Source of the DNA: an uncultured Candidatus Saccharibacteria bacterium
GTDB taxonomy: Bacteria; Patescibacteriota; Minisyncoccia; Minisyncoccales; CG1-02-41-26
Assembly (NCBI GenBank): GCA_964348225.1
Contig: CAYGBM010000035.1
Coordinates: 9,425-73,424 of the forward strand
Length of the DNA: 64,000 bases
Direction: 5' to 3'
A program made the position numbers and the translations under genes. This document shows positions 1 to 64,000 of the stretch, piece by piece (within the stretch, counting starts at the first letter, position 1; the number at the start of each line of letters is the position of its first letter). The notes below the pieces were generated by a model. The model had not been told where the DNA came from. It saw only the letters and a list, made by a program, of their open reading frames with translations, and did no database searches.

Positions 1-158
1 GAAACAAGTTTGGGCTCCAAGATCATGGCTGGCTGGTAGGGAATATCAACGATAGGGATACTTGAGAACAAGCTGGTTGCTATGCAAAAACCAATTGCAA
101 TTAAAATGGCAACAAAAAGAAAATACCCAAAGAATAATCTGTTATTGTCTTGCTCCAT
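1..158 (-). CDS. 5'-partial-in-window hydrophobic protein; ATG near 158, running off the window start
   Basis: Reverse-strand reading from ~158 gives MEQDNNRLFFGYFLFVAILIAIGFCIATSLFSSIPIVD... with no stop before position 1. TM-like. Not in ORF track because the stop lies outside the window. Confidence 0.25.
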   Translation of the reverse strand, partial: MEQDNNRLFFGYFLFVAILIAIGFCIATSLFSSIPIVDIPYQPAMILEPKLV

Positions 159-174
159 AAAAAGAGAGTGGTGT

Positions 175-1329
175 CTAATTTGATAATTTAGCAAGTAATT
201 CTTCTGCCTTGTCTTTCTTTTCCCAGGTGAACTCTGGCTCTTCTCTGCCAAAGTGGCCGTAACAGGCGGTTTTTCGGTAAATAGGACGCAAAAGGTCTAA
301 CTGCTGGATAATGCCCCCTGGTGATAAATCAAAGACCTGGGGGATAATTTCAACTAACTTGTGCTCTGGAATTTTGCCAGTGCCAAAAGTATCAACGCTA
401 ATTTCCAAAGGCTCTGTACCGCCAATCACATAAGAAAACCGCATCAAGCACTTTTCAGCCAAATCAGCTGCCACAATGTTCTTAGCAATGTAGCGAGCCA
501 TATAGGCCCCTGCTCTGTCAACCTTGGTGGGATCTTTCCCGGACATAGCCCCACCACCAACAGGCACAGCTCCTCCATAGGTATCAACAACAATTTTACG
601 GCCCGTGGCGCCAGTATCAGCCACTGGACCCCCAATAACAAACCTGCCAGTATTGTTAATGTAGAATTTTGTTTTTTCGTCTAGATAATCTCCACAAACC
701 GGCTTAATCACATTTTCCTTTATGTCTTGCTGAATCTTTTCTAAAGAAACATCAGGATCGTGCTGGGCACACATAACAACAGAGTCTATTCTTTTGGGTT
801 TTTCGTTCTCGTATTCTAGGGTCACCTGCGATTTCCCATCTGGTCTTAAATAATCCATTATTCCTTTTCTCCTTACCCTTGCTAACTTTCTTACCAACTT
901 GTGGGCTAGCATGATGGGCAGAGGCATTAGCTCAGGTGTTTCTCTGCAAGCAAAACCAGTCATCATACCTTGATCCCCAGCCCCCTGTTCTTTAGTGCCC
1001 GTGGTTTTCACTCCCTTGGCAATATCTGCTGACTGGCCATGAATAGTGTTGAATATGCCAACTGTCCTGTAATCAAAACCATATTCTGGTTTATCATAGC
1101 CAATGTCTTTTATCACATCTCTCACTAGGTTATTAACATCAACCCAGGTTTGAGTGGTAATTTCACCACCAACAATAACATATCCATTACCAACCAGCAC
1201 CTCGCAAGCCACTCTGCCATACTTGTCGTCTTTTAAAACATCGTCTAGCACAGTATCTGCAATAGCATCTGAAACCTTGTCAGGATGGCCTTCAGCCACT
1301 GATTCGGAAGTAAATAAAAAATTTTTCAT
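175..1329 (-). CDS. metK: S-adenosylmethionine synthetase
   Basis: [31 protein letters not shown]-terminus. [27 protein letters not shown] and DTYGG motifs are classic MetK. Track ORF extends to 1377, but the conserved start is the internal Met at about 1329. Confidence 0.9.
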
Positions 1330-1393
1330 AAAGCTTGCGTCCGTCCAGCACAGAGAAGCCTCCGGTTCTCTGCACAAGTCAGACGAATTTTAA

Positions 1394-2545
1394 TTAATTT
1401 TTTAAATAAGCACGGCTAAATCTTTTTTGAGCTTCTGTTTTCTCTCGTATTGAAATCTTGCTTTTTTGAATGCCTTTTTCCACAACATCCAAAAGTCTAT
1501 CATATTCATCTTGGCTCACAAAAAAGGGTGTGCCATCCTTGCCACCAACTGTAAACGAATATCTTGCTGGGTCTTCATAAGATGGTTTTGCCCCATATAT
1601 TAACTCGCTTACCAAGCTCAAAGCCCGAATGGTTTTTGGCCCAATACCCTTTAGAGCCAAAAGCTGTTCAAAGTTCTGGGGCTCCTGTGCTTTAGCAAAA
1701 AAGATTGTTTTTTCTAATCTTTTTAAATCAAATTTCTCTTCAAGCACTTTGTGCGAATAAAACTCAACATTGTTCAGCTCCATTTCAGCGAATCCTGGCA
1801 TTCTTTTCTGCTTTATTAAAGCATTTGTCTTTTCAGAAATCAATCTCATATCTTTTAAAAATGTTTTAGGCTCCTCTCTGACCAATTCTGTTGAAACGTC
1901 TTTGTTCTGTCTGCTTTCCCTAGCAGTTAAATTCAAAGGCTTAACCCTAGCTTGTGAAGCAATGCCAGAGTGAGGTTCTTCAACAAATTCTTTAATAGCA
2001 GGGGAGAACCAATGATAACGTCTTGCTTTTTGAATGTCTTGTCGCATGCCCTGTTGAACTACTGTCCACTGTCCTGATTTGCTGAAAATTAAATTGTGGT
2101 GATAGATCTGAAATCCGTCTTGAACTAAACTTGAATCTACCTTAGCTGAAATTTTACTTGCATAAACAAGCTTGTCAATTTTATCCAATGGCCAATGTAA
2201 AAACCCTCCCCATTCTTGAATGTGCTGAGGGGTTTTGCGGGAAGTAGCCCCTTTGCCACCACAAACAAAAATCCCAAGCTGGCTTTCCAACCCCCTGATT
2301 CCTTCTTTTACAGCCCCCAAGGTGGTAGTAGTTAGGCCGCTGGAATTCCAGTCAAAGCCAATCACACACCCTAGGCTTTGAAACCAAGTGGGGTCAGAAA
2401 GCCGCTTCAAAACCTCTTCTGGTCCAAATTCCTCAGCAATAGCCAGCATTATGCCCCGCGACAACCTTTTCATCCTCTCAAAAAGCCACTTAGGACACCT
2501 CCCCCAATCCAATGGAACTGTAGCAATACCTGTTCGCATCCCCAC
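1394..2545 (-). CDS. DUF763-family protein; GTG start, alternative ATG 2 codons in
   Basis: 383 aa. N-terminal block TGIATVPLDWGRCPKWLFERMKRLSRGIMLAIAEEFGPEEVLKRLSDPTWFQSLGCVIGFDWNSSGLTTT recalls the conserved N-terminus of DUF763 proteins. This is from memory, not a search. Confidence 0.45.
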   Translation of the reverse strand: MGMRTGIATVPLDWGRCPKWLFERMKRLSRGIMLAIAEEFGPEEVLKRLSDPTWFQSLGCVIGFDWNSSGLTTTTLGAVKEGIRGLESQLGIFVCGGKGATSRKTPQHIQEWGGFLHWPLDKIDKLVYASKISAKVDSSLVQDGFQIYHHNLIFSKSGQWTVVQQGMRQDIQKARRYHWFSPAIKEFVEEPHSGIASQARVKPLNLTARESRQNKDVSTELVREEPKTFLKDMRLISEKTNALIKQKRMPGFAEMELNNVEFYSHKVLEEKFDLKRLEKTIFFAKAQEPQNFEQLLALKGIGPKTIRALSLVSELIYGAKPSYEDPARYSFTVGGKDGTPFFVSQDEYDRLLDVVEKGIQKSKISIREKTEAQKRFSRAYLKN

Positions 2546-2853
2546 ACCAAACGAGCTTATGCTTCGAGGCTAAGTTTAATTCTATTCTTAAGCTGTCTCA
2601 AAGCTTTCGCTCGCAGTTTAAGATTATGCTCTCGATGAAAAGCATCTTGTTTTGCCCTGTAAGCTTCATAATAAATAAGATGCAATGACTTTCTCAACCT
2701 CGTCGATTCAACAAGTCCTAAATTATGTTCTTTAAATCTTTTACGAAGGTCGCTTGTGCATCCAATATATAAGTTACCATCCTTTTCACTTTTTAATATA
2801 TAGACAAAGAACATAATTTAAAGCTCGTTATGGTGTGGGGACGCATATGTTTT
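2536..2853. mobile_element. GIY-YIG gene enclosed by a ~23-bp inverted repeat (gcatccccacaccaaacgagctt ... aagctcgttatggtgtggggacgc). This is a filled copy of the ccccacacc/ggtgtgggg hairpin family.
   Basis: Left arm ~2536-2560 and right arm ~2831-2853 are near-perfect reverse complements. Uninterrupted copies of the same hairpin occur at ~32177-32210 and ~41761-41795. Confidence 0.5.
2557..2814 (-). CDS. stand-alone GIY-YIG nuclease domain protein
   Basis: 85 aa. FFVYILKSEKDGNLYIGCTSDLRKRFKEHN matches the GIY-YIG motif (Y-x10-YIG ... R ... EHN). Confidence 0.7.
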   Translation of the reverse strand: MFFVYILKSEKDGNLYIGCTSDLRKRFKEHNLGLVESTRLRKSLHLIYYEAYRAKQDAFHREHNLKLRAKALRQLKNRIKLSLEA

Positions 2854-2925
2854 CTTATGCTCTCTTGTGCTGTGCTTTTATCCTAACAAAAAACTGGCTC
2901 TTAAGCCAGCTGCACTCTATATGCT

Positions 2926-2960
2926 TACGTGTTTACCCTGTTAGAAATTTGTAAATTTCT
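2926..2960 (-). terminator. hairpin ccc(t)gttagaaattt-gtaa-atttctaacgggg directly downstream of the nif3-like gene; a second copy lies at 25808-25843
   Basis: 15-bp perfect stem just 3' of the minus-strand stop at 2977. An identical element follows the stop of the 25855-26463 gene. No clear U-tract. Confidence 0.35.
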
Positions 2961-2976
2961 AACGGGGCTTACTAGC

Positions 2977-3921
2977 TCATCTTTCCACTCTAAACAAACC
3001 AGAACAGGGGATAATTTCAATGCCCTTTTTCGCAAGTTCGTCCAAGAAAAGATTAATGCCTAAAGAATCAGAAGACATATGGCCTGCAATTACAACATTA
3101 ATATTAGCTGCCTCCGCCTCTTTTTTGTGTTCCTCTTTCATATGCATAGCAACAATAGTGCCTATGCCAGCTTGCGCCATTTTCTCATAAATCTTAGGGG
3201 TGGGCGAGGTGCCACCAGTAATTTCAGTCATCACAATCTTACCGCACCTATTTTCTTCTTTGCCAACAAAAATCTTAGGACCTGCCCCAATTTCAGCCGC
3301 TTTCCTGTACTCGGGAATATTCCTTAAGATCCTCATTAAATCCTCAAGCCTTTCTACATCTTCACTCTCATCAATCTTATCCTGTAAGAATTTTGCTGCC
3401 AAGTTATCAAAGGGAGTGTGCACGCATACCAGGTTAAACCCAAGCAATTTGGCTGTATCTACTGTTCTTTGATGATTAGCTGCATTAACGCCCCTAGCTA
3501 CCTCTGATATTCTTTCATTCATTAATCTTTCAGCAATATTTATTGGCACACCATATTGACCCAAAACATCAGACTGCAAAGCCATCACATCAGCCAGGTG
3601 GGCCAATCCCTTGCCCAAAGGATGATGAGAGATTACCAGATCAATTTCTCCAAGCTCTTTTGCCAATAAAATCTCAGCTGGCTCAATATCAATACCAACC
3701 AAAACCTTCTTGACGTCTTTATTGTCAGCAATATGAAGAATTCTTGAATCCAAATAAGGATTTTCTAGAGATTCTTTGTCAAAGTCTTTTTTGGCTTTTT
3801 CATCCAATTTTTCATAATTCTTTTTCTTGCGAGCCAAAAACTTCTTAACCCCTTCTTTGCTCCTGAAATCAGCCTCTATGCCTATTTGAATTGCTAAGTT
3901 GAATATTTCTTTTATTGTCAT
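2977..3921 (-). CDS. Nif3-like (DUF34/YqfO) dinuclear-metal-centre protein
   Basis: EIDLVISHHPLGKGLAHL resembles the NIF3 D-L-I-I-T-HHP motif. C-terminal VVIAGHMSSDSLG is like the GH..E block. 314 aa. Confidence 0.5.
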   Translation of the reverse strand: MTIKEIFNLAIQIGIEADFRSKEGVKKFLARKKKNYEKLDEKAKKDFDKESLENPYLDSRILHIADNKDVKKVLVGIDIEPAEILLAKELGEIDLVISHHPLGKGLAHLADVMALQSDVLGQYGVPINIAERLMNERISEVARGVNAANHQRTVDTAKLLGFNLVCVHTPFDNLAAKFLQDKIDESEDVERLEDLMRILRNIPEYRKAAEIGAGPKIFVGKEENRCGKIVMTEITGGTSPTPKIYEKMAQAGIGTIVAMHMKEEHKKEAEAANINVVIAGHMSSDSLGINLFLDELAKKGIEIIPCSGLFRVER

Positions 3922-4073
3922 TTTTTTTGTTTACCCTTATCTTTATTGTGAAGGTAAAGTTTTTCAATTTCTGCTTCTTGTTTTTCCAGATCTAAAATTT
4001 CCCGTCGAATCCGAGCTTTTTCTTTGCGAATAAATTTTCTCCGGCTCTTGCTGAGCCGTTTTCTTGCTGGCAT
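3918..4073 (-). CDS. small basic protein (51 aa), not in ORF track because <60 aa
   Basis: MPARKRLSKSRRKFIRKEKARIRREILDLEKQEAEIEKLYLHNKDKGKQKK. Stop overlaps the nif3 start in an ATGA arrangement, suggesting translational coupling. Coordinates approximate by +-2. Confidence 0.3.
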   Translation of the reverse strand: MPARKRLSKSRRKFIRKEKARIRREILDLEKQEAEIEKLYLHNKDKGKQKK

Positions 4074-4153
4074 ATAGGTAAAACAAAAAAGCATTTAGAT
4101 TGCTTCTCATAGTATGTTATATATTACCCTTATTTTGCTGTCTGGTCAACCCC

Positions 4154-5653
4154 TTACTCACCCTTGATCACTGCCAAAGGTACAAGTTTAGCTACTTTTT
4201 TGCTGAGCCCGGCATTGTGAACCACCTCAACAACTTCATCAATGTTCTTGTAAGCCAAGGGTGCTTCTTCAGCAATGCCCCGCCAAGACCGGCATTTAAC
4301 AATGATTCCTTTTTTCCTAAGATCGTTTATAACCTCTTTGCCAGAGATTGTTCGGGTGGCAGCCTTTCGCGACATTGTTCGACCCGCCCCATGAGAGGTT
4401 GAGAAAAAAGATTCTTCTCCCTGCTCTGTGCCGACTAAAACATAAGAGGCAGTACCCATGCTTCCTGGAATCAAGATAGGCTGGCCTGCTTCCCTATATT
4501 TTGCTGGAATTTCAGGATGTTTGGGCGGGAAAGCCCTTGTTGCTCCTTTGCGGTGAACCGCAACCTCGGTTTCTTCACCATCAATAACATATTTTTCTTT
4601 TTTAATAATATTGTGAGCAACATCATATAAAGCAGTCAAAGAAGCTGCTTTTTCTCCCAACGCTTCTTTCCATGCCTTACGGATAAAATAAGCTATCATC
4701 TGGCGGTTAGCCCAAGCATAGTTGGCGGCTGCTGCCATTGCGGCAAAATATCTCTGCCCTTCTTTCGAGTTAAAAGGACAGCAAGCAAACTCTCTGTCTG
4801 GCACTTTAATTTTATATCTCTGCATCGCTGGAATCATTGTTTTTAAATAATCAGTGCAAACCTGATGCCCAAGCCCCCTTGAGCCAGTATGAATCATAAT
4901 TACAACCTGGTCTTTAAACAATCCGAAAGTTTCTGCTATATTTTTGTCAGATATTTCTTCAACTTTTTGAACCTCTGTGAAGTGATTGCCTGACCCGAGA
5001 GTGCCTACCTGGTCTCTGCCCCTCTCCTTTGCCCTGTCGGAAACAGCAGAAGCATCAGCCCAGCCTAGCTTTCCTCCTCCTTCGCAATTCTCAATATCTT
5101 CTTTCTCTCCATATCCTTTCTCCACCAAATGCTCTGCCCCTTTTTTTAAAATCTTATCTATCTGCTCAACGGACAGCTTTACCTGCCTGCCCCTGCCCAA
5201 GCCTGAAGGAACTTTTTCTTGAATTCCATCAGCTAGTTTTTCTAAATAAGGCTTGATATCCGCTTCTTTGCAATTAGATTTCAACAATTTCATCCCGCAA
5301 TTCAAATCAAAACCCGCCGCGCCAGGTGAAACAACCCCATCGGAAATTCTTACAGCTCCCACAAATCCAATAGGCACGCTGTAGCCTTCATGACAGTCAG
5401 GCATAGCTATAGCGTATTTCACAATTCCGGGCAGGGTAGTGCTGTTTATCAGCTGGGGTATTGACCTATCCCGGAAAATTTCTTCAAGCATCTTTTCTGA
5501 AGCATAAATACGGGCTGGCACCCGCATATCAGCCCGGAAGTCTTTTGGAATCTCCCATAAATAATCATTTACCTTGTTAAACTGCGGCTTTACAGCCCCA
5601 CCTTCGGTGGGTTTAACAGGGTGAATTTTCCTGAAATCTTTTTTGGAAATCAT
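4154..5653 (-). CDS. rtcB: RNA-splicing ligase RtcB (3'-phosphate/5'-hydroxyl nucleic acid ligase)
   Basis: MIHTGSRGLGHQVCTDYL and STSHGAGRTMSR motifs. 499 aa, no intein-sized insertion. Confidence 0.9.
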   Translation of the reverse strand: MISKKDFRKIHPVKPTEGGAVKPQFNKVNDYLWEIPKDFRADMRVPARIYASEKMLEEIFRDRSIPQLINSTTLPGIVKYAIAMPDCHEGYSVPIGFVGAVRISDGVVSPGAAGFDLNCGMKLLKSNCKEADIKPYLEKLADGIQEKVPSGLGRGRQVKLSVEQIDKILKKGAEHLVEKGYGEKEDIENCEGGGKLGWADASAVSDRAKERGRDQVGTLGSGNHFTEVQKVEEISDKNIAETFGLFKDQVVIMIHTGSRGLGHQVCTDYLKTMIPAMQRYKIKVPDREFACCPFNSKEGQRYFAAMAAAANYAWANRQMIAYFIRKAWKEALGEKAASLTALYDVAHNIIKKEKYVIDGEETEVAVHRKGATRAFPPKHPEIPAKYREAGQPILIPGSMGTASYVLVGTEQGEESFFSTSHGAGRTMSRKAATRTISGKEVINDLRKKGIIVKCRSWRGIAEEAPLAYKNIDEVVEVVHNAGLSKKVAKLVPLAVIKGE

Positions 5654-5734
5654 ATATGTCTAAGACCCAACATTTAAATAGTGGGCTCAAAAAACAAAAG
5701 CTGAAGCTTAAAAACTAATCCCCATAAAAAGAGG

Positions 5735-7135
5735 TTATCTTAAATGTTTTAGATGGGTCTTCTTCACCTGCTGTAATAATTCATTTACTCTGTCGCTAAT
5801 TTTCACTTGGTAGGGGTAATCCTTGTCTAGTTCTAACATTCTTGCTGGAATTTTCTTAACCTGTTCCTTAAGATAGTCTTTAATTTCATCTAAGGAGGGT
5901 TGTTTGTAAACCAACTTGCCCCTTTCCATCATTTTCTTTAAAAGTGGTTCTCCCAGTGCCTCTTCTTCCAAGCCGATAATGTCCTTTTCTAACTTCCCGC
6001 CTTTTCTATAAACCCTAAAAACCTGCTTTCTGCCAGGCAAACTCATCTTGCCCGCTGCCAATTTAGCAACATAGGTAATCTTGTCTCTATCCCTTAGTTC
6101 CGCTACCTTATATACTACCTCTAGTTTCGGTGAGTCTGATAAGGTCATATACTCTGTGGCTAAAGCTACATTATCGCAAGGCACATTTTCCTTAGCTAAC
6201 CTATCAATCTTGTATTCATCCATGTTTGTAGCAACAAAAATCTTTACATAATCCAGCTTATTTTTGTCCAATTCTTTCCTCGCATACCTGGCCCAATGGG
6301 CAATATCTCCGCTGTCAATAAAAATGGAGTAGAGCCTGTGTTTTTCCTTGGCTAATTTTTTAGCTACCTTGATAGCATTTTTAATGCCCTGCTCAGTATC
6401 ATAGGTGTCTACCATAAAAGAAGCGCTATCAGGAGCGAACTGAGCCGCTGCCTCCATTGCTTCTATTTCTGAAGGAAAAGACTTAATGAAAAAATGCTGA
6501 GTAGTGGTATGCGGCCTGCGACGTATTTTCATCTGGTATTTCTTAGGCACCAAAGGAGTAACAGCAACAGACATACCCGCTAGATAAGCAGCACGGCTGG
6601 CTTTCATGCCCGATTCAAAAGAATGGGAACGTAAGGGACCAGTAGCCATAGAGAACTTGCCTTGGCTGGCCAATACCGAACGCACCGCCTTAGTCAAAAA
6701 AGGGACGTTGGAAGCAGCAATATTAATTAAAGCGGCCTCAACTAAAGCAGCGTCAATAATGGGAGCAGTTACCCTGACCATTGGCTCTCCCGGAAAAAAA
6801 GGAGTGCCCTCTTCCATTGCGTAGACCGTGCCTCCGAAACCAAACTTCCTGAGATAGCGGGCAAATTCTTGGCTAATAATGCCTAATTTCATTAGGTATT
6901 TGACGTCTGACTCAGAAAAGCTTAGGTTCGATAAATAATTGAGTATCTCCTCCAAGCCACAAAAAAGCATATAGTTGCGGCGGTTGAACTTCCTAATTGT
7001 TAAATCAAACGTGGCTACCTGTTGAGCCATGCCCTTAGCTAGCCAAATAGAGCCTTCAGTAAAGGTATGAGCCATTGGTATTAAGGGCAAATCCTTTTGT
7101 TGTACAAAATGGGGATGAAGAAGCTTATCTTTCAT
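5735..7135 (-). CDS. pncB: nicotinate phosphoribosyltransferase
   Basis: 466 aa. The N-terminal arrangement (NRRNYMLFCGLEEILNYLSNLSFSESDVKYL) parallels the NAPRTase N-domain. Size and overall layout fit PncB. Confidence 0.6.
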   Translation of the reverse strand: MKDKLLHPHFVQQKDLPLIPMAHTFTEGSIWLAKGMAQQVATFDLTIRKFNRRNYMLFCGLEEILNYLSNLSFSESDVKYLMKLGIISQEFARYLRKFGFGGTVYAMEEGTPFFPGEPMVRVTAPIIDAALVEAALINIAASNVPFLTKAVRSVLASQGKFSMATGPLRSHSFESGMKASRAAYLAGMSVAVTPLVPKKYQMKIRRRPHTTTQHFFIKSFPSEIEAMEAAAQFAPDSASFMVDTYDTEQGIKNAIKVAKKLAKEKHRLYSIFIDSGDIAHWARYARKELDKNKLDYVKIFVATNMDEYKIDRLAKENVPCDNVALATEYMTLSDSPKLEVVYKVAELRDRDKITYVAKLAAGKMSLPGRKQVFRVYRKGGKLEKDIIGLEEEALGEPLLKKMMERGKLVYKQPSLDEIKDYLKEQVKKIPARMLELDKDYPYQVKISDRVNELLQQVKKTHLKHLR

Positions 7136-7202
7136 ACTCTTTAAAAATCTTTCTTTAGCTATTTTAATCTAAATATCTTCTAACGTAAAGCTAAGGGATG
7201 AG

Positions 7203-7247
7203 CAAAAAACGAAAACAGGGGAAAGCTTTTAGTCTTTCTCCTGTTTT
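7203..7247 (-). terminator. intrinsic terminator of the 1593-aa gene
   Basis: On the minus strand: aacaggagaaagacuaaaagcuuuccccuguu followed by uuucguuuuuu. Confidence 0.5.
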
Positions 7248-7314
7248 CACCAAAACACCCAAGAGAGAAAAGAAATCTCCACCTTATAGTTCGGGCTCTT
7301 TCTTGTTTCTTTTA

Positions 7315-10300
7315 TTAAGCGACAATATTAATAACTAAACTAACAACGACCCTGGCGATTAAAACAATGGCAAAACCAACAATCGCCCAAACAACAGTGA
7401 GCTTGCCCCGACGGGCTTTTTCTGGAATACCCGCTGAAGTCATCAGCAAGATAGCGCCTAAGATAATCATTATTGGTGCAATAACAGCTGCAATATAGAA
7501 AATCCACTTAACAACCCGATCAACAATCTCCCAGATGCCAGGCACAGGAATTGGAGGACAAATCACTGTCTGCCCGTCTTCAGCACAAACTCCTGCCCTA
7601 CCCCTTGTTCTTACCCTTGTTTCATTGTCCAGCATACCTATCTCACAATCGTCGTCTGGATCGCAAGCGCACTGCAACCCTGCACTGATATCACAACCCA
7701 TATTTGGCTTAACTGAGCTGATGTTTGAGCCACAACATACCTCTCCTTTTTTGCCCGGTGTACCTGGTTCATCAAGGGCAGCAGCAGCACCGAATAACAA
7801 AGCATGCCCTGAAAAAGAAGTTGTCTGAACAGTAACAGTGTTATTATTCTTATCAATGGTGGCTGGCAGAACATTCCATTGGCTTGTGGATTCATTAAAC
7901 TTAGCAAAAACCAAGCTGTCTTCATCAATTAAGGGATTTTCAGCATACGTAATTGAAACGGTAACGGGCTGAAGAAAGGAAAAGACTCTTTGAGAACCAG
8001 CAATTGCTTTTAGGTCATAAACCACGCCGTTGACTATGAACTTGCCAACAGCCGAGGCAGCATTTAATTCTGACTGGCTGGCTGTCCGTTTTGTCATAAC
8101 AACAACAACGTCTTCTGCAACAGCATTTGATGGAAAAATCACTTTTATATTTCCGTCTGCACTATTGACAGTACCTCCTCCAACACCAATATCGCCTTCA
8201 TTAACTTCCGGCTCAGCGCCCAGGCATTTAGCGCAATAAGATCCGCGTCTATCCTCCCCAAAACAGTAATAGTCCTGGGTTAATATCTGAATATCAAGGC
8301 CGCCGGGACAAACGGCATCGCTTAAAGGAATAGGATTAACAACGCACTGATAATCAGTTCCATATTGGTGAGAGCAGTTAATTAAAGATGGAGCTCCGGG
8401 CCCTAAACATTTCACACAGTAATGAGCCTTGATGGTGCCTTCAAGACAGTATTGGTCATTAGTTAATATTTTAATATCAAGCCCATCGGGACAAACAGTA
8501 TCACTAAAGGGAATTGGGTTGCTGATACATTTATAATCAGGACCATATTGCTCACCGCAATAAATACCTGAGGGTAATTCCGGCGGTTTTTCTTTGGGTA
8601 CAACATTTAAGGTAATTGTTTGGGTCTCTCCCTGAGCAGTAAATATTTTAACTGAAGAGCCGTCTTCCATTAAATAATTGGCTACCTCTACTGCATATCT
8701 CCTGCCATCTGTCACAACTATTGAACAAGGCTCTCCTCCAGGGCCGGTTTGGCGGACAGCAGCAGTGCAACTGCCAGGCCCTAAATAATCTTCTTCCCGG
8801 CAAAGCTTGACGATTGCATTGGGCACTGGAGTATTTTTTTCAATATCAATTACCTCAAAGCTAACTTTTGTCAGGCTGATATCAGGCAGGCAGGCAAAAC
8901 AATAATACTGGGGAAGACCGTTATAATCTAAACAATACTGCTCCCTTTCTGCTGCATGGCACTTATCTACACATTTTTCTTTACAATCATAGTAATCACT
9001 CCTGCTTTCTTCTTTTAAGTGAGCACATTGATTTTTACAATCGGTTGTACAGCTAAAATCCTTTTCTAAAGGAAAAACATCAACCTCTAAACCGCATTCT
9101 GCTCTTGCCTTCTCAACACTTAAGCAAGTGTATCCATCAGGGCAATCCACTGGCTCTTTATCTTCAACCCTGGTTAATTTCAGCCAAATGGTATCTCGCA
9201 TATTGGGAAACGTGTCAAAGGCACGATACCCCCCGTAATCAATATAGCCTTCAGCTGAACCCTTTGCATAATATTTACAATAAGGACATAATTGAACTTC
9301 GCAAGCTCCATTCTTTGAAGTATAGGGTCGGCTCACACAGGATGCTGCTTCTCCTCCCAAGGCAGCAGCAAAAAATACCTTAACTTCTGCCCCAACCACT
9401 GGTTGGCTGACATCATCCACTTTTTCATAGGTTCTAAATTGTACTTGTACGCGCTCTTCTTCTGAGCAAGCATTATATTGGCAAGCATCAGGATCTTGGC
9501 GCATATTGACATCAACTGTCATATAGCTACCGCTTGTTCGGAAAGGCTTGGGACAGTCTGTGCAAAGATAACCATGCGCTTCTGCTTGAACTATATAATC
9601 GGTTTCAGGCACTAAAATTACACTGCAGTAGCCATTATTTCCCTGGCAGCCAGTGACAAAATCGCCTGCTGCTGTAAAAACCTGGACATTAACATTAGGA
9701 ATTCTTTCTATGCCATAAGATGACCTGATAGCAACCAGGAAACCTGTTAGAGTTTCTGTTGGTGCTATAATCTCTTTTGGCTTTAAATAAACTGTTTGAC
9801 CAGGCAAAGCAGTGAAGCCAACCACACAAGCAGTGCCCTGGCATTCATAATTATCCTCCTGGACAAAGGCAGTGTATCTTTGAGTTTCAGCTAGCTTAAC
9901 AGAGCAGGCTCCAGCTCCATCAGTAACACAAGAACCTTTTTCTTTGTCCAAATCACTTCCTTCAACTACCTTAACCAAAACACCAGCTACTGGCTCTCCG
10001 GTTGCTGCTTCCTGTACCTGAAAAGGAACATCGACTATTTCCAGACATAAATTAGGAAGGGGCCAAGTCCGGTCAATAAACACACAACCACCCGTGCCCT
10101 TGCCAAGCTCGTTCAAACATTCATACTCATCACAGACATTGCTAAAAAAGCCATCGCCGCAGGCATCACAGGTGCGTGAAAGAGTAGAACATTCTGCAAC
10201 AACAGCAGAACCACTAGGGTCTCTGACTGCGTTATAAGAAGGTCCTACTGAAAACTGATAACTTTTGCCAGGCTCAAGATTGTTAAAAGTCCAGGAGGCT

Positions 10301-12096
10301 TGCTTTTCAGTCACAGCCTCATGAATCCCTCCCTTGAATAAAATTCCTGAATCACATCTGTACAAATTAGAGAAAGAACCATCAGAAGAATCAGCTAAAG
10401 CATTAACAGTGATACTGGTTTTAGTAATATTAGTACATTCTGCCTTCTTAACAGGCTCAATAGGGGTGGCTGTCATATCCATATATTGATAGGCCGCTCT
10501 GTCCGTAGGACAACCAGGTATAGGCATGGTAGCTGCGTCTCTAGGATTGCAGCCATTAGCATTGCAAACTTGCATCATCCTGACATAAGGAGTATTGGGA
10601 CGAGCCCCTACCCCTATACCGGTTTCTTGCCAAGCGCAATCACTGCCTATGCCACCAGCGCAGACGTCCTGGGGAGAAAGAGAAACTATGAGTTGTCGTG
10701 CTTGGTTGTACAAACGATATTCTGTAACCTCACCCCTAACATGCTTCCACTGCCAAGTAACATTAGGCGGTGCACCCTCATTATTCAAATCAACCATTGC
10801 AGGAGCTGAAGAGTATTTAAAGGTGCACCCTTCTTCATCGTCTTCCACTTTAGCTATCAAATTATTCTCTATTGACCGCAAGCCTACCAAATCATCGCAG
10901 TCAATTGGAACCGTTACTGAATACTCTCCAGGGCTTTCTGTTTTGTTCTCTGACCAAAGCCCTGTTAAAACATATTTTACAGCCACAATGGACTTGGAAA
11001 TATAGGTTTCTTTGTAAACAGAATAGCTTAGCTTAACCTCAGCTGTTTCTCCAGGATAACAGGTTGTTTCAGGACAGGTTAACGACTGGACAACAGCATC
11101 TTGAGGCGCATAGTAGCAATCATTTCCATCGCAGTTTGGGGTCGGACAATCTCTAGCCAAGCGCCATTTGTTATCGCCCGAACATCGATAAACCTTAGCA
11201 TTACTGCCTCCAGAGCCAGCCTCACATTTCTGCAAATCCCCTCCAGCATAGTCGCAATCTTCAAGCCCGCACAGGTCGCACCATTGCCCACTAGGGTTAC
11301 AACAAGCCTTGTCGTCAGGACATTCGCTGTCTTTCTCCCAACAGTCCCAAGCTATGCCTATTTTGCATTTATAAATTACTCCCCCCACGCACTTTTGAAG
11401 CTCTACTCTGTGGTCACAAACATCACAGTCTGAAGGCGGACCTTCTGAAGAAACACACCAAAGCTTTTCATCAAAGCCTCTCTGGCACGTGCCATCACCA
11501 GGTACGCCATCTCCATCTAAATCACAAGGAGTACCTTCAGCTGCTTCTTGATAAGTGCAGTTTCCATCTTCATCGCGACCCACTGTGAAGCAATCTCTTT
11601 CTTGACAATACTCCCTGCACTCCATTGCGCCTCTAACATCAACACATTGTCCTTCTTTACCGCCCCCTAAATCACAGGTTGTGCCAGCTGACAAGGCAGT
11701 ATAAGCACAATCGCCATCTTCATCACGAGCCACGCTATAACACTCTTTTTCTTGGCAAGCCTCTCTGCATTCCATTGTTCCTGCAACATCAATACATTGT
11801 CCTACTTTGTCATCGCCCAAGCTACAAGGCGCCCCCTCTAAGGGAGTATAGGTACACTTTCCGCTTGCTTCATCAAACTCTGCATAATAACACGTTCTGC
11901 CCTCACACTGACAACCCCCGCTGTCCTGTCCCTCAGGGAGGAAACAGGTCAATCCAGCACAGCAATCCGAACTTTGATAACAAACATCCCCATACTCAAC
12001 GCAGTCTGCTGAAGAAGCGAGAGAAGGCGCAAGGATTAAAAAAGCGCCTATGACAAAAAGAGCCAAAGGCAAGAATTTAAATATTTTTTTGGGCAT
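7315..12096 (-). CDS. giant (1593 aa) secreted cysteine-rich surface protein with a C-terminal TrbC/VirB2-like two-helix pilin module
   Basis: Signal peptide MPKKIFKFLPLALFVIGAFLILAPSLASSA. >100 Cys, with tandem ~42-aa Cys repeats near the N-terminus and a ~57-aa repeat pair later. C-terminal ~130 aa (GRAGVCAEDGQTVICPPIPVPG...WIFYIAAVIAPIMIILGAILLMTSAG-IPEKARRGK-LTVVWAIVGFAIVLIARVVVSL) is paralogous to the 177-aa protein at 12262-12795. It has the helix / basic loop / helix layout of T4SS pilins. Confidence 0.6.
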   Translation of the reverse strand: MPKKIFKFLPLALFVIGAFLILAPSLASSADCVEYGDVCYQSSDCCAGLTCFLPEGQDSGGCQCEGRTCYYAEFDEASGKCTYTPLEGAPCSLGDDKVGQCIDVAGTMECREACQEKECYSVARDEDGDCAYTALSAGTTCDLGGGKEGQCVDVRGAMECREYCQERDCFTVGRDEDGNCTYQEAAEGTPCDLDGDGVPGDGTCQRGFDEKLWCVSSEGPPSDCDVCDHRVELQKCVGGVIYKCKIGIAWDCWEKDSECPDDKACCNPSGQWCDLCGLEDCDYAGGDLQKCEAGSGGSNAKVYRCSGDNKWRLARDCPTPNCDGNDCYYAPQDAVVQSLTCPETTCYPGETAEVKLSYSVYKETYISKSIVAVKYVLTGLWSENKTESPGEYSVTVPIDCDDLVGLRSIENNLIAKVEDDEEGCTFKYSSAPAMVDLNNEGAPPNVTWQWKHVRGEVTEYRLYNQARQLIVSLSPQDVCAGGIGSDCAWQETGIGVGARPNTPYVRMMQVCNANGCNPRDAATMPIPGCPTDRAAYQYMDMTATPIEPVKKAECTNITKTSITVNALADSSDGSFSNLYRCDSGILFKGGIHEAVTEKQASWTFNNLEPGKSYQFSVGPSYNAVRDPSGSAVVAECSTLSRTCDACGDGFFSNVCDEYECLNELGKGTGGCVFIDRTWPLPNLCLEIVDVPFQVQEAATGEPVAGVLVKVVEGSDLDKEKGSCVTDGAGACSVKLAETQRYTAFVQEDNYECQGTACVVGFTALPGQTVYLKPKEIIAPTETLTGFLVAIRSSYGIERIPNVNVQVFTAAGDFVTGCQGNNGYCSVILVPETDYIVQAEAHGYLCTDCPKPFRTSGSYMTVDVNMRQDPDACQYNACSEEERVQVQFRTYEKVDDVSQPVVGAEVKVFFAAALGGEAASCVSRPYTSKNGACEVQLCPYCKYYAKGSAEGYIDYGGYRAFDTFPNMRDTIWLKLTRVEDKEPVDCPDGYTCLSVEKARAECGLEVDVFPLEKDFSCTTDCKNQCAHLKEESRSDYYDCKEKCVDKCHAAEREQYCLDYNGLPQYYCFACLPDISLTKVSFEVIDIEKNTPVPNAIVKLCREEDYLGPGSCTAAVRQTGPGGEPCSIVVTDGRRYAVEVANYLMEDGSSVKIFTAQGETQTITLNVVPKEKPPELPSGIYCGEQYGPDYKCISNPIPFSDTVCPDGLDIKILTNDQYCLEGTIKAHYCVKCLGPGAPSLINCSHQYGTDYQCVVNPIPLSDAVCPGGLDIQILTQDYYCFGEDRRGSYCAKCLGAEPEVNEGDIGVGGGTVNSADGNIKVIFPSNAVAEDVVVVMTKRTASQSELNAASAVGKFIVNGVVYDLKAIAGSQRVFSFLQPVTVSITYAENPLIDEDSLVFAKFNESTSQWNVLPATIDKNNNTVTVQTTSFSGHALLFGAAAALDEPGTPGKKGEVCCGSNISSVKPNMGCDISAGLQCACDPDDDCEIGMLDNETRVRTRGRAGVCAEDGQTVICPPIPVPGIWEIVDRVVKWIFYIAAVIAPIMIILGAILLMTSAGIPEKARRGKLTVVWAIVGFAIVLIARVVVSLVINIVA
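8215..8585. repeat. second intragenic tandem duplication (~180 bp x2)
   Basis: Protein segments ...YCGEQYGPDYKCISNPIPFSDTVCPDGLDIKILTNDQYC... and ...CSHQYGTDYQCVVNPIPLSDAVCPGGLDIQILTQDYYC... Confidence 0.6.
11510..11895. repeat. three tandem ~126-bp intragenic repeats encoding C-x-C ~42-aa modules
   Basis: Protein repeats CYYAEFDEASGKCTYTPLEGAPCSLGDDKVGQCIDVAGTMECREACQEKE / CYSVARDEDGDCAYTALSAGTTCDLGGGKEGQCVDVRGAMECREYCQERD / CFTVGRDEDGNCTYQEAAEGTPCD. The DNA repeats are visibly similar. Confidence 0.7.
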
Positions 12097-12111
12097 ATTT
12101 TGATCAATAAA

Positions 12112-12160
12112 ATAGCTTAAAATATTTAAATTTTGAAAAATTTAAATATTTTGATAGCTA
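12112..12160. promoter_or_regulatory. near-perfect 30-bp palindrome (aatatttaaatttt-ga-aaaatttaaatatt) with extended arms, 25-60 bp upstream of the giant-protein start
   Basis: 14-bp perfect inverted arms separated by 2 nt at 12121-12150. Flanking tagct.../...agcta extends the symmetry. Position fits an operator or 5'-UTR hairpin. Confidence 0.4.
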
Positions 12161-12261
12161 AAAACAAAAGCTAAAAAAACCTTTAGTAAGCATTGTTTCA
12201 TTATACACCCTGAAAATAGGGGGTAAAGAAAGTTATCCACACTTAGATATTCTCAATAATC

Positions 12262-12795
12262 TCAGTAATAGGGAACAAAAATACTCATCAATAGATTAAA
12301 AATGACCTTACTTAAAATAACAGCCCCCAAGGCAATTAATGTCCATTTAAGCATCTTGCGAGCTAGGGTAGTTTGGCCAAGAGTGCCTCTTGATGTAACA
12401 TAAAAAAAGCCAACAACAACAAGCATTAGAGAACAAACAGCTATGCCTGGAACGAAAACCCAGTTAAGGAAATTTTCAATTACTCCAAAAACAGTAATAA
12501 CAGGACAAATAACCCTTCTCTCAGAAGGCATACAAAAACCTGCCCTGCCTTGTTTAACAGTTTTTTCACCAGCAGCCATTTCTAAAACACAGTTGTCGCT
12601 AGCGCACTTGCAGCTTAAACTACCGCAATCATTATTTTTACAACAAATTTCTCCCTCATTGTCTTGCGCCTTAACCACCTCTGAGGCAGCAAAAAATAGC
12701 CCAAAACACAGCCCAAAAAGCAGGACAAAAGCTGTAAGTTTCAAACAAAAACTTTTTAAATCAAACTTACAGCTTTCAAAGATTCTTTTTTGCAT
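12262..12795 (-). CDS. TrbC/VirB2-like pilin-family membrane protein with short Cys-rich N-terminal region
   Basis: 177 aa. Signal/TM, then CCKNNDCGSLSCKCASDNC...GRAGFCMPSERRVICPVITVFG, then two hydrophobic helices separated by SRGTLGQTTLARK. Collinear with the C-terminus of the 1593-aa protein. Confidence 0.5.
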   Translation of the reverse strand: MQKRIFESCKFDLKSFCLKLTAFVLLFGLCFGLFFAASEVVKAQDNEGEICCKNNDCGSLSCKCASDNCVLEMAAGEKTVKQGRAGFCMPSERRVICPVITVFGVIENFLNWVFVPGIAVCSLMLVVVGFFYVTSRGTLGQTTLARKMLKWTLIALGAVILSKVIFNLLMSIFVPYY

Positions 12796-12803
12796 ATGTT
12801 CCT

Positions 12804-14174
12804 CTAATTTAATTTTAATTTCTGGAATTCTTCACGAACAACCTTCCGGTCGTCCCAAGGGATTTTTTTGCCCTTTTCAACACAAATCCAGGGCTCACAC
12901 CCCTTGCCAGTGATAATCACTGTGTCACCGGGCTTAGCTAACTCCAGTGCCTTTCTAATAGCCTCCCGCCTATCCAAAACCTTAAACACCTGGCGTCGAA
13001 GGAACCGAGTTCCTTCGACAACGCCTTTGGCTATCTGGTTGATGATTTCCATGGGGTTTTCGTCATAAGGGTCTTCATTAGTAATAATAACTTCCCTGCA
13101 ATGCTTGGCTGCAATCTCCCCAAGAATGGGCCTTTTCCACTTGTCCCTTCCGCCCCCACATGCCCCTAAAACGCAAACGAGTTTGCGTTCAGTTATTAGT
13201 TGTTGGTTGTTGGTTGTTAGATTCTGGCTATTATTTATTAAAGTCTGATAAACTTGTTGAAGGGCGTCGGGGGTGAAGGCATAATCTACTACTACTCGGA
13301 ATGGTTCTAAGATAACCTCTTCCATTCTGCCTGGTATCCCTTTTGCTCTCTCCAGCGCCTTTTTACAAATTTCAAGAGAAACCCCCTGCGACAAAGCCAC
13401 ACTTATTGCTGCCAGCGCATTATATACATTAAAGCCGCCTAATAGTTTTAAAGAAAAAAGCATTTCGTCAATTTTAAAATTAACCCCACTTTCCGTTTCT
13501 TGCGCTTGAGTGGCTTTAATGAATTTCCAATTTTCAATTTTCAATTTCCAATCAATTTTCAATTTTTCAATTTTCAATTCGTCCAAACCGAAACAAAACT
13601 TTTGTCGGCTGGGAAAATTCAAAAAATACTCGGCATTTTCATCATCTATATTAATAATATGCATGCCTTTACACTTCTTAAAGTATGCTGATTTTGCTTT
13701 TTTGTAATTTTCAAAACTGCCGTGATGCTCAATATGCTCTTTAAACAAGTTGGTGAAAACCATTGTATCAAATCTAATAAACCTGTGTCTGTGCTGGAGC
13801 ACGCCCTCTGAGGTAACCTCTAAAACAGCGTATTTACAGCCCTTATTCACTGCTTCTCTTAAAAACTTCTGCAACAAACCTCTGCCTGGCATTGTCATCT
13901 TAAGCCTGTTTTCTTTCTCTTTCTCAGCAATTCTAAACTTTATTGAACAAGAACAAGCTGTTTTAAAACCAGCTTGTTCTAAAATTTGGGTTGCCAAATC
14001 AACCACGGTTGTTTTGCCGTGAGTACCGGTTACGCCAATAACCTTGAGTCTTCGTGAAGGAAACCTGTAAATCAAAGCACCTAAAAAAGCCCAGGCAAAA
14101 TGATAAAAGCCAACTAAAAACGAAGGAATAAGTTTCTTAAGAAAATTCTCTGACATATTAATTATTTGTACCAC
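12804..14174 (-). CDS. Mur ligase family protein, MurE-like (UDP-MurNAc-tripeptide synthetase)
   Basis: VIGVTGTHGKTT P-loop. DYAFTPDAL matches MurE DYAHTPDAL. CGGGRDKWKRP and NEDPYDENP resemble MurE C-terminal motifs. Unusual N-terminal TM segment. Contains an in-frame copy of the ttggaaatt/caattttcaa repeat family (~13510-13600, LKIEKLKIDWKLKIENWKF) and a (ttggttg)n microsatellite at 13191-13220 encoding LTTNNQQL. Confidence 0.6.
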   Translation of the reverse strand: MVQIINMSENFLKKLIPSFLVGFYHFAWAFLGALIYRFPSRRLKVIGVTGTHGKTTVVDLATQILEQAGFKTACSCSIKFRIAEKEKENRLKMTMPGRGLLQKFLREAVNKGCKYAVLEVTSEGVLQHRHRFIRFDTMVFTNLFKEHIEHHGSFENYKKAKSAYFKKCKGMHIINIDDENAEYFLNFPSRQKFCFGLDELKIEKLKIDWKLKIENWKFIKATQAQETESGVNFKIDEMLFSLKLLGGFNVYNALAAISVALSQGVSLEICKKALERAKGIPGRMEEVILEPFRVVVDYAFTPDALQQVYQTLINNSQNLTTNNQQLITERKLVCVLGACGGGRDKWKRPILGEIAAKHCREVIITNEDPYDENPMEIINQIAKGVVEGTRFLRRQVFKVLDRREAIRKALELAKPGDTVIITGKGCEPWICVEKGKKIPWDDRKVVREEFQKLKLN

Positions 14175-14230
14175 AATTAAGCTGAAATAAAAATAGCCGG
14201 TCGCCAGGACCGGCTATAGGGATATTACAT

Positions 14231-14809
14231 TTACTTGCCTAAGATCTGCAAGGCTTTTTTTATTCTTTCGTGGGTGGTTTTAATGTTTTTTGGTATTTCA
14301 GATAAGGCTTTTTTAGCCTGCTCTTTTGGAAAGCCAAGATTAACCAAGGCTAAAAACGCCTCGTCGTTTGCAAAAGCATCTTTTCCTTTCTTTGAAGAGG
14401 ACTCTTGGGTTTTAAGCTTGCCAGCAACCTCTAAAATAATTTTCTGGGCTTTCTTTTTGCCAATGCCTGGTACCCCTTCAAAAATTTTCTCATTGCCTTT
14501 TTCAATTTCTTTTTTTATTTTACTTGGAGAACCAATTGAGGAAATTTCAAGGGCAGCCCTGGGTCCTACTCCTGAGATATTGCGCACCAGCCTAAAAAAC
14601 TCCAACTCCTCAAATGTTTTAAAACCAAACAGCTTCAAGCTTCTTTCACCAACATCTAAATGACAAAAGAGTTTGAGATTTTGGCCTGCTTCTGGTATAT
14701 TTTCCATAGAAGAAGAGGAAACAAAAACCTCGTAACCAACGCCGTTGACTTCAAGTATCAAAAAGGTTTCCTTTTTGAAAATGATTTTGCCTGATAAATA
14801 AGAAATCAT
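14231..14809 (-). CDS. ruvA: Holliday junction branch migration protein RuvA
   Basis: MISYLSGKIIFKKETFLILEVNGVGYEVFVS N-terminus and HhH region. 192 aa. Confidence 0.85.
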   Translation of the reverse strand: MISYLSGKIIFKKETFLILEVNGVGYEVFVSSSSMENIPEAGQNLKLFCHLDVGERSLKLFGFKTFEELEFFRLVRNISGVGPRAALEISSIGSPSKIKKEIEKGNEKIFEGVPGIGKKKAQKIILEVAGKLKTQESSSKKGKDAFANDEAFLALVNLGFPKEQAKKALSEIPKNIKTTHERIKKALQILGK

Positions 14810-14888
14810 ACTTTAAAATTTCTAATTTCTAAACAATTTTCAATAACCCAATTTCCAAACATAGCACTCGGCATAAATCTATTTTAAC

Positions 14889-16913
14889 ATGTTTAAGCTA
14901 TATTCCAAGTTCAAACCAACAGGCGACCAGCCTCAGGCAATTGCTCAACTCACCAAGAATATACGAAACGGAGTCCGGGACTCCGTGCTTTTGGGGGTGA
15001 CGGGCAGTGGAAAGACGTTTTCATTGGCAAATGTCATTGAAAAAACACAAAGACCGGTTCTCTGGATAAGCCACAACAAAACATTGGCTGCTCAAACCTA
15101 TCAGGAGTTAAAAGAGTTTTTCCCAAAAAACGGGGTGCATTACTTTGTTAGTTACTATGATTATTACCAGCCTGAAGCCTATATTCCCCAAACCGACACC
15201 TATATTGAAAAAGACGCCAAAATAAACCAAGAAATTGACAGATTAAGGCATGCTGCTGCTCAAGATGTCTTAAGCAGAAAGGACATTATAATTGTGGCTT
15301 CGGTTTCTTGTATTTATAATATTGGCTCGCCCAAGCACTATCAAAAGGTTTCGCTTGAAATCAAGCAAGACCAGGTAATAAAAAGAAAGGATTTTATTGC
15401 CCACTTGGTTTCTTTGCAATATAAAAGAAACGACATAGATTTTAAGCCAGGTGCCTTTCGCGTTCGGGGCGATATCATTGAAATTTATTTGGTAACAGGA
15501 GAAGAGGTTTTAAGAATAGAATTCTTTGGCAATAAAATAGAAAAAATCTCGCTGTTAGAGCCAGAGTCTTCTCTGTCATTACATTGCAAACAACAGCTTA
15601 CAAACTACAAACTATTTCCTGCTCAATTCTGGGTAACGCCTGAAAAGAAATTGGATATTGCCTTGGAAAACATCAAAGGAGAGCTACAAGAAAAGCTCAA
15701 AGAATTGAAAAAACAAAACAAGCTTTTGGAAGCCCAAAGACTGGAACAAAGAACAAATTATGACTTGGAAATGCTCAAACAAGCAGGCTATTGCCATGGA
15801 GTTGAAAACTACTCCCGTCATTTGGAATTTAGAGAACCAGGCTCCCCACCCTTTACCCTGCTTGACTACTTTGGCACTGGCTACCTGGTTATCATAGATG
15901 AATCGCATATGACTATTCCTCAACTGCATGCTATGTACAATACTGACGGAGCTAGAAAAAATGTTTTAATAGAGCACGGTTTCCGCCTACAATCTGCCTT
16001 GGATAACCGGCCTTTGAGCTTTAAAGAATTTGAGAAAAAAGCTGAACAGGTGATTTATGTTTCAGCTACCCCAGGACCTTATGAAATACAAAAAATCTCA
16101 AGAAACAAGACACAAACTCCAAACTTGCTGGTTGAGCAATTAATAAGGCCGACCGGGCTTTTGGAACCTTCTCTTGAAATAAGGCCAACTGAAAACCAAG
16201 TAAAAGATTTAATTGAAGAAATTAAAAAAAGAATAGAAAAAAACCAAAGGACCTTAGCCATTACTCTGACAAAAAGACTGGCGGAGGAGCTGGCTGATTA
16301 TCTTCAAAACCAAGGTATCAAATGCCATTACCTCCATTCTGAAATAAAAACCCTGGAAAGACCAACCATTCTTAAAAAACTAAGAGAAGGAGAGTACGAT
16401 GTTATTGTTGGGATTAATCTTTTGAGAGAAGGGCTTGATTTACCAGAGGTGGGGCTTATTGGCATTTTAGACGCTGACAAAGAAGGGTTCTTGAGAAACG
16501 AAACCACCCTGATTCAAACAATGGGTAGGGCAGCCAGGCATCCACAAGGCCATGTTATTTTATATGCTGATAAAAAAACCTCCTCAATCAAAAGGGCGAT
16601 TGCAGAGGTTGAAAGAAGAAGAAAAATCCAAACAGCTTATAACAAAAAGCACAATATTAGCCCCTCGCCAATTATAAAGCCGATTAGAGAATGGGCTTTT
16701 GGTAAAGAAAAAGAAAAGGAAGTTGCAACTGAGTTTGCCTTACTCAAAGACGTTAAATTGTTAGAAAAAGAAATGAAAAAGGCAGCTAGTAACCTTGACT
16801 TTGAAAGAGCAGCTGAAATCAGAGACCTGATAAAGGAATTGAAACCCCCTCCTTCGCCAAATCTACAACGGAAAAGAAAGCTACGGAGGGCAAGTCAAAA
16901 CAAAAAGAGCTGA
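14889..16913 (+). CDS. uvrB: excinuclease ABC subunit B
   Basis: GVTGSGKTF Walker A, helicase motifs, C-terminal UvrB/UvrC interaction helix LDFERAAEIRDLIKEL. 674 aa. Confidence 0.9.
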   Translation: MFKLYSKFKPTGDQPQAIAQLTKNIRNGVRDSVLLGVTGSGKTFSLANVIEKTQRPVLWISHNKTLAAQTYQELKEFFPKNGVHYFVSYYDYYQPEAYIPQTDTYIEKDAKINQEIDRLRHAAAQDVLSRKDIIIVASVSCIYNIGSPKHYQKVSLEIKQDQVIKRKDFIAHLVSLQYKRNDIDFKPGAFRVRGDIIEIYLVTGEEVLRIEFFGNKIEKISLLEPESSLSLHCKQQLTNYKLFPAQFWVTPEKKLDIALENIKGELQEKLKELKKQNKLLEAQRLEQRTNYDLEMLKQAGYCHGVENYSRHLEFREPGSPPFTLLDYFGTGYLVIIDESHMTIPQLHAMYNTDGARKNVLIEHGFRLQSALDNRPLSFKEFEKKAEQVIYVSATPGPYEIQKISRNKTQTPNLLVEQLIRPTGLLEPSLEIRPTENQVKDLIEEIKKRIEKNQRTLAITLTKRLAEELADYLQNQGIKCHYLHSEIKTLERPTILKKLREGEYDVIVGINLLREGLDLPEVGLIGILDADKEGFLRNETTLIQTMGRAARHPQGHVILYADKKTSSIKRAIAEVERRRKIQTAYNKKHNISPSPIIKPIREWAFGKEKEKEVATEFALLKDVKLLEKEMKKAASNLDFERAAEIRDLIKELKPPPSPNLQRKRKLRRASQNKKS

Positions 16914-16951
16914 AACAGCTCAGAGTAAAAAGCTTATTGCCTGAGCAACTT

Positions 16952-17188
16952 TTATTTCCTTTGATTCTTAGCTTTGTTTTGTTGCTGACGTTCTTTGAGT
17001 TTTTCCATTACTCTTTTTTCTTCTAGGTCTAAAACATAAACATTTTTCAGAAAAACAAATACCTTCATCCTTTCCTCTGCGTTAAGATAGGGGATTTTTT
17101 TAAGCAAAATATCTTTCTTCTCTTTTGGAAGCTCTACTCTTTTAGTAAGGTTTTGCAAGCAAGTGTTTGTGAGAAATGGATTTACCAT
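16952..17188 (-). CDS. hypothetical small protein
   Basis: 78-aa ORF 6 nt downstream of the 735-aa gene on the same strand. No recognisable motif. Confidence 0.3.
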   Translation of the reverse strand: MVNPFLTNTCLQNLTKRVELPKEKKDILLKKIPYLNAEERMKVFVFLKNVYVLDLEEKRVMEKLKERQQQNKAKNQRK

Positions 17189-17194
17189 AATCTT

Positions 17195-19402
17195 TTATTT
17201 TTTTGGTTTTCTTCTTGGTCTTTTTCCCTTGGGCGATCCACCTCCTCCACCCTTTCCTGGGGGAGGGGGTTTTTCCTTGCCCGTAGCTTCTCGGTAAGCT
17301 TCAACAATTAGTTTTATCATAAATCCCAAAAAGCCCATTCTACTCCTGACTGCCCCTTCCCAGTCGTCACGGGAAACATACCTACTGATTGCTTTCATTG
17401 CTTTTTCTTCATCCTCAAAGGTAATGCCCTCATCCTCAAGGCGATCAACCAACCATTCCCTGGTATTGGCATCGTATCTGGCTGGCATCTCAGCATAAGG
17501 TCCTTTACGATTGAAAACTTTGGCAATGAACTCATCAGCCTCAACCCCTTTCTCTTCAGCAAATTCTTCAAGCTCCTTTAAATCTCTCTCTCCTTCTTCA
17601 GTTTTGGCTAAAACACCCTCTACTTCTTCAGCCCAGAGTATTTCTTTTATTCTTTGATGCACCTCTTGCATTGTTTTGCCTGCTCTTTCTGGAGAACGGG
17701 CTATATCTTCAAACTTCATTTTCAGGTTATCCTCAATCATCCACTGGGCTGTCCTACCGCCTTCGTTCATTACTAAAGCATTGTATTCTTTGTCCCATTC
17801 TTTGGCCAATTTTTCTTTTTCCTCTTCTATATCTTTCCGATATTTTTCTGCCAAGTCATTCAAGAATTGTTTACGTTTTTTTTCTGTTTTAAATTTCTCG
17901 CCGGTTTCTTCATTCTCCACTACGAACCCGTGCCACACACCACGCCCTGACTTAAAATCGCTTGGTTTGTGGCCATCTTTAATAAGCTGAAGGGTTGTTT
18001 CTTCTAAAACAACAACACCTGGCTCCCGTCTTTCAAAGATCTTGGCAAAAGCGCTGGTTATCTGAGCTACTTGCTCTTTGGCAAATTCTATTTTGGCTTT
18101 GTCATTGTCAAGTGCGTGCCCCCGCTCTTTGGCAAAGTCCTCCCATTTCTTTTCTGAAAGAGCATTAATTTTGCCAAACATGTCTTCTTCTATTAATTTG
18201 CTGTTTCTTATCCGTTTCTCGCCAGCATATTCCTCTTTTGAGCCAAGCTGCTCCTCAATCCTTTCTTGGGCAGCCTCCCGGATAATGTCCTTCCAATCTC
18301 CCAGCCCTTCCGCAGCCTCTTTTTTAGCTTCCTCTACTAAATCTCTACCTGTAATACCTTCTACCAACTTCTTGTTAAGCTCTATCAGGTCGCTTTTCTC
18401 CTGCGCAAGGTGACCTTTCTCTTTATCGTCTGTTGCCCTTGTAATCTTTTCTTTGATGCGGTCTATTCTTGTATTAAGAGCGTCTATTACAGCAAATTGA
18501 GCATCCATGGCTATGGTCTTTCTTCCGCCAAGATAATTTTTCAAGCCTATGGCATTGTTCAAATCTTGCAGCACCTCCTCTCTTTCTTCAAGCCTGTCTT
18601 TGAATTCACGCTTTTGCCTAAGCTCATCAAAAGCCCCTGCCTGTTCAGCCAGGGTTGCTTTTTTCTCATCAGCAATGTCTAAATCAGGGTCAATGCCCAA
18701 TTCAGCTAACCTCTCGTCATCCCTGTGCTCGTCGAACCAATCCTTAAGAAAGGCAACTTGCACCTCATCAAGCCCTCTTTGCCTGTCTTTTATTTCCTCC
18801 CCCAAGGCTTTTTTAATTGATCCTTTCAGATCGCTCTCAATTTCAAGGCTTCCCCGAAGCACTCGAGAAACCTTTTTTTCTACCTGTTCTGCTGTAATCT
18901 CCCAAGAAAGATAATCAAACTCATCTTTAATATCTGCTTCCCTAACAACGTGCTCTTCTTCCTCAAGGTACAAGCCCTCAATTCTTTCTCTGCCAGCTTC
19001 TTTTTCTGACTCCTCTTCAGCAAATTCAATGGAAAGTCTTGCTTTATCAATGGTTTTTTCAAGCCTCTCTCTTGACACACCTAAAAGGTCTGCTGCTTTC
19101 TCAATTTCCCCCCTAAGGAGAAGGCCTCCGATTTTTACCATGAAGTCTGCCTCTTCTCGATTAAGCTTTTTTTCTCCAAAACGTCCTGACCTTATATCTG
19201 CCACCACTCTCTGGTATTCCCCTGATGTTAAGAAGGGTTTTTCTTCTCCTTTGCCTTCTCCCCTTTCTTGCTTTTTTGCTCCTGAGGCGCCACTCTCAGA
19301 AGATTCAGAAGCTCTGCTTTTCCGTCCTGAGGGATTCCTTTTGGCTTCTTCCAACTCCTCGTCTGTCATCCACCTAAATTCAGATTCTGGTATTTTTGGC
19401 AT
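17195..19402 (-). CDS. hypothetical highly charged (E/K-rich) coiled-coil protein with basic Gly-rich C-terminus
   Basis: 735-aa ORF. Strong codon-level coherence, ends PPPPGKGGGGGSPKGKRPRRKPKK. No family recognised. Confidence 0.5.
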   Translation of the reverse strand: MPKIPESEFRWMTDEELEEAKRNPSGRKSRASESSESGASGAKKQERGEGKGEEKPFLTSGEYQRVVADIRSGRFGEKKLNREEADFMVKIGGLLLRGEIEKAADLLGVSRERLEKTIDKARLSIEFAEEESEKEAGRERIEGLYLEEEEHVVREADIKDEFDYLSWEITAEQVEKKVSRVLRGSLEIESDLKGSIKKALGEEIKDRQRGLDEVQVAFLKDWFDEHRDDERLAELGIDPDLDIADEKKATLAEQAGAFDELRQKREFKDRLEEREEVLQDLNNAIGLKNYLGGRKTIAMDAQFAVIDALNTRIDRIKEKITRATDDKEKGHLAQEKSDLIELNKKLVEGITGRDLVEEAKKEAAEGLGDWKDIIREAAQERIEEQLGSKEEYAGEKRIRNSKLIEEDMFGKINALSEKKWEDFAKERGHALDNDKAKIEFAKEQVAQITSAFAKIFERREPGVVVLEETTLQLIKDGHKPSDFKSGRGVWHGFVVENEETGEKFKTEKKRKQFLNDLAEKYRKDIEEEKEKLAKEWDKEYNALVMNEGGRTAQWMIEDNLKMKFEDIARSPERAGKTMQEVHQRIKEILWAEEVEGVLAKTEEGERDLKELEEFAEEKGVEADEFIAKVFNRKGPYAEMPARYDANTREWLVDRLEDEGITFEDEEKAMKAISRYVSRDDWEGAVRSRMGFLGFMIKLIVEAYREATGKEKPPPPGKGGGGGSPKGKRPRRKPKK

Positions 19403-19502
19403 AGTTATAATTTATTTCTTATATATTTCAGTGTATCCTTGCAATTGCTTAGTGTCAAGAAAGTCTTGTAAAAATTATTCTTATTTGCTACCATTTATCT
19501 AT

Positions 19503-19769
19503 ATGCCTATCACAAAGTCAGCTAAAAAAGCATTGAGGGGGAGCAAGAAAAAGCAGAAAAGGAATATTCAAAGGAAAAGAAAATTAAAAAGCCTTATTAA
19601 AGAGGCAAGGAATTTGGTTAAAGAGAAAAAAACAGAGGAAGCGAAAAAGCTTCTTCCTCAAATATACAAAGCGCTTGATAAAACAGCCAAGAAAGGAACC
19701 ATAAAGAAAAATGCTGCTTCTCGCAAAAAATCAAGGATAACTAAGTTAATAAACAAAGCTAAACCTTAA
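19503..19769 (+). CDS. rpsT: 30S ribosomal protein S20
   Basis: MPITKSAKKALRGSKKKQKRNIQRKRKLKSLIKEARNLV... is typical S20. The track ORF 19029-19769 is an artefactual 5' extension antisense to the neighbouring gene. Confidence 0.85.
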   Translation: MPITKSAKKALRGSKKKQKRNIQRKRKLKSLIKEARNLVKEKKTEEAKKLLPQIYKALDKTAKKGTIKKNAASRKKSRITKLINKAKP

Positions 19770-20749
19770 ATTTCAGCAACCAGCATACGTAGTCCTTGTT
19801 CAGGGTTTATCTTTCCGGTTTTGATATTCAAGTCTGCCTCAAAAATTTTCTGGTAGATTTTTTTTAGTTCTTCCAAGGAAAACCTTGCTATAAGATGCAT
19901 TGTTTTTTTAACAACAAAGGGGTGCATATCAAGCTTTTTACTCAAATTATTTGCTGTTGCCCAATAGACAGTGGCCCCAGACTGTGGTACTTGAGATTTA
20001 ACAAGCAAGAGATTGCGAAATTGAAAGGTTATCATTTTTAAAAGATAAAGCGGGCTTTCTCCCTTATCCAAGTGTTTCTGGAGCAGGTGGAGGGCTGTTT
20101 TTTTCTCCTTTCTGGCTAAAGCTTCAATTGTTTTGAAAATTTCAGTTTCAAGCTTTGGCTTTATAAATAATTCAATATCTTTTTCTTTAATAATGGGAGT
20201 TGCCTTGGGTGATCTCGAAAAAGCTGGGGTTTTTTTGTAAGCTGCCAGTTTTTTAATTTCGTTTGAAAGCTGCCAAAGATCAAAGCCCACAAAAGCAATG
20301 AGCTGATTTAAAGCAGTGCCTTCTATCTCTGTTTCATGCTTTGCAAATTCGCGCTCAGCCCATCTTTTTATTTTTTGGCCTGTTAAGATTTCAAAATTCT
20401 GGCACTTGGCAGTTTTTTGCAAGGCTTTGAAAAGCTTATCTGTTTTTTTGACCTCTCCCTTTTCAATTACCACAACAACATCTTGAGATTCTGAAATCTC
20501 CCCCGTCTTTTTCAAGAAGTCTTTTTTAAATTGCTCTTGAGAAAAAACATTTTCCAAGAAAAACAGCTTTTTCTTAACAAACATTGAACGTTGAAAAAGG
20601 CGATCCCAGAATTCCTTAAAGCTGCTCTGCCCTACATCAATCTTCTCCAAATTCAAAGCGCTTTTGTGCACTTTTCTGTATTGCGCCTCAATCTCCTTCA
20701 CTTTTTGAATTAAACGGTAGGTATCTTTTCCGTACAAAAAAATTAACAT
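19766..20749 (-). CDS. holA: DNA polymerase III delta subunit
   Basis: MLIFLYGKDTYRLIQKVKEIE N-terminus. Length 327 aa and helical C-terminal region consistent with HolA. Confidence 0.6.
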   Translation of the reverse strand: MLIFLYGKDTYRLIQKVKEIEAQYRKVHKSALNLEKIDVGQSSFKEFWDRLFQRSMFVKKKLFFLENVFSQEQFKKDFLKKTGEISESQDVVVVIEKGEVKKTDKLFKALQKTAKCQNFEILTGQKIKRWAEREFAKHETEIEGTALNQLIAFVGFDLWQLSNEIKKLAAYKKTPAFSRSPKATPIIKEKDIELFIKPKLETEIFKTIEALARKEKKTALHLLQKHLDKGESPLYLLKMITFQFRNLLLVKSQVPQSGATVYWATANNLSKKLDMHPFVVKKTMHLIARFSLEELKKIYQKIFEADLNIKTGKINPEQGLRMLVAEI

Positions 20750-20757
20750 AAAAATAA

Positions 20758-20875
20758 TCTAAAATCTAAAAATGAAAATCTAAAAACTACATCTAAAAAG
20801 TTAAATCATTTTTAGCCTCACAGTTTTTAGATCTTAATTGCAGTTTTTACTTTTTAGATTTAAATTTTTAGATTA
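20758..20875. repeat. long imperfect palindrome built from (atctaaaaa)n ... (tttttagat)n
   Basis: Four atctaaaa-type units, then their reverse complements, between holA start and mutM stop. Hairpin-forming intergenic element. Confidence 0.45.
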
Positions 20876-21751
20876 TGTTTGGCATTTAGGACAGAAATGA
20901 GCACTCCTCCCACCAAGCTTAATTCTTTTGATTTCAGCGCCGCATCGCAGGCATTTTTCTTTTGCTCTTCTATAAACCTTTATCACTTCACCGAACCTGC
21001 CCTTCTCTCCTGTGGGAATGCGGTAGTCAGAAACAGATGTACCTTTGAGTTCAATCGCTTTTTTCAAAATCCTTTTCATTGCAAGGTATATCTTTTTTAA
21101 CTCCTCGCTGCTTAACTTGCTTGTTTTACCGAAAGGATTTACGTTAGCTGCAAACAGAATCTCATCAGAATAAATATTGCCAATGCCAGCAATAATCCGT
21201 TGATCCATCAAAACTTGCTTGATTTTACCTCCCTTGTCTTTCAGTCTTGCTTTAAACTGGTTTAAAGTCAAGCTCTTTGATAAAGCGTCCGGGCCTAACT
21301 CCTTAAATTGCTTTGAATTAATTAAATCTTTTGTCTGCCAAAGCTCTACCTTGGCAAACTTCCTCAAATCAGAAAGGGCAATTTGGGATTTATTGTCAAG
21401 AAAAAAAATCAGGTGCAAGAATCTATTCATGGGGTCATTCTCTAAAGGGGTTCCTTTCTCAGCCTGCCACTGGCCCTTTTTGTTTTTTTTCCATCGCCCA
21501 TAAAGCAGATGCCCGGTCAGCTTTTGATGAACTAGAAGAGAAAAGCCCCCTGACAAATCAAAAATGATATTTTTGCCCCTCCTCCATATTTTCTTGATTT
21601 TCCTGCCCTTAATTTCTCTTCTAAATTTCTCAAAGCTTAGGGGTTTTTTAATAATCTTCGGAGCGTCTGTCCAAATATCAAAAAAGGCTCTGCCCAGAAC
21701 CTTTTTTCTTAAGCCTTGAATTGTTGTTTCTACCTCAGGAAGCTCTGGCAT
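20873..21751 (-). CDS. mutM: formamidopyrimidine-DNA glycosylase
   Basis: MPELPEVETTIQGL N-terminus (catalytic Pro2, Glu3). C-terminal zinc finger CLRCGAEIKRIKLGGRSAHFCPKCQ. Confidence 0.9.
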   Translation of the reverse strand: MPELPEVETTIQGLRKKVLGRAFFDIWTDAPKIIKKPLSFEKFRREIKGRKIKKIWRRGKNIIFDLSGGFSLLVHQKLTGHLLYGRWKKNKKGQWQAEKGTPLENDPMNRFLHLIFFLDNKSQIALSDLRKFAKVELWQTKDLINSKQFKELGPDALSKSLTLNQFKARLKDKGGKIKQVLMDQRIIAGIGNIYSDEILFAANVNPFGKTSKLSSEELKKIYLAMKRILKKAIELKGTSVSDYRIPTGEKGRFGEVIKVYRRAKEKCLRCGAEIKRIKLGGRSAHFCPKCQT

Positions 21752-21868
21752 TTATTTTGCAAGCTCAATATATTCCCACAAAGAATGGGGCTTTTCATTT
21801 TTTGATTAAGAACCCCTTTGTCCCTGCTCCATAACAGACACTCTGGCTCAGAGCTTAGAGCCAATAAA

Positions 21869-22261
21869 CTATTTCTCTCCAAGGGATTGTTTTATCTTTC
21901 CGATAATCTCGTTCGGAGTAAAGTGGGCTTTAACCAAGTAATCAACAGCCCCCAGCTTCAACCCTCGCTCAACATCCTCTCTCTGCCCCAAGTTAGAGAG
22001 AATAATTACTGGAATGGAACTTAAGGCAGGGTCGTTCTTCATCTGTGTTAAAACCTCAAAGCCATCTATGCCTGGCAGGATTAAATCTAATAACACCAGG
22101 TCTGGCTTTTTTTCTTTCAACGTCTTCAATCCTTTTTCTCCATCCACTGCCTCCAGAATATCAAATTTCTCTGAGACAAGTTTCCTGGCAATAAGTTCTC
22201 TTAAGAATCTATCGTCTTCAATGATGAGTATTTTTTTCATATTATGGGTTTTAATCGCCAC
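21869..22261 (-). CDS. single-domain response regulator (CheY-like receiver)
   Basis: KKILIIEDDRFLRELIARKL...PDLVLLDLILPGIDGFEV. Conserved DD/D/K positions. Confidence 0.8.
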   Translation of the reverse strand: MAIKTHNMKKILIIEDDRFLRELIARKLVSEKFDILEAVDGEKGLKTLKEKKPDLVLLDLILPGIDGFEVLTQMKNDPALSSIPVIILSNLGQREDVERGLKLGAVDYLVKAHFTPNEIIGKIKQSLGEK

Positions 22262-22311
22262 TCGCCTCAGTCAAATTTCTTTAGACTTTTAGCGAGCGAA
22301 TTATAAATTAA

Positions 22312-22680
22312 TTAACCTATCTGTTTTTTAACTTTTTCGAGCACCTCTTGCGGATCGAACTCAGTCTTAATCAACCAATCTTTTGCCCCCAACTCTCTCG
22401 CTTTGTCAAGCTCAACGGGCTGTCCAGAGTTTGAAATAACAATCACTGGAATCTCCTTTAACTCTTTGTTTTTTTGCATATCTGCCAGCACTTCAAAGCC
22501 TCCTTTTTTGGGCATTATTATATCCAACAGAATCAGGTCTGGTTTTTTCTCTTCCATCATTAGCAATCCTTCTTCTCCATCATTGGCAACAACAACCTCA
22601 TACCCTTGGTTGGCTAATTTCCTTTGCAACAGGCTGTACATTATCTCTTCGTCTTCAATAATTAAAACCTTTTTAGCCAT
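22312..22680 (-). CDS. single-domain response regulator (CheY-like receiver)
   Basis: KKVLIIEDEEIMYSLLQRKL...PDLILLDIIMPKKGGFEV. Confidence 0.8.
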   Translation of the reverse strand: MAKKVLIIEDEEIMYSLLQRKLANQGYEVVVANDGEEGLLMMEEKKPDLILLDIIMPKKGGFEVLADMQKNKELKEIPVIVISNSGQPVELDKARELGAKDWLIKTEFDPQEVLEKVKKQIG

Positions 22681-22854
22681 AAGTTTATTTTAGGTGACCT
22701 TTAAAATTTTTTCCAGCAAGCCAATGCGCTTTTAGACTTCATCTCCCCTTCTTTATCTTATCATAGAAATTATAGAAATTGAAGTCTTTTGCCTGATAGC
22801 ACAAAATGGCAAGCGGCAAAAAAGATATTCTTTCTTTTTGGATGACTGGGCTTT

Positions 22855-24471
22855 TTAGAACCCAACAAGAAACTTTTTAAATTCCTCTTCCGACCTAACA
22901 GGTATTGTGAAGTAAAAGGTAGTGCCTTTTTTCTCCTCGGATTCAAACCAAATTTTCCCTCCATGGGCTTCAATAATGTTTTTGGCAATGAAAAGACCCA
23001 GCCCTGTTCCTTCTGTTTCCGCTTTTATAGCGTTGGCTGCTCTAAAAAATCTCGAGAACACTCTTTTGTGTTGGCTTTTTGGTATGCCAATGCCTGAATC
23101 TCGAACCTCGAATAAGAATTGCTTCTCTTCTTTCGAGTATTCCAGAGAGACCTTAATCTTTCCTGTTTTTGTATAATTCACTGCGTTGTCTATCACATTT
23201 TGAATAACAAAGGCCATTTTTTCCTGGTCAATGGGAAGCTTGGGAGGCCTCCCTCTCGGCTTTTCGAACTCAAATTCAATCTTCTTTTTCTTGGCAACCT
23301 CTCTGAACGGAAAAAGCATTTTTTCTGTTAAAGCAACCAGATCTGTTGTCTGAATTCTGTATAAGAACCTTCCCTCCTCAATCCGGGTTACATTCAACAG
23401 GTCGTTAATCAATTTTATCATTCTTTCATTGCTGGTGTATGTTTTTTCTAAGAACCTCCTCTGGGTATCAGATACCGGTCCTAAGTCTCCGTCTAAGAAC
23501 ATTCTCAAAATCCATTTAATAGCACTAAGCGGTGTTCTTAATTGGTGAGCGGTAATAGAAACAAACTCTGTTTTCATGCTTTCGATAATCTTCTCCCTAG
23601 TAATTTCGTGCAGAATAACCATCATACCCCTTTCTTGCCCCTCCCGAACCACAGGAATGGTAGAAACCTCCAAAATCAAATCTTCGTGCAAACGAAGCTC
23701 CTCTCTAAAAAGGGTTGTGCCTTTTTCTTTGAATAATTTTATTAGAGGGCTGATCTTTGGATGCCCTTCAAGCTCAAGGATCTTCTTTCCCTTTACTTCT
23801 TCTTCTGTTAAGCCGAAAAATTCCTGAGCCCTGGGATTTAAAATAGCAATCTCCTCTCTCTCTGTCACCAAAAGAGCGTCGCTAAAGTTTTCAATAATCG
23901 CTAACGTTCTGTCTCTCTCTCTTTCCGCCTCAGCTCTTGCCGCCTCAACATCCTCCAGGATATTCATCAGGGCTTTCCTTGAAGAAATAAGCTCTCTGGT
24001 GCTATCCTCCAAAGCGGCAGTCCTCTGCTGAACCCTGTTTTCTAAGTTTTCTTCAAGCTTCTTAAAGTCACTAATGTCAATAAGCCCCACAAAATATCCT
24101 ATGTAATTTCCTTCCTTGTCATTCCTTCGGCTAGCCCAAATAACCACTGGGATCTTCTCCTTCGCTTTGCTAAGCAAAACCATCTCTCTTTCGATGGCGC
24201 CTTCTTTCTCCTGAATTTTTCTTTCGAGCTTATCAATCTCTTCTTTTTGTAAAAAAATTGACCGCAAAGGCTGCCCCACCATCTCAATCAAACTATAGCT
24301 GCTCAGTCGTTCAAAGCTCTTGTTTACGTCAATAACTATCCCTAAGGGATTAACACTAATAACCGAAATTGGCAGAAAAGCAGCCAGTTCTCTGACATAC
24401 CACTCCAAATCTTCAAGGTCGCTCTGAAGGCTATCAAGCTCCTCTTGAATTGGTTTTTTTTGCTCAACCAT
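22855..24471 (-). CDS. PAS-domain sensor histidine kinase
   Basis: H-box ITAHQLRTPLSAIKW. ATP-lid GTGLGLFIAKNIIEAHGGKIWFESEEKKGTTFYFTIP. N-terminal PAS-like region and S-helix-type linker (RVQQRTAALEDSTRELISSRKALMNILEDVEAA). Confidence 0.85.
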   Translation of the reverse strand: MVEQKKPIQEELDSLQSDLEDLEWYVRELAAFLPISVISVNPLGIVIDVNKSFERLSSYSLIEMVGQPLRSIFLQKEEIDKLERKIQEKEGAIEREMVLLSKAKEKIPVVIWASRRNDKEGNYIGYFVGLIDISDFKKLEENLENRVQQRTAALEDSTRELISSRKALMNILEDVEAARAEAERERDRTLAIIENFSDALLVTEREEIAILNPRAQEFFGLTEEEVKGKKILELEGHPKISPLIKLFKEKGTTLFREELRLHEDLILEVSTIPVVREGQERGMMVILHEITREKIIESMKTEFVSITAHQLRTPLSAIKWILRMFLDGDLGPVSDTQRRFLEKTYTSNERMIKLINDLLNVTRIEEGRFLYRIQTTDLVALTEKMLFPFREVAKKKKIEFEFEKPRGRPPKLPIDQEKMAFVIQNVIDNAVNYTKTGKIKVSLEYSKEEKQFLFEVRDSGIGIPKSQHKRVFSRFFRAANAIKAETEGTGLGLFIAKNIIEAHGGKIWFESEEKKGTTFYFTIPVRSEEEFKKFLVGF

Positions 24472-24528
24472 TATCTTTTATCCACCTAAAGCGCCTATAA
24501 TCTGTTTAGTTAAAGGTGAAGGAATTTT

Positions 24529-25131
24529 TCATTCCCACTGAAACAAAAAGTCATGAGAGGAATCTCCTCGGTGCATGCATTTTGTTTCTTTGATAGTAAT
24601 CTTCGGGCTTTTGATTACATACTGGGCAATTCTCAAAAAATATCCTGCCTCATAGGCACAAAAAATCGGATGAAGTTTTATGCCTTCAATGCGAATAACA
24701 ATCCATTTCTTGTCTTCGTGCAATTCAGGGTTTGAAATTTTACCTGCTGTCCAATGCTTGCCCCAATAGATTGGAATCTGAGAAACTGATTTCTTGAGCG
24801 AAACAAAATACTTCAATAGCATCTTCACTATGATAGAGAACTTTGGGGCGAGGTTTCCCATATCAAATATTTCTTTCTCTCCCCAGTTAAAGATTCTGGC
24901 TATGGCTATAAGCGAAATTGCCCTTAAGCCAGCTGGATACCATCCAAGCGACTTTATACTTCCATAGTCAATAGGGTGGCCCATTTTTTTTGTTTCTTCC
25001 TCAACTTGTTTTAACCCCTCCCTTCCTTTCTTTTCTAAAACATATTGAGAATCGGTTTGAAAAACCGCTCCCCGCACCTCTCCCTTTGTTTGCATTATAC
25101 TGTCTATTTCTCGTTGGGTAATTGCCTTCAT
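24529..25131 (-). CDS. conserved ~200-aa sensor-associated protein, paralog A
   Basis: Collinear with the 25855-26463 protein (KG-VRG-VFQTD--Y-L ... MG--APK-SIIVK ... QIP-YW-KH-T-G ... HPI-C--AGYF ... T-C). Possibly a DUF2378/V4R-like ligand-binding fold, which is unverified. Confidence 0.5.
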   Translation of the reverse strand: MKAITQREIDSIMQTKGEVRGAVFQTDSQYVLEKKGREGLKQVEEETKKMGHPIDYGSIKSLGWYPAGLRAISLIAIARIFNWGEKEIFDMGNLAPKFSIIVKMLLKYFVSLKKSVSQIPIYWGKHWTAGKISNPELHEDKKWIVIRIEGIKLHPIFCAYEAGYFLRIAQYVIKSPKITIKETKCMHRGDSSHDFLFQWE

Positions 25132-25133
25132 AA

Positions 25134-25730
25134 TTAATGAAAGATTTGTTTAACTTGCTCGGTGCCCAGGCTTTCTCCTGAGCCCTTTTTAAGCTTCATT
25201 AACGCGTTGCGAGCCCCTTCAAGTTCCTTTTTTAACTCTGCCATTTTCACTTCTCTCCCAACCATCAACCTGTTCATTGTTTCCAATTCCTCTATCTTTT
25301 CCCGAAGCTCGCTTTCTGTTTCCTTTATCAGGCTGACGTCAACAAACGAAAAAAGAAAGCCTACGGTCTCGCCCTTCTCGTCTTCCCTGACAATAGCAGA
25401 AACAAGGGCTGTAATTTCTTCTTTTCCTTCAGCCCTCAATGAAACTTCAAAATTCAGAATTTTCCTTTCTTTTAAAAGCTTTTCTGAAAAATCTTTAAAC
25501 TCTGGTTTCTTCTGAAAGATAATATCAAGAAAACTACCAATAAGTTCGTCTTTTTTATAACCAAAGAGACGATCAAAGGCTGAGCCTGTCTCAAGAATAA
25601 CAAAAAGGGGATTAGTAAGACAAACAGGAATCGGCAAAATTTCCCAAAAGCTTTTAATATACCATTCCAGGTCCTGGAGGTCTTCTATGAGCTCTTTTTC
25701 CCGTTTTTCAAAAAAATCTTTTTTAACCAA
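25134..25730 (-). CDS. PAS-like domain protein without kinase domain, with C-terminal coiled-coil motif
   Basis: N-terminus homologous to the N-terminus of the histidine kinase (LEWYIKSFWEILPIPV vs LEWYVRELAAFLPISV). Ends with NRLMVGREVKMAELKKELEGARNAL, a motif shared with the 26529-27485 protein. Confidence 0.6.
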   Translation of the reverse strand: MVKKDFFEKREKELIEDLQDLEWYIKSFWEILPIPVCLTNPLFVILETGSAFDRLFGYKKDELIGSFLDIIFQKKPEFKDFSEKLLKERKILNFEVSLRAEGKEEITALVSAIVREDEKGETVGFLFSFVDVSLIKETESELREKIEELETMNRLMVGREVKMAELKKELEGARNALMKLKKGSGESLGTEQVKQIFH

Positions 25731-25854
25731 AATTATTCATCAGCCAACATTAAAACTAGTAAATAGTCTTAAGAACACTACTTACTACTTACATATTTAC
25801 TACTCACCCCGTTAGAAATTTGTAAATTTCTAACGGGGCTTACTAATTGCTCCG

Positions 25855-26463
25855 CTACTTTGTCCACTCGATTTTATACTCCTCAAAGGGAGTATTGTCC
25901 AGCATTGAACACTTCATTTCAGTGCAAGTAACTACTGAGCCTTTAGGTCTTGTCAGTTGTACTGTTTTGGCAAAGTATCCTGCAAAATAGTGCTTGCACA
26001 AGATGGGATGAAAAGAAAAGTCCTTCAAGCGCAGAAGCATGCTTTTGCTCTCTTTATGCAATTTTACAACCTCAAGCTCACCGGATGTGTAGTGCTTCCT
26101 CCAGTATTTAGGCACCTGTTCTGCAAACTTTTCAATATCAGGAAAAAGCTTAAAAAACAGCTTTACTATTATTGATACCTTGGGGGCATTTTCTCCCATC
26201 TTTTTTATATCCTCATCGCCCCATCCAAAGGATTCTTTTGCTGCCAAAAGAGAAAGGACACGCCAGGCAACAGGATACCAGGCCATCGGCTTTATGTCTC
26301 TGTAAATAAAGTTCACGCCCCACTCCTTCAGCTTTTCTTCCACCTTACTGAGCCCCTCTGCTTCTGCCTGCTTTAAAATATAATCAGCATCTGTTTGAAA
26401 GACTACACCACGGACATCTCCTTTTTTCTTTAAGATTTTTTCGATTTCCTCGTTTGTTGGCAT
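25855..26463 (-). CDS. conserved ~200-aa sensor-associated protein, paralog B
   Basis: See paralog A; 202 aa. Confidence 0.5.
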   Translation of the reverse strand: MPTNEEIEKILKKKGDVRGVVFQTDADYILKQAEAEGLSKVEEKLKEWGVNFIYRDIKPMAWYPVAWRVLSLLAAKESFGWGDEDIKKMGENAPKVSIIVKLFFKLFPDIEKFAEQVPKYWRKHYTSGELEVVKLHKESKSMLLRLKDFSFHPILCKHYFAGYFAKTVQLTRPKGSVVTCTEMKCSMLDNTPFEEYKIEWTK

Positions 26464-26528
26464 TTGTATCTTTAGTTTCTCTTAATTTAATGCTCGACCT
26501 TTGCCAGGTTTTACCCCTTTGAAGGGTT

Positions 26529-27485
26529 CTATTTTTTGCGAGGCTTGCTTGCTTTTCCCCTTATTTCTTCTCTTAGTCTTTCAACCTCTTTCTTTAGATC
26601 TATCATTTTCAGCTCTCTTCCAACAGTTAATCTATGAAACTCTTCTAGTTCGTCAACTCTTTCTTGAAGCTCTTCTGTTCTTTCTTTAACTTTCTCCTCT
26701 AGGCTGGCGGTCAGATCTTGTAGCTCTTTGGTCCGGGATTGGACTTTTATTGCGAGAGTCTCTTTGGATTCTTCCAAGCCGCGGCAAGCCACTTCTCTTT
26801 CTTCTGCCATTATGTTAATAGCCTTACCTACTTCTTCAATCTCATCTCCGGTTTTTATTTTAACCCTATGGCTGAAGTCTTCCTTGCCGAGAATGCCCAG
26901 GTCTTTGATGAGCATTTTTAACGGCGCTGTTATTCTTCTTGAGAAATAAAAAACCACGAAACTAATCACAATAACAATTAATACTAACGAGGCCATGCTC
27001 AGAAGAATAATCTCCCATTGAGCATTTCTTAATTGCTGAAAAGAAACACCCAGCAACAAAGTCCATGGTTTTTCTCTAAGTTCAATATTCAAGGGCTGGC
27101 CTATCAACTTAATTCTCTCTCCCTGAAAAGAACTATTTCGGATTTTTTCTTCTTCTAAGCCTAAAAATGGGTCCTGAATAATCCTGCCTATCATTTCTGG
27201 TTCGTTGGCCCAAAAGATCTGCCCGCTAGGCTTAACAACCCAAAGAAGCAAAATGTCCTCAGCATCGCTTATCATTTTCAATGTCTTGTATGGCCAAAGT
27301 CCTTTTATATAACCGCTTTCAGCCTCGTGAGTAATTACTTGGACTAAGAGACGGTTCCGCTGGAGCATCTCTGTCGCCTCTGTGTTAAGATAATAATTTA
27401 CCAATACTAAAAACGCTAAACAAATAGCTAAAATACTGCATAAAACGCCCAATTTCCAGATTTTCCAAAAAACTCCCCGGAACAT
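26529..27485 (-). CDS. membrane-anchored sensor protein (2 TM + periplasmic region + HAMP-like + coiled coil), no kinase domain
   Basis: N-terminal TM (VLCSILAICLAFLVLVNYYL), second TM (IILLSMASLVLIVIVISFVVFYF) followed by a HAMP-like RRITAPLKMLIKDLGILGKEDFSHRVK. C-terminal HRLTVGRELKMIDLKKEVERLREEI. Confidence 0.55.
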   Translation of the reverse strand: MFRGVFWKIWKLGVLCSILAICLAFLVLVNYYLNTEATEMLQRNRLLVQVITHEAESGYIKGLWPYKTLKMISDAEDILLLWVVKPSGQIFWANEPEMIGRIIQDPFLGLEEEKIRNSSFQGERIKLIGQPLNIELREKPWTLLLGVSFQQLRNAQWEIILLSMASLVLIVIVISFVVFYFSRRITAPLKMLIKDLGILGKEDFSHRVKIKTGDEIEEVGKAINIMAEEREVACRGLEESKETLAIKVQSRTKELQDLTASLEEKVKERTEELQERVDELEEFHRLTVGRELKMIDLKKEVERLREEIRGKASKPRKK

Positions 27486-27573
27486 TTCTGACCTGCCAAA
27501 ACTCTCTTGGCAAACTAAGTATACGGTCCAAACCGTTGAAGATTTAGACGACCTGATTAAAATTTAATTCAGC

Positions 27574-28938
27574 TCACCTTGAACCAAACATTAATATTCC
27601 ATTACCAAGGCTGGTATAGAGATTTCCTATTATGGGTTCGGGTATCTGGATACCACAAGCACAGATAACGAGAAAAGGAGCATTGCCGATGGTTTCTTTC
27701 AATATCTGTGGCGATTTCGGCCTTTCACTCTCTGGAATAACATAGTGAGTTGCGCAACAATAACTATCTAATGCAAAAATAATCTTATCTTTTTCTATGC
27801 CAGAATTATCCATCGCTTTCCGGGGGGCAGAACGTAGCCTATTCAATAGTATCTCCCAGTCGCCTCTTAAAATCTTTAATTCATCACCTTCTTGTAGGGG
27901 AGAATCCAAAGCCATTGAAAGATCAGGTAATATTTTAACCAACAAATTAGGAACGTAAAATGTCTCTGCTCCAGGAACATTTAATATTCTGGCAAGAGGG
28001 TTAAGCGTGCTTGTTAAACGCGCCTTTGATACGTTGGCCTTCTCTGGATCTTTTATTTCTTCATCCAGAAGTCCCCCTATCAGTTCATTGTAAACTTCAG
28101 CCGCAGGCCTACCGTCAATTTCAATCAGCCTTTTTCCCTCTGCCTTTGTTACCATACCGCCCTTCTCGGTTATTTCAAAGCCATGTTCCCGGAATAAACC
28201 AATATTCAAATCAGTATAAACTACTGCTACGACTATACCATCATGAAAAACTTTATCGCCTCCAAATACCCTCCAATCTCCCCCTATGCCTCTGTCCACG
28301 GAGTACGCTCCAAATACAGGGACGTCTTTACCAAGCAAATCTGAAATACCCTTCAAAACTTCATCGTGCTCCATATCAAAAGATGGTATATTAATTACTA
28401 TATCAGGCATAACCATTTCTCCTTGCCCTGCATCTTCTATTGCTTGTGCAAGAGCTTGTTTTACGGCTTCCCTTGAAGAAATGCCATCAAGGGTCACACT
28501 GCCTACCCCCCAAACTATTCCAGGGGTTGCCACCCCCAGAATACCTAATGATTGAGAGGCGGCCGGATACCAAAAATAGCCCCCAGGGGTCATTACTCCG
28601 TAACCGCTGTTTCCTCCGATAATCTTAGTGTCCGGCAAAAGTCGTTTAACTTCGACCCATATTTTTTCTTCGTCATATCCAGAAGCGCAGTACAAAAAAG
28701 CAAAATCAGGGCTTCTCTCCAGCTCTTCTAAAACCATGGCGACCGCCTCTTGCACTGCCTGCTCTTCGTTTTCTACAACAGACCAACCCACGCTTGCAAC
28801 TGGTTCTTTTGATTCTTCAGTCGGAGGAAGAACTACTGGCCCAAGAGACTCTTCAGGAGAAATCCGCCTGACAAGATACCAAATGCTTCCTCCTGCTAAA
28901 ACAATAACTATTAATGCGATGATAATTTTTTTATTCAT
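27574..28938 (-). CDS. FIST-domain sensory protein with N-terminal TM anchor
   Basis: 454 aa. FAFLYCASGYDEEKIWVEVKRLLPDTKIIGGNSGYGVMTPGGY resembles FIST_N. Later VFGAYSVDRGIGG...FALDSYCCATHYV is consistent with FIST_C. Family call from memory. Confidence 0.45.
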   Translation of the reverse strand: MNKKIIIALIVIVLAGGSIWYLVRRISPEESLGPVVLPPTEESKEPVASVGWSVVENEEQAVQEAVAMVLEELERSPDFAFLYCASGYDEEKIWVEVKRLLPDTKIIGGNSGYGVMTPGGYFWYPAASQSLGILGVATPGIVWGVGSVTLDGISSREAVKQALAQAIEDAGQGEMVMPDIVINIPSFDMEHDEVLKGISDLLGKDVPVFGAYSVDRGIGGDWRVFGGDKVFHDGIVVAVVYTDLNIGLFREHGFEITEKGGMVTKAEGKRLIEIDGRPAAEVYNELIGGLLDEEIKDPEKANVSKARLTSTLNPLARILNVPGAETFYVPNLLVKILPDLSMALDSPLQEGDELKILRGDWEILLNRLRSAPRKAMDNSGIEKDKIIFALDSYCCATHYVIPESERPKSPQILKETIGNAPFLVICACGIQIPEPIIGNLYTSLGNGILMFGSR

Positions 28939-29229
28939 TTTTTATGGAAAGCTTAATACATTACCACAAGCCCTACAGCTGAATTCCTCGGCTATACAGA
29001 CAGCAATAATGCATAAAATTACTGAGTATATTTGCTCTCGACCTTTTTATACTTTCACCATTTTCTTCTTGAAACAGATCGCACTGCTCTTTATTTTAAT
29101 TATACTTTTAGCTCTCTTGGAAATCAACCGGGAACTATTTACTTCTTTAACCGGACATGCTATCATAAAAATAGTTTCTTCAGAGTTTATTCGGTTCTTT
29201 GTTCAAATGCCTAAAAAAGGAGAGCTTCA

Positions 29230-29664
29230 ATGAGGTGGAAAATTGGACTGGTAGTGATTATCGGCCTTATGTGGGGAGCGGTTATAATTGATAACTTACT
29301 GGGCAACCGGAAGAGCTTAAAGGTAGCAGCTTTCAACGACCTGGAGATAAGAGAGATCGTCTGCTTCAATAGCCTCGGAGATATTATCTGGATATCTACG
29401 GAGGAAGAATTAGGGAAACACATTCTACCTAGCCCCAACCCCGAAAGCCCAACAAAAATCATTGAGATTTTATATGATAGCAATAACCACTTTTTTGTAT
29501 TCTGTGAGTATAACCACTTAGAGAAATCACTAACAAACATTGGCCCTGCACGAAATGTAAAGTGCTGTAGTGACTACCTTAATGGGGCAGTTCTTCGATA
29601 CGTTCAAAGCCTTTCTGCTTCTGCAGGAGGCTTTTTCGTTGGTTCGTTTTTGATTAACTTCTAG
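29230..29664 (+). CDS. hypothetical membrane-anchored protein
   Basis: 144 aa with an N-terminal TM helix (IGLVVIIGLMWGAVII). No homolog recognised. Confidence 0.35.
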   Translation: MRWKIGLVVIIGLMWGAVIIDNLLGNRKSLKVAAFNDLEIREIVCFNSLGDIIWISTEEELGKHILPSPNPESPTKIIEILYDSNNHFFVFCEYNHLEKSLTNIGPARNVKCCSDYLNGAVLRYVQSLSASAGGFFVGSFLINF

Positions 29665-29665
29665 G

Positions 29666-31921
29666 TTAAAGCATTTCCAGATCTCCCCAATTTTTTCCCT
29701 GGCTCAAATCAACCCTTAAAGAAGCTTTCAATTTTACAATGTTCTCCATAATTTCTTTTATCTTCGAAGAAACTTCCTTTGTTTTATCTGCTTTAACCTC
29801 AAAAAGCAATTCATCGTGAACCTGCAAAATCATTCTTACGTTCTGTCTTAATGCCTCCCCGAATGTTTTTCTCATTTCAGAGTCAATCTTAACCATTGCC
29901 ATTTTCATAATATCGGCTGCTGTTCCCTGAATTGGAAAGTTGCGCGCCATTCTCTCAGCTGCTGCCCTTAATCTTGCATCTCTTGAATTGATCTCTGGCA
30001 AAAATCTTTTCCTGCCAAACAATGTCTCACTGAACCCCTCTTCTTTTATTGAAGCCACAGATTCTTCCGTATATTCAGCAATGCCCTTAAAGTCTTCAAA
30101 GTACTTTTTGATAAATTCTTGGGCTTGTTTGAAGGAAACACCCGTCCTTTCTGAAAAACTGTGAGGACCCATCCCGTATAAAACCCCAAAGTTCAAGGTT
30201 TTAGCCAGCCTCCTTTGTTCTTTTGTTACTTTTTTTTCTGGTACTCCAAAAATTTCAGTTGCTGTCATTGTGTGGATATCTTTTCCTTCTTTAAAAAATC
30301 CGAGCATCTTTCTATCTTCAGCAATGGAGGCAGCAATTCTTAATTCCATCTGTGAATAATCAGCAGAAACAAATTGAAATCCCTTATCTGGGACAAAGCA
30401 CTTTCTAATCTCTCTGCCCAATTCGCCCTTAATAGGAATGTTTTGGAGGTTAGGCTCTGAACAGCTCATCCTGCCTGTTTCTGTGCCCAACTGGTGAAAG
30501 TGAGGATGAATCCTGCCATCTTTGGGGCTAACCATCTTTGGCAAAGCATCAACAAAGCCTGACTTCAGCTTGAAAATTTTTCTGTATTGCAAAATCAGCC
30601 CGACAATAGGATGACCCTCTTTTAGCTTTGCGAGTTCAGCAGCCCCTGTTGAAACAGCGCCTCCCGGTGTTTTCTTCAACCCCTCAAGTGAAAGATGAAG
30701 CTTAGAAAAAAGAATCTCTGCCAGCTGCTGGGGAGAATTTAAATTGAAATCAGTGCCAGCTAACTTGTAGATCTTTTTCTCAAGGGCTGTAATCTTCTGC
30801 CCCAGCCCGGTTGAAAGATTCTTCAAGCATCTCTCGTCTATTTTGATTCCATACTGATTCATCTTTTCAACAATCGGCACTAAAGACTTTTCAATTTTAA
30901 CAATCTTTGCTGACAAAACCCCTTGTTCTTGCAATTTATCTATTTCCTGCTCCACCTTATCTTTCTGCTTTAAAGCCAAAGCTAGGTCAGAGCCAGGTTT
31001 AAGCCCAGGTAGTCTGTTTAACAGGGCGTAGAATTCAAAGCCTTGAAAAGTCTTGATAATTTCCTTTTTGTCAGGGCTCCTAAATTCACAATTCTTCAGC
31101 TTAAACCCAATAGGAACATCGCACTGGATTTCGGCTAAACGTTTTGAAAGAAGGGCTTGCTCTTTGTATTGCTTCAGCTTTTCCAAGACGCTTTTCTTAA
31201 TATTCTTCTCCTTAGCCTTTGCAATATCAAAAGAAGGCTTTTCAATTTCATCATAGAGCTTGTCTAAGCTGCCAAAATCCTGAAGCAGCTGAATAGCTGT
31301 TTTCTCTCCAATGCCACTAACCCCTGGAATATTATCTGAAACATCCCCCCTCAATGCCTTGAAATCCAAGAGCTGAGAAGGCTCCAAGCCTCCATATCTT
31401 TCTTTAACTTTTTCTGCGTCGTATAGCACCGTATCTTTTATACCTCTTCTCATTGTATAAACCTTTGTTTGGGGACCGACCAATTGCAAAGTGTCCAAAT
31501 CACCGCTTAAAATAATGCTCTCTATTTTTGGCAAAACCTGCTGGTTAGCAGCTGAACAAGCAATAGTGCCTATCAAATCATCGGCCTCAAAGCCCTGTTT
31601 TTCAAAAACAGGAACATTGAAAGCTCTAAGTACCCTTTTCACACCGTCAATCTGTTGATAAAGCTCATCAGGCGCTTTAACTCTTTTTGCCTTGTATTCC
31701 TTAAATTCCTTATGGCGGAAAGTGGGTCCTGGCAGGTCAAAGGCAGCTGCCACAAAATCAGGTCGTAATTCGCGAATAGCTTTCAAAAAAACCAAACAAA
31801 AACCATAAACAGCATTAACCAACTCTCCCTTCTTTGTTTTCAGAGGAGGTAGGGCATGATAAGCCCGATGGATTAAGGCATTGCTGTCTATAATTAAAAG
31901 TTTTTTGGGTCCAGCTGTCAT
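29666..31921 (-). CDS. polA: DNA polymerase I, short form (5'-3' exonuclease + polymerase; no room for a 3'-5' proofreading domain)
   Basis: N-terminal 5' nuclease motifs (LLIIDSNALIHRAYHAL, GFEADDLIGT). Polymerase motifs RRLAKTLNFGVLYGMGPHSFSE and LQVHDELLFE. Only 751 aa. Confidence 0.9.
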   Translation of the reverse strand: MTAGPKKLLIIDSNALIHRAYHALPPLKTKKGELVNAVYGFCLVFLKAIRELRPDFVAAAFDLPGPTFRHKEFKEYKAKRVKAPDELYQQIDGVKRVLRAFNVPVFEKQGFEADDLIGTIACSAANQQVLPKIESIILSGDLDTLQLVGPQTKVYTMRRGIKDTVLYDAEKVKERYGGLEPSQLLDFKALRGDVSDNIPGVSGIGEKTAIQLLQDFGSLDKLYDEIEKPSFDIAKAKEKNIKKSVLEKLKQYKEQALLSKRLAEIQCDVPIGFKLKNCEFRSPDKKEIIKTFQGFEFYALLNRLPGLKPGSDLALALKQKDKVEQEIDKLQEQGVLSAKIVKIEKSLVPIVEKMNQYGIKIDERCLKNLSTGLGQKITALEKKIYKLAGTDFNLNSPQQLAEILFSKLHLSLEGLKKTPGGAVSTGAAELAKLKEGHPIVGLILQYRKIFKLKSGFVDALPKMVSPKDGRIHPHFHQLGTETGRMSCSEPNLQNIPIKGELGREIRKCFVPDKGFQFVSADYSQMELRIAASIAEDRKMLGFFKEGKDIHTMTATEIFGVPEKKVTKEQRRLAKTLNFGVLYGMGPHSFSERTGVSFKQAQEFIKKYFEDFKGIAEYTEESVASIKEEGFSETLFGRKRFLPEINSRDARLRAAAERMARNFPIQGTAADIMKMAMVKIDSEMRKTFGEALRQNVRMILQVHDELLFEVKADKTKEVSSKIKEIMENIVKLKASLRVDLSQGKNWGDLEML

Positions 31922-32176
31922 TTTATAATTTTACTCTCAAGTTGCTCCAAAAACAACCAAAAAAACAGGCATGATAACCTGCTTTTTTTCTCGCCCTGTT
32001 AGACAAAAAGCTTTCTTTCTCTAACAGGGCGAGGAGAGGATGGACCCCAATTCCAGAAACCCCTTGGCTGAGCGGATGTTGCTCAGGGATACCCAAAGCT
32101 CCTTTCATCGAGTTCCTTACATCCTTCCACCTCCCCTCAATCTCTATTTTATTCTTCCAAAGGATTATGTCAACCC

Positions 32177-32210
32177 CCACACCAAACGAAGTTATGGTGT
32201 GGGGGTCAAC
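32177..32210. repeat. GC-rich hairpin cccccacacc-aaacgaagttat-ggtgtggggg (empty copy of the element family that hosts the GIY-YIG gene)
   Basis: 10-bp perfect stem. Same sequence at 41761-41795, directly abutting the ruvC stop. Half-sites flank the GIY-YIG ORF at 2536/2853. Confidence 0.6.
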
Positions 32211-32243
32211 CCCGTTAGAGATTAAGAGGTGTGAATTGCAAGA

Positions 32244-32723
32244 CTAAAAATTTTTAACCGTAATTCTTCTTTTCGTCTGGTTTATAAAATCAAATTTTAC
32301 AACCAAGCAATTGCTTGGTAGAATTTTCTTGACCCTGTCTGCCCATTCAACAGCTACAATGTTCTTGGGGTCGGATATAATCTCTCTAAATCCGATGGCC
32401 AAAATTTCCTGTGGCTTTTCTATTCTGTAGCAATCAATATGATAAAACAGTTGGTAGTTTGTAGTTTGTAGTTTGTAGTTCTTTACGATGACAAAAGTTG
32501 GGCTCAGTATCTTCTCCTTGATTCCCAAGCCCTCAGCAAAGCCTTGCAGAAAGGTTGTTTTTCCTCCGCCCAAATCACCTTCTAAAGCAATAACAACAGC
32601 ATTGTTTCGGTATTTGTCCGAATCCTTACTGTCCCTATTTTTCTTGCTATTCTTTAAAATTTTCTTGGCTAATTTCCTGCCTAAAGCCCTTGTTTGCTTT
32701 GCTGAAGACGTTAAGTATTGCAT
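32244..32723 (-). CDS. tsaE: tRNA threonylcarbamoyladenosine biosynthesis protein TsaE
   Basis: ALEGDLGGGKTTFLQGFAEGLGI...SPTFVIVKNY is the TsaE/YjeE P-loop family. Contains an in-frame (tagtttg)4 microsatellite at 32453-32481 (KLQTTNYQLF). Confidence 0.8.
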   Translation of the reverse strand: MQYLTSSAKQTRALGRKLAKKILKNSKKNRDSKDSDKYRNNAVVIALEGDLGGGKTTFLQGFAEGLGIKEKILSPTFVIVKNYKLQTTNYQLFYHIDCYRIEKPQEILAIGFREIISDPKNIVAVEWADRVKKILPSNCLVVKFDFINQTKRRITVKNF

Positions 32724-32785
32724 AATTTAATCGGATTTCATTGACATTGGAAGAATTTTTGGCTAACTTTGAATAATGTAACATT

Positions 32786-33892
32786 ATGAGTATGCCAGAA
32801 GAATTAGAAAAAGCAAAACAACTAATCGAAAGGGCAACCAACATTACTATTGTTCCTCCGCCAGATTTTCAAAGGGACAGCTTTCCAGCCTCTATTGCCC
32901 TCTTTTTAAGTTTAAAAAAACTGGGAAAGAATGTAAACCTGTTAGCTGAGAACTACCCAGAAAGGTTTAAATTCTTGACCGAGAAAGAGGCTGTCTATCC
33001 CTTCCGAGCAGATTTTTTAATCACGGTCAGAGAAGCTGGTGCAAAGCTGGCCAATCTTTTTTATGAAAAAACAGAAAATGGCTTAAACCTTTTTCTTAAA
33101 ACAAATGGCAATGCCTTAAAAAAGGAGGATGTTGTCCTGCAAGCTTTAGAGCCCATATCTCTTGAAAGCCTTTTTATAACTGTTGGGGTTAAAGAACTTA
33201 AAAAAATAGAAAATATTTTAACTAACAGCTCAGCTGGTTTAATAAACATAGACAATCAATTGGAGAATGAGAATTTTGGTGAAGCAAATTTAGTTGAAAT
33301 AAGTTCGCCCACCCTTTCAGAAATAGTTTTAGAGCTCCTTTGTTTAATCAATGAAGATATTGTTGACAGAAAAACAGCCGATGCTTTGCTTGCTGGAATT
33401 ATATACGGCACCTCAAGCTTCCAAAGCCCAAGAATCAATTCTCAAACCTTTCAAAAGGTGAGCTGCTTGCTTGAAAAGGGAGCTAACCTGAAGGAAACAA
33501 GCCTCCGTTTGTACGGAATGCTCGAAAGGGGCTCGCTTCGAATCTTTGGCACTCTAATCAACAAAATACATATTGAAAGAAAACAAAGCCTTGCTTGGGC
33601 CCTTTTGGAAAAAAGAGATTTTGAGAAAACTAACTCATCTGCTTTGAGCCTAAGATTTGCTTTGAAAAAATTAAGTTCTGGCATTTTTCCGTTCCAGAAC
33701 TTTTTAGTGCTTTGGGAGGTGGAATCTTCTCCTTTGTCTGTTAGAGGGGTGTTTTATTCCCCGAGTCAAAAAAAGCTTGAAAAAATATTAGAGAATTTTG
33801 AAGGAGGCCAAAAAGGCAATGGGGTATTGTTCAAAACAAAAGAAACAGACCCTGAAAAAGTAAAGGACAAAGTATTAGAAATTATAGCTTAA
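32786..33892 (+). CDS. DHH/DHHA1-like (NrnA-like) protein with degenerate catalytic motifs
   Basis: 368 aa. Overall architecture resembles NrnA-type phosphoesterases, but no DHH triad is visible. C-terminal GGQKGNG replaces the GGGH motif. Confidence 0.3.
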   Translation: MSMPEELEKAKQLIERATNITIVPPPDFQRDSFPASIALFLSLKKLGKNVNLLAENYPERFKFLTEKEAVYPFRADFLITVREAGAKLANLFYEKTENGLNLFLKTNGNALKKEDVVLQALEPISLESLFITVGVKELKKIENILTNSSAGLINIDNQLENENFGEANLVEISSPTLSEIVLELLCLINEDIVDRKTADALLAGIIYGTSSFQSPRINSQTFQKVSCLLEKGANLKETSLRLYGMLERGSLRIFGTLINKIHIERKQSLAWALLEKRDFEKTNSSALSLRFALKKLSSGIFPFQNFLVLWEVESSPLSVRGVFYSPSQKKLEKILENFEGGQKGNGVLFKTKETDPEKVKDKVLEIIA

Positions 33893-33902
33893 AGAGCTTA
33901 AC

Positions 33903-35210
33903 GTGCAAAAGATTATTGGCCAAATAACGATTGAGCCAGCCCGCCTAAAACAGCTTACCTCATCGATAAAGAATATTGCTGCTTTGCAAAAAGAGCTTAA
34001 GGTGGGCTTGGCTAAAGAAACAACCCAGCTTTTGGAGATTGTTTTGGTGGGGGCAATAAATCTTGAAGCATCTGATGTTCACATAGAGCCTGGAGAGGAA
34101 AAAACCAAATTCAGGTTAAGGGTTGACGGAATGCTCCACGACATTGCCCTCACTGACCCAAAAATCTACGAAAGCCTTCTTTCCAGAATCAAGCTTTTGT
34201 CGGGTATTAAGTTGAATATTACCGAGCAGGCTCAAGACGGCAGGTTCAGCGTAGAGCTTGGTCAAAAAACAATAGAGATAAGAAGCTCAACCCTGCCCTC
34301 GGAATATGGAGAGGCCATTGTTTTAAGAATTTTGGATCCGAAAAACTTAATCGAAATAGAGAAGCTTGGCATTCGAGAAGATATAATAGAGGTTTTCAAA
34401 AAAGAAATCTCCCAGCCCAACGGCATGGTTATTATAACCGGCCCCACTGGCTCTGGTAAAACCACAACCTTGTATTCAATTTTAAACAGGATCAAAAGGG
34501 AAGAACTCAAGATAATAACTATTGAAGACCCCATTGAATATCATTTAGAAGGAATCTCTCAAAGCCAAGTTAATCCAAAAAAGAGCTATGATTTTGCCAC
34601 AGGGCTTCAATCAATTGTCCGGCAAGACCCTGATGTAATATTAGTGGGCGAAATCAGAGACCTGGAAACAGCGAAAATCGCCATTCAGGCCGCCCTGACA
34701 GGCCATCTGGTTCTAACCACCCTCCACACCAATGATGCAGCAGGCACCATTGCCAGGCTCCAAGCCCTGGGAGAAAAGCCTGTAAATATTGCTCCAGCCA
34801 TCAGGTTGGCGGTTGCTCAGAGGCTGGTTAGAAGAGTCTGTGAAAAATGTTCCAAGCTCACAACTGTTTCTCCAAAAGACTTAGCCCGACTTAAGCAAGG
34901 CTTGAAGGCCCTGCCTAAGAAAGCAAAAACAAGCATAAAACTTCCTGTGTTGGGCAAAAAATTAAAAATTCCCAAGACCAAAGGCTGCAAATACTGCAAC
35001 TTTACTGGATTTCGGGGCAGAACGGGCGTGTTTGAATTTTTTCTGGTTGATGACGAAATGGAAAACTTTGTTGTGAAATCTCCTTCTATTGCTGAATTAC
35101 GGAAAAAAGCAAGGCTAAGAGGCATGGTTAGCATGAAAGAAGATGCCCTAATCAAGGTTATCAAAGGCATCACCACTATTGAAGAAGTGGAGAGGGTGGT
35201 TGGAAGATAA
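33903..35210 (+). CDS. type II/IV secretion-family ATPase (PilB/GspE-like)
   Basis: Walker A VIITGPTGSGKTTTLYSIL, DPIEY, Walker B/His box ILVGEIRD / GHLVLTTLHTND. Tetracysteine C-x2-C ... C-x2-C zinc motif (CEKCSK...CKYCNF). Confidence 0.85.
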   Translation: MQKIIGQITIEPARLKQLTSSIKNIAALQKELKVGLAKETTQLLEIVLVGAINLEASDVHIEPGEEKTKFRLRVDGMLHDIALTDPKIYESLLSRIKLLSGIKLNITEQAQDGRFSVELGQKTIEIRSSTLPSEYGEAIVLRILDPKNLIEIEKLGIREDIIEVFKKEISQPNGMVIITGPTGSGKTTTLYSILNRIKREELKIITIEDPIEYHLEGISQSQVNPKKSYDFATGLQSIVRQDPDVILVGEIRDLETAKIAIQAALTGHLVLTTLHTNDAAGTIARLQALGEKPVNIAPAIRLAVAQRLVRRVCEKCSKLTTVSPKDLARLKQGLKALPKKAKTSIKLPVLGKKLKIPKTKGCKYCNFTGFRGRTGVFEFFLVDDEMENFVVKSPSIAELRKKARLRGMVSMKEDALIKVIKGITTIEEVERVVGR

Positions 35211-35224
35211 AGAATGTAAACAAA

Positions 35225-35330
35225 ACCCGCTCAAATTTTGTCCTAAAATCTCCAGCAACCCTATAATACCCAAAGGTTAGCGATTGACTAAAGTATAGTT
35301 ACAATATTCTAGGACAAAATTTGAGCGGGT
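35225..35330. repeat. 21-bp near-perfect inverted repeat (acccgctcaaattttgtccta / taggacaaaatttgagcgggt) enclosing a ~63-nt loop
   Basis: Directly observed, between pilB-like stop and ruvB start. Candidate structured RNA or MITE-like remnant. Confidence 0.4.
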
Positions 35331-35535
35331 AAAAGTTAGCCAAAAGCCACCTTAAAAGAGCTTTTGAGGCCAGAATCCCTTTTCGGGCACAACCTCGCCT
35401 GAGCCAGATTGGCTATACAAAAAGAGATTCCTTGTTTGGCTTTAGGCTAACCCTTACATTGTAGTATATTTTTAAAAAAATGTCAAGTCCTTTCTCTTTT
35501 AGGGATTGTTTAAAATGTCCTAAGGACAAACTTAT

Positions 35536-36549
35536 ATGGGGCTTAAAAAAATACAAGACAATTTGGAAAAAGAAGATGCCCTAGACCTAACCCTCCGGCC
35601 TAGGACATGGAAAGACTATGTAGGACAAGACAAGGTTAAAGAAAATGTCAAAATTATCATTGAGGCAGCCAAACAGAGAGAAGAAACTGCTGAGCACTTG
35701 CTTTTTTATGGAAATCCCGGCCTTGGCAAAACAAGCATCTCTTATTTAGTGGCAAAGGAAATGGCTGCTGATATTAAAACAACCTCAGGTCCTGCGATTG
35801 AACGGGCTGGTGATTTGGCTGCCATTTTAACAAACCTTCAAGAAGGGGGCATTCTTTTTTGCGATGAAATACACAGGCTATCCCGCGTCATAGAAGAATA
35901 TTTGTACCCAGCAATGGAAGATTTTAAGCTGAACCTGATTTTGGGCAAGGGAGCCATGGCAAGAACAATGGAGCTGAAAATTCCCAGATTCACCCTGATT
36001 GGAGCTACAACCCGTTTAGCTTCTATCTCAAGCCCTCTCCGGTCAAGATTCGGAGCAGTCTTTGGGCTTAACTTTTATAGTGTTGAAGATATTGAAAAAA
36101 TCCTTGAGAGGTCATCAAGAATTCTAAAAATCGCAGCAGACAAGCAAGCTTTAAAAATAATAGCAAAATGCTCCCGCTTTACCCCAAGAACCGCCAACCA
36201 CCTTTTAAAAAGGGTAAGAGACTTTGCCCAGGTCAAGGGAAAGGGTAAAATTACCCCATCAATAGCTCAAGAGGCGCTTGGCGCCTTAGAAATCGATGAA
36301 CTAGGCTTAACCTCAAATGACAGAATGGTTTTAGAAGCAATTGTCAAGAAGTTTGACGGTGGCCCGGTAGGCCTTCAAACTCTGGCTGCAGCGACCGCTG
36401 AAGAAGAAGAAACAATTCTTGACATCTACGAGCCCTACCTGATAAGAATCGGCTTTGTTGCCAGAACCCCTCGGGGCAGGGTAGCTACCAAGCACGCTTT
36501 TCAGCATCTCAAAACAAAACCCAAGGGTTCTCAAAAACCTCTTTTTTGA
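35536..36549 (+). CDS. ruvB: Holliday junction DNA helicase RuvB
   Basis: LRPRTWKDYVGQDKVKENV...LLFYGNPGLGKTS. AAA+ sensor motifs. C-terminal winged helix. Confidence 0.9.
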   Translation: MGLKKIQDNLEKEDALDLTLRPRTWKDYVGQDKVKENVKIIIEAAKQREETAEHLLFYGNPGLGKTSISYLVAKEMAADIKTTSGPAIERAGDLAAILTNLQEGGILFCDEIHRLSRVIEEYLYPAMEDFKLNLILGKGAMARTMELKIPRFTLIGATTRLASISSPLRSRFGAVFGLNFYSVEDIEKILERSSRILKIAADKQALKIIAKCSRFTPRTANHLLKRVRDFAQVKGKGKITPSIAQEALGALEIDELGLTSNDRMVLEAIVKKFDGGPVGLQTLAAATAEEEETILDIYEPYLIRIGFVARTPRGRVATKHAFQHLKTKPKGSQKPLF

Positions 36550-36860
36550 AAACCATGAAGAAAACAAGGCTTTTGCCTATTTTAACTATTTTTTTCTTAG
36601 CTGTGCTAATAACAGGAGGGAGCTGGTTTTACGCAAGAAAACCCCTTACACTTGATGCTTCAATAACAAAGAGGGGGCTCCCTCTGCCTTATTGGATCCA
36701 CACAACAGCAGCCTTCGACTTTGGCAGAGATCATCTGCCAACATTCTCACCAAAATGGCATTGGTCAATTATGGCTGTGGATTTTGTTTTTTGGTGTTTA
36801 GTCTTAGGAATGGGCTATTTGTTTTTAAGACTCTTTTTAAAACGAAAAAAATCAGAATGA
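36546..36860 (+). CDS. small 2-TM membrane protein
   Basis: 104 aa. Overlaps ruvB stop and the start of the next gene (ATGA), so it sits in the operon. Confidence 0.4.
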   Translation: MKTMKKTRLLPILTIFFLAVLITGGSWFYARKPLTLDASITKRGLPLPYWIHTTAAFDFGRDHLPTFSPKWHWSIMAVDFVFWCLVLGMGYLFLRLFLKRKKSE

Positions 36861-38164
36861 GAAAAAGGGCTCTAAAACCAAAGGCTTGTTTTTTAGGAAC
36901 TCTTTCGCTTCTATTTTTGCTACTCCCTCTCTGTCGGGCTTTTGCTGGAGAGCAAGCGCTTTTCATCAACGAGATTGCCTGGATGGGCACTGAAGCTTCC
37001 TCTTATGATGAGTGGATTGAATTGTATAATAACTCGGACTTCCCTGTGGGCCTTGATGGCTGGAGGCTGCAGGCCACAGACGACACTCCAGACATCAAGA
37101 TTTCAGGTACTATCCCTGCTGGGGGATTTTTTCTTTTAGAGAGAACGAACGACGAAACGCTACCTAGTATCTCAGCTGATCTAATTTACAAGGGCGCCTT
37201 GAGCAATCAAGGAGAATACCTAAGGCTTATCAACGAACAAGGAGAGATTATTGATGAAATTGACTGTTCCTCTGGCTGGCTAGCTGGCAACAACGCAACC
37301 AAACAAACAATGGAGAGGGTCAGACCTATGTCTGACCCTAATGAGTGGCAGACGAGCCAAGAGCCAGGCGGCACCCCCAAACAACAAAACAGCCAATTGC
37401 CCGAAGATGGGCCTCGGGTAACTTCAGAAACAACAATGCCAGAAGAAACGCTGCCCGAGGACAAACCTTCACTGCCCGAGGACGGGCCTCGGGCAACTGA
37501 GAATGTGTTTATTAATGAGGTTATGCCCTCTCCTGAGGGTCCTGATGCTGAAAATGAGTGGATTGAGCTCTTCAATGTCAATGGGTTTGAGGTTGACCTA
37601 TCAAATTGGCAGCTCAGAGACAGGGTTGGAGCCTTCAAAACATATACCTTTCCCCAGAATACAAGCATTGCTGCTTTTGGATTTCTTCTCTGTCCCAGGA
37701 CAGAAACCAGTATTACTCTTCAAAACAGTGGTGATATCTTGGAGCTTTTAAGCCCTGGAGGAGAAATTGCCCATTCAATAGAATATCCAAAAGCCTCCCG
37801 GGGTCAGTCTTATAACAGATTGCCAGAGAAAGAACCCTTAACAAAGCAGGGTGTTTCAAATTGGCAATGGAGCACAACCCCAACACCTGGAACAGAAAAC
37901 CTTATTAGCCAGCCCCAAAAAGGGGAGACAGCGCAAGAAAAAGAACAGACAGAAGCTCAATCCCTTGATCAACCAAGCCAGCAAACCAGTTCTGCTGGAA
38001 AAGAAGCAAGCAAAAAGGGCTTTGATTTAGAAGAAAAAACCACAGCTGATGTAAGCAAGGAAATGCCTAAACCCTCAAAACGTTTTTTAACCTTTTTAAC
38101 AGCTGTTTCTCTGGCTATTCTGTCTGCTGTAATCGTTTTAATTATCAAGAAAAAATCTCAATAG
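36857..38164 (+). CDS. lamin-tail-domain (LTD) protein with signal peptide, two LTD repeats and C-terminal TM anchor
   Basis: Start moved to MRKRALKPKACFLGTLSLLFLLLP. LFINEIAWMGTEASSYDEWIELYNNSDFPVGLDGWRLQ and VFINEVMPSPEGPDAENEWIELFNVNGFEVDLSNWQLRD are LTD signatures. C-terminal FLTFLTAVSLAILSAVIVLIIKKKSQ. Confidence 0.65.
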   Translation: MRKRALKPKACFLGTLSLLFLLLPLCRAFAGEQALFINEIAWMGTEASSYDEWIELYNNSDFPVGLDGWRLQATDDTPDIKISGTIPAGGFFLLERTNDETLPSISADLIYKGALSNQGEYLRLINEQGEIIDEIDCSSGWLAGNNATKQTMERVRPMSDPNEWQTSQEPGGTPKQQNSQLPEDGPRVTSETTMPEETLPEDKPSLPEDGPRATENVFINEVMPSPEGPDAENEWIELFNVNGFEVDLSNWQLRDRVGAFKTYTFPQNTSIAAFGFLLCPRTETSITLQNSGDILELLSPGGEIAHSIEYPKASRGQSYNRLPEKEPLTKQGVSNWQWSTTPTPGTENLISQPQKGETAQEKEQTEAQSLDQPSQQTSSAGKEASKKGFDLEEKTTADVSKEMPKPSKRFLTFLTAVSLAILSAVIVLIIKKKSQ

Positions 38165-38247
38165 GACTGAAGGAAAAATCTGTTTTAAAGCAAAAGTCCT
38201 GGATCTCTCCAGGGCTTTTTGCCAACTCGCTTCTTTGATTAGCTCAA

Positions 38248-39522
38248 CTAATCAGAATACTCAACTGGGGGAGGGCAGGTAAATGTAATTCCGTCGCAAT
38301 ATCCTGACTGGCTGGGATCTTCATTTGTTTCTGCTATAAAACGCAAACGGTTTCCACAGTAATAACTATCCTCTGCAATTTTTACATACAAGCAAAAATC
38401 ATCCTCGCTAGTTTCAATAACAGGCCTCATACCAACATAGCTTTCAACCTTAGCACAAAAGTCCTCCAGGGTATCTGTGGTAGCGCAATCAATGCCCTTG
38501 TATGTGTCTTGCTCAGCATAAAGACTCCTAATCTCTAATCTTATCAAAGTCAAAGACAACTCTAAGCGAATATCCTCTCTTCTCTCAATTATCTCCCTGA
38601 AAGGAGCTAAAAAAGCAGCCACAACAGCAATAATCAAAAGAATCCCAATAATTCCAACAACAAGAAGCGTTATCTTTGTTTTCCTTTTAGGCTCAAAAAC
38701 TTCCTGGCTTTTGATGACAACAAGTCCTCTGTAAATTAAAAAAGTAAAAGCTAAGGTAAACGGAGCTACAATTACTCCAACAATAGTGCTCAAAACATTA
38801 TTGGCTATCTCCAGGGCTACCCCTGACTCAAGAAGATAACCAAAAATGAACATTAGAATTGCTGTGCAAACTATAGAAATCACCCCTATCACTATGCCCA
38901 GCAGCAACAATCTGCCAAAAACCCCCCACCAATATTCTTTTACCAGGTGTCTGCTTCTTGAAAGGGCATTCATTCCTCTTTTTCCTTCCTGAATCAGAAC
39001 GAATCCAGCGAAGGTAAGCCAAACACTGAAAATAATACCTGGAATAATCAACAAGACGCTGCCGCCCATAATGATCACTGTGCTTAGTATTGAAACCCAA
39101 ATAAAAGGAAGCAGTTTGGGCCAGCCTTTCTTAAAGGCTTCTTTTATGCCAAGGCTTTTGTCGCTAACAGCGGAAATCAAAGAGACTTGCACCCAAAAAC
39201 CGATTATAACGAACAAAATAATGGCTAGGATTGCTGAGAAAAACCAAGCCCACACACCCCCTATCTCCCTTGACAAGGTCCCTGCGCCCAAAAAAATGAG
39301 CGAGGGAACCAAAGAGATTGCCGAAATAGCTAAAAAAACTTTTGCTCTTTCTCTGTATAACCTCCATGCTCCCTTGAATAGCTCACCTACCTTGGGCAAT
39401 CTTAAGGAAGGCTGAGGGGCCGTTGGCTCAAGGGAAGAGCTTGGCAGAGGAGGTCTTGGGGGCGGCTGTTGTGATGAAGAACCTTTGGAAGGCTGGATTG
39501 GGCTTTGAAATATTTCTTTCAT
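38248..39522 (-). CDS. polytopic membrane protein with Pro-rich N-terminus and Cys-containing C-terminal extracytoplasmic domain
   Basis: 424 aa, >=6 TM helices. N-terminal FKGAWRLYRERAKVFLAISAISLVP resembles GP-PDE-type membrane-domain DUF proteins, which is uncertain. Confidence 0.45.
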   Translation of the reverse strand: MKEIFQSPIQPSKGSSSQQPPPRPPLPSSSLEPTAPQPSLRLPKVGELFKGAWRLYRERAKVFLAISAISLVPSLIFLGAGTLSREIGGVWAWFFSAILAIILFVIIGFWVQVSLISAVSDKSLGIKEAFKKGWPKLLPFIWVSILSTVIIMGGSVLLIIPGIIFSVWLTFAGFVLIQEGKRGMNALSRSRHLVKEYWWGVFGRLLLLGIVIGVISIVCTAILMFIFGYLLESGVALEIANNVLSTIVGVIVAPFTLAFTFLIYRGLVVIKSQEVFEPKRKTKITLLVVGIIGILLIIAVVAAFLAPFREIIERREDIRLELSLTLIRLEIRSLYAEQDTYKGIDCATTDTLEDFCAKVESYVGMRPVIETSEDDFCLYVKIAEDSYYCGNRLRFIAETNEDPSQSGYCDGITFTCPPPVEYSD

Positions 39523-39635
39523 AGGTTTTGATTAGTTTGTTATTATATTATTATAACTATTATACTATTATAGCCAATCTTACAAACAAGGCAATATTTA
39601 TTTGCTCCTTAAAGAATGGGAAGAAATTCGATACA

Positions 39636-39677
39636 ATAAAAAAAATTGCGGTCGGTGAATGAACCATCACCGACCCT
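39636..39677 (-). terminator. Rho-independent terminator of the pilin gene
   Basis: Minus-strand RNA: gggucggugaugguucauucaccgacc followed by gcaauuuuuuuu. 9-bp GC-rich stem plus U-tract. Confidence 0.7.
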
Positions 39678-39690
39678 TGCAAAATGAGCA

Positions 39691-40146
39691 TCAGTATTCC
39701 CCCGGAAAGTTGCTTTCCGGAACTTGGTCTTGGAAAGAAAGGCTCCAAATAACCTGCTCCCCGTCTCCATCAACATCCCCACGAGCATAGACTATACAAC
39801 CCTTGCTGTAAGCCTCAACCCGATACTGGTAATAGACCTCATTGGGGCTAAAACCAATGCTGTCCCATTTTCTACGAGCTTCAGTGTCTTTTGGCCAAGA
39901 GATTGAGGAAACGCCAGGGACCTCAGAAGGACACCAGGGCAGTTCCCTATAAACCCCATGCTCTGCCTTGTACCTCTCTTGGCAATCCCGGATCTTCTGT
40001 AGATTCATCTTCATCTCTGACTCTCTTGCCTCGTTCTGAAACATCAGAAAGGAACGAATAGCTATAGCGGCCAGGAAAGCAATGATGGCAACCACGATCA
40101 TAAGCTCAATCAGTGAAAAACCTCTGGTTTTAACCATATCACCCAA
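39691..40146 (-). CDS. type IV pilin (prepilin-type N-terminal cleavage/methylation domain)
   Basis: KTRG-FSLIELMIVVAIIAFLAAIAI is a classic class III signal peptide with a hydrophobic N-terminal helix. The likely start is the second Met (MVKTRG...). Confidence 0.85.
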   Translation of the reverse strand: MGDMVKTRGFSLIELMIVVAIIAFLAAIAIRSFLMFQNEARESEMKMNLQKIRDCQERYKAEHGVYRELPWCPSEVPGVSSISWPKDTEARRKWDSIGFSPNEVYYQYRVEAYSKGCIVYARGDVDGDGEQVIWSLSFQDQVPESNFPGEY

Positions 40147-40344
40147 ACCTCCTCTCTATCCCATAACCATATAAGCAATAAGCTCCTATAGCCTGCTACC
40201 TATTTAATAACAACAGTCTTTCCAAAAGTCAAGTTGATTTTTAGCAAATTTTCCTTTAATATTGAAACGTGTTCGTAAAACTTTAATCTTACTTGCCCGC
40301 CGAAGCCCTGGCGAAGGCGGGAATCTTTAATCATAAATCTAATT

Positions 40345-41100
40345 ATGTCAGGCCATAGTCACTGGGCAACAGTGAAAAGAAAAAAAGGGGCAGAGGATGA
40401 AAAAAGGGGAAAGATTTTTTCCAAGCTCTCGCGCATGATTTCGGTTGCAGCAAGAGAGGGGAGCAATCCGGAGATGAACCCCAAGCTAAAACAGGCACTT
40501 GAAGAAGCGAAACGTTTTAATATGCCAAAGGATAATATTGAGAAAGCTATTAAGCGGGGGGCTGGCGAGCTTGAGGGAGAACAGCTTGAAGAAGTAATGT
40601 ACGAAGCTATTGGTCCTGGGGGGATTAATATAATTCTTGAAGGCATCACTGATAATAAAAACAGAACCTTGGCTGAGGTAAAAAAAATTCTCCAAAGCCA
40701 CAATGCTAAGCTGGCTGATGAAGGCTCTGTAAAGTGGGCTTTTGAGCAAAAAGGAATAATCCTGATAAACCCATCCCTACCTGCTGAACAGACAGGTGAA
40801 GCTCAAATGTCAAAAGAAGAATTAGAGCTGAAAGTAATTGAGACTGGGGCTGAAGATATGCAGTGGCGGAAAATAGAAGATGAAGATTTTCTGGAGATAA
40901 CAACCTCTATTGAAGATTTGGAAAAGGTTAAAGAAAGCCTTAAAAACCAAGGGGTTAACATTGAGTCTTCCACTTTGGGCTGGGCCGCCAAAGAAGAGGT
41001 TGAGGTTTCAGAGGAACAAAGAAAAAAATGCGAGAAGCTTTTTGAAGATTTAGACGAGAACGAGGCAATACAGGAAATATACTCCAATTTAGCTAGCTAA
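40345..41100 (+). CDS. YebC/PmpR-family transcriptional regulator
   Basis: MSGHSHWATVKRKKGAEDEKRGKIFSKLSRMISVAAREG is the universal YebC N-terminus. Confidence 0.9.
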   Translation: MSGHSHWATVKRKKGAEDEKRGKIFSKLSRMISVAAREGSNPEMNPKLKQALEEAKRFNMPKDNIEKAIKRGAGELEGEQLEEVMYEAIGPGGINIILEGITDNKNRTLAEVKKILQSHNAKLADEGSVKWAFEQKGIILINPSLPAEQTGEAQMSKEELELKVIETGAEDMQWRKIEDEDFLEITTSIEDLEKVKESLKNQGVNIESSTLGWAAKEEVEVSEEQRKKCEKLFEDLDENEAIQEIYSNLAS

Positions 41101-41278
41101 ATTGGAGAAATTCCAATTTCCAAGAACCAATTTCCAATGAATTTTCAATGACCAAATTTTCAAACCGTTCACATTAACGGAGCGAAGTGTTTACACCGAA
41201 CGAAGTGAGGTGTTTGAAAATTAAATAATTGAAAATTGAGGTTTCATTGGAAATTGAAAATTGTAAATTGTAAATTAC
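41101..41278. repeat. ~175-bp hairpin-forming repeat element (aatttccaa / caattttcaa family), copy A
   Basis: Fills the yebC-ruvC gap. Nearly identical in reverse complement to 47834-48006, including cattgaaaattcattggaaattggttcttggaaattgga. Shorter relatives at ~13510-13600 and ~14825-14870. Confidence 0.7.
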
Positions 41279-41761
41279 GTGATTATCACAGGAATAGACC
41301 CAGGCACAGCAACTACAGGCTATGGCATTATCAGAAAAACAAAAAGGGGCTTAAGGTGCCTTGATTACGGTATAATCGCAACCAGCCCCAAGCTTTCCCC
41401 AGAGCAACGTTTGAGACAGCTGAACAATCAGCTCAATAAACTTCTCACAATACACAAACCAAAACTAATGGCTGTTGAGGCTGTGTTTTTTTTCAAAAAC
41501 CTGAAAACCGCTATGCCTGTTTCAGAAGCAAGAGGAGTGATACTTCTGGCTGCTGCTAAAAAGAAAATTAAAGTTCAGCAGTTAACGCCCCTGGAAGTAA
41601 AAATGGGTATCTGCGGGTATGGCAGGGCAGACAAAAAACAAATCCAAAAGATGATAAAAGAAATTTTAGGGCTGAAAGAAACCCCAAGACCTGATGATGC
41701 AGCAGATGCTTTGGCTGTGGCTGTGTGCTGCTCTATTAAAAATCGGAAGGTGAAGGCTTGA
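41279..41761 (+). CDS. ruvC: crossover junction endodeoxyribonuclease RuvC
   Basis: (M/V)IITGIDPGTATTGYGII N-terminus, GTG start. 160 aa. Confidence 0.85.
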   Translation: MIITGIDPGTATTGYGIIRKTKRGLRCLDYGIIATSPKLSPEQRLRQLNNQLNKLLTIHKPKLMAVEAVFFFKNLKTAMPVSEARGVILLAAAKKKIKVQQLTPLEVKMGICGYGRADKKQIQKMIKEILGLKETPRPDDAADALAVAVCCSIKNRKVKA

Positions 41762-41942
41762 CCCCCACACCAAACGAACTTATGGTGTGGGGGTTGACAA
41801 CCTCTTTGGAAAATGTACAATTTTGAGTAATACGAAGAAAAAGGTCATACTTTTTCCCTACCTTAACCTTAAGGGGAAAAAGCTCCGATAGAGCAAAAGC
41901 TTTCTTTACCCTGTCAGCCTTAGTTGGACAGGGTAAAACGGG

Positions 41943-42128
41943 GTGAATTCCATGCAACTTGAAGAGCAGATTTTAACCAAGCTATTATCTCAAGACGAAG
42001 ATGAAGACATGGCCCCAGAGGAGGAAGAGATGCCCGAGGAAGAGGAAGAAGAGGAAGAGGAAGAAGAGGGGGCTGACGTAGGCGGTGATGAAGACGAGGA
42101 TGAAGATGAGGATGAAGAAATAATCTAA
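41943..42128 (+). CDS. small extremely acidic protein encoded on a GAR/GAA-rich simple repeat
   Basis: MNSMQLEEQILTKLLSQDEDEDMAPEEEEMPEEEEEEEEEEEGADVGGDEDEDEDEDEEII. Codon repeat gaggaagaagaggaagag.... Could be a real acidic peptide or a simple-sequence artefact. Confidence 0.3.
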   Translation: MNSMQLEEQILTKLLSQDEDEDMAPEEEEMPEEEEEEEEEEEGADVGGDEDEDEDEDEEII

Positions 42129-42221
42129 CGATTTCTAAGAACAAAAACCGAGCACATTAAATATGTGCTCGGTTTTGAAATATGAAGAAAATTAGAGTAA
42201 TATAGGAGAGTAATCTATCAC

Positions 42222-44351
42222 ATGCCAAAGAGACAACGTCAAAGAATAACATACAAAAAAAAGAGAAAGGTATTGAGATTTCTTCTCAAGGCTTTTTTAG
42301 CTGGAATTTTTTGTATTGTGCTTTTGGGGGTAGGAACTTTTATATTTTTTCTGAAGGACTTGCCCAGGCCCGAGAAATTCGCTGAGGGCATTGTTCCCCA
42401 GTCAACAAAGCTCTATGATCGAGAAGGAAAGGTGCTTCTGTACGAAATTGCGGGAGAAGAAAAAAGAACGCTTGTTTCTCTGGAGGAAATCCCGAACTAT
42501 TTAAAATGGGCTGCGATTACAGCTGAAGACAGAAAGTTCTTTGAGCATCGCGGGCTGGATCTGAAAGCAATCGCCAGAGCAATCCTCTATGATTTAAAGA
42601 TACGCCAGCCCGCCCAGGGGGCTTCAACGATCTCTCAGCAGCTGATTCGTTCTTACTTCCTAACAAGAAAGAAAACCCTAAAAAGAAAAACCAGAGAAAT
42701 TATTTTAACCCTTGAGCTAGAACGCAGGTATCCAAAAGACCAAATTTTAGAGTGGTACTTTAACCTTATTCCTTTTGGTTCAAACCTATATGGAGTTGAA
42801 TCTGCCTCGCAGGCCTTCTTTAAGAAGCCGGTCTCGGAAATTTCTCTGGCAGAATCCGCCACCCTGGCAGCTTTAATTAGAGCCCCCTCGCTCTATTGGC
42901 CTTACGGTCCAAACCTAGACAGGCTCATGACAAGAAAAGAATTTATTTTAGAAGAGATGACGAAAGCAAATTTCATCACTAAAGAACAGGCGGAAGAAGC
43001 GAAAAAAGAAGAGATTCAGTTTTCTCAAAACCTCAATCCAATCGTAGCGCCCCATTTTGTTATGTTTGTTAAGGATTATTTGGAGCAGAAATACGGCAAA
43101 AGCTTTTTGGAAAGGGCGGGACTTCGCGTTATAACAACCCTGGATATAGAAATGCAGGAAAAAGCAGAAGAGCTTTTGAGGGAAGGGCTCAAGCAGGTGG
43201 AGGCCTACAATGCCAACAACGGGGGGCTGATAGCTGTCAACCCAAAAACAGGGGAGCTTTTGGTTATGGTCGGCTCAAAAGACTACTTTAGCAGCTCCTC
43301 TCCCGAGGGGTGCGACCCTGGAGTTGACTGCTTGTTTGACCCTGAGGTTAATGTTACAATAAGCCCCCGCCAGCCCGGAAGCGCCTTTAAGCCCTTTGCT
43401 TATGCAGCAGCTCTTGATAAGGGATTTACCCCCAATACATTGCTTTGGGACGTGCCTACTGAATTCAATCCTAACTGCTCCCCAAGCGCCACCCAAGAAT
43501 ACGACAAATACAAGGCAAAATGCTATCATCCGCAAAACTACGACGCAAGATTTAAAGGTATTGTAAGCCTAAGAAGCGCCTTGGCTCAATCCAGGAATGT
43601 GCCCTCGGTCAAGATTTTGCATCTAGCTGGGATTAACGAAACATTAGACTTGGCTGAGGATTTTGGAATCCAAACCCTGAAAGACAGACAACGTTATGGA
43701 CTTGCCTTAGTATTGGGGGGCGGGGAAGTGAAGCTCCTGGAAATGGTATCAGCCTTTGGAGTTTTTGCAAACGATGGGATAAAAACCCCTTTAAATATCA
43801 TCAAAGAAATAAAAGATCCCAAGGGCAATGTGCGTGAAGAAATAAAAAAGGATACGATTAAGGTCTTGTCATCGCAAATTGTAAGGCAAATAAACAATAT
43901 CCTGTCAGATAATGCTGCTCGCGCCCCAATGTTTGGCCTAAGCTCCCCCCTTTACTTTCCAGGCTTTGAGGTTGCTGCTAAAACCGGCACCACCCAAAAT
44001 TATAAGGACGCCTGGACTCTTGGCTACACGCCCTCTTTGGCAGTTGGGGTTTGGGTTGGCAACAACAATAACGAACCCATGGCAAAAAAGCCTGGGGTTT
44101 TCTTGTCCTCTCCAATTTGGCATACCTTTATGCTTTACGCCCTGCCAAATTTTCCAAAACAAGAGTTTAAAAAACCAGATGAAACCACGACCGGCAACCC
44201 GATTTTGGACGGACAGCAGGCTTTAGGAAGCCATTCTATTCTGCATTTTGTAGACAAAAAAAATCCCCAGGGCCCACGTCCGACTAGCCCTGGAAACGAT
44301 GCCCAATACGAAAATTGGGAGGCTGCTGTTTCAAGGTGGCTGGGATTTTAG
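42222..44351 (+). CDS. bifunctional class A penicillin-binding protein (glycosyltransferase + transpeptidase)
   Basis: GT51 motifs AAITAEDRKFFEHRGLD and RQPAQGASTISQQL. TPase motifs SAFKPF, SRN, KTGTT. N-terminal TM. Confidence 0.9.
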   Translation: MPKRQRQRITYKKKRKVLRFLLKAFLAGIFCIVLLGVGTFIFFLKDLPRPEKFAEGIVPQSTKLYDREGKVLLYEIAGEEKRTLVSLEEIPNYLKWAAITAEDRKFFEHRGLDLKAIARAILYDLKIRQPAQGASTISQQLIRSYFLTRKKTLKRKTREIILTLELERRYPKDQILEWYFNLIPFGSNLYGVESASQAFFKKPVSEISLAESATLAALIRAPSLYWPYGPNLDRLMTRKEFILEEMTKANFITKEQAEEAKKEEIQFSQNLNPIVAPHFVMFVKDYLEQKYGKSFLERAGLRVITTLDIEMQEKAEELLREGLKQVEAYNANNGGLIAVNPKTGELLVMVGSKDYFSSSSPEGCDPGVDCLFDPEVNVTISPRQPGSAFKPFAYAAALDKGFTPNTLLWDVPTEFNPNCSPSATQEYDKYKAKCYHPQNYDARFKGIVSLRSALAQSRNVPSVKILHLAGINETLDLAEDFGIQTLKDRQRYGLALVLGGGEVKLLEMVSAFGVFANDGIKTPLNIIKEIKDPKGNVREEIKKDTIKVLSSQIVRQINNILSDNAARAPMFGLSSPLYFPGFEVAAKTGTTQNYKDAWTLGYTPSLAVGVWVGNNNNEPMAKKPGVFLSSPIWHTFMLYALPNFPKQEFKKPDETTTGNPILDGQQALGSHSILHFVDKKNPQGPRPTSPGNDAQYENWEAAVSRWLGF

Positions 44352-44356
44352 CAAAA

Positions 44357-45481
44357 TTAGCTCGCCTTGATCGGCATCAAGATATAAATATAGCTTTCAT
44401 CGCCAACCGGCTTTAAAACTCCAGCTCCCTCTTCTCCATTAAGCTCAAAGACAACCTCTGAGCTTTTTATGTTATTGAAGCCATCAAGTAAAAATCTGTA
44501 ATTGAAGGAAATTTCAACCCTCTCTCCTTCTATCTTAGATGACAATTCAGATTCGCTCTGACCCGTCTCTATGCTCTGGGAAAACACTTTTAACTTATTG
44601 TCTTTAGGTAGGGCTGTTATTTTAACCTCTAAAACCTTGCCGCTAAAAAGCCCTGCTTTTTTGATTTGGTTTTCAAAACTTTCTTTCTCAACCTGAATCT
44701 TGGTTGTATGCTTTTTGGGAATAATTTCTTGGTAATTAGGGTATTCTCCTTCAATTAAACGAGATAGCAGATTTATTTGAGGATGAGAGGTCTCTTCTTT
44801 TAGAAGTTCAAAAAGCACCTGGTTCTGGTTTAAAAAAATATTAGCCTTGCCCTCTTCTTGACTTAAGATATTAAACAACTCTCTCGCAGAAGACTGAGGG
44901 AGAATAAAAGAGCCTTCTTTTTGTCCTGTGTCCTCCAGGTCAATTGTCTTCTCTGCTAACCTAAAACTGTCAGTGCCAACCATCTTTAATATTTTCTTTT
45001 TGAGGTAAAAATAGACCCCTGAGATTTCTGGCCTCACCTGTGAAGAAGAGGTAACATCAATAACCTGGCCCAGCCCCTCAGCAACCTTGTGGATAGGGAT
45101 CTGCCAAGAAACTTCTCTTTCTATTTTTGGAATTACTGGAAAGTCTTCTGGTTTCTGTCCCTGAATTCTGGTTCTTTGATTTTTAGTGGTTAAAACCAAG
45201 TTACCGTTCTCCTCACTCAGCCCTATTTTCTCCTCATTTATCAAATTAACTAAGTTAGCTAAAAAGGTGGCTGGAACTACTAATTTTCCCTTCTTTTCAA
45301 TTTTAGCTAATATCCACCAACGAATTGTAGTTTCTAGATTTGTTGTATTCAGCTCTAAAAAATTTCCCTTGGTTTCCATTAGAACATTTTGCAACACTGG
45401 AAGGTTCAATGTCTTTCGGGTAATCTTCTCGCAATTGTTAATCGCTTTTTTAAGGTTTTCTGTAAGTAATTCGACTTTCAT
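44357..45481 (-). CDS. dnaN: DNA polymerase III beta sliding clamp
   Basis: 374 aa. MKVELLTENLKKAIN start. Three-domain clamp length. Sits next to dnaA. Confidence 0.85.
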   Translation of the reverse strand: MKVELLTENLKKAINNCEKITRKTLNLPVLQNVLMETKGNFLELNTTNLETTIRWWILAKIEKKGKLVVPATFLANLVNLINEEKIGLSEENGNLVLTTKNQRTRIQGQKPEDFPVIPKIEREVSWQIPIHKVAEGLGQVIDVTSSSQVRPEISGVYFYLKKKILKMVGTDSFRLAEKTIDLEDTGQKEGSFILPQSSARELFNILSQEEGKANIFLNQNQVLFELLKEETSHPQINLLSRLIEGEYPNYQEIIPKKHTTKIQVEKESFENQIKKAGLFSGKVLEVKITALPKDNKLKVFSQSIETGQSESELSSKIEGERVEISFNYRFLLDGFNNIKSSEVVFELNGEEGAGVLKPVGDESYIYILMPIKAS

Positions 45482-45791
45482 ATTTTTGGGGTCCGCGAAC
45501 GTTTCACAAATATTCTTCCTTGGGATATATGTGAAAAAATTCGCTTTCCTTAATAATAACTTTAATAACTAATTATTATTGTTGTTGTTGTTGTTGAGAT
45601 ACAAAGAAACTGGGGAAAATAATCTTTTGGTTTGGTTTTTTAACAAGAATCCTTTATTGCTTTTGTTAAAAATATGTGGAGGGTTGTTGGAGGAAGTTTT
45701 GGAAAATTCTGGAGAGGGGAGAGTTTTAAAGTTTTGATGTGTTTTTCTTCACAGAATAATAAATATTTTTCAGCTCGTTTTCCACAGATAG
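45482..45791. other. dnaA-dnaN intergenic region; candidate oriC component
   Basis: DnaA-box-like 9-mers (ttttccaca at ~45778, tgtggaggg, ttcttcaca). AT-rich (att)3(gtt)5 microsatellite at 45572-45596. Confidence 0.3.
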
Positions 45792-47153
45792 TTAGATCTT
45801 ATCATACAGCCTTTGACGTATTAAATTAATCTCAGTGAGCAAAGAATCGTCCTCTTCTATTTGTTTGGAGATTTTTTCGTAAGCGTAGATAGCCGTTGTG
45901 TGGTCTTTGCCTTCAAACTTTCGACCGATTGAAGGATAAGACTCTTGTAATTCCTGTCTTAGGAGATACATAGCTATTTGTCTTGGCCTGACGATTTCTT
46001 TTCTTCTTGTGGGCAAGAAAAGGTCTTCTCGATTTAGGTCATAAAAAGAAGCTACAACCTGAATAATTTTCTTAGAATTTGTAGCCTTCTTGGGCGAGGC
46101 AATTAAATTTCTTAAAAGTTTTTTTACCACAGTCAATTCTGGGCTTTTTTGGTTGAGTTTCTGGAAAACAATTAAGCGATTTAAGGCTCCCTCCATATCC
46201 CTGATATTCCTTTGGATGTTTGTTGCAATATACTCCAGTATTTCAGAGCCAAGCTTAATGTCTTTTTCGCTGCACTTAGATTTTAAAATCGCAATTCGTG
46301 TTTCAATATCAGGTGCCCCAATGTCCGCCATCATTCCACCTTCAAACCTTGACCTCAATCTTTCTTCAATAGCTGGAATTGCATTGGGAGGACGGTCGGA
46401 GGAGAGAATAATCTGTTTTTGGGCCTGGTAAAGAGTATTGAAAATATGGAAGAACTCCTCTTGGGTTTTCTCTTTCCCAGCAAAGAATTGGACATCATCC
46501 ATAATCAGCACGTCAATTTTACAGAGCTCTTTTTTTAGGTTTTCAATTTCTTGATTTCTGATTGATTCAACAATTTTTGAAATAAATCTTTCTGAGGTCG
46601 TATATTTAACCACGCTTTTCTGGGGAAACAAGCCAGCAACGCGGTTGCCTGTTGCCTGGAGAAGATGTGTTTTTCCCAGGCCAACTCCTCCATAAATAAA
46701 CAAAGGATTGTAAACAACCCCTGGCTTCTCAGAAACCGCCCAAGCGGCTGCATGAGCTAATTCATTAAAGCCGCCAACCACGAAATTATCGAAAGTATAG
46801 CGAGAGTTTAGGTTGGTTTTTTGGTTAACCTTGAACTCCTGGAATTGGAGCTGGGGCTCTGAAACAGTTTCTTGGTGCTTTGTCTTTGGTTTGGGTGCTG
46901 GTACGTTTTGAGTTTTTACAATAAAGTCAACCAGGCGGATATTTTTATCTAGCGACCTCAAGATTTTCAAAATAAGGGACTGGTATTTAGAGCTCAGCCA
47001 TTCTTTTGAAAAAGAATTTGGCACAGAGATTGAAATTACCCCGTTTTTATTAGAGATAATTTTAGTGCTGCAAAACCAGGTAGCAAAGTTAGCTCTGGAT
47101 ACAACAAATTGTAGCTGGGCTAAAACTGATTGCCAGAGTTCTTCGTTGCTCAT
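45792..47153 (-). CDS. dnaA: chromosomal replication initiator DnaA
   Basis: AAA+ GGVGLGKTHLLQATGN. Sensor motifs. C-terminal DNA-binding domain (KDHTTAIYAYEKI). Confidence 0.9.
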   Translation of the reverse strand: MSNEELWQSVLAQLQFVVSRANFATWFCSTKIISNKNGVISISVPNSFSKEWLSSKYQSLILKILRSLDKNIRLVDFIVKTQNVPAPKPKTKHQETVSEPQLQFQEFKVNQKTNLNSRYTFDNFVVGGFNELAHAAAWAVSEKPGVVYNPLFIYGGVGLGKTHLLQATGNRVAGLFPQKSVVKYTTSERFISKIVESIRNQEIENLKKELCKIDVLIMDDVQFFAGKEKTQEEFFHIFNTLYQAQKQIILSSDRPPNAIPAIEERLRSRFEGGMMADIGAPDIETRIAILKSKCSEKDIKLGSEILEYIATNIQRNIRDMEGALNRLIVFQKLNQKSPELTVVKKLLRNLIASPKKATNSKKIIQVVASFYDLNREDLFLPTRRKEIVRPRQIAMYLLRQELQESYPSIGRKFEGKDHTTAIYAYEKISKQIEEDDSLLTEINLIRQRLYDKI

Positions 47154-47454
47154 AGTAGAAGTTTTTTAAAATTTTTCTTGGGAAAAATTTAGCTAGTTTA
47201 ATACTATATTATCAACCTATCAATATCATATTACAAGCCTGCTTTAAAATCAATAAAAAATTGCTCTTTGTGGGAAACTTGAGGATAACCTGTGTAAAAT
47301 CTAAAGAAGTTATTAAAACTTTTTTTCCAGATATTACATTTTTTTCTTTCTTTACCTAATCTGAAAAAAATACAAAAGTTTTTCAGCGACACCAGCTTTT
47401 CTCTTAGCTCAAAACAGCAAGCCTGGCAGGTAATCGAAGAAGCGAAAATTTCTT

Positions 47455-47483
47455 TTGGTATTTTATTATTAATCTGGTATACT
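47455..47483 (+). promoter_or_regulatory. sigma70-like promoter (TTGGTA-17 bp-TATACT) reading toward rpmH
   Basis: -35 at 47455-47460, -10 at 47478-47483. About 215 nt upstream of the rpmH ATG. Confidence 0.4.
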
Positions 47484-47489
47484 AAAGAA

Positions 47490-47698
47490 TCCGTTAGCGA
47501 CCCTTCACCCGAGGCTTTGGGTGAAGAGGAGCTTACGAAGGCTTTATCCGCCGAAACGCAGTGTAGGCGGATACATGGAATACAAGAATTACCCGACCAC
47601 CCTCCTTTACTTCGTTTCGGAGGGTGTAAGAACTCGTAAATTCACCCTATACCAAATTTGCTATACAAATTTGGTCGGGTTCATTAACGATTTCCAAC
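47490..47698 (+). ncRNA. highly structured ~200-nt rpmH leader / candidate cis-regulatory or small RNA
   Basis: Multiple nested inverted repeats: cttcaccc-gaggcttt-gggtgaag; atccgcc...ggcggat; accctcc...ggagggt; accaaattt-gctatac-aaatttggt. Long-range acccgacc (47591) pairs with ggtcgggt (47673). No match to RNase P, SRP or tmRNA consensus. Confidence 0.3.
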
Positions 47699-47833
47699 AT
47701 GAGCGTTACTTATAAACCAAAAAAGAAAAAGCGGAAGAGGGTCCACGGTTTTTTAAAAAGAATGAGGACAAAAAGTGGCAGAAGGATTGTTGCTCAGAGA
47801 AGAAGAAAAAAAAGGAAGAGAATTTCAGTTTAG
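47699..47833 (+). CDS. rpmH: 50S ribosomal protein L34
   Basis: [44 protein letters not shown]. Not in ORF track (44 aa). Coordinates +-2. Confidence 0.85.
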
Positions 47834-48006
47834 AAAGCCTCGGTAAATTTTCAATTTACAATTTTCAATTTTCAATGAAATTCTAATTTTCAATTATTTA
47901 ATTTTCAAACACTTTACTTTGTTCAGTGTAAACGGTTTGAAAATTGGAAATTTAGACATTGAAAATTCATTGGAAATTGGTTCTTGGAAATTGGAAATTA
48001 TGTGAA
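47834..48006. repeat. ~175-bp hairpin-forming repeat element, copy B; inverted relative to copy A
   Basis: See copy A. Inserted between rpmH and rnpA, which are usually adjacent. Confidence 0.7.
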
Positions 48007-48357
48007 ATGCTGCCAAAGGCTCATCGTCTTAAAAAAGAGAAAGACTTCCAAGAAGTGATGAAGCAAGGAAGGACAGTAAGTAAAGCTTTTTTGATTTTAA
48101 AATTCAGGAAGAACGATTTAGCAGTAACAAGAATAGGCTTTGTGGTCAGCCAAAAGATTTCCAAGCGAGCAACCATAAGAAACAGGGTTAAGCGAAGATT
48201 AAAAGGTTTAGCAAGAAGCAGTTTGCCAAGGCTAAGGTCTGGTTATGACTTAATCTTTTTTACCAAGAAAGGAATCGAAGAAAAAAACTTCCGGGAGGTT
48301 GAAATAGCAGCAAAGAGCTTATTAGAAAAAGCCGGGCTGCTCATCGGTAAATCTTAA
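48007..48357 (+). CDS. rnpA: ribonuclease P protein component
   Basis: [24 protein letters not shown]...[13 protein letters not shown]. The track start at 47959 lies inside the repeat element and is rejected. Confidence 0.85.
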
Positions 48358-48370
48358 ATCTTTAATCTTA

Positions 48371-48592
48371 ATGACGCAGAAAATAACCCAAAAAATATTT
48401 TTAAAAGCTGTTAGGCTTTATCAACTTTTAATCTCTCCTTTGCTGGGACCGCGCTGTAAGTTTTATCCCTCTTGTTCTGAATACAGTATTTTGGCAATCA
48501 GAGAACATGGAATATTGAAGGGGATTGTTTTGTCTTGCTGGAGAATATTGCGATGCGCTCCCTGGAGTGAGGGAGGAGTAGATTTGCCGTAA
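48371..48592 (+). CDS. yidD: membrane protein insertion efficiency factor YidD
   Basis: [54 protein letters not shown]. Confidence 0.9.
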
Positions 48593-48593
48593 T

Positions 48594-48692
48594 TAAGAAT
48601 TAAAAATTAATAATTAAGAATTTAATTAAAAGTTAAAAGTTTTCGATTGTTGATGTAATTCTTAACTTTTAATTCTTAATTATTAATTTATT
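48594..48692. repeat. AT-rich palindromic element (aattaagaatt / aattcttaatt family), complete hairpin copy
   Basis: aattaagaattaaaaattaataattaagaatttaattaaaagttaaaag - loop - cttaacttttaattcttaattattaatt. Further copies at 50047-50168, and split around the 59449-59823 gene. Confidence 0.7.
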
Positions 48693-48695
48693 GTT

Positions 48696-49502
48696 GTGAA
48701 CCCTCTCATTAGATTTTTTACCATAATATTATATCAGCCACTCTTTAACCTTTTGATACTCATATATGTCTATTTTCCAGGGCATGATTTTGGAGTGGCG
48801 GTGATTCTTTTGACCCTAATTATCAGGCTAATTCTTCATCCTTTCTCCAGAAAGGCAATTGTTTCTCAAAAAGCATTGGGCTTGTTGCAGCCGAAGATTA
48901 AAGAGCTTCAGCAAAAGTATAAGAATGACAAAGCCCAACAAACAAAAGCAATAATGGAGTTGTACAAGAAAGAGAAGATTAGTCCTATGTCTGGCTGCTT
49001 TCCTATCCTCTTGCAGTTGCCCATTCTTATTGCCCTTTACCAGGTCTTCTTGAGGGGATTTGGGCCAGAAATTTTAAGCACTTATCTTTATGGCCCGGTG
49101 CCTAATCCCGGCGAATTCATCCCGACTTTTTTGGGAATTATTAATTTGGCTGAACCTAATTTAATTTTAGCAATACTGGCTGGGGCTTTACAGTTTTTTC
49201 AGTCGAAGATTTCAATGAAGATGCAGCAGGGTAAGAGGAAATCAGGCAAAAAAGACATTTCTTCAATGATGCAAAAGCAGATGTTGTATTTCTTGCCCCT
49301 TCTGACTGTTTTTCTTGTTTGGAGGTTTGGGGCGATTATCGGGCTTTATTGGGTGGTTAGCACCGCCTTTGCAATTGGAGAACATTATTTAGTAAAATTC
49401 AAAGCTCAAAACCCTTCGAAGCAGGGCAAGTCCACCAAGGGGCTGGCAAAAAGCGAGCTTAGTTCCGAGCCTAGTTCCAGGGAAACTACGTCTCAAAAGT
49501 AA
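48696..49502 (+). CDS. yidC: membrane protein insertase YidC (short form)
   Basis: 268 aa, 5 TM. Conserved LLQLPILIALYQVF and GLYWVVS segments. Confidence 0.85.
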   Translation: MNPLIRFFTIILYQPLFNLLILIYVYFPGHDFGVAVILLTLIIRLILHPFSRKAIVSQKALGLLQPKIKELQQKYKNDKAQQTKAIMELYKKEKISPMSGCFPILLQLPILIALYQVFLRGFGPEILSTYLYGPVPNPGEFIPTFLGIINLAEPNLILAILAGALQFFQSKISMKMQQGKRKSGKKDISSMMQKQMLYFLPLLTVFLVWRFGAIIGLYWVVSTAFAIGEHYLVKFKAQNPSKQGKSTKGLAKSELSSEPSSRETTSQK

Positions 49503-49529
49503 AAACCTTTACTTGAGATAACTCTCTTT

Positions 49530-49985
49530 ATGGATAAAAAAAGTCAAAAACAAGCAGAAAAAATAATCAAGGAGTTTTTTGAAAAGATGGGCTTTGAAGT
49601 AGAGATTGATTCTCAGGAGTTAATAGACAATACCTTGTCGTTTAACCTGCTGGCGAAAGAGCCCCAGATTATAATCGGAGAGAAAGGAAAAACGCTTATT
49701 GAAATCCAAAAAGTCTTGGGGAAGATGCTGCGCAAGAAACTAGAGGAACAGGTTTATCTTGACCTTGACATAAACCAATACAAAAAGAACAAGACCAAAT
49801 ACCTGAAAGAGCTGGCCCAAGAATTGGCCAACAGGGTGGCTCTGGAAAAGAGGGAGCGGCCTCTCTTTCCCATGTCAGCTTATGAAAGGCGGATTATCCA
49901 CACAGAACTTGCAGGGAGGGAAGATGTTACAACAGAAAGCAGGGGCGAGGGGCTAGAGAGAAGGGTGGTAATAAAACCAGCCTAG
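49530..49985 (+). CDS. jag: RNA-binding protein Jag/KhpB (KH + R3H)
   Basis: KH-like IIGEKGKTLIEIQKVLGKMLRK. R3H ERPLFPMSAYERRIIHTELAG. Canonical position after yidC. Confidence 0.85.
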   Translation: MDKKSQKQAEKIIKEFFEKMGFEVEIDSQELIDNTLSFNLLAKEPQIIIGEKGKTLIEIQKVLGKMLRKKLEEQVYLDLDINQYKKNKTKYLKELAQELANRVALEKRERPLFPMSAYERRIIHTELAGREDVTTESRGEGLERRVVIKPA

Positions 49986-50046
49986 TTTCTGTTCCGGTTG
50001 ATTTGTGGTAGGATATAATAAGAGTTATTAGGGCTTTTAGTATTGA

Positions 50047-50168
50047 AACAAGGATTAATTAAGAATTAAAAATTAACAATTAAGAATTAAATTTAAAATT
50101 AAAAATTACAACCTCTTAAAAGAAATTCTTAATTAAATTTTTAACTTTTAATTCTTAATTTTTAATTC
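50047..50168. repeat. AT-rich palindromic element, second complete copy
   Basis: aattaagaattaaaaattaacaattaagaattaaatttaaaattaaaaatt - loop - attcttaattaaatttttaacttttaattcttaatttttaatt. Confidence 0.7.
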
Positions 50169-50295
50169 GATGCCCGAGCGAACCCCTCACTTGCTTACAG
50201 GTAAGGGGGAGCGAGGGTGAAGGAGTACGCAGTTCAGGGTTCCAAAGTATTTAGAAAGAGAATCAACCATTGCCTTTGGTTTAACATTTAAAAGC

Positions 50296-50634
50296 TTGGC
50301 TGTTTTGGGGGCTTTGGGGGTGGTGTTATTTCTTCTTTGGTATGTACTTCCAAAGATTATCTTCTTTGTGGTGGTTTTCTTTGTGCTGGCTTTATTTATG
50401 GTGCTTAACTTCCTGAAGATTGAGGGCCAGAAAGTTTATGAAATCTTAACGACCTCCTTTAGCTTCCTTTTTTCCAAGAGAAAATATCTTTGGCAGAAGA
50501 AAGAAGGGTTAAAACCCATAAAGGTTGTAAGAAAAAGAAAAAAAGAAAAAAAGAAAGAGGAAGCTCCCTTAAGACTTGCTCCAAAGAGCAGACTGGGGCA
50601 AATCAAGTCAAAAATAGAGCTTGGACCAAAATGA
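50296..50634 (+). CDS. VirB3-like small membrane protein (TTG start)
   Basis: 112 aa. Two N-terminal TM helices and a lysine-rich tail. Stop overlaps the start of the VirB4 N-domain ORF (ATGA). Position immediately upstream of VirB4 is typical of VirB3-like proteins. Confidence 0.45.
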   Translation: MAVLGALGVVLFLLWYVLPKIIFFVVVFFVLALFMVLNFLKIEGQKVYEILTTSFSFLFSKRKYLWQKKEGLKPIKVVRKRKKEKKKEEAPLRLAPKSRLGQIKSKIELGPK

Positions 50635-51266
50635 GACTAGCTGCCCAATCTTTTTTACAATTTGACCAGATTAGGGAAGGGGTAATTGTGCTGAAGAACA
50701 AAGCCTTGAGAGGGATCTTGATGGTGTCTTCGGTAAACTTTGAATTGAAGTCAGCAGAAGAACAAGACGCCATCATTTTTCAGTTCCAGAATTTTTTGAA
50801 TTCCTTAGACTTTTCCTGTCAAATCATCATTCAATCAAGAAGACTCAACATCACCGGCTATTTTGAGAAGTTAAAAGAGCTTGAACGAGGGCAAAAGAAT
50901 GAGCTGTTAAAAATCCAGACCATTGAGTACCGAAAGTTTGTGGAAAAACTGGTGGCTAAAGGAACCATCATGACAAAACAGTTTTTTGTTGTTGTGCCCT
51001 ATACCATAGGCGAAATGCGGGGTATAAAATCTACAACCCCCTTTAAAAAAGGCGTGAGCATGGCTTTGACTGAAGAGGTATTCCAAAGATGTAGAGATCA
51101 GCTTTACCAGCGGATGGAATTTGTGGGCATTGGCTTGAGAAGATCTGGGTTGGGGGTTGTGCCTCTGACCACTCCCGAGCTCATCGAACTCCTTTGGGGC
51201 TGGCACCATCCAAAAGAATCAGAGGTTGGCTATTACCCCGAGATTTTACCAGAGTTTATGAAGTAA
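50631..51266 (+). CDS. virB4: VirB4/TrbE-family ATPase, N-terminal domain encoded as a separate ORF
   Basis: Start at MRLAAQSF. The block LQFDQIREGVIVLKNKALRGILMVSSVNFELKSAEEQDAIIFQFQNFLNSL...QIIIQS is the hallmark N-terminus of Gram-positive-type VirB4 proteins (I-dG-I...NF-L-S-eEQ). Ends 2 nt before the ATPase ORF, in a different frame. Confidence 0.6.
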   Translation: MRLAAQSFLQFDQIREGVIVLKNKALRGILMVSSVNFELKSAEEQDAIIFQFQNFLNSLDFSCQIIIQSRRLNITGYFEKLKELERGQKNELLKIQTIEYRKFVEKLVAKGTIMTKQFFVVVPYTIGEMRGIKSTTPFKKGVSMALTEEVFQRCRDQLYQRMEFVGIGLRRSGLGVVPLTTPELIELLWGWHHPKESEVGYYPEILPEFMK

Positions 51267-51268
51267 TC

Positions 51269-53089
51269 ATGAAACTTCCCTCTTTTTTCAAAAAAGGAAA
51301 AATTATTGAAAAGCTGGAAATCCAACCAGCAGAGATCAAGGTAGAGGACATTATTGCCCCCTCTTCCATTGAGGTAAAGCAGAACTACATTAAGCTGGGC
51401 GAGAGGTTCTGCAAGTCGTTCTTTGTTTTCTCTTACCCAAGGTATCTCTCTGCTGGCTGGCTTTCCCCTGTTGTTAACCTGAATTATTCTCTTGATATCA
51501 GTTTGCACATCCACCCCGTTGACACCGGGGCTGTTTTGAAAAGGCTGCGCAAAAAACTCACTGAAATCCAAGCTGAACTCGGGGAGAGGCAGGAAAAGGG
51601 ACTAATCAGAGACCCAGCTTTGGAGACAGCCTACAAAGATATTGAGCAGCTAAGAGACGAGCTTCAAACAGCCAGAGAAAGGGTTTTTCGCTTAGGGCTT
51701 TACCTTACTGTTTATGGTGATGATGACAAAGAATTAAGAGCGGTTGAAAGCCTTATCAGGTCAATTTTTGAGGCAAGATTAATCTATGTTAAACCAACTC
51801 TAATGAGAGAGAAAAAGGGGTTTTTCTCAACCCTTCCCTATGGGCTGGACCAAATACTGGTTCACACCCCTATGAACACTGCCCCTCTCTCTAGCATGTT
51901 TCCCTTTGTTTCTCCAGACCTGAGCGCCAACGAGGGGATCCTTTATGGCTTGAATATGCACAACAGCTCAATGGTTTTGTTTGATAGGTTCAGCTTAGAG
52001 AACGCGAACATGGTCGCCTTCGCTAAGAGTGGAGCTGGCAAGTCGTATTTCTGCAAGCTGGAAGTGCTTCGTTATCTGATGCAAGACATCGGCGTCATTG
52101 TCATAGACCCGGAGAACGAGTATGAGTTCCTGTCTGATGCTGTTGGTGGGGCTTTCTTTAAAATATCTTTAACCTCTCCTCACCACTTAAACCCTTTTGA
52201 CTTACCACCCGTTGAAGACAGAACACCAGAAGACGTTATAAGAACGAATGTTATTAACCTGGTCGGACTTTTAAGAATAATGCTCGGGGGGCTGACCCCA
52301 ACAGAGGACGCCATAATTGATAGAGCCTTAACTGAAACGTATGCTGCCAAGGACATTACCCCGGACAGTGACCCTTCAACCTGGAAAGACAAAATCCCTA
52401 TAATGTCTGATTTTGAAGCAGTGCTTTCTGGTATGGAGGGGACAGAGTCTTTACTCAAAAGGGTGAGAAAGTTTACCAAGGGGAGTTATGCTGCTTTTTT
52501 TAACAGCCCTTCAAATGTTTCTTTAGACCAGAATCTTATTATATTCGGAATCCGCGACATGGAAGATGAGCTTCGTCCTATGGCAACCTTTATTATCTTG
52601 AGATACATCTGGAATCAAATCAGGTCGGTGATGAAAAAGAGGATTCTGCTGGTTGATGAAGCCTGGTGGTTGATGCAGACAGAGGACGGGGCTTCTTTCT
52701 TGTTTGGTATTTGCAAAAGAGCAAGGAAATACTGGCTGGGCGTTTCAACCATCACTCAGGATGTTTCAGACTTTATGGGGTCAGCCTACGGCAAGCCTAT
52801 TATTACCAACTCTTCTTTGCAGCTTTTAATGAAGCAAAGCCCAGCCACCATTGATGTTGTCCAAAAAACCTTTAATCTGACCGAGGGTGAAAAGAATACT
52901 CTTCTTCAATGCGATGTTGGGGAAGGCATCTTTATCGCTGGACAAAAAAGAGTGGCTTTAAAGGTTATTGCTTCTTACGCTGAAGACCAGTTTATAACAA
53001 GCTCGCCAGAAGAAGTGAAAAAAATTAAAGAAGCCAAAAAGAAAATGATTAAAGAAGGCTACGCCCCACCAAGAAGGGGCATGTCTTAG
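51269..53089 (+). CDS. virB4: VirB4/TrbE-family ATPase, ATPase portion
   Basis: Start at MKLPSFF. FVFSYPRYLSAGWL...LHIHPVD block. Walker A AFAKSGAGKSYF. Walker B RILLVDEAWWLM. C-terminal GICKRARKYWLGVSTITQDVSDF. Confidence 0.8.
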   Translation: MKLPSFFKKGKIIEKLEIQPAEIKVEDIIAPSSIEVKQNYIKLGERFCKSFFVFSYPRYLSAGWLSPVVNLNYSLDISLHIHPVDTGAVLKRLRKKLTEIQAELGERQEKGLIRDPALETAYKDIEQLRDELQTARERVFRLGLYLTVYGDDDKELRAVESLIRSIFEARLIYVKPTLMREKKGFFSTLPYGLDQILVHTPMNTAPLSSMFPFVSPDLSANEGILYGLNMHNSSMVLFDRFSLENANMVAFAKSGAGKSYFCKLEVLRYLMQDIGVIVIDPENEYEFLSDAVGGAFFKISLTSPHHLNPFDLPPVEDRTPEDVIRTNVINLVGLLRIMLGGLTPTEDAIIDRALTETYAAKDITPDSDPSTWKDKIPIMSDFEAVLSGMEGTESLLKRVRKFTKGSYAAFFNSPSNVSLDQNLIIFGIRDMEDELRPMATFIILRYIWNQIRSVMKKRILLVDEAWWLMQTEDGASFLFGICKRARKYWLGVSTITQDVSDFMGSAYGKPIITNSSLQLLMKQSPATIDVVQKTFNLTEGEKNTLLQCDVGEGIFIAGQKRVALKVIASYAEDQFITSSPEEVKKIKEAKKKMIKEGYAPPRRGMS

Positions 53090-53100
53090 TTACTGTTTTA

Positions 53101-56100
53101 ATGCGGCTCACAAATAGCAAAAAGCTTCTCTTAGCTTTGTTGGCTGTTGGCATTTTATTTCAAGCAGGCGTTGTGTTAGCTTTGGAGTATGAATATCCCA
53201 GTCTGCCTGGCATTGGGGTTTTAAAAGAGGACCAGCCGCTCAGCTTTTACATCAAATATTTTGTCAATCTTTTCTTTTACATTGTTGCTGGAGCTTGCGT
53301 GGTGGTTATAATCTTTGGCGGGATTTTGCATATTATAGCTTCTCAAAAGCCTACCACCCTGGTTAAAGCCAGAGAATATATCAGACGAGGCCTTTTAGGT
53401 CTTTTAATTTTGCTCTGTTCTTTTTTGATTCTTTACACTATCAATCCCCAGCTTTTGCTTTTTAAAATAGACCTTGAAGAAGCAAAAATAGCCTTAGCCC
53501 CGGGCGAGAGAGAGCCTGAAGAGCCCAAAAAAGCAGGGTTTTTAGAAGTGATTCCTGGTGAGCTGGTAATGGATTCCCTCCAGTTTCTTCAGGGCAACGC
53601 TACTTTAAGTGAGGAGTTTGTCGGCGATTTCATCGCAGGCCCCGCTTTTCCAGAATATCCCCGTTTTGAAGTGTCTTTTCAAGAAGCCAAGATTTTAGCA
53701 GAGGCGCTAATTGAAAAAACCGAAATTCTGCATAATTCTTTTTGGGAATGCTGTAAGTGCGGCAATTCCTATGTTCATTATTATTTTGAGATGAAGCTGA
53801 GAGGCGCAGAATGCGGGTGCCTGAGCGGAAAAGATGAGATAATCATTGGAGGCAAAGATATAAATATCACAGACCTTGATACATGCGTTAAAGAAATAAG
53901 GGGCTGTCATAGGGAACGGATAGAATCGTGTAAGGCCTGTATAGCTGCAGGAGGAACTCACGATACCTGCTCGGGCTGTGATTTAGATGAAAACACAGCA
54001 GCCTGCGGTCAGCCAAGCGACTGTTGGGCTTGTAAGAATTTCTGCAGCCAGTGCGGGTGCAGTCCTTCCTGCTTGCGACAAAAAGGGTTAAGAGATAAAA
54101 ATGGCAACTTGGTTCCTTTTGGTGCTACCCCAAAAATGATTGATGAAATCATCAGCTATAGAAGGGATGAGATACTCGGGATTGTCAGCAAGGTTCGGGC
54201 TTTAAAAACAAAGGTGGCTGGGGTTCAGCTTACCTTGCACGACAAAGCCTTAAATGTTATCAAGGCTGCCTATATTATGCAGCATGGCGATGATTTCCTT
54301 TTTCAAACCGAGCTTGAGCAGATTAAAAGAGATTTTGAAAAAGGGCTTGTGTTTTTGAAAGATATATTAGCTCAGAGAAGGTTCACTAAGGAGGATGCTT
54401 CCTCGCAGAACATTTTAGCACAAGACAGCCCTGATGATTTTGAAGATGAGCCAGCAGACGATAGTTTGTTTAATGTTGAATTTCTAGTTCAAACATACCC
54501 GAACTGGTTAGCCACTAAAGAAAAGGTTTTAGAGACTAGGGAAAGCTCAAGTTATTTCACTTTCTATATTCCCATCACAGATGAAATCGGCATTTTTCTC
54601 CGCCAAACCTTAAAGCATAACGAGAAAATAAAACAAGAGGCTGAAGCCTCAAGCCTGTATTTGGTTATTGCTGGTTTAACCCCTCAAGAGTTCCAAGCCC
54701 TGATTGCTGAATGCTTCAGAGGGGCTTTTGGCAATGTGGAGCTTGAAACAATATTTACCAAGCAGGAAATGGAAGAGCTCTTTGATATGGTGATGAGTCT
54801 GGGAATAAGCGAAGGCTTGGGGCAGACAGCCCTTGTTAATATTGACTCTGGCAAAATAAGAGAGGAGATTATTAAAGGCATGGAAGAAGAAACAAAAGAC
54901 AGGCTTCGTGAGAAAGCAGCTGTTTCAGCAGCGGTGATGAAGTGCCTGATTGACTATTGCGGTGGGCCAGCAGGGGTCAGCAGAATGAGCGCCTGCGCTG
55001 CTTGTTCAGCTGGTGAGCCTTTGGGTTGTGGTCGGTGCGCCTGCGGTGCAGACATCACCCAAGAAAAGGTTGGAGAGTGGCAAAGCAAATGCGAAAACGA
55101 TATACCAGCTGATTTTATTTCAAGACAGTTGATTAAATTTGTCACAACAGATGTCCAGGCTTTATTGCCAGACTCCATTGAAAAACTGCTTAAAAGCAAA
55201 GTGGAAGAGGTTATTTTTGATAAAGACCTCAGGGAGTTTTACTTAGATAAAAGCCTGCTTGAACTTTTGCAGAGAGGGGCTGGCGGCATTGCTGAAAACG
55301 TTATCCAGGAGGAATTTCCTGAAATCATTAAGCTTTTACAGACCCAGCTTATTACCTTGTTGCCTAATGCTGTTGGCAACCAGTTGGGTAAGGTTGACCA
55401 GTGGCTTACCGACTACTTTGACAAATACGAAGAAATAGTCAACAAACAAATTGATGAATGGGTCGCCTGGCTCACCGGCAAAATTACCGGCTGGATAGAA
55501 GAGAAATTCGGCTCTAAAAAATACGCTGAAGAGGTGCTCAAAACACTTAAAGAAACTGACGCTTTAGCTGTTGAAGACTTTCTTGACAAGTACGCTACTT
55601 ATGAGGAGGTGGTGCTTCAAGGCACTGGAACCCCTTGTTGTGAGGACAAAGATTGTCCTGCTGCTTTGGGGCCAGGCGGAGGGGATCTTGACCAGGAAAA
55701 TCAGTGTAGGGAGGCAACTTCAAAGTGCGATTCTTCAGCACCCGATGGCGAGTGCAAGTTAGTAGAGAAAAAAAGAGGCATTACTTCAAAACAAGATTTT
55801 GTTGAGCACTGCAAAGAAGAATTAGCCAAGTCTGCAGCTCCCGACCAGACCTTGGCTGACATAAGGGTAGCTTGCGAAGGCCCTATGTGGGATAGCGTGG
55901 CTGATGTTGTTGAAAAAGAAAGAGACAGGCAGGTGGTTGAAGCAGTAACCGACCTTGATACCTACACAGATATGCTTAAGGAGTGGGGCGGTGAATTTAA
56001 AAATGTGATGGTAAGTCAGTTCAAGGCATTGCCTGGCCAGTTCTTGGCAGCTGTTGTTGAGATTTCCATTCAAACAGCAGTTGAGTATGTAAGGGTTTGG

Positions 56101-59100
56101 ACACAGGACAAGATTATGCCCTATATCTACCCCTACTTGAAGCAAGCTAAGGATTTCAGAGAGGGCTTTCGCAGTTTGCTGTCAGCCACCATCAAGGATG
56201 TTCTGCCCGCCTTTTTAAAGAGGGTTTTGGAAAGAAATCTGATTGATAATCTCAACGCCTTGCTGGAGGAATTGTGCAAGGCTGGCAGAAAGAAAGTAGA
56301 AGAAGGCCAGCCCCAGGCGTTTGTTCAGCTTGATACATATAGCTGGTTAACAGCAGAGTATAATGTTCCAGCTGAAACAGCAGAAAGAGCCTGTAGTTTA
56401 GCCAGAAATCTTAATGCTCCTCTGCGTGAAAAACTGCCAGAAGACATTCAAGAAGCCCTGAAAACAGAACTTATGAAGTTTTTGCCAGATAAATGGCAGC
56501 AGGCTTTGAACAAAAACTTAGCTGAACTTCTTTTCGAAGAGTTTGGCATTCCCAACCTTGCAGAACTTATTCAAGCTACACCCAAAAAACTTCTTTGCGG
56601 TGAATTGCCCCTTGCTGAAGGGGGGGCTACCACTTGGCAAAGATGCAGTGCTGCTCAAAACCCGGACGGCACCTTTGATGAAACCAAACTAACAGATTTG
56701 GAAAAAGTTGCTTGCCCATTTATTGACACTTTTTGCCAGAAGTCGGTTCTGGATATATTTCCCTGGCTCAGTCAAAAATTAGGCGCTCTTATCACTGGCA
56801 TACTGCAAAGAGAGTGTTTCTTTGTTTGGGGCAAGGAATGCGGCATAAGCGGAGGTCCTAAGGACTGCAAAAGATGCGAAGCCAATGAGATGGCTTTTAA
56901 AGATAAATGCCACACTGAGTGTTTGGGCAGAAAGATTTCAGACCCAGACCTTGATTGCACAACAGGTGGTACATATGAAAAAGACTGCAGAGCAAGAGAG
57001 GTTGAAGAGGCAAAGCTTGGCTGTGAAAGCTGCAATGCCTTTTTTGAGCAGAGCTTAGGTTTCTCTTTCCTATACTATCCTATCAGGTGCAAGCTTAAAG
57101 TTAAGTGGGGATTCTCTCCAGATGAAGGATACTTTAACTTGCCATCAGCAACCTGTCCTGACATACCTTATCCTCCAACCAATGTTGAGCCAGTTCCTGA
57201 AGAATTGGCTGAACAAATAGAAAAAGAAACATCTATTTATCAATGGTTTTGGGTTATTTTTGCGAAATTAAGACCAGAGATTGACGCTATAGCCAGAAGG
57301 CGGGGGCTTTGGAATGAATGGGCTGTTAAAAAAACAGTCCTCAGAGATAATGAGCCGCCAATGACCTTGCGGGACGACATTAAAGCAACCCTCAATCTTG
57401 ACAGATTCCCTGACAAGCCAGACGAAGTAGAGGAAGCCTTCCAGGTGTTTTTATCCTACTTTCTTGAACAAAGAAAGCTCTATGACCTTTTAACAGATGT
57501 TCCTTTGGGCGTGGTAAAACCCATTGACTTTGAAGGCAGGTCAATTTTAAGAGAAAAAGGACAGGGCGAGAAAAAGAACTTTTTAGCCAAAACAATCTGG
57601 GGCGTTTTGCAAGCAGGCTGCCAAAGGGTTAGAGATGAATTTGACCAGAACATCAGGCCTTCTCCTCGTCCTGCTCCCTATGACCAATTGAGTTCAGCAG
57701 AAGTTGAGGCTTATAAAACAGCCTACAAGATTTGTGTGAATTTAGATTCTACTTTAGGTGTTGCTGTTGGTATTGATAAAAAACTGGTTGAATACACTAA
57801 TGGCTATTACAATATGTTTGTTCTGCTCAGGGACGAAAAACAGGATTACTGGGCGCCTGAAGAAAAACCTGAAAAGTTAAGAGAGCTTTTGAACTATATG
57901 TTCAACAAAACCGCGGTCAATGCTTTGTATGATGGAGGAGTAAAGCTGCAGCAAACAGGCAGTTCTTGGATGTTGCCCGTGTGCCGGGCATTAAAATCCT
58001 CTCCCATAGCTGATGAACTGCGCGTTAAGAAGGAATGTTGTGAGAGAGAAGGAGCAGGCGCTCAACAGACCCGCTGCGTTCAAGGGGCAGATTTGGAAGC
58101 TTTGGGTAAATACATGCAGAATTTGGCTGTTTTGCTTGGCGGTGGGCCTGTCAGCAAAACATTAGGCCAGATGATTCTTGAGAAATGGCCATTCCTTAAC
58201 AATGAGGCAATTATCAACCAGGTTTTTGGCATAATATGCGATAATGTCTGCTCTGGTGAAAGTGATCCAAATTGCCACACCAAATGCATGGGGCTTTTGC
58301 AAAAATCTTTGGCTCAAATATTCAAGGTTGAAGAAGAAATAAGGCTGTTTAACAAGGTTCAGGATGAGTTAAAGAAAACGCCAGCCGAACTCTTGAGTCT
58401 TTTGTTACAAAAACACGACAAAACCCTGCTTGACTTGCTTGACCTTGACCAGGAAACCAGGGATATTCTTGCAGAGCCCATCTCTGAATATTTGGAGGAT
58501 AAGCACTTTATTCTTGGTCGTACCTTTATTGATATACTGGGTGCTGGTTTGGGGCTGGATAAAGACCTGAAAACTGCTTTGGATTTTTATGATGAAGAAG
58601 TTGAGCCGAAACTAAAAAAAGGCCTTAATAAAATCCAAAAGATTATTCAAGACGGGTTTGACCTTATGATTGAAACCCCAGAAGCTATCCTTGCTTATAT
58701 TGCCAAAGTTACTAACCAGCAATGGATGGATAGATTCAGAAAGAGGTTGTTTATGAATATTACAGGCGGTTGTGAGGTAATGGGATATAAAGAATGGAGC
58801 ATTAAGCCCGAACATTTAATGGAATGGTATGTAGATCCTTTGAATGAGGGCAGGGTTTCTGGCGACCTTTTAAACGCTATTATGGAAAAAGGCTTTTATT
58901 TCTTACAAGAAAAAGCAATTGTTGTCTCTACCAGTGAAGCTAGCTGGACCGTAACTGATCCCAACGGTAATGTTTATTTTATTACTCTTGAAGGAGATGA
59001 GCTGAAGATTACTTTCCGCAACCCAGAATGTACACCACCAAGGGTGTACATTAAAGAAAACCAGGAATGTTGTGATTTGGGCAAGTCATTGTTCTGCAAA

Positions 59101-59388
59101 AAAGCAGAAGAAGGGGAAGAGTGCCTGAGATGTCGCTTGCTGGGCATGGGACAAACTAAAAACGACTGCGTTTCAGATGAAAAATACATAGAAGAAGAAG
59201 ACGAAGCCACAGGCCAAACGCTTAAAAAGTGCTGTCGGGGTGAGCCACCTAACATAGATGGAGAGTGCTGCCAAACAGTTATTGATTGCATTGTTGACAA
59301 AATAAGCTACTTTTTAATCACTGGCTTAACCGATGCTTTAACCAGCGGCTCCCCAGCCAATGAAGTAGCGCCAGGACTTGAACCATAG
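53101..59388 (+). CDS. giant (2095 aa) cysteine-rich protein with N-terminal TrbC/VirB2-like pilin hairpin
   Basis: Signal peptide (LLLALLAVGILFQAGVVLA). Hydrophobic helix 1 FFYIVAGACVVVIIFGGILHIIAS, basic loop QKPTTLVKAREYIRRG, helix 2 LLGLLILLCSFLILYTINPQLL. Then ~1950 aa of acidic, helical, Cys-cluster-rich sequence, e.g. CKACIAAGGTHDTCSGCDLDENTAACGQPSDCWACKNFCSQCGCSPSC. Confidence 0.6.
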   Translation: MRLTNSKKLLLALLAVGILFQAGVVLALEYEYPSLPGIGVLKEDQPLSFYIKYFVNLFFYIVAGACVVVIIFGGILHIIASQKPTTLVKAREYIRRGLLGLLILLCSFLILYTINPQLLLFKIDLEEAKIALAPGEREPEEPKKAGFLEVIPGELVMDSLQFLQGNATLSEEFVGDFIAGPAFPEYPRFEVSFQEAKILAEALIEKTEILHNSFWECCKCGNSYVHYYFEMKLRGAECGCLSGKDEIIIGGKDINITDLDTCVKEIRGCHRERIESCKACIAAGGTHDTCSGCDLDENTAACGQPSDCWACKNFCSQCGCSPSCLRQKGLRDKNGNLVPFGATPKMIDEIISYRRDEILGIVSKVRALKTKVAGVQLTLHDKALNVIKAAYIMQHGDDFLFQTELEQIKRDFEKGLVFLKDILAQRRFTKEDASSQNILAQDSPDDFEDEPADDSLFNVEFLVQTYPNWLATKEKVLETRESSSYFTFYIPITDEIGIFLRQTLKHNEKIKQEAEASSLYLVIAGLTPQEFQALIAECFRGAFGNVELETIFTKQEMEELFDMVMSLGISEGLGQTALVNIDSGKIREEIIKGMEEETKDRLREKAAVSAAVMKCLIDYCGGPAGVSRMSACAACSAGEPLGCGRCACGADITQEKVGEWQSKCENDIPADFISRQLIKFVTTDVQALLPDSIEKLLKSKVEEVIFDKDLREFYLDKSLLELLQRGAGGIAENVIQEEFPEIIKLLQTQLITLLPNAVGNQLGKVDQWLTDYFDKYEEIVNKQIDEWVAWLTGKITGWIEEKFGSKKYAEEVLKTLKETDALAVEDFLDKYATYEEVVLQGTGTPCCEDKDCPAALGPGGGDLDQENQCREATSKCDSSAPDGECKLVEKKRGITSKQDFVEHCKEELAKSAAPDQTLADIRVACEGPMWDSVADVVEKERDRQVVEAVTDLDTYTDMLKEWGGEFKNVMVSQFKALPGQFLAAVVEISIQTAVEYVRVWTQDKIMPYIYPYLKQAKDFREGFRSLLSATIKDVLPAFLKRVLERNLIDNLNALLEELCKAGRKKVEEGQPQAFVQLDTYSWLTAEYNVPAETAERACSLARNLNAPLREKLPEDIQEALKTELMKFLPDKWQQALNKNLAELLFEEFGIPNLAELIQATPKKLLCGELPLAEGGATTWQRCSAAQNPDGTFDETKLTDLEKVACPFIDTFCQKSVLDIFPWLSQKLGALITGILQRECFFVWGKECGISGGPKDCKRCEANEMAFKDKCHTECLGRKISDPDLDCTTGGTYEKDCRAREVEEAKLGCESCNAFFEQSLGFSFLYYPIRCKLKVKWGFSPDEGYFNLPSATCPDIPYPPTNVEPVPEELAEQIEKETSIYQWFWVIFAKLRPEIDAIARRRGLWNEWAVKKTVLRDNEPPMTLRDDIKATLNLDRFPDKPDEVEEAFQVFLSYFLEQRKLYDLLTDVPLGVVKPIDFEGRSILREKGQGEKKNFLAKTIWGVLQAGCQRVRDEFDQNIRPSPRPAPYDQLSSAEVEAYKTAYKICVNLDSTLGVAVGIDKKLVEYTNGYYNMFVLLRDEKQDYWAPEEKPEKLRELLNYMFNKTAVNALYDGGVKLQQTGSSWMLPVCRALKSSPIADELRVKKECCEREGAGAQQTRCVQGADLEALGKYMQNLAVLLGGGPVSKTLGQMILEKWPFLNNEAIINQVFGIICDNVCSGESDPNCHTKCMGLLQKSLAQIFKVEEEIRLFNKVQDELKKTPAELLSLLLQKHDKTLLDLLDLDQETRDILAEPISEYLEDKHFILGRTFIDILGAGLGLDKDLKTALDFYDEEVEPKLKKGLNKIQKIIQDGFDLMIETPEAILAYIAKVTNQQWMDRFRKRLFMNITGGCEVMGYKEWSIKPEHLMEWYVDPLNEGRVSGDLLNAIMEKGFYFLQEKAIVVSTSEASWTVTDPNGNVYFITLEGDELKITFRNPECTPPRVYIKENQECCDLGKSLFCKKAEEGEECLRCRLLGMGQTKNDCVSDEKYIEEEDEATGQTLKKCCRGEPPNIDGECCQTVIDCIVDKISYFLITGLTDALTSGSPANEVAPGLEP

Positions 59389-59390
59389 CT

Positions 59391-59880
59391 TATAAATTAA
59401 GAATTGAAAATTAATAATTAAGAATTTAATTAAAAATTAAAAATTGTTGTGAGGTATTCAAATAAAGAAGAATTCAAGAAAGCGCTTAAGAAAAGAGCTT
59501 ACAACTTTTCAATCCAATTGGTGAACTTTACCGAAGGATTACCCAGGGGCAACACTTGCTTTATTATTGGCAATCAACTTCTTCGCAGTGGAACAAGTAT
59601 TGGTGCAAACATTGTAGAAGCCCAGGGCGCGAGCTCAAAAAGAGACTTCATTAATTTTCTCACCTATGCTTTTAAATCTTCCAATGAAACCAGATATTGG
59701 CTCGGCCTTTTACGAGATACAGAAAAAGCAGATCAAGAACAGGCTAATAGTTTGTTAACAGAAGCAGATGAGCTTTCAAAAATATTGAGTTCAATTCTGT
59801 TGTCCTTAAAAGGAAAAAAATAATTCTTAATTCTTAATTAAATTTTTAATTCTTAATTCTTAATTTTTAATTCATATAAG
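59391..59880. mobile_element. four-helix-bundle gene carried in the loop of an AT-rich palindromic element (IVS-like cassette)
   Basis: Left half-element 59391-59448 (aattaagaatt... motifs). Right half 59824-59880 (aattcttaatt... motifs, the reverse complement). The halves match the left and right arms of the intact hairpins at 48594 and 50047. Confidence 0.55.
59449..59823 (+). CDS. four-helix-bundle protein (TIGR02436; 23S rRNA intervening-sequence protein family)
   Basis: GTG start. YNFSIQLVNFTEGLPRGNTCFIIGNQLLRSGTSIGANIVEAQGASSKRDFINFLTYAFKSSNETRYWLGLLRD matches the family pattern (...R.A.SI..NIAEG..R.S.K.F..FL.IA.GS..E..T.L). Confidence 0.7.
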   Translation: MRYSNKEEFKKALKKRAYNFSIQLVNFTEGLPRGNTCFIIGNQLLRSGTSIGANIVEAQGASSKRDFINFLTYAFKSSNETRYWLGLLRDTEKADQEQANSLLTEADELSKILSSILLSLKGKK

Positions 59881-62800
59881 ATGGCAATCTTTAATAGAAA
59901 ATACATCAAAGTCCCTATTATTGCCCTAATTGTTGTTTCTTTACTTTTGCAGTTTTTTCCAGCTCCCAAAAAAGCCCAGGCTTTTGATGTGGTGGAGAGT
60001 GCTAAGAGTCTTTTAAGAAAGATTCAGCAAATAATAGAGGGAATGGTAAGGGCGATTCCAGAGTTTAGCATTAGCGGAGCAGGATTAACATGTAAGGGGG
60101 CTGATAGGATTAGTTTTTTTGGCATAGACTGCTGTAAGCTAGGAGATTTAGGCATACGGTGTTGGTGGCTTGACGATAATCCTTTCAGCCGATTTTCTTT
60201 TAGAACCGATTCAGCAGGGGATATAGAAATTGACCTCGGTTTTCTGGGTACCCTGACTCTTCCCAATCCTTTTGGCAGGCTTGATGAAGAAAGAGCAGAT
60301 AAGGTAGCCAAGCCTGAAGGCTTGGAGATTTGCAGATGGAGGATACCCACAGGCGAGAACGCAATTACTGAAGAAGATGTTGAAAAATTTTGCATTGAAG
60401 AATGCGAGGGTGCAGATGCTACAGAAACAACGTGTGATGCTTGCAAGGGGGAAAAGGTTTTAGAACACAGAAGAAAAGTCCAGCAAGCCTGCGCTGAGTT
60501 AAGAAGAATTGAAAGAACAGCAGCCAGATTAACCTATTTTGCCAAGCAGATTTATTTGAAAACCGATCCTTTAAAAGAATGCCTTTTCCTGCGAAACTGC
60601 CGCACTGTTTGCCAGTTTGCTTTTGGCACTTACAGTTTTAATTTCAATGCCATGGATCTTCTCAGCCTCATTCTGCCAATCGGCTGGCTCACCAAACTTA
60701 ACGAGATTTTGACTGTTATCGTTAATATCGGGAAAACACTCCAAACCCTTAGGACTATTTTAGAGCTCATTAGTGCTGTGCGCGCTTTTGCAACAACCAT
60801 TGGCAGTACCATCCAGGATGCTATGAGCGCCCTTAAAACTTTAACCAGAGGCTCTGTTGCCAGGTGGTTTGATGCTGACACCTGGGAGGAATTTCCTGAC
60901 AACCTTATCAACTTCCAGCTAACAAAGAACAGGGCGCTTGCCAGGATTGACGCAACCAACGAGCGCTTGAAAGAGATTGAAGTGGAAATTCTGAGCCAGG
61001 CTGGCATAAGCGAAGACAATCCAGAATGGAAAAAACTAATGATTATTTTTGAAGCTTACTCTAATGACTTCAGAAATTTTTCCAGTCTGGAGACCCCGGA
61101 TTTGGATTTTATAAAAAACGAAATTAAAGCTATTGCTCAAGCTATTAAAGAGGCTGCAGAGTTTGCTGCTGAAAAAAACAACACTGACGACCGTCGTGAG
61201 CCGCCTCAACCTCAGTTGTCAGATAATCACTTTGAAGAAATTATTTTAGGCAGAAGAGGGCCAGCCCCAGGCTTTATAAGTGAGAACGGGCTTTTGCAAG
61301 CCAAAGAAGCGCTTGACAAGGTCAGGGGGCTCGAGGTGGCGATTGTGGTTGAAGCAGAAAAGCTGGAACAGCAAGATACACTAGATGTATTGAAGAAAGC
61401 AGATGGGGTAACTGACACAGGCGTTTACGAAATCAAGGAAACCTGGCGAATGCCCTGGCCGCCAACAAGATTCGGCGTAATGAGAGAGTCTCTTGAAAGG
61501 ATTGAAGAAATCAGGTTGTCGTCAGAAGATATCCTGCCAGAGCTTGAAGAAATCAAGGATATAGAGGCTGCCTTGGCAAAAAATGCAGAAGAAAGGTATT
61601 TTAGCCCAGAGACTTATGAAAAAGCTCTTGAGGATGACGATTATCCTGATTGCGAGGGCGGAGTGGGATGCAGTGATACTGATCCTGAGCTTGTTGAATG
61701 CAAGGACCTCTGCAATGACAATGGCCAACCCTGCGATAATGACGAAGAGGACTGCAAGGACTATTGCAACAACTATCCCATAGAGGATAAGTATGATTGC
61801 CGGAGCGCCTGTGTCCTGTTTCTTTTAGACGAACCTTATCTCGCCTGTGGGAATTATTGCAATAATCGTTGCGATTCTTCTTCTTGCAGTGTTTCTAGAT
61901 GCAAGAGTGCCTGTGATGAGGGCGAGCGTACATGTGAGGATATTTGCAGAGAAGATTGCGAAGATACTTGTGGGTTCAGAGAAGGGATGTGTTCACAGGG
62001 CTTTAATGTTTGCAAGGATAAGTGCGATGATTCTACAAGCAAGCTTTGGTATCAAGATGAGATAAATTGTATAAAGGCTTGCGGGTCGTCTAACACTCGC
62101 AGCGACTGTTTTAAGGCCTGCGATGAGTTTGACAACCAGGAGGCTGAATGGAGGTGTGAAGAAGAGTGTCATAATACCTGCAATCCTTCCTGCGGTGAGA
62201 GTATTTGCAAAGATGCTTGCGAAAAAGGGCTTCAGAGGGCTGTTGATTGGTGCAGGGCTGTTTACTGCGTTGATAAATGCCAGAATGGAGGTGGCAAGGC
62301 TGAATGTACTGAAGAGAGTTGTAAAGACTGCTGGCGAGACAAACAGGATGCTTTAGCCAACCAAGCAGAGTTTAAAGCTATTCTTGACCCCTTCAGCACC
62401 CAGGCTGATTCCATAAGAAAATATATTACCTTGCATTCTACAGAGCCTGGCTCTTGCGAAACAGCCTATGGCTACGTGCCATCTTACAGTAGATTCTTTG
62501 ATTTGGAATTTGAAATAAAAGGAGGATTTTTAGATAATCTAGATTGCTTTGAAAAAGTGATAGGCAGGGAAAGGGGCTGGCCTTATCCTGCCAGAATTGA
62601 ATTTTATTTTGATGAATGGAAAATATACCTTGAAATTTTAGAAGAGCTTGCAGAGGTTGAAGAAAAGCTTGCTATTATTAAAGAAAGCCTCACCGAGCTT
62701 GAGCCCCTCATAGACGTGCCGCCGGGCAAGGAAGGCGACTTAGAGTTTGGCGATATCTTCAAAACACCCTATGATTTTATAGACGATTTGGTTGAAAAAA

Positions 62801-64000
62801 TTGTCAGAGGAGGACGGGAGGCAATTAAGATTCTTGACCTTGTTGAAACAGGCGTTACTCACGAGAAGCATTTCGGTGAAATGGCCGACGATGAGCTTAA
62901 AGCCTGCATTGAATGTTTGAGAGAAGCGCCTTATGAAAATAAAATAGATGCTTGCAATTCAGAAACAGGGGTTTGGCAAAAAGTCTGCAAGTTTGCAGCA
63001 AGGCCCTATGCTGACTATATTTGTTCCAACGACCTTGACAAAGTAAACGTTTGCCCAGATCTTTTCGAACTTAAAGAAAGATACATTGGTAAAACAACAA
63101 GCATTTTGGATGCTTTAAGCAATATTGTGGAAACAGGTGAGGGGTTAGACCAGGATTTTGACAAACATGATGTCACCCCAGAGGAGATTTTTGCAGAATA
63201 TGAGGACGCTGAATTACCTCCTTGGTTCCACAAATTCCTTGAGCTGGTATTTAAAGCCAGGGAGGCAAAGTGGGATATGCTTGATGTTCAATCATCTGAA
63301 AAAGAGCTCTCAACAGCGCCTTTGCAGGTATATGACGAAGACACATCTGGCAATGCCTGCCCGAGATGGTGCGAAGAGTTCTGCGGTAAAGAATACTGTC
63401 AAAGTTCAGGGCTGGAAGGTTCAAAGCCCGATCCTGCGTTTTGCAGTAATTGCGGCTGGGACCAAGAAGGCGTGGTTTGTTCTTGCTGGCGTCATCTAAA
63501 CCACGGAGAGCTTGTCAGGCTTTTAGAAGAGATGGTGGAAAAGGTTCTGATGGTAAAAGAAAAGCTTGAGGATGCTTCCAAGAAGATAGGCGAGATTGAG
63601 TCCCTTGAGCAGGTTTTACCATTAGCACCGCCAAACCCGCTTAAAGATGTTAGCATTGTCACCAACACTTATTGTCGCAATAAATGCATAGCAGTGGCTG
63701 GGGGCGCAACATCAGGCCCAACCTTTGACCTTTGCTACGACACTTGTCTTAAGTTAAATCCAGGCATAGCAATGAATGATATTGCCCGGAAAATCCAAGA
63801 GATGAACTGGACAGTGGCTTTCTCTGATACATTGACAGCTGGCATAAAATATAATGCCAGGAACCTTGGGCTTTTAAAAACTAAGATTCAGCAGGAGCTT
63901 GGTAAGGTACAGGGCTTAATTGCTGACCTGAACGATATTATAGGGCTTGATATAACAAGCACGCTCCCAGAAAACATTTCAGCAGCCTTGGCTGGCAAAA
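59881..64000 (+). CDS. giant secreted cysteine-rich protein, 3'-partial (>1373 aa; runs off window end)
   Basis: Translated by hand in frame from ATG 59881 to 64000 without a stop. Absent from the track because no in-window stop. Signal peptide MAIFNRKYIKVPIIALIVVSLLLQFFPAPKKAQA. Cys-dense block at ~61640-62340 (CEGGVGCSDTDPELVECKDLCNDNGQPCDNDEEDCKDYCNNY...). Confidence 0.7.
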   Translation, partial: MAIFNRKYIKVPIIALIVVSLLLQFFPAPKKAQAFDVVESAKSLLRKIQQIIEGMVRAIPEFSISGAGLTCKGADRISFFGIDCCKLGDLGIRCWWLDDNPFSRFSFRTDSAGDIEIDLGFLGTLTLPNPFGRLDEERADKVAKPEGLEICRWRIPTGENAITEEDVEKFCIEECEGADATETTCDACKGEKVLEHRRKVQQACAELRRIERTAARLTYFAKQIYLKTDPLKECLFLRNCRTVCQFAFGTYSFNFNAMDLLSLILPIGWLTKLNEILTVIVNIGKTLQTLRTILELISAVRAFATTIGSTIQDAMSALKTLTRGSVARWFDADTWEEFPDNLINFQLTKNRALARIDATNERLKEIEVEILSQAGISEDNPEWKKLMIIFEAYSNDFRNFSSLETPDLDFIKNEIKAIAQAIKEAAEFAAEKNNTDDRREPPQPQLSDNHFEEIILGRRGPAPGFISENGLLQAKEALDKVRGLEVAIVVEAEKLEQQDTLDVLKKADGVTDTGVYEIKETWRMPWPPTRFGVMRESLERIEEIRLSSEDILPELEEIKDIEAALAKNAEERYFSPETYEKALEDDDYPDCEGGVGCSDTDPELVECKDLCNDNGQPCDNDEEDCKDYCNNYPIEDKYDCRSACVLFLLDEPYLACGNYCNNRCDSSSCSVSRCKSACDEGERTCEDICREDCEDTCGFREGMCSQGFNVCKDKCDDSTSKLWYQDEINCIKACGSSNTRSDCFKACDEFDNQEAEWRCEEECHNTCNPSCGESICKDACEKGLQRAVDWCRAVYCVDKCQNGGGKAECTEESCKDCWRDKQDALANQAEFKAILDPFSTQADSIRKYITLHSTEPGSCETAYGYVPSYSRFFDLEFEIKGGFLDNLDCFEKVIGRERGWPYPARIEFYFDEWKIYLEILEELAEVEEKLAIIKESLTELEPLIDVPPGKEGDLEFGDIFKTPYDFIDDLVEKIVRGGREAIKILDLVETGVTHEKHFGEMADDELKACIECLREAPYENKIDACNSETGVWQKVCKFAARPYADYICSNDLDKVNVCPDLFELKERYIGKTTSILDALSNIVETGEGLDQDFDKHDVTPEEIFAEYEDAELPPWFHKFLELVFKAREAKWDMLDVQSSEKELSTAPLQVYDEDTSGNACPRWCEEFCGKEYCQSSGLEGSKPDPAFCSNCGWDQEGVVCSCWRHLNHGELVRLLEEMVEKVLMVKEKLEDASKKIGEIESLEQVLPLAPPNPLKDVSIVTNTYCRNKCIAVAGGATSGPTFDLCYDTCLKLNPGIAMNDIARKIQEMNWTVAFSDTLTAGIKYNARNLGLLKTKIQQELGKVQGLIADLNDIIGLDITSTLPENISAALAGK

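Follow-up and report, generated by a model that had tools for sequence, protein, structure and literature searches.

A GIY-YIG nuclease gene within a split hairpin forms a probable insertion sequence-like element of Patescibacteria

The 303 bp at positions 2539-2841 of the window (the whole stretch of 64,000 nucleotides that was analyzed) probably constitute an insertion sequence (IS)-like element of Patescibacteria. It has miniature relatives that resemble MITEs, and we infer that its own nuclease mobilizes it. From sequence comparison, we assign this reading a probability of roughly 0.7. In silico, we observed insertion, duplications, a multicopy state, covariation and the association of gene and arms. 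As in ISs and MITEs, there are terminal inverted repeats, short target-site duplications (with an empty site for comparison), near-identical copies with unrelated flanks, and both gene-carrying and miniature copies.

As the original prediction for this DNA had it, an 85-aa GIY-YIG ORF lies between near-perfect inverted arms (Table 1). The arms, which read T CCCCACACC A AACGAGCTT at 2539-2558 and AAGCTCGTT AT GGTGTGGGG A at 2821-2841, are about 20 nt each and complementary save for one 1-nt bulge. The outermost gca/cgc bases, which had been counted as part of the arms, lie outside them, in a direct repeat (CGCA) that flanks the unit at 2535-2538 and 2842-2845 (TGCG on the minus strand). The 3′ inverted repeat overlaps the TAA stop codon of the GIY-YIG gene (2557-2559), and its final base supplies the A with which the DUF763 ATG begins. 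An overlap of the arm with the DUF763 start had also been claimed. The arm does touch this start, the likely ATG (2539..2537) adjoining the G-run; only the GTG at 2545, which was called mechanically, falls within the arm. The DUF763 N-termini of relatives start MRTGIATVP.

We compared this locus with orthologous loci, a check that the original prediction had proposed, and found a difference in presence and absence. In three relatives (L099, L100 and L101) the NIF3|DUF763 junction has neither the hairpin nor the GIY-YIG gene. Their DUF763 is 75-80% identical to that of the window, and the gene order RtcB-NIF3-DUF763 is common to all. Their junction reads as a terminator, a spacer and ATGCGAACAGG / ATGAGAAC; L101 reads ...aaataATGCGAACAGGTATTGCC. 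Relative to these genomes, the window has one clean 303-bp insertion, composed of arms and gene, in the DUF763 start codon and between two copies of TGCG. Because the relatives lack hairpin and gene, and the difference amounts to one clean insertion with a TGCG duplication, the arms are its terminal inverted repeats. Judged from this alignment, the arms at the DUF763 locus are the ends of what was inserted and not a pre-existing hairpin into which the gene had been placed, as was first thought. No relative carries the gene at the DUF763 locus without the arms, and coincidence does not explain the match between them. Pfam searches identified RuvC, TsaE, DUF763, NIF3 and RtcB as neighboring genes. 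Scans of the 64-kb window found no Rfam family at its gathering score and no tRNA.

The same hairpin had been predicted to occur uninterrupted at two other sites, and it is indeed found at 32174-32205 and 41762-41793. The suggestion that these are empty landing sites did not hold, for each is flanked by a 4-bp direct repeat of its own: TCAA at 32170-32173 and 32206-32209, and TTGA at 41758-41761 (a copy that contains the TGA stop of ruvC) and 41794-41797. In the closest RuvC relatives (L102, L107, L111 and L121), the ruvC stop TGA lies within an unbroken TTGACA with no hairpin there, and in L102 the same promoter directly follows the ruvC stop. In the window, the -35 box of this promoter is remade by the duplicated TTGA directly after the mini element. 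On these comparisons, both 32-bp hairpins are themselves insertions, that is, gene-less copies with the two repeats joined, and not vacant targets. A 32-mer identical to the one at 32174 occurs in another genome (L043:3727). Folded as single-stranded DNA, the hairpins reach -14 to -16 kcal/mol (z of about -4.9).

The ruvC site has other occupants. A gene-carrying copy is found there in L017, with a 5-bp duplication (CTTGA) and the opposite loop orientation, and variant mini hairpins are found in L103 and L108. The differences in duplication length and orientation indicate that the site was probably struck independently in the window and in L017, although gene conversion could in principle link the mini element and the L017 gene copy in place of independent insertion. 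Mini hairpins, which range from 26 to 50 bp in length, number 18 in approximately 1.16 Mb of GIY-carrying contigs versus none in 172 kb of other Patescibacterial loci (about 2.7 expected, so the comparison is underpowered). We considered whether 'midi' elements of 70-140 bp are internal deletions of the gene and rejected this, as tblastn finds no ORF remnants in them; their cargo is either unrelated or too decayed to recognize.

Table 1. Features of the element, its miniature copies and their insertion sites in the 64-kb window.
Feature	Position	Strand	Basis and remarks
Complete gene-carrying element, 303 bp	2539..2841	-	5′ inverted repeat, GIY-YIG ORF and 3′ inverted repeat; ends from alignment with L099, L100 and L101; limits ±1 nt, as the outermost T/A pair may instead be part of a 5-bp duplication
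GIY-YIG nuclease ORF, 85 aa, single domain	2557..2814	-	Pfam, alignment, AlphaFold2, Foldseek
5′ terminal inverted repeat	2821..2841	-	In gene orientation T CCCCACACC AT AACGAGCTT, then TAAATT, then ATG
3′ terminal inverted repeat	2539..2558	-	In gene orientation AAGCTCGTT T GGTGTGGGG A
Upstream target-site duplication copy, TGCG	2842..2845	-	With 2846, the original DUF763 ATGCG
Upstream ORF, 18 codons including stop	2846..2793	-	Opened by the original DUF763 ATGCG; crosses the GIY-YIG start; read from sequence
Downstream target-site duplication copy, TGCG	2535..2538	-	With the terminal A of the element, remakes the DUF763 start ATG CGA ACA GGT
Second conserved helix, internal arm	2710..2733	-	Codons K-E-H-N-L-G; pairs with 2806-2829
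Second conserved helix, start-codon arm	2806..2829	-	TTTAAATT ATG TTCTTTG; pairs with 2710..2733
DUF763 gene, host gene hit in its start region	1394..2539	-	Pfam PF05559, E=3e-126; likely start ATG 2539..2537
Mini element, 32 bp	32174..32205		CCCCCACACCAAACGAAGTTATGGTGTGGGGG; two inverted repeats and a short loop; between tsaE and polA
Mini element, 32 bp	41762..41793		As CCCCCACACCAAACGAAGTTATGGTGTGGGGG but with GAACTT; in the -35 box downstream of ruvC
Promoter-like site TTGACA-16-TACAAT	41794..41821	+	11/12 consensus matches

The family is widespread in the ultra-small Patescibacteria, with the gene enclosed by CCCCCACAC.../...GTGTGGGGG at 54-58 non-redundant homologous loci from many candidate phyla. 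Throughout the group, sequence conservation covers the outer 10 bp of each repeat (CCCCCACACC / GGTGTGGGGG). The inner 4-12 bp differ by lineage and remain complementary, so the whole unit is able to fold as a hairpin with the gene in its loop. This inner pairing is element-specific (-10.2 kcal/mol, compared with -5.7 kcal/mol for mismatched partners; none of 200 reached the observed value), and the covarying stems reach into the last codons of the gene. The arms are 10-22 bp long among 58 non-redundant elements, and the elements total about 285-330 bp. We found no second protein associated with the family, and one 545-bp unit (L045) was the only larger element to share its ends. Full-text searches of the literature did not turn up any account of the element in Patescibacteria.

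Of 54 elements, 21 lie between exact 4-bp direct repeats, whereas 4.9 were expected from shuffled pairings (maximum of 11 in 2000), and in ten further elements the flanks match at three of four positions. The duplications fit T-N-N-A, and the rare ones (CGTG, CACG, TGCG and TGGA) pair only with their own partner. About 40% of the elements have no matching flanks, for instance TTTA versus TGAA, which may reflect age, or recombination among copies. Two elements from the same MAG (L024 and L025) are 99% identical, and their flanks are ~57% identical, which is no detectable similarity. Sequence comparison of this pair indicates probable recent movement. At least two copies are present in at least four genomes, and the window itself has three (one gene-carrying and two mini). 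The insertion sites are varied and include Sua5|SHMT, rpL5|rpL24, RuvC, DUF2779|HAD and tRNA 5′ ends. Some copies are decayed (L033, L048), and read-through was seen in others (L027, L035). The arms did not continue as inverted repeats into the flanks more often than expected (12 observed versus 20 expected). Single cases of such extension, in L092 and L014, are striking.

The 85-aa ORF matches the Pfam GIY-YIG domain PF01541 (E=4e-14, 53 bits against a cut-off of 22.6) and contains only this domain, plus an overlapping match to the related T5orf172. The catalytic-type residues Y5, Y16, G18, R26, H30, N31, E62 and N64 are invariant across 20 homologs (alignment A1, mean column identity of 81%), and the protein is 70-80% identical across classes. 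The AlphaFold2 model (pLDDT of 95.7) has the order E-E-H-E-H, and Foldseek matched it to UPF0213 (rank 1), Slx1, I-TevI and UvrC. By sequence and model, the protein belongs to the GIY-YIG nuclease superfamily. Neither Pfam nor the model gives an I-TevI-type DNA-binding domain, and the C-terminus of the family is a plain 30-residue helix. The profile of A1 scored SsnA of N. gonorrhoeae at 46.7 bits, an Azospirillum Ssn homolog at 51.6 bits, and UPF0213 at 47.1 bits (E=2e-11) and 32.1 bits; by these scores the family is about equally far from Ssn and UPF0213. A search of NCBIfam with the protein gave sub-threshold matches only. UPF0213/YhbQ proteins (PDB 1zg2, 1ywl) are the best solved-structure relatives in sequence and fold, and we know of no reported tie between UPF0213 and flanking hairpins. 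The strong conservation of the protein, including its invariant catalytic residues, would equally fit a function that benefits the host.

One may ask whether the hairpins are an older dispersed family of repeats or terminators, of which the GIY-YIG enzyme cuts the empty ones so that its gene is copied into the loop via arm homology. The ruvC spot, empty in the window and filled in L017, is in line with such homing. So is the inner-arm subfamily (ATAAC...CGTTT) that empty and filled copies of one genome have in common, and the pentamer CATAA at both gene/arm junctions would make conversion mechanically easy either way. However, the relatives at the DUF763 site have no hairpin whatsoever, and arms and gene arrived there together with a TGCG duplication. 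Homing makes no target duplication, yet exact 4-bp repeats are common in the family, and the unlike duplications and orientations at ruvC point to separate events. GIY-YIG homing endonucleases (I-TevI and the Seg proteins) resemble the element in their catalytic fold and selfish mobile life-style, but they have one cognate allele, neither duplications nor inverted repeats, and an extra DNA-binding domain of the kind that the 85-aa protein lacks. We thus consider homing unlikely to account for the family; homing of the gene into existing minis through arm homology may be a secondary route. The original prediction had spoken of a small homing-type or selfish cassette tied to a hairpin family. 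The selfish cassette stands, given many unrelated loci, duplications and 99%-identical copies, whereas the traits of a homing endonuclease do not, given a single domain, varied sites and, again, duplications.

The closest known system is that of the Ssn nucleases and their NTS/SRM hairpin repeats (Chenal et al., Nat Commun 2025, PMC11893778). These enzymes bind to the hairpin repeats around the gene that encodes them and cleave adjacent ssDNA (PMC11893778). The authors noted an IS-like layout and the analogy to REP/RAYT, and proposed mobility; the main text does not mention Patescibacteria (PMC11893778). Both systems have a single-domain GIY-YIG protein of ~90 aa (85 aa in the element, ~90-100 aa in the Ssn family cd10448), with its gene bracketed by inverted-repeat DNA that is also present elsewhere in the genome. 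In contrast to the element, Ssn genes have a complete hairpin on each side and a non-palindromic tag of the CGTCAT type (seen directly in L097 and L098). The element has half of one split hairpin per side, no CGTC tag and variable 4-bp duplications, and its flanks do not fit the SRM pattern HGTCWY...RNCYNB, as there is no GTCWY tag. The C-terminal Ssn motif REKxLKKWxRxWK...LIEE...W.DL is absent from the 85-aa family. Finally, Ssn repeats occur in hundreds, whereas copies of the element seem few and show insertion polymorphism and duplications.

A domesticated Ssn-type host system also has to be weighed. The hairpins would be genome-wide signals, for example for restricting incoming or recombining ssDNA, the nuclease would be a host factor, and the varied sites would be the legacy of an ancient, now immobile element. 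In Neisseria, Ssn modulates transformation through NTS hairpins (PMC11893778), and the purifying selection on the nuclease (81% mean column identity, invariant catalytic residues) and the conservation of the arms across the phylum fit a host role. Against this, 99%-identical copies with unrelated flanks in one genome suggest recent movement, the closest relatives lack the element at all three window sites tested, and decayed copies exist. The core hairpin is absent from the 172 kb of other Patescibacterial loci (again with only ~2.7 expected), and there is a handful of hairpins per 64 kb, compared with hundreds per genome for NTS. A domesticated system therefore seems improbable to us.

A device that acts on RNA is less probable still. 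Here the arms would pair in the transcript, the ORF would be excised or insulated by a double-strand-specific RNase in the manner of rRNA intervening sequences, and the hairpins would be signals for processing or termination. The inner stems covary even within the last codons, in line with this. A second helix, formed by a 24-nt inverted repeat (I1, 83% complementary), is present in the predicted fold, covaries across homologs and would hide the GIY-YIG initiation codon. One study reports GIY-YIG ORFs in non-intron insertions within rRNA genes of CPR (PMC11270868), and the element lies within operons, with the gene oriented as its upstream neighbor in 55 of 64 cases and less consistently so relative to downstream neighbors. 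Pairing can account for tolerance of the units, but not for identical units at unrelated loci with duplications, and the sequence conservation of the outer 10 bp goes beyond pairing alone. The minis lack a U-tract, and a promoter is split by the one at 41762. Conserved rRNA motifs revealed no rRNA-embedded copy in 80 loci. An RNA-level role may hold as an add-on to the IS-like reading.

The 9-nt core by itself is not diagnostic in large databases, since in viral contigs it marks ordinary GC-rich terminators (at least 120 generic ones with the hairpin pattern, from unrelated phages), and we dropped it as the sole marker of the family. Carriage by phages was also dropped, because the viral contigs have no close relatives of the GIY-YIG gene and gave only partial matches of 36-50%. 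Although CCCCACACC...GGTGTGGGG hairpins are common in those contigs, it is scarcely credible that the arms and both hairpins are independent GC-rich stem-loops that have a 9-mer in common by chance: the core CCCCACACC occurs six times in the window versus 0.10 expected (none of 100 shuffles reached six), the inner sequence is also common to the three window sites, none of these sites is followed by a T-run or U-tract, and the same arms bracket the same gene in 58 loci.

In the IS-like reading, a copy entered the first codons of DUF763 and duplicated TGCG, its last base and the duplication together restoring the ATG. The hairpins at 32174 and 41762 inserted on their own with 4-bp duplications and would be moved in trans, as MITEs are by ISs or REPINs by RAYTs. 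In the manner of two characterized relatives, Ssn and the structure-specific Slx1, the nuclease may recognize the conserved stem when extruded as a hairpin or cruciform and nick at its foot. Ssn is a hairpin-guided ssDNA nickase (PMC11893778). A staggered 4-nt break at a T-N-N-A-like target, followed by host repair or ligation, would yield the duplication. GIY-YIG enzymes hydrolyze DNA and to our knowledge are not known for strand transfer, so that integration would presumably have to fall to host functions. Neither a promoter nor a Shine-Dalgarno sequence is recognizable within the element, which may ride on the upstream host gene, with its start codon kept in the conserved helix, much as a fold-back structure in IS10 conceals the start codon from read-through transcripts. 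Its 3′ end may restore the interrupted feature, be it a start codon, SD-like G-run, -35 box or tRNA 5′ end, and by restoring what they break, copies could survive at gene starts in compact genomes.

The element has a mixture of properties of known mobile DNA. With REP/REPIN-RAYT systems it shares short GC-rich palindromes spread in intergenic DNA, one protein gene flanked by inverted ones, and gene-less copies that would be moved in trans. However, RAYTs are HUH/Y1 proteins, usually single-copy and vertically inherited, and REPs have a GTAG tag, whereas the element has a GIY-YIG protein, no GTAG, a multicopy gene unit at differing loci and 4-bp duplications. Unlike ISs and MITEs, it has no DDE, HUH, Ser, Tyr or Cas1 transposase, the GIY-YIG nuclease being its sole ORF, and its two repeats are near enough to form one hairpin. 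The smallest ISs are ~600-700 bp, and the element is far below this size. IS200/IS605 elements are also small, and the recognition of DNA hairpins in single-stranded form would be a common trait. They differ in their separate subterminal hairpins at each end and Y1 HUH transposase, and they lack the terminal inverted repeats and target duplication that the element has.

A bolder claim, to which we give somewhat less than even odds on the sequences at hand, is that this is the first DNA transposon family with a GIY-YIG nuclease as its sole protein and the smallest autonomous mobile element known (~285-330 bp, 85 aa). It would move by hairpin ends, make 4-bp T-N-N-A duplications and have ends that evolved to rebuild a start codon, ribosome-binding G-run, -35 box or tRNA 5′ end, and its 26-50-bp minis would be the shortest MITE-like elements described. 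If the nuclease truly moves its own hairpin, it would represent a sixth catalytic class of DNA transposition and set a new lower size bound for an autonomous element, and the question would be how a hydrolytic enzyme of 85 residues achieves integration. The IS-like speculation of the Ssn authors becomes testable here, with clear empty sites, duplications and recent copies. There is practical interest in hairpin-guided, sequence-specific nucleases as tools for ssDNA, and the family would add a new, highly conserved recognition sequence. The annotation of Patescibacteria is affected as well. Start codons, promoters and the 5′ ends of tRNAs are exactly where the units sit, and gene callers therefore extend or mis-start the neighboring genes, for example at the GTG of DUF763 and the 'starts' of SHMT and L24 inside the arm.

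Re-reading the sequence bore out the original prediction of a GIY-YIG ORF held between inverted arms, with two similar hairpins elsewhere. The arms are complementary save for a single one-base bulge, the window contains six copies of their 9-mer core where 0.1 would be expected, and hairpin stability is well above that of shuffled controls (z ~ -4.9). The genes adjoining the gene-carrying element and the two gene-less hairpins ("minis") are DUF763, NIF3, RtcB, TsaE and RuvC. The window has a G+C content of 41%, and the best matches of its proteins are in Patescibacteria, Nealsonbacteria above all.

Repeat-associated features of the window
Feature	Position	Strand	Remarks
GIY-YIG ORF, 85 codons	2557-2814	minus	Pfam PF01541, E=4e-14
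Arm T-CCCCACACC-A-AACGAGCTT	2539-2558		One side of the GIY-YIG ORF
Arm AAGCTCGTT-AT-GGTGTGGGG-A	2821-2841		Other side of the GIY-YIG ORF
Hairpins, 32 nt	32174-32205 and 41762-41793		Arms as around the GIY-YIG ORF, short loop between
Second helix	2806-2829 with 2710-2733		Start-codon region (-8 to +9) pairs with K-E-H-N-L/S-G codons
Second hairpin family CCCCGTTAGAAAT...ATTTCTAACGGGG	2936-2967 and 25807-25838		Half-sites at 32017-32029 and 32210-32222
ORF, 124 aa	59449-59823	plus	23S rRNA intervening-sequence protein family, PF05635, E=6e-26
AT-rich inverted repeats, 87 nt	59391-59876		Enclose the 124-aa ORF
ORF-less AT-rich palindromes	48590-48700 and 50057-50168		Like 59391-59876

To reconstruct the site before insertion, we compared the NIF3|DUF763 junction with three loci that keep the gene order RtcB-NIF3-DUF763 (L099, L100 and L101, the last a complete 639-kb Nealsonbacteria genome). 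In these, a short spacer separates the NIF3 terminator from ATGCGAACAGGTATTGC in L101 or ATGAGAAC... in L099 and L100. The minus strand of the window instead reads ...aaaacatATGCG, T-CCCCACACC...gene...GGTGTGGGG-A, TGCGAACAGGTATTGC. These junctions indicate that a 303-bp unit entered after base 5 of DUF763 and that TGCG was duplicated; the terminal base of the element and the duplicated TGCG rebuild ATG CGA ACA of DUF763. No hairpin existed at this site beforehand, which sets our finding apart from the original prediction: a selfish, hairpin-linked element stands, while insertion of a gene into a hairpin already in place does not. The comparison thus shows insertion of the whole unit, arms included.

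The minis, previously regarded as vacant copies, are likewise insertions. Among 60 RuvC loci taken from metagenomes, those that are closest and free of any element (L102, L107, L111 and L121) have the ruvC stop TGA within an intact -35 box (for instance ...CTCTTGACATAAC-(17)-TATAAT). The window has GGCTTGA-(32-bp hairpin)-TTGACAACC, with TTGA duplicated and a promoter, TTGACA-16-TACAAT, regenerated directly 3' of the hairpin. Insertions recur at this spot: L017 has a gene-containing copy in the opposite loop orientation with a 5-bp duplication (CTTGA), and L103 and L108 carry variant minis, CCCTTCAC.../...GTGAAGGG flanked by a TTGA repeat and CCCTCC.../...GGGAGGG flanked by a CTTG repeat. The tsaE-side hairpin has TCAA on both sides, and an identical 32-mer in another genome (L043) is flanked by TAAA. 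Given their own flanking duplications and the element-free RuvC relatives, the minis act like MITEs of the gene-carrying unit, and the comparison shows that they inserted independently.

Other repeats are present in the window. The second small ORF in a hairpin loop that had been noticed earlier is presumably the 124-aa ORF, which does sit within inverted repeats. The core of the second hairpin family has six matches against 0.36 expected; one copy, immediately upstream of the GIY-YIG element and past the NIF3 stop, is absent in L099-L101, and in L138:289-360 the ruvC/-35 site described above is taken by another copy, whose loop measures 45 nt.

The GIY-YIG protein has hundreds of 85-residue homologues in Patescibacteria at 69-80% identity, and a search of 1.84 billion library representatives gave 3,502 relatives with E<=1e-10. 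The first four homologue contexts examined all differ (Sua5|SHMT, DUF2779|HAD, the L5/L24 ribosomal protein genes, and directly 3' of RuvC), and all four have (A)CCCCCACACC... 5' of the ORF and ...GGTGTGGGGG(T) 3' of it. From 80 further loci in species-representative genomes we obtained 58 non-redundant units with both cores. Whole units measure 281-330 bp, and intermediate elements of 70-140 bp have the same ends and unrelated cargo. Many candidate phyla share the sequence of the outer 10 bp of the arms. The inner stem is lineage-specific (ATAACGAG/CTCGTTT, TAAT.../...ATTA, AATT/AATT, TCACA/TGTGA) and retains its complementarity even inside the last codons of the ORF. Inner arms pair at -10.2 kcal/mol with their own partner and at -5.7 with the partners of other elements, and none of 200 shuffles reaches -10.2. 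Comparison across loci shows covarying stems and arms exclusively associated with the GIY-YIG gene.

With the element boundary set at [C/T]CCCC...GGGG[G/A], exact 4-bp direct repeats flank 21 of 54 non-redundant elements, whereas random pairing of 5' and 3' flanks predicts 4.9 (maximum 11 among 2000 shuffles); 10 further elements match at three of four positions. The comparison thus shows 4-bp duplications. The motif T-N-N-A fits both flanks (TGAA, TAAA, TTTA, TCAA, TTGA, TAGA). Thirteen of the 54 lie exactly two bases past an ATG, where the final G or A of the element and the duplicated TGNN form a new GTG or ATG start; L24, for example, begins GTG AAA ATA AAA AAA GGC. Other copies place the G-run 4-8 nt before the ATG of the next gene, a Shine-Dalgarno-like position, and in five loci a tRNA starts inside the G-run, its first bases duplicated upstream. 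The simplest reading is that copies that repair what they interrupt survive, a selection not separable here from a true target preference. At L092:9906-10290 a tRNA-Leu gene supplies the 5' arm with its 3' end (…CCCGGGCACCA-CACCAACTT), and the 3' flank repeats part of that tRNA in inverted orientation, T-arm missing (TGGTGCCCGGG-CGCCAATAT). Fold-back synthesis thus seems to have rebuilt one arm with the opposite side as template.

Two loci from one MAG (L024 and L025) are 99% identical from C-run to G-run and have unrelated flanks, and at least four genomes supplied two loci each. In L069:240-300 two elements stand back to back with a single TCCA common to both. Decayed copies are frameshifted or truncated (L033, L048) or have lost the stop codon (L027, L035). 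These comparisons show a multicopy state and recent copies. The core hairpin was absent from 172 kb of Patescibacterial loci chosen independently of the GIY-YIG gene, so the family is patchy, not universal. Two minis lie directly upstream of a gene-carrying copy in L070:9911-9993. A mini of another subfamily (loop TATGCATA) lies between the L16 and L29 genes in L014:508-565 (= L018:7508-7565); its palindrome reaches 7-12 bp into the flanks (~52 nt in total) with no direct repeat, and the gene caller placed the L29 start upstream of it. Gene callers were also misled at L001:2965-3275, L014:2970-3275 and window position 2545: upstream genes were called through the 5' arm, altering the Sua5 C-terminus, and downstream genes from a GTG or ATG in the 3' arm, always 11 nt past the GIY-YIG stop.

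In 55 of the 64 cases that could be scored, the GIY-YIG gene points the same way as the gene upstream of it; it has no obvious promoter or Shine-Dalgarno sequence of its own. A conserved second helix is predicted to hide its start codon by pairing. This helix covaries: gaatt-ATG occurs with AAT TCA (Ser) and aaatt-ATG with AAT TTA (Leu), aagtt, ggtt and gcatt vary in step with AACTT, AACC and AATGC, and residue 32 (Leu, Ser or Ala) follows the 5' untranslated base. The mean longest complement is 9.5 nt, compared with 7.3 under synonymous resampling (300 rounds, maximum 8.2). The original ATG of DUF763, now displaced, opens in the window an ORF of 18 codons (stop included) across the element start. 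The helix and this upstream ORF suggest translational hitch-hiking with a guard against over-expression. In a confident AlphaFold2 model (pLDDT 95.7) the protein folds into a beta-beta-alpha-beta core with a C-terminal helix of 30 residues; among solved structures, UPF0213 BH0048, Slx1 and I-TevI come closest in fold.

In full-text literature searches one paper proved directly relevant. The closest described system is that of its Ssn proteins, 94-aa single-domain GIY-YIG nucleases (cd10448) that bind NTS/SRM hairpin repeats in single-stranded DNA and cut just upstream; ssn genes are bracketed by these repeats, an IS-like layout that the authors remarked on in a main text that does not mention Patescibacteria (Chenal et al. 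2025, PMC11893778). We recovered N. gonorrhoeae ssnA (L097 589-873) and an Azospirillum homologue between sufB and sufC (L098). In both, complete CGTCAT-tagged hairpins flank the gene, whereas in the Patescibacterial element a single hairpin, split in two, encloses the gene, there is no tag, and the target is duplicated. The Azospirillum gene (NC_016623.1:255506-255799) has paired SRM hairpins on both sides; L097 (NZ_CP119140.1) is from a chromosome entered among plasmids; the plasmid collection lists two 2.17-Mb N. gonorrhoeae chromosomes in this way. Because the Patescibacterial profile scores SsnA (46.7 bits), the Azospirillum homologue (51.6) and UPF0213 (47.1) about equally, and the Ssn C-terminal motif is absent from the Patescibacterial protein, we liken the nuclease and its hairpins to a working Ssn/SRM or RAYT/REP pair, with membership of cd10448 unproven. 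GIY-YIG ORFs are also reported from non-intron insertions of CPR rRNA genes (PMC11270868), which may be the same element; none of the 80 loci was an rRNA-embedded copy. In viral contigs (L174-L293), CCCCACACC...GGTGTGGGG stem-loops are frequent as A-tract/T-tract terminators of unrelated, mostly GC-rich phages; the low-GC cases L179, L209 and L276 (common loop TTGATT) might be kin to the Patescibacterial family.

The probable explanation (roughly 70%) is in our view an IS-like element that is mobilised by the nuclease it encodes and has MITE-like minis. The nuclease would recognise the conserved stem once extruded as a hairpin or cruciform, and would nick at the stem base; staggered cleavage at T-N-N-A and host repair would yield the duplication, and minis would be moved in trans. 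GIY-YIG enzymes are hydrolytic, so the joining step would presumably fall to host functions. The stronger claim, of a transposition class that is truly new, we suggest only tentatively, at somewhat short of even odds. The element family is a further form of a kind recognised only recently, and both its mobility and its host-sparing design have left unusually clear signs.

Follow-up and report, generated by a model that had tools for sequence, protein, structure and literature searches.

Known VirB2-like pilins and related systems

The closest described relatives of the proteins reported here are the VirB2-like pilin arrays of Patescibacteria (Pfam PF18895), such as SEML1_0014-0019 of Southlakia epibionticum (PMC10633639, PMC12102498). 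The present proteins belong to the same family and share with these arrays the signal peptide, the two-helix hairpin and its basic loop, as well as the phylum-level distribution, the T4SS located near dnaA as published, and the divergence of the paralogues (~25% identity within arrays). In the single Patescibacterium for which genetic tests exist, VirB2-like pilins proved essential (PMC10633639, PMC12102498), and a published survey placed a pilin gene near virB4 in just 1135 of 1948 assemblies. The largest genomic survey, of 3035 Patescibacteria genomes, detected no PrgB-type adhesin (PMC12102498), and a review states that VirB2 and VirB5 are both missing from Gram-positive T4SSs, Patescibacteria being the one exception (PMC12857230). 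The same review credits these T4SSs with the 'potential to elaborate conjugative pili' and nothing firmer, and the literature that was searched contained no paper visualising a Patescibacteria T4SS pilus.

The published pilins are small. The genes SEML1_0017-0019 measure 381-417 bp, and the Pfam matches in SEML1_0014-0019 end by approximately residue 180. Here, in contrast, the pilin module ends a protein of 1593 aa (hereafter the giant) or starts a protein of 2095 aa, and only a third protein, of 177 aa, has the small-protein format of a ~110-190 aa precursor. The pair made up of the giant and the 177-aa pilin also lies outside the T4SS cluster, and its knot of eight cysteines is not described in PMC10633639 or PMC12102498. 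The literature searched includes small VirB2-like pilins of Patescibacteria, but giant fusions were not found in it.

Conjugative pilins of other organisms, namely TraA (F), VirB2 (T pilus), TrbC (RP4) and archaeal conjugation pilins (PDB 8dfu), differ in that several are cyclised or acetylated at their termini and in that they belong to diderm or archaeal envelopes. The fold match to the solved conjugative pilins was not statistically discriminating. To our knowledge, no conjugative pilin with a domain of more than 1000 aa has been described.

Pilin-adhesin fusions do exist elsewhere, among them the type IV minor pilins with large C-terminal domains (CofB, TcpB), GspK of the T2SS and the chaperone-usher tip adhesin FimH. 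Their design is similar: a pilin module gives entry to the filament, and a bulky domain keeps the subunit rare or at the tip, and there it starts assembly or binds a receptor. Their folds and assembly machines are nevertheless unrelated, and the resemblance is one of analogy, not homology. VirB5 of diderms and PrgB of Gram-positive conjugation are alike in their proposed role, contact with the target cell, but are separate proteins that are not fused to a pilin; neither the giant nor the 2095-aa protein has a Pfam match to these families at E<=1. Finally, the Cys-rich extracellular proteins of CPR bacteria (Peribacteria; PMC4736985) resemble the giant by description, being large (mean 1655 aa), rich in cysteine, equipped with a signal peptide, predicted to be extracellular and proposed to act in attachment, although neither a pilin hairpin nor a T4SS link is reported there.

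The giant protein and its neighbouring pilin

The window, that is, the whole stretch of 64,000 nucleotides that was analysed, derives from what is likely a Patescibacteria genome. The three open reading frames singled out in the first-pass annotation were recovered exactly, with lengths of 1593, 177 and 2095 aa, as were the motifs it quoted (CC..N, GRAG.C and VICP.I.V.G). The giant is encoded at 7315..12096 (-) and contains 107 Cys (6.7%); the gene of the 177-aa protein (12262..12795, -; 12 Cys) lies just upstream. The features of the pair are as follows.

12667..12795 (-), 177-aa pilin, aa 1-43: signal peptide, predicted cleavage after VKA (hydropathy and charges)
12496..12666 (-), 177-aa pilin, aa 44-100: 8-Cys knot (AF2 pLDDT ~94)
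12265..12495 (-), 177-aa pilin, aa 101-177: VirB2-like hairpin, helices 102-134 and 139-173 with a basic loop
12200..12227 (-), in the 165-bp pilin-giant intergenic spacer: promoter-like site (TTTACC, 16 nt spacer, TATAAT)
12010..12096 (-), giant, aa 1-29: Sec-type signal peptide beginning MPKKIFKF, with a hydrophobic core and cleavage between SLASSA and DC (hydropathy and charges; site placed by the -3/-1 rule)
8209..12009 (-), giant, aa 30-1296: Cys-rich mosaic ectodomain
within it, aa 62-198: three N-terminal Cys repeats (internal repeats by jackhmmer)
within it, aa 550-618: fn3 (Pfam E=3.2e-5, under the gathering cut-off)
within it, aa 626-690: CxxCGxG module
within it, aa 688-776, 798-849, 883-972 and 1077-1161: four CarboxypepD_reg-like beta-sandwiches (Pfam E=0.0028, under the gathering cut-off)
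within it, aa 1175-1294: two Cys repeats
7786..8205 (-), giant, aa 1298-1437: conserved penultimate domain (alignments A4 and A7)
7540..7743 (-), giant, aa 1452-1519: 8-Cys knot, CC..C..C.C..C..G.C..CP, directly N-terminal to helix 1
7318..7539 (-), giant, aa 1520-1593: VirB2-like pilin hairpin (helix 1, loop SAGIPEKARRGKLT, helix 2)

The promoter-like site is the best consensus match within 7000..13000 (10 of 12 positions). Since the promoter and terminator scan returned site counts not above those in shuffles, the site is regarded as a lead only. No Rfam family was found in the window, and a phage origin is unsupported because the viral-contig scan revealed no relative.

The initial proposal that the 177-aa protein represents a bare VirB2-like (PF18895) pilin, and that the giant has the same Cys-knot and hairpin module placed behind an ectodomain of ~1450 aa, is supported by Pfam, BLASTP and a lineage HMM. 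The giant passes PF18895 (T4SS_pilin) with 38.8 bits over aa 1520-1588 (gathering cut-off 26.6), and the bare pilin, with 25.6 bits, falls 1 bit under the cut-off. On the lineage HMM, made from 68 relatives with the window's own proteins left out, the giant reaches 106.4 bits and the bare pilin 72.7 bits. Because the giant scores like bona fide small pilins (72-130 bits) and better than its bare neighbour, its hairpin appears to be held under pilin-like constraint and not to be a generic anchor. AF2 models the helices of the giant's hairpin with pLDDT 90-97 and its knot, as four short strands, with pLDDT ~90; the model of the bare pilin (mean pLDDT 82.9) has a further helix at 13-36, in the signal-peptide region.

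The proposed alignment of the giant's C-terminus with its neighbour was also confirmed. The last 161 aa of the giant align with residues 33-172 of the 177-aa protein at a BLASTP E=2e-17, with 26% identity over 158 columns. The pairwise signal sits in the Cys-rich pre-helix segment, which alone gives E=1e-8 and 35% identity in BLASTP; the two-helix hairpins of the giant and the 177-aa protein, compared by themselves, yielded no BLASTP alignment. These two hairpins are related at the profile level only. The description of the 177-aa protein as a minimal copy of the giant's module does not hold, as the two modules share 23-26% identity whereas the giant's module shares 38-42% with the giants of other genomes.

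The 2095-aa protein and the VirB4 locus

The 2095-aa protein (53101..59388, +) is encoded 12 bp after a VirB4-type ATPase, in the following arrangement.

50296..50634 (+): PrgI/VirB3-like small membrane protein (BLASTP E=6e-14 to a PrgI-family protein of the related locus L073; own Pfam PrgI match weak, E=0.088)
50631..51266 (+): TraC-N-like protein, upstream of VirB4 (57% identity, E=9e-94, to L073 9299..9955, which matches Pfam TraC_F_IV)
51194..53089 (+): VirB4-type ATPase, 631 aa (Pfam TraG P-loop E=7.8e-28, AAA_10; 80 metagenome relatives with 61-75% identity)
53101..53445 (+), 2095-aa protein, aa 1-115: signal peptide, YPSLPG motif and divergent pilin-like hairpin at aa 50-115
53452..59385 (+), 2095-aa protein, aa 118-2095: predicted extracellular domain, 76 Cys, largely helical

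The 2095-aa protein has no Pfam family above threshold (PF18895 gives just 12.7 bits), and its N-terminus lacks both the Cys-rich pre-helix module and any pairwise similarity to the module of the giant or of the 177-aa protein. Nevertheless, when the lineage HMM was run on the 660 window ORFs of 40 aa or longer, the 2095-aa protein was the third and last to match (28.7 bits, E=3.9e-8, residues 50-115), and its N-terminal 140-aa segment scored alone obtains 34.0 bits, whereas none of 4000 shuffles that preserved composition or segments exceeded 12.4. The hairpin resemblance is thus real and well above chance, and the third hairpin, described earlier as analogous, is so at the profile level only. 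From its sequence, the 2095-aa protein bears a divergent hairpin of the PF18895-type family at its N-terminus. An assignment to VirB6/TrbL was rejected: the protein has a signal peptide and two hydrophobic helices only, where at least five would be expected, and no PF04610/TrbL match, and at L073 the true TrbL homologue is a separate gene.

In 53 of 64 related loci, VirB4 is immediately followed by proteins with an N-terminal hairpin, which number one to four per locus and have a median length of 514 aa and a maximum of 1551 aa. The N-termini of such VirB4-adjacent proteins elsewhere match that of the 2095-aa protein (whole-protein phmmer E from ~7e-6 down to 5e-22). Large fusions to the hairpin are therefore tolerated inside T4SS loci.

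Relatives and genomic context

The pilin family comprises 13,391 representatives at E<=1e-3 in an exhaustive HMM search. Such a search was needed, as word-index homologue searches with the C-terminal module or the full giant gave nothing or the query alone, and PDB sequence searches with the giant or with a profile of the module gave no meaningful match. All 50 family members tested matched PF18895, and 10 of these also matched TrbC/VirB2 PF04956 (best E=5e-5), as did the relative P0092; neither the giant nor the 177-aa protein matches PF04956 directly.

The giant shares its C-terminal cassette, in which the ~140-aa penultimate domain is followed by the Cys knot and then the hairpin, with no fewer than six further proteins of Patescibacteria (~890 to 1529 aa). 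The ~290-aa cassette is detected at E=1e-29 to 1e-40 in P0010, P0027, P0087/P0153, L001 and L004, and the module at aa 626-776 of the giant recurs in P0027, L004 and L001. The knot cysteines are conserved (alignment A2), and the knot is common to giants and small pilins. A 4-sequence alignment served to retrieve related loci. A bare Cys-knot pilin lies beside the giant in three of the four complete contexts (the window, L004 and L094) and none beside that of L093; at L094 no sequence is closer to the giant's module than its partner pilin (45% identity). The synteny around the giant (gyrA, methyltransferase, giant, PGA_cap, infC, argS) is kept in four genomes.

These observations bear on the reading that the giant ORF arose by mis-assembly or by the joining of two genes and that the similarity reflects transmembrane composition only. 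The failure of the hairpins to align by themselves in BLASTP would be in keeping with it. However, six or more independent assemblies repeat the architecture, with synteny conserved; the Cys-knot alignment reaches significance although it contains no transmembrane residue, the lineage HMM matches no other membrane protein among the window ORFs, and the shuffle control is clean. An artefact, hardly credible on this evidence, is considered refuted.

The ectodomains of the giant, of the 2095-aa protein and of a further protein of >1373 aa exhibit no significant mutual similarity, and these three proteins are thus not paralogues beyond the hairpin. Taken as a group, the ectodomains contain domains of adhesin or surface type (CarboxypepD_reg, fn3, Ig-like and Kazal, by Pfam). 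The previously suggested family of giants accordingly stands with respect to the six other large proteins that carry the cassette C-terminally, but its designation as adhesins or minor pilins reaches beyond these domain types. In the same way, the suggested association with VirB4 applies to proteins with an N-terminal hairpin and is not apparent from the surroundings of the C-terminal type: VirB4 is found within 10 kb at none of 12 genome loci with a Cys-knot pilin or giant, nor in the extra contexts L093 and L094. The window's pair is 38 kb from VirB4 on the same contig, and this shared contig together with family-level knowledge is the sole link between the giant and VirB4.

This distance from the T4SS lends weight to a second alternative, in which the giant stays on the cell as a static surface or envelope protein (an adhesin, or an S-layer-like or matrix-binding protein) that reuses a pilin-derived hairpin as its C-terminal anchor, is never extracted or polymerised by the T4SS, and is functionally independent of the neighbouring pilin. 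The giant and pilin loci lie amid housekeeping genes, with no T4SS gene within 10 kb. Tandem multi-hairpin polyproteins also occur, so that the hairpin may act as an ordinary, purely membrane-embedded unit, and outside the Cys knot the hairpins of the window pair have no detectable pairwise similarity, which is unlike the expectation for subunits that pack side by side. Opposing this alternative, the giant's hairpin retains all family-conserved positions and scores like true small pilins, and the extracellular Cys knot before it, needless for an anchor, is retained as well. The recurrent adjacency of a bare pilin and the fact that proteins combining the hairpin with large domains are integral to VirB4 loci also argue against it. 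A mere anchor is a serious contender on balance, though it falls short of being probable.

Topology

The first-pass annotation had placed the giant domains outside the cell, and this placement is supported by rule, the topology having been read from hydropathy segments and charge counts. Each of the three proteins has a signal peptide by hydropathy and charges, and the inter-helix loops are basic in all three (4-5 K/R and 0-1 D/E), with K/R=4 and D/E=1 in the giant and K/R=5 in the 2095-aa protein. The signal peptides and basic loops imply a hairpin with both termini outward, and hence an extracellular location for both giant domains and for all 107 Cys of the giant. In the F pilus, likewise, both pilin termini are outside and the loop lines the lumen (PMC5018250).

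The penultimate domain

A domain of ~140 aa stands directly before the pilin module in every cassette-bearing giant, and its HMM matches giants only. Five of six giants have H-[FL]-[ST] at its end, P0010 and the L004 giant (H-F-T/S) among them, and the window's giant has S-F-S without the histidine. Self-cleavage at an H-F-S motif is known from some eukaryotic domains of the ZU5 and Nup98 types. The domain may be imagined as a ZU5-like or GAIN-like autoproteolytic module that cuts at H-[FL]-[ST], leaving the ectodomain non-covalently held on a pilin stub from which it would be freed by contact or force. Its invariable position, its terminal motif and the rank of ZU5 (PF00791) as the top Pfam match in two of six sequences are in line with this idea, but that match is sub-threshold (E=0.07-0.15; 12.8 bits against a cut-off of 21), the window protein departs from the motif, the AF2 model has low confidence (pLDDT 37-62), a PDB-sequence profile search gave no meaningful match, and a word-index homologue search returned nothing or the query alone. 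Shedding of this kind, or a role of the ectodomain as an effector, is improbable, and the ZU5 assignment, with its sub-threshold score, the S-F-S ending and the low-confidence model, is left as an unproven lead.

A candidate pilin-anchored adhesin

The reading we favour, to which we give about an even chance, is that the giant is a pilin-anchored adhesin and possibly a tip or minor subunit of a pilus. The giant would be exported via Sec and would expose an extracellular, disulfide-rich chain of beta-sandwich and Cys-knot domains, held in the cytoplasmic membrane by its last 74 residues, the PF18895 hairpin with its basic cytoplasmic loop. The VirB4 T4SS machine encoded 38 kb away may then pull hairpins from the membrane and polymerise them, with the bare pilin forming the shaft. 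Judged from the 87 Å geometry of the F pilus (PMC5018250), an ectodomain of 1450 aa cannot fit every position of a VirB2-type filament, which favours the anchor. Because it is too bulky for every position, a giant that does assemble would enter first or occasionally, and so be found at the tip or sparsely along the filament. There, the putatively adhesive ectodomain, so called from its domain types, would face the host cell that these epibiotic bacteria rely on. This reading likewise predicts that the giant co-assembles with the bare pilin and depends on VirB4.

A broader scheme, which we consider doubtful, may be built on it. Patescibacteria may construct their essential T4SS filament from VirB2-type hairpins in four formats, namely bare pilins, tandem polypilins and giant fusions at either terminus. 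As covalent pilin-adhesins, the giants would then nucleate the pilus or cap it, set which host cell is bound and take the role that separate adhesins such as VirB5 and PrgB have elsewhere; the conserved pre-pilin domain with a terminal H-F-S might also provide a release point that responds to force and cleaves itself.

The Patescibacteria in cultivation grow attached to other bacteria, and in the single genetically tractable species the T4SS, pilins included, is essential. A pilin hairpin joined to a fast-evolving, disulfide-rich ectodomain of 1000-2000 aa provides concrete candidates for host recognition. The giants also tie together two earlier and separate observations on these bacteria, their VirB2-like pilins and their large Cys-rich exoproteins. 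We know of no earlier design in which a VirB2-type pilin is fused to an adhesin; if the reading is true, conjugative-type pilins tolerate very large terminal fusions.

The giant/pilin locus

Both open reading frames claimed by the first-pass annotation are present in the window, just as it described them.

7315..12096, minus strand: giant gene, ORF of 1593 aa
12262..12795, minus strand: bare pilin gene, ORF of 177 aa
12804..14174: Mur-ligase gene; the pilin gene begins 8 bp past it

In this region the strongest sigma-70-like match (TTTACC, 16 nt, TATAAT) falls in the 165-bp spacer between the pilin and giant genes, but such sites are no more numerous here than in shuffles. A nicotinate phosphoribosyltransferase gene lies 3' of the giant, and the remaining genes of this low G+C window (~0.41) are housekeeping genes (metK, rtcB, ruvABC, uvrB, polA, PBP1a, dnaN, dnaA, rnpA, yidC, jag). 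An Rfam scan of the whole window (1..64000) found zero families at gathering score, not even a tRNA. Type IV pilus related genes on the same contig (33903..35210, plus; 36692..38164, plus; 39691..40146, minus) encode a T2SSE ATPase resembling PilB, a protein with a lamin-tail domain and a prepilin bearing an N-terminal methylation motif.

Homology of the hairpins

The C-terminal 161 aa of the giant and residues 33-172 of the 177-aa protein align at E=2e-17 and 26% identity, and the motifs that the first-pass annotation had quoted are found in this alignment. By itself, the Cys-rich segment preceding the helices is significant (E=1e-8, 35% identity); the two hydrophobic helices by themselves give zero BLASTP alignment. 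Against the Pfam family T4SS_pilin (PF18895) the giant scores 38.8 bits and the 177-aa protein 25.6 bits (cut-off 26.6), and against a lineage HMM of 68 relatives, from which the window's own proteins were left out, they score 106.4 and 72.7 bits. The relationship between these two hairpins thus appears at the profile level only. PF18895 is matched by 50 of the 50 family members tested, 10 of which also match TrbC/VirB2 (PF04956); the giant's C-terminus genuinely belongs to the VirB2-like T4SS_pilin family.

When the lineage HMM was run without filters on the window's 660 ORFs of 40 aa or more, the sole further match was the N-terminus of the 2095-aa protein encoded 3' of VirB4 (28.7 bits, E=3.9e-8, residues 50-115). 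This segment has no pairwise BLASTP match and reaches only 12.7 bits on PF18895. To control for transmembrane composition, 2000 full shuffles were scored together with 2000 in which residues stayed inside helix 1, the loop or helix 2; the best shuffle reached 12.4 bits and the native segment 34.0. Together, the HMM matches and this control indicate that the three hairpins belong to one family, as judged by sequence. The eight-cysteine module is common to the giant and the 177-aa protein only, and is absent from the 2095-aa protein.

Topology and predicted structure

The N-terminus of each of the three proteins has a positive n-region, a hydrophobic core and a small-residue -3/-1 site, and the inter-helix loops carry 4-5 K/R versus 0-1 D/E. 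Under the positive-inside rule, such basic loops are predicted to be cytoplasmic with both hairpin ends facing outward. This rule-based analysis would place the giant outside the cell over aa 30-1520, which contain all 107 of its cysteines, and the 2095-aa protein over aa 118-2095, which contain 76. The earlier geometric argument, that the outward termini of a VirB2-type hairpin put both giant domains outside, is sound, and the predicted position of the giant is outside the cell, suspended by its hairpin.

AlphaFold2 models (46-50 family sequences as input) of the giant C-terminus and the 177-aa protein give a Cys module of four short strands (pLDDT about 90-94) and a hairpin of two helices of ~32-35 residues (pLDDT 90-97). 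Two Foldseek searches against the PDB returned no match at E<=0.001 (best E 3.5 for the giant C-terminal model and 0.29 for the 177-aa model). For a two-helix hairpin fold searches are non-discriminating, and sequence profiles are the better link.

Hairpin proteins at VirB4 loci

The window has one T4SS locus, beside the dnaA region. This placement is like that of known Patescibacteria T4SS loci, whose closeness to dnaA is already known.

50296..50634, plus strand: PrgI/VirB3-like ORF
50631..51266, plus strand: TraC-N-like ORF
51194..53089, plus strand: VirB4
53101..59388, plus strand: 2095-aa protein

Upstream of VirB4, an ATGA start/stop overlap (50631..50634) couples the first two ORFs. The comparison set comprised 80 metagenome loci with VirB4 61-75% identical to that of the window. 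Downstream sequence of 1.5 kb or more was available for 64 of them, and in 53 of these 64 an ORF with an N-terminal hairpin starts within 1.5 kb past VirB4. These proteins begin with a signal peptide, followed by a [YW]P.LPG motif, the pilin-like hairpin and NPxL; the variable domain after that is 200-1400 aa long. Their genes number one to four in succession per locus (for example L073 12195..18034, L092 11758..17904 and L040 4141..10116), and the median for the 86 complete proteins is 514 aa (23 reach 800 aa or more, and the longest has 1551 aa). Small bare pilins are almost absent near VirB4 in these loci. Given this recurrence downstream of VirB4, the 2095-aa protein is the window's version of a conserved T4SS-locus component, and an unusually large one. 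Its identification as VirB6 was rejected on the grounds of two helices only, no TrbL match and a separate true TrbL gene in L073.

Other proteins were observed around VirB4. An 853-aa protein (L055 492..3050, 7 kb upstream of VirB4) and a 238-aa protein (L025 4184..4897) have a C-terminal hairpin from another pilin subfamily (VPCGR...C...HFFLL), preceded by Cys-containing fn3-like repeats, and are encoded 5-7 kb upstream of VirB4. In the window, two further genes follow the 2095-aa gene.

59449..59823, plus strand: 124-aa '23S rRNA-intervening sequence protein' (PF05635, E=5.9e-26), between the T4SS-locus giant genes, with no rRNA nearby by Rfam
59881..64000, plus strand, running past the window end: third ORF for a Cys-rich, secreted protein (>1373 aa, signal peptide present); its visible part has no pilin hairpin, no Pfam match and no significant similarity to the 2095-aa protein

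Giants, pilins and polypilins

When 1.84 billion representatives were searched exhaustively with a two-sequence module profile (HMM), 13,391 proteins matched at E<=1e-3. The best 150 of these are mostly pilins of 120-220 aa, and many are single polypeptides with 2-8 tandem hairpins. Over half of these 150 carry at least two hairpins. Such polypilins (e.g. P0003, 820 aa; P0004, 552 aa; P0012) have a single N-terminal signal peptide and ~30-aa linkers without stops or internal signal peptides, and no description of them was found in the literature searched.

Large proteins with one C-terminal module also occur among the best 150 (1529, 1407, 1348, 722 and 464 aa). Genome and contig look-ups gave further giants of about 1080 aa in L004 (stop-to-stop ORF 1100 aa), 1420 aa in L094 (P0153) and an 889-aa fragment cut by the contig end in L001. 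The related genome loci are all labelled Patescibacteria (Gribaldobacteria, Nealsonbacteria, Paceibacterota). These labels, the low G+C content and the T4SS beside dnaA together indicate that the window comes from a Patescibacterium. Other giants share only two regions with that of the window, namely the last ~290 aa (E=1e-29 to 1e-40) and a CxxCGxG plus beta-sandwich module (aa 626-776). Elsewhere the ectodomain mosaics differ (CarboxypepD_reg/prealbumin-like, Ig-like, fn3, CARDB, Kazal, antistasin), a repertoire typical of bacterial surface adhesins.

The C-terminal cassette of the giants runs from a ~140-aa domain through the 8-Cys knot to the hairpin. The ~140-aa domain, directly before the pilin module (aa 1298-1437; 7786..8205, minus strand), is restricted to giants, and is also found in P0010, P0027, P0087, P0153, L001 and L004. 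Its weak, sub-threshold ZU5 matches raise the possibility of a self-cleaving module. Shedding of the ectodomain would agree with these matches and with the H-[FL]-[ST] motif at the domain's C-terminal end, but the window's own protein has S-F-S there, and shedding is considered improbable.

Genomic context and proposed role

A bare Cys-knot pilin gene adjoins the giant upstream in the window and in L004, and downstream, with a 4-nt overlap, in L094; none lies beside the giant of L093. The giant is a real and conserved gene that in most cases has a bare pilin from its own Cys-knot subfamily as a partner. The L094 partner is the closest relative of its own giant's module (45% identity). The window's partner is only distantly related to its giant's module (23-26%), which is closer to the modules of giants from other genomes (38-42%). 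L004, L093, L094 and L001 have a common order of gyrA, SAM-methyltransferase, giant, PGA_cap, infC and argS, with or without a small pilin or MFS-like fragment at the giant's position. Because this order is conserved in four genomes, the giant gene of this lineage is stably inherited on the chromosome rather than carried as mobile cargo; the viral contigs searched contained zero relatives. The window pair occupies another chromosomal site.

The first-pass reading is largely right, but its functional half, an adhesin or minor pilin acting with VirB4, is only inferred. The VirB4 machine would extract and polymerise the hairpins, and the giant would be built into the filament either first, at the tip, or sparsely, displaying its adhesive ectodomain. 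The nearest counterparts in function belong to unrelated pilus systems: bulky minor pilins and tip adhesins (CofB/TcpB, GspK, FimH). Co-assembly is favored by the recurrent bare-pilin pairing, by large fusions to the same hairpin being standard within VirB4 loci, and by conservation of the giant's hairpin and extracellular Cys knot equal to that of true small pilins. Alternatively, the hairpin may merely anchor the giant. No VirB4 gene lies within 10 kb of any of these giant/pilin loci, and the two hairpins of the window are unlike each other in pairwise comparison. Polypilins hint that the module may serve simply as a membrane unit as well, and one review goes no further for Patescibacteria than a 'potential to elaborate conjugative pili' (PMC12857230). 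On this evidence the anchor is a serious but tentative alternative, and the pilin-adhesin model has about an even chance of being correct.

Small VirB2-like pilins and pilin arrays are known in Patescibacteria and are essential in Southlakia (PMC10633639). VirB2-like pilins occur in 1948 assemblies, near virB4 in 1135, in a survey that states that no adhesins were detected (PMC12102498), and large Cys-rich extracellular proteins are found in CPR genomes (PMC4736985). A pilin hairpin fused to a giant ectodomain is not mentioned in the literature searched.

What the first reader, a model, noticed from the sequence alone, without database searches (positions are those of the whole stretch)
41101..48006. 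~175-bp inverted-repeat pair bracketing the ruvC-PBP1A-dnaN-dnaA-rpmH origin segment
Element A (41101-41278) and element B (47834-48006) are reverse complements of each other over most of their length, including a shared 40-mer. They fill the yebC-ruvC gap and the normally tight rpmH-rnpA junction. Each is itself an imperfect hairpin built from aatttccaa / caattttcaa motifs. Long inverted repeats flanking 6.5 kb that contain oriC, dnaA and dnaN are a substrate for segment inversion by homologous recombination. Alternatively these are simply two members of a dispersed MITE-like family. Shorter relatives lie at ~14825 and, in frame, inside the Mur ligase gene at ~13510-13600.
Basis: seen in the sequence. 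Interest (0 to 1): 0.55.

Follow-up and report, generated by a model that had tools for sequence, protein, structure and literature searches.

The report
Two hairpin repeats flanking dnaA region
The two inverted repeats around the dnaA/dnaN segment are real, but they are two oppositely oriented copies of a dispersed, gene-less hairpin element built from 7-base units, apparently undescribed in the papers I could search, whose full-length relatives carry the same small gene found in the intervening sequences of 23S ribosomal RNA.

Summary
Element A (41108-41276) and the reverse complement of B (47846-47999) align over 169 nt at 80% identity. They share a 40-mer, and the alignment scores far above the shuffle controls.

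Each element is a long imperfect hairpin whose arms are tandem 7-nt units. Each fills a junction that is only about 8-11 nt long in relatives, so both are insertions.

They belong to a dispersed family, which I call F1. The window also holds a half copy in frame in murE and a partial copy between ruvA and uvrB. At least 119 stretches of public genome sequence, mostly Patescibacteria (CPR), carry the F1 core.

In six other genomes the same arms enclose a PF05635 "23S rRNA intervening-sequence protein" gene. A and B line up with both ends of those elements, so they are ORF-less derivatives. A second family in the window shows the same pairing of ORF-bearing and ORF-less forms.

The inverted geometry looks incidental. 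About 80 relatives keep the window's gene order. One public scaffold carries the exact recombinant junction ruvC(rc)-element-rnpA, but that assembly is fragmented and gap-ridden, so a chimera is as likely as a real inversion.

RNase III processing of the transcribed hairpin is inferred, not shown.

The parts
41101..41278 (+). Element A, an ORF-less F1 hairpin element. The 5' arm is 41108-41163, the centre 41164-41220 and the 3' arm 41221-41276. It fills the yebC stop (41098-41100) to ruvC GTG (41279) gap.
   Evidence: period-7 arrays at 41111-41138 and 41214-41276. One search shows it is collinear with both ends of the PF05635-bearing F1 elements.
41148..41177 (+). Nine-codon remnant ORF in A (ATG..TAA, MTKFSNRSH*). 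It resembles the start of the PF05635 ORF in full-length F1 elements (L062 begins MTEFSN).
   Evidence: Read from the sequence and compared with the L062/L101/L012 elements. The match is short, so this is supporting evidence only.
47834..48006 (-). Element B, the same family in the opposite orientation. Arms are 47846-47917 and 47928-47999. It lies between the rpmH stop (47831-47833) and the rnpA ATG (48007).
   Evidence: period-7 arrays at 47846-47908 and 47969-47999. One search shows its best match to ORF-bearing elements is on the minus strand.
41111..41150 (+). The 40-nt word shared exactly with B (reverse complement at 47957-47996). This is the only long stretch of perfect identity, and the crossover in scaffold L001 lies inside it.
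47957..47996 (-). Partner copy of the shared 40-mer, inside element B.
41279..47833 (.). The bracketed segment: ruvC 41279-41761 (+), PBP1A 42222-44351 (+), dnaN 44357-45481 (-), dnaA 45792-47153 (-), rpmH 47699-47833 (+).
   Evidence: Pfam. The same order and orientation are seen in relatives.
13518..13579 (-). One-arm F1 array (8.6 heptamers) in frame inside murE. It encodes ELKIEKLKIDWKLKIE(NWKF).
   Evidence: present in some orthologues, absent in others. Searches show its DNA is 90-97% conserved against 66% for the whole gene.
14817..14860 (+). Partial one-arm F1 copy in the divergent ruvA/uvrB spacer.
48590..48688 (+). F2 hairpin (heptamer AATTAAG) filling the yidD-yidC gap. Its 5' arm is 96% identical to the 5' arm of the PF05635-bearing element at 59390.
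50057..50168 (+). F2 hairpin downstream of jag. Scaffold L001 carries one extra AATTCTT unit here.
59390..59876 (+). Full-length F2 element. Heptamer-built inverted arms (59391-59477 and 59790-59876) enclose a PF05635/TIGR02436 four-helix-bundle gene (59449-59823).
20750..20880 (+). F3 hairpin (heptamer AATCTAA) filling a 123-nt gap between two minus-strand genes. It has the same architecture with a different unit.

Best explanation
A and B are two independent, oppositely oriented insertions of an ORF-less palindromic element, which I call F1.

**Anatomy.** Each arm is a run of tandem 7-nt units: AATTTYC in the 5' arm and its complement in the 3' arm. The arms surround a short, less AT-rich centre.

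**Origin.** Full-length relatives have the same arms around a roughly 120-codon PF05635 (23S rRNA intervening-sequence protein, four-helix-bundle) gene whose ATG lies in the last unit of the 5' arm. A and B keep both ends and have lost the gene.

**Location.** They sit exactly between a stop codon and the next start codon in two operon junctions that are only a few bases long in relatives. They are therefore transcribed with their neighbours and fold into a stem of about 60-70 bp.

**Inferred steps.** By analogy with 23S rRNA intervening sequences, the stem is probably tolerated because it closes on itself. That would bring the upstream stop and downstream start back together, and the stem is a likely RNase III substrate. 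The inverted-repeat geometry around dnaA/dnaN is a by-product. It gives homologous recombination a 40-nt perfect target, but an inversion is not established.

**Shown versus inferred.** Shown: family membership, insertion status, the link to PF05635 elements, and in-frame copies. Inferred: transcription, RNase III cleavage, the mode of spread, and any role for the PF05635 protein.
For: **Specific repeat:**

**Heptamer arms:**

**Hairpins:** (7 long hairpins in the window against 0 in five shuffles).

**Insertions:**
- The rpmH-rnpA gap has a median of 8.5 nt (n=46) and the yebC-ruvC gap a median of 11 nt (n=13).
- The closest relative that has both junctions (L122) has gaps of 4-5 nt.

**Dispersed family:**
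- The F1 core 21-mer occurs in at least 119 stretches of the species-representative genomes.
- Of 122 matches, 89 are in CPR-labelled MAGs and 84 lie in a heptamer-array context.
- The core is found in only 3 of 80 loci from close relatives.

**Link to PF05635:**
- F1 arms flank Pfam-confirmed PF05635 ORFs in L003, L012, L017, L048, L062 and L101.
- A residues 26-65 match the 5' ends of those elements at 92-95%, and residues 111-177 match the 3' ends at 76-80%. B does the same on the other strand.
- Family F2 in the window shows the same ORF-bearing/ORF-less pairing.

**Recurrence:** other heptamer families occupy the same two junctions in other relatives (L127, L198, L160, L136).

**Parallel with true IVS:** the Coxiella 23S IVS has a terminal-inverted-repeat stem, tandem heptamers before the S23p start codon, and RNase III excision (PMC4990558).
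Against: - No target-site duplication is visible, and no known transposase is associated, so the way the family spreads is unknown.
- No transcript or cleavage data exist.
- Fold energies show no preference for the sense strand (10 vs 8 of 18 cases). Many unit positions in the arms are mismatched, so selection for RNA pairing is not demonstrated.
- Only 64 kb of this genome could be surveyed.
- The remnant-ORF similarity is short (18 nt).
- Several non-CPR hits to the core are isolated chance matches.
Confidence: 0.75

Rival explanations
1. The pair is an active recombination substrate. RecA-dependent exchange in the shared 40-mer flips the 6.5-kb ruvC-PBP1A-dnaN-dnaA-rpmH segment, so the population holds both isomers. 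This is compatible with the elements being dispersed repeats.
For: Scaffold L001 (GCA_012975005.1, JABAOC010040315.1) is identical to the reverse complement of the ruvC/A side for positions 1-197. It is identical to the B/rnpA side from position 158 onward. That is the exact product of a crossover inside the 40-mer.
Against: - That assembly is fragmented: contigs here are 2.6 and 5 kb, there are three N gaps, and one gap sits on a hairpin arm. Two coverage gaps at the 40-mer would produce the same join.
- The reciprocal junction could not be retrieved.
- No locus among the 80 DnaA relatives (51-78% DnaA identity) has ruvC next to rnpA.
- An inversion would cut rnpA-yidD-yidC off from rpmH and its promoter.
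- Overall identity is 80%, with only 40 nt uninterrupted.
Confidence: 0.2
2. The hairpins are host regulatory structures selected at these junctions, for example mRNA processing or stability sites, attenuators, or devices that reset translational coupling. On this view they are not selfish insertions.
For: - Different heptamer families occupy the same junctions (rpmH-rnpA, yebC-ruvC, yidD-yidC) in different relatives.
- The elements abut the stop and start codons precisely.
- The stems are very stable.
Against: - Most relatives have no hairpin at these junctions (median gaps 8.5 and 11 nt).
- The same sequence family occurs in unrelated contexts, in either orientation, inside coding regions in frame, and around a PF05635 gene.
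- There is no sense-strand bias in stability.
Confidence: 0.2
3. The similarity is only AT-rich low-complexity sequence. Equivalently, the arrays are origin-associated protein-binding repeats (DnaA boxes or an unwinding element) rather than a repeat family.
For: The arms are AT-rich short tandem units, and the pair lies near dnaA.
Against: - The alignment score of 189 compares with a maximum of 57 in unit-preserving shuffles. The non-repetitive centres also align.
- The same family is found far from any dnaA gene in many genomes.
- DnaA-box matches are not enriched (16 observed against 13.6 expected).
Confidence: 0.02

Closest known systems
Intervening sequences (IVS) of 23S rRNA that carry an S23p/PF05635 ORF (Coxiella burnetii, Leptospira; PMC4990558)
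   Same: - Complementary termini form a long stem.
- Tandem heptamer repeats lie directly before the ORF start codon, and their copy number varies between strains. In the window, F2 differs from L001 by one unit.
- A PF05635 four-helix-bundle ORF sits in the loop.
- ORF-less or decaying versions exist.
- Distribution is sporadic, which suggests horizontal spread.
   Different: - A and B lie between protein-coding genes, and relatives lie inside coding regions, not in helix 9/25/45 of 23S rRNA.
- The arms are much longer arrays (4-9 units).
- There are many copies per genome.
- RNase III cleavage has not been tested here.
Transcribed palindromic MITE-like repeats of bacteria: Correia/NEMIS (Neisseria) and ERIC/IRU (enterobacteria). 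Comparison from my own knowledge.
   Same: - Imperfect palindromes of 100-180 bp.
- Dispersed in intergenic regions of operons.
- Co-transcribed with neighbours.
- Either orientation occurs.
- Correia hairpins are RNase III substrates.
   Different: - No sequence relationship.
- No TA duplication or other target-site duplication is seen here.
- The arms are built from 7-nt tandem units.
- The longer partner element carries PF05635, not a transposase.
Rickettsia palindromic elements (RPE). Comparison from my own knowledge.
   Same: A palindromic repeat family that also inserts in frame into protein-coding genes and is retained as an extra peptide loop. Examples here are murE, the MiaB-like gene in L046, and other murE orthologues.
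   Different: - A different phylum and a different sequence.
- RPEs have no heptamer architecture.
- RPEs have no associated ORF-bearing form.
REP/BIME elements with RAYT transposases. Comparison from my own knowledge.
   Same: Short extragenic palindromes at the ends of genes within operons, present in many copies.
   Different: - REPs are 20-40 nt with a conserved tetranucleotide head and are linked to an HUH-family RAYT gene.
- None of those features was seen here.
Avd accessory protein of diversity-generating retroelements (PF05635-like; PMC10053308)
   Same: The protein encoded by the full-length elements belongs to the same four-helix-bundle family.
   Different: No Pfam family at all, hence no reverse transcriptase, was found in the seven ORFs downstream of the window's PF05635 gene or in the 2095-aa ORF upstream. 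A template/variable repeat pair was not looked for.

Membership tests
23S rRNA intervening sequence (IVS) | Inserted in a 23S rRNA helix (9, 25 or 45) | tested here: not met
   A and B lie between yebC/ruvC and rpmH/rnpA. No Rfam family reaches threshold in the window. No conserved rRNA motif occurs in any of about 200 loci.
23S rRNA intervening sequence (IVS) | Complementary termini forming an extended stem-loop | tested here: met
   Arms of 56-72 nt at 71-74% complementarity. MFE -46.9 and -46.4 kcal/mol, z -4.4 and -5.4.
23S rRNA intervening sequence (IVS) | PF05635 (S23p) ORF in the loop, present in a subset of IVSs | tested here: not met
   A and B have no ORF beyond 9- and 21-codon remnants. 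Relatives with the same arms do carry PF05635, as does F2 at 59390-59876.
23S rRNA intervening sequence (IVS) | Excision from the transcript by RNase III | not testable with these tools
   This needs RNA end-mapping or an in vitro RNase III assay.
MITE (miniature inverted-repeat transposable element) | Terminal inverted repeats, small size, no coding capacity, multiple dispersed copies | tested here: met
   Only 64 kb of the host genome could be surveyed.
MITE (miniature inverted-repeat transposable element) | Target-site duplication flanking the element | tested here: inconclusive
   No direct repeat is seen at the ends of A or B. The nearest empty sites are in genomes too divergent (74-78% DnaA identity) to define the exact insertion point.
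MITE (miniature inverted-repeat transposable element) | Autonomous partner with the same ends that encodes a transposase | tested here: not met
   The partner with the same ends encodes only a PF05635/TIGR02436 four-helix-bundle protein, which has no known transposase activity.
Site-specific invertible DNA segment (invertase switch) | Inverted repeats plus a dedicated recombinase gene in or next to the segment | tested here: not met
   The segment holds ruvC, PBP1A, dnaN, dnaA and rpmH only. No invertase or integrase domain was found.
Rickettsia palindromic element-like in-frame repeats | Repeat inserted in frame in a conserved protein, and absent from some orthologues | tested here: met
   The murE stretch ELKIEKLKIDWKLKIE is present in P0002-P0005, P0016, P0024 and P0048. 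Shorter or altered forms occur in P0006-P0008. It is absent in P0010, P0012, P0020, P0022, P0058 and P0078, which keep the flanking residues. The window protein is about 10 residues longer here than solved MurE structures. This concerns the murE copy, not A or B.
Diversity-generating retroelement (Avd context for PF05635) | Adjacent reverse transcriptase and template/variable repeat pair | tested here: not met
   No Pfam hit in the seven ORFs downstream of the PF05635 gene or in the upstream 2095-aa ORF. The repeat pair was not searched for.

The most novel reading that the evidence does not exclude
The classical 23S rRNA intervening sequences may be the rRNA-resident members of a much larger class of hairpin elements with heptamer-built arms that are associated with PF05635.

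In Patescibacteria this class appears to live mainly outside rRNA:
- as ORF-bearing and ORF-less copies at operon junctions;
- nested inside one another's loops (L003);
- in frame inside essential proteins.

On this reading the PF05635 pentameric protein, or host RNase III, would be part of how the elements spread or are tolerated. Copies in inverted orientation, such as A and B, would occasionally rearrange the chromosome, including the origin region.
Probability: 0.35. Interest if true: 0.75.

Novelty: new variant of a known kind. Interest (0 to 1): 0.55.

Why it matters
**An old open question.** The origin and mobility of 23S rRNA intervening sequences, and the function of the S23p/PF05635 protein, have been open for about 30 years. 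Few copies could be compared, and all of them sat in rRNA.

**What this family offers.**
- A family with the same design (heptamer-built inverted arms and a PF05635 gene) that is multi-copy.
- Filled and empty sites occur in related genomes.
- ORF-less derivatives and in-frame copies exist.

Together these give a comparative handle on how such elements insert, decay and are tolerated.

**Practical consequences.**
- These hairpins break or scramble short-read assemblies of CPR genomes. One public scaffold joins ruvC to rnpA through them.
- They add peptide loops to conserved enzymes.
- They need to be recognised in annotation.

**For the finding itself.** The inverted pair around dnaA is not a dedicated switch.

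Tried and rejected
**DnaA boxes.** TTATCCACA with up to 1 mismatch gave 16 hits against 13.6 expected and no cluster near dnaA. The position of oriC is therefore not verified, and an origin-binding role for the arrays was dropped.

**Rfam.** There were no hits at gathering thresholds over the whole window. Over 40900-48800 at E up to 1, only noise appeared.

**tRNA scan.** None found.

**Reciprocal inversion junction.** Exact-protein look-ups for ruvC, yebC, rpmH, dnaA and the 424-aa neighbour found nothing. dnaN gave only a 2.6-kb contig that stops short of both junctions. The window's own record (P0001 contig, 84,981 nt) could not be fetched.

**RNA-level selection.** I compared sense and antisense fold energies for F1 hairpins between co-directional genes. 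The result was 10 vs 8 of 18, with no signal. The method is crude.

**Covariance model.** I did not build a covariance model or count covariation. The heptamer arms can be aligned in several registers, so pair counts would not be trustworthy.

**Promoter and terminator scan.** The TTGAAA units give many -35-like hexamers, but no convincing promoter for ruvC or rnpA and no terminator in A or B.

**rRNA context.** No F1 copy among 119 loci lies near conserved 16S or 23S motifs.

**Literature.** No paper in the searchable corpus contains the unit strings. None links CPR with MITEs or palindromic elements.

Full report

Yes. Element A (core 41108-41276) and the reverse complement of element B (core 47846-47999) align over 169 nt at 80.5% identity, E 2e-42. 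Two ungapped blocks account for most of this: 88 nt at 89% and 56 nt at 93%. A has a 15-nt extra piece in its centre.

A local alignment scores 189. Dinucleotide-preserving shuffles of B reach at most 35, and shuffles that keep the 7-nt units intact reach at most 57. The direct orientation scores 60. The longest shared word is 40 nt, at 41111-41150 and 47957-47996.

Each element folds into a long imperfect hairpin: -46.9 kcal/mol (z -4.4) and -46.4 kcal/mol (z -5.4).

- yebC 40345-41100
- ruvC 41279-41761
- PBP1A 42222-44351
- dnaN 44357-45481 (-)
- dnaA 45792-47153 (-)
- rpmH 47699-47833
- rnpA 48007-48357
- then yidD, yidC and jag

I could not verify where oriC is. Canonical DnaA boxes are not enriched. 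The cumulative GC skew only places its minimum broadly at 32-46 kb.

**2. The elements are insertions into junctions that are normally tight.**

A DnaA-based scan of metagenome contigs returned 80 loci with 51-78% DnaA identity. Wherever enough sequence is present, the gene order and orientation match the window: jag-yidC-yidD-rnpA-rpmH | dnaA-dnaN | PBP1A-(...)-ruvC-yebC. Two loci show small local differences elsewhere in the block (L186, L173).

The gap sizes in relatives are as follows:
- rpmH-rnpA: median 8.5 nt (n=46)
- yebC-ruvC: median 11 nt (n=13)

The closest relative with both junctions (L122) has gaps of about 4 and 5 nt. In the window, A runs from 1-8 nt after the yebC stop to 2 nt before the ruvC GTG. 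B runs from 13 nt after the rpmH stop to 7 nt before the rnpA ATG.

**3. Anatomy.**

Tandem Repeats Finder shows that the arms are period-7 arrays:
- A has 4 copies of TTCCAAT and 9.3 copies of TTGAAAA.
- B has 9.3 copies of AATTTTC and 4.4 copies of ATTGGAA.

On either strand the 5' arm reads AATTTYC and the 3' arm reads its complement. Many unit positions are mismatched between the arms (71-74% complementarity). The centre is less AT-rich and asymmetric, and this asymmetry defines the orientation: A is "plus" and B is "minus".

**4. It is a dispersed family.**

*Copies in the window.* Besides A and B there is a one-arm array in frame in murE (13518-13579) and a partial one-arm copy in the ruvA/uvrB spacer (about 14817-14860). 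Neither folds as a hairpin.

*Other families in the window.* The window also holds other hairpins of the same design but with different units:
- F2 (AATTAAG) at 48590-48688, 50057-50168 and 59390-59876
- F3 (AATCTAA) at 20750-20880

A simple hairpin finder reports 7 long hairpins in the window and none in five composition-matched shuffles.

Of 122 matches:
- 89 are in MAGs labelled as Patescibacteria/CPR, from many classes.
- 84 lie within further heptamer units.
- Most hits in non-CPR genomes are isolated and look like chance.

The typical context is the same as in the window: an intergenic hairpin abutting the stop of one gene and the start of the next.

*Patchy distribution.* In the 80 origin loci of the closest relatives the core (up to 2 mismatches) occurs in only 3 loci, against 4 hits in the 64-kb window. 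Yet other heptamer families occupy the very same junctions in some of these relatives:
- L127-129 and L198 at rpmH-rnpA
- L160 at rpmH-rnpA and at yebC-ruvC
- L136 at yebC-ruvC

Patchy presence, recurrent use of permissive junctions, and family turnover are what a mobile, selfish repeat would give.

**5. [quoted passage not shown]

*F2 in the window.* Arms 59391-59477 and 59790-59876 enclose an ORF (59449-59823) that matches three references:
- PF05635 at 5.9e-26
- TIGR02436 "four helix bundle protein"
- PDB 2RLD

The ORF-less F2 hairpins share its arms at 93-96% identity.

*F1 in other genomes.* In L003, L012, L017, L048, L062 and L101 the F1 core sits next to a PF05635 ORF. All six ORFs score above Pfam's threshold. 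In five of these loci the ORF's ATG is the ATG of the unit ...TTTTCAATGA. In L003 the ORF belongs to a nested inner element, described below. The 3' arm follows the stop codon.

*A and B line up with those elements.* A residues 26-65 match their 5' ends at 92-95%, and residues 111-177 match their 3' ends at 76-80%. B does the same on the opposite strand. A even keeps a 9-codon remnant (41148-41177, MTKFSN...) that resembles the L062 start MTEFSN. A and B are therefore ORF-less counterparts of a PF05635-bearing element.

*Other examples.* Two further PF05635 genes in L164 are flanked by arms built from yet other units. L003 shows three families nested inside one another. No reverse transcriptase lies next to the window's PF05635 gene, so it is not a diversity-generating retroelement cassette.

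**6. In-frame copies.**

*The murE array.* It encodes ELKIEKLKIDWKLKIE just before a native (D/N)(W/Y)K.IKA segment.
- Solved MurE structures are about 10 residues shorter here.
- Among CPR orthologues, the motif is present in some (P0002-P0005, P0016, P0024, P0048; shorter or altered forms in P0006-P0008).
- It is absent in others that keep the flanks (P0010, P0012, P0020, P0022, P0058, P0078).
- Some orthologues carry other F1-like peptides at other loops, for example IFNFQFSI in P0004.

*DNA conservation.* Against the 70%-identical orthologue on L201, the DNA of this stretch is 90-97% identical. The whole gene is 66% identical.

*A second case.* A MiaB-like gene in L046 contains an arm and a whole hairpin in frame.

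**7. Does the pair invert the segment?**

*What the relatives show.* No locus among the 80 relatives places ruvC next to rnpA.

*The one recombinant scaffold.* An exact-protein look-up of RnpA returned scaffold L001 (GCA_012975005.1, 4993 nt). Its first 28 nt are the reverse complement of the start of ruvC. Positions 1-197 are identical to the reverse complement of the A side. From position 158 on it is identical to the B side and rnpA. This is exactly the product of a crossover in the 40-mer.

*Why it may be a chimera.*
- L001 has three runs of N, and one lies on an F2 hairpin arm.
- The neighbouring contig from the same assembly is 2.6 kb.
- The reciprocal junction could not be found.
- With coverage failing on these hairpins, a de Bruijn path through a shared 40-mer can produce the same join.

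*Biological cost.* An inversion would also separate rnpA-yidD-yidC from rpmH. I put a real inversion isomer at about 0.2.

**8. How it most likely works.**

*Shown:*
- A and B are specific repeats in the form of long hairpins, and they are insertions.
- They belong to a dispersed family.
- They share both ends with PF05635-bearing elements.
- The family tolerates both orientations and in-frame positions.

*Inferred:*
- Because they lie between co-directional, normally coupled genes, they are transcribed and form a 60-70-bp stem in the mRNA.
- The stem brings the upstream stop and downstream start codons back to within about 10-20 nt of each other. In the same way, an rRNA intervening sequence merely extends a helix.
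- Such a stem is the natural substrate of RNase III, which excises the Coxiella, Salmonella and Leptospira intervening sequences (PMC4990558; PMC11270868).

*Unknown:*
- How the family spreads is not known. No transposase or target duplication was seen.
- A crude test for sense-strand RNA stability gave no signal.

**9. Comparison with what is known.**

The closest known thing is the ORF-bearing intervening sequence of 23S rRNA. It has a terminal inverted-repeat stem, tandem heptamers of variable copy number just before the S23p start, a PF05635 ORF that tends to decay, and sporadic distribution. The window's F2 differs from L001 by exactly one heptamer.

A and B fail the defining feature of that family, which is residence in 23S rRNA. 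They work like an IVS but are not members.

They also resemble transcribed palindromic repeats (Correia, ERIC) and, for the in-frame copies, Rickettsia palindromic elements. They lack a transposase-bearing partner and any visible target duplication.

The CPR literature I could search notes PF05635 ORFs and short ORF-less insertions inside rRNA genes. I found nothing on these extra-ribosomal heptamer hairpins.

**10. Verdict.**

- The "dispersed family" reading is right and can be made much more specific.
- The "inversion substrate" reading is possible but unproven, and the pair is not a dedicated switch.
- The finding as stated is fairly ordinary. The family behind it looks undescribed and gives a new comparative handle on the old IVS/S23p problem.

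**Limits.**
- Only 64 kb of the host genome was available.
- There are no reads and no RNA data.
- Heptamer arms make alignments ambiguous in register.
- Taxon labels of MAG contigs may include mis-binned sequences.

Noticed in passing
window 47484-47700: A strongly structured 217-nt stretch lies between a promoter-like site (TTGGTA-17-TATACT at 47455-47483) and the rpmH start. MFE is -79 kcal/mol, z -6.3. There is no Rfam match and no copy in the window or in any fetched locus. Relatives have a much shorter dnaA-rpmH spacer (median 221 nt against 545 nt here).
   Followed up: partly
window 35225-35330: A 25-nt inverted repeat at 96% complementarity (ACCCGCTCAAATTTTGTCCTAAAAT) with a 56-nt loop lies in the 325-nt gap upstream of ruvB (35536-36549). 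It is not heptamer-built and is single-copy.
   Followed up: partly
L001 2189-2260 vs window 49988-50140: The near-identical public scaffold has one extra AATTCTT unit in the 3' arm of the F2 hairpin, and an N gap over its 5' arm. So the unit copy number varies between close strains, and short-read coverage fails on these hairpins.
   Followed up: partly
L003 about 710-1400: Three heptamer families are nested like Russian dolls. F1 arms are outermost, CCAATGA-type arms lie inside them, and AAAGTTA-type arms enclose a PF05635 gene at the centre. This suggests that hairpin loops are themselves insertion targets.
   Followed up: no
L046 about 2120-2650: A MiaB/RimO-like radical-SAM gene carries an F1 arm (KISNFQFSISNKF) and, about 290 nt further on, a whole F1 hairpin (ILNSQFSILNQ...NLKIETLKNSMEIENCKLKINN) in frame.
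   Followed up: no
window 48348-48371: A small heptamer array (TAAATCT x3.4) sits at the rnpA stop / yidD start junction. It may be a stub of another element.
   Followed up: no
window 41082-41107: A perfect 11-bp palindrome with a 4-nt loop (CTCCAATTTAGCTAGCTAAATTGGAG) spans the yebC stop codon, immediately before element A.
   Followed up: no
window 32449-32480 and 39541-39572: Two further short tandem arrays: AGTTTGT x4.6 at 96%, which lies within the span of an ORF call, and TATTATAC x3.9. Their relation to the hairpin families was not examined.
   Followed up: no
window 12262-12795 and 50296-59388: Type IV secretion-like genes are present: a weak, sub-threshold match to a T4SS pilin domain (25.6 bits against a 26.6-bit cut-off), a TraG/VirB4-like ATPase at 51194-53089, and a 2095-aa ORF with no Pfam match. 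In most relatives the g50296 and TraG-like genes lie beyond jag, though usually on the opposite strand.
   Followed up: no
L160 8983-9228: The rpmH-rnpA junction of a relative carries a 246-nt element. Its centre is a tandem duplication of a unit of about 77 nt (TATATATTGCGTCGCTCGGTCGGCATAGGAATAT...), and a related palindrome occurs at L160 15388-15502.
   Followed up: no
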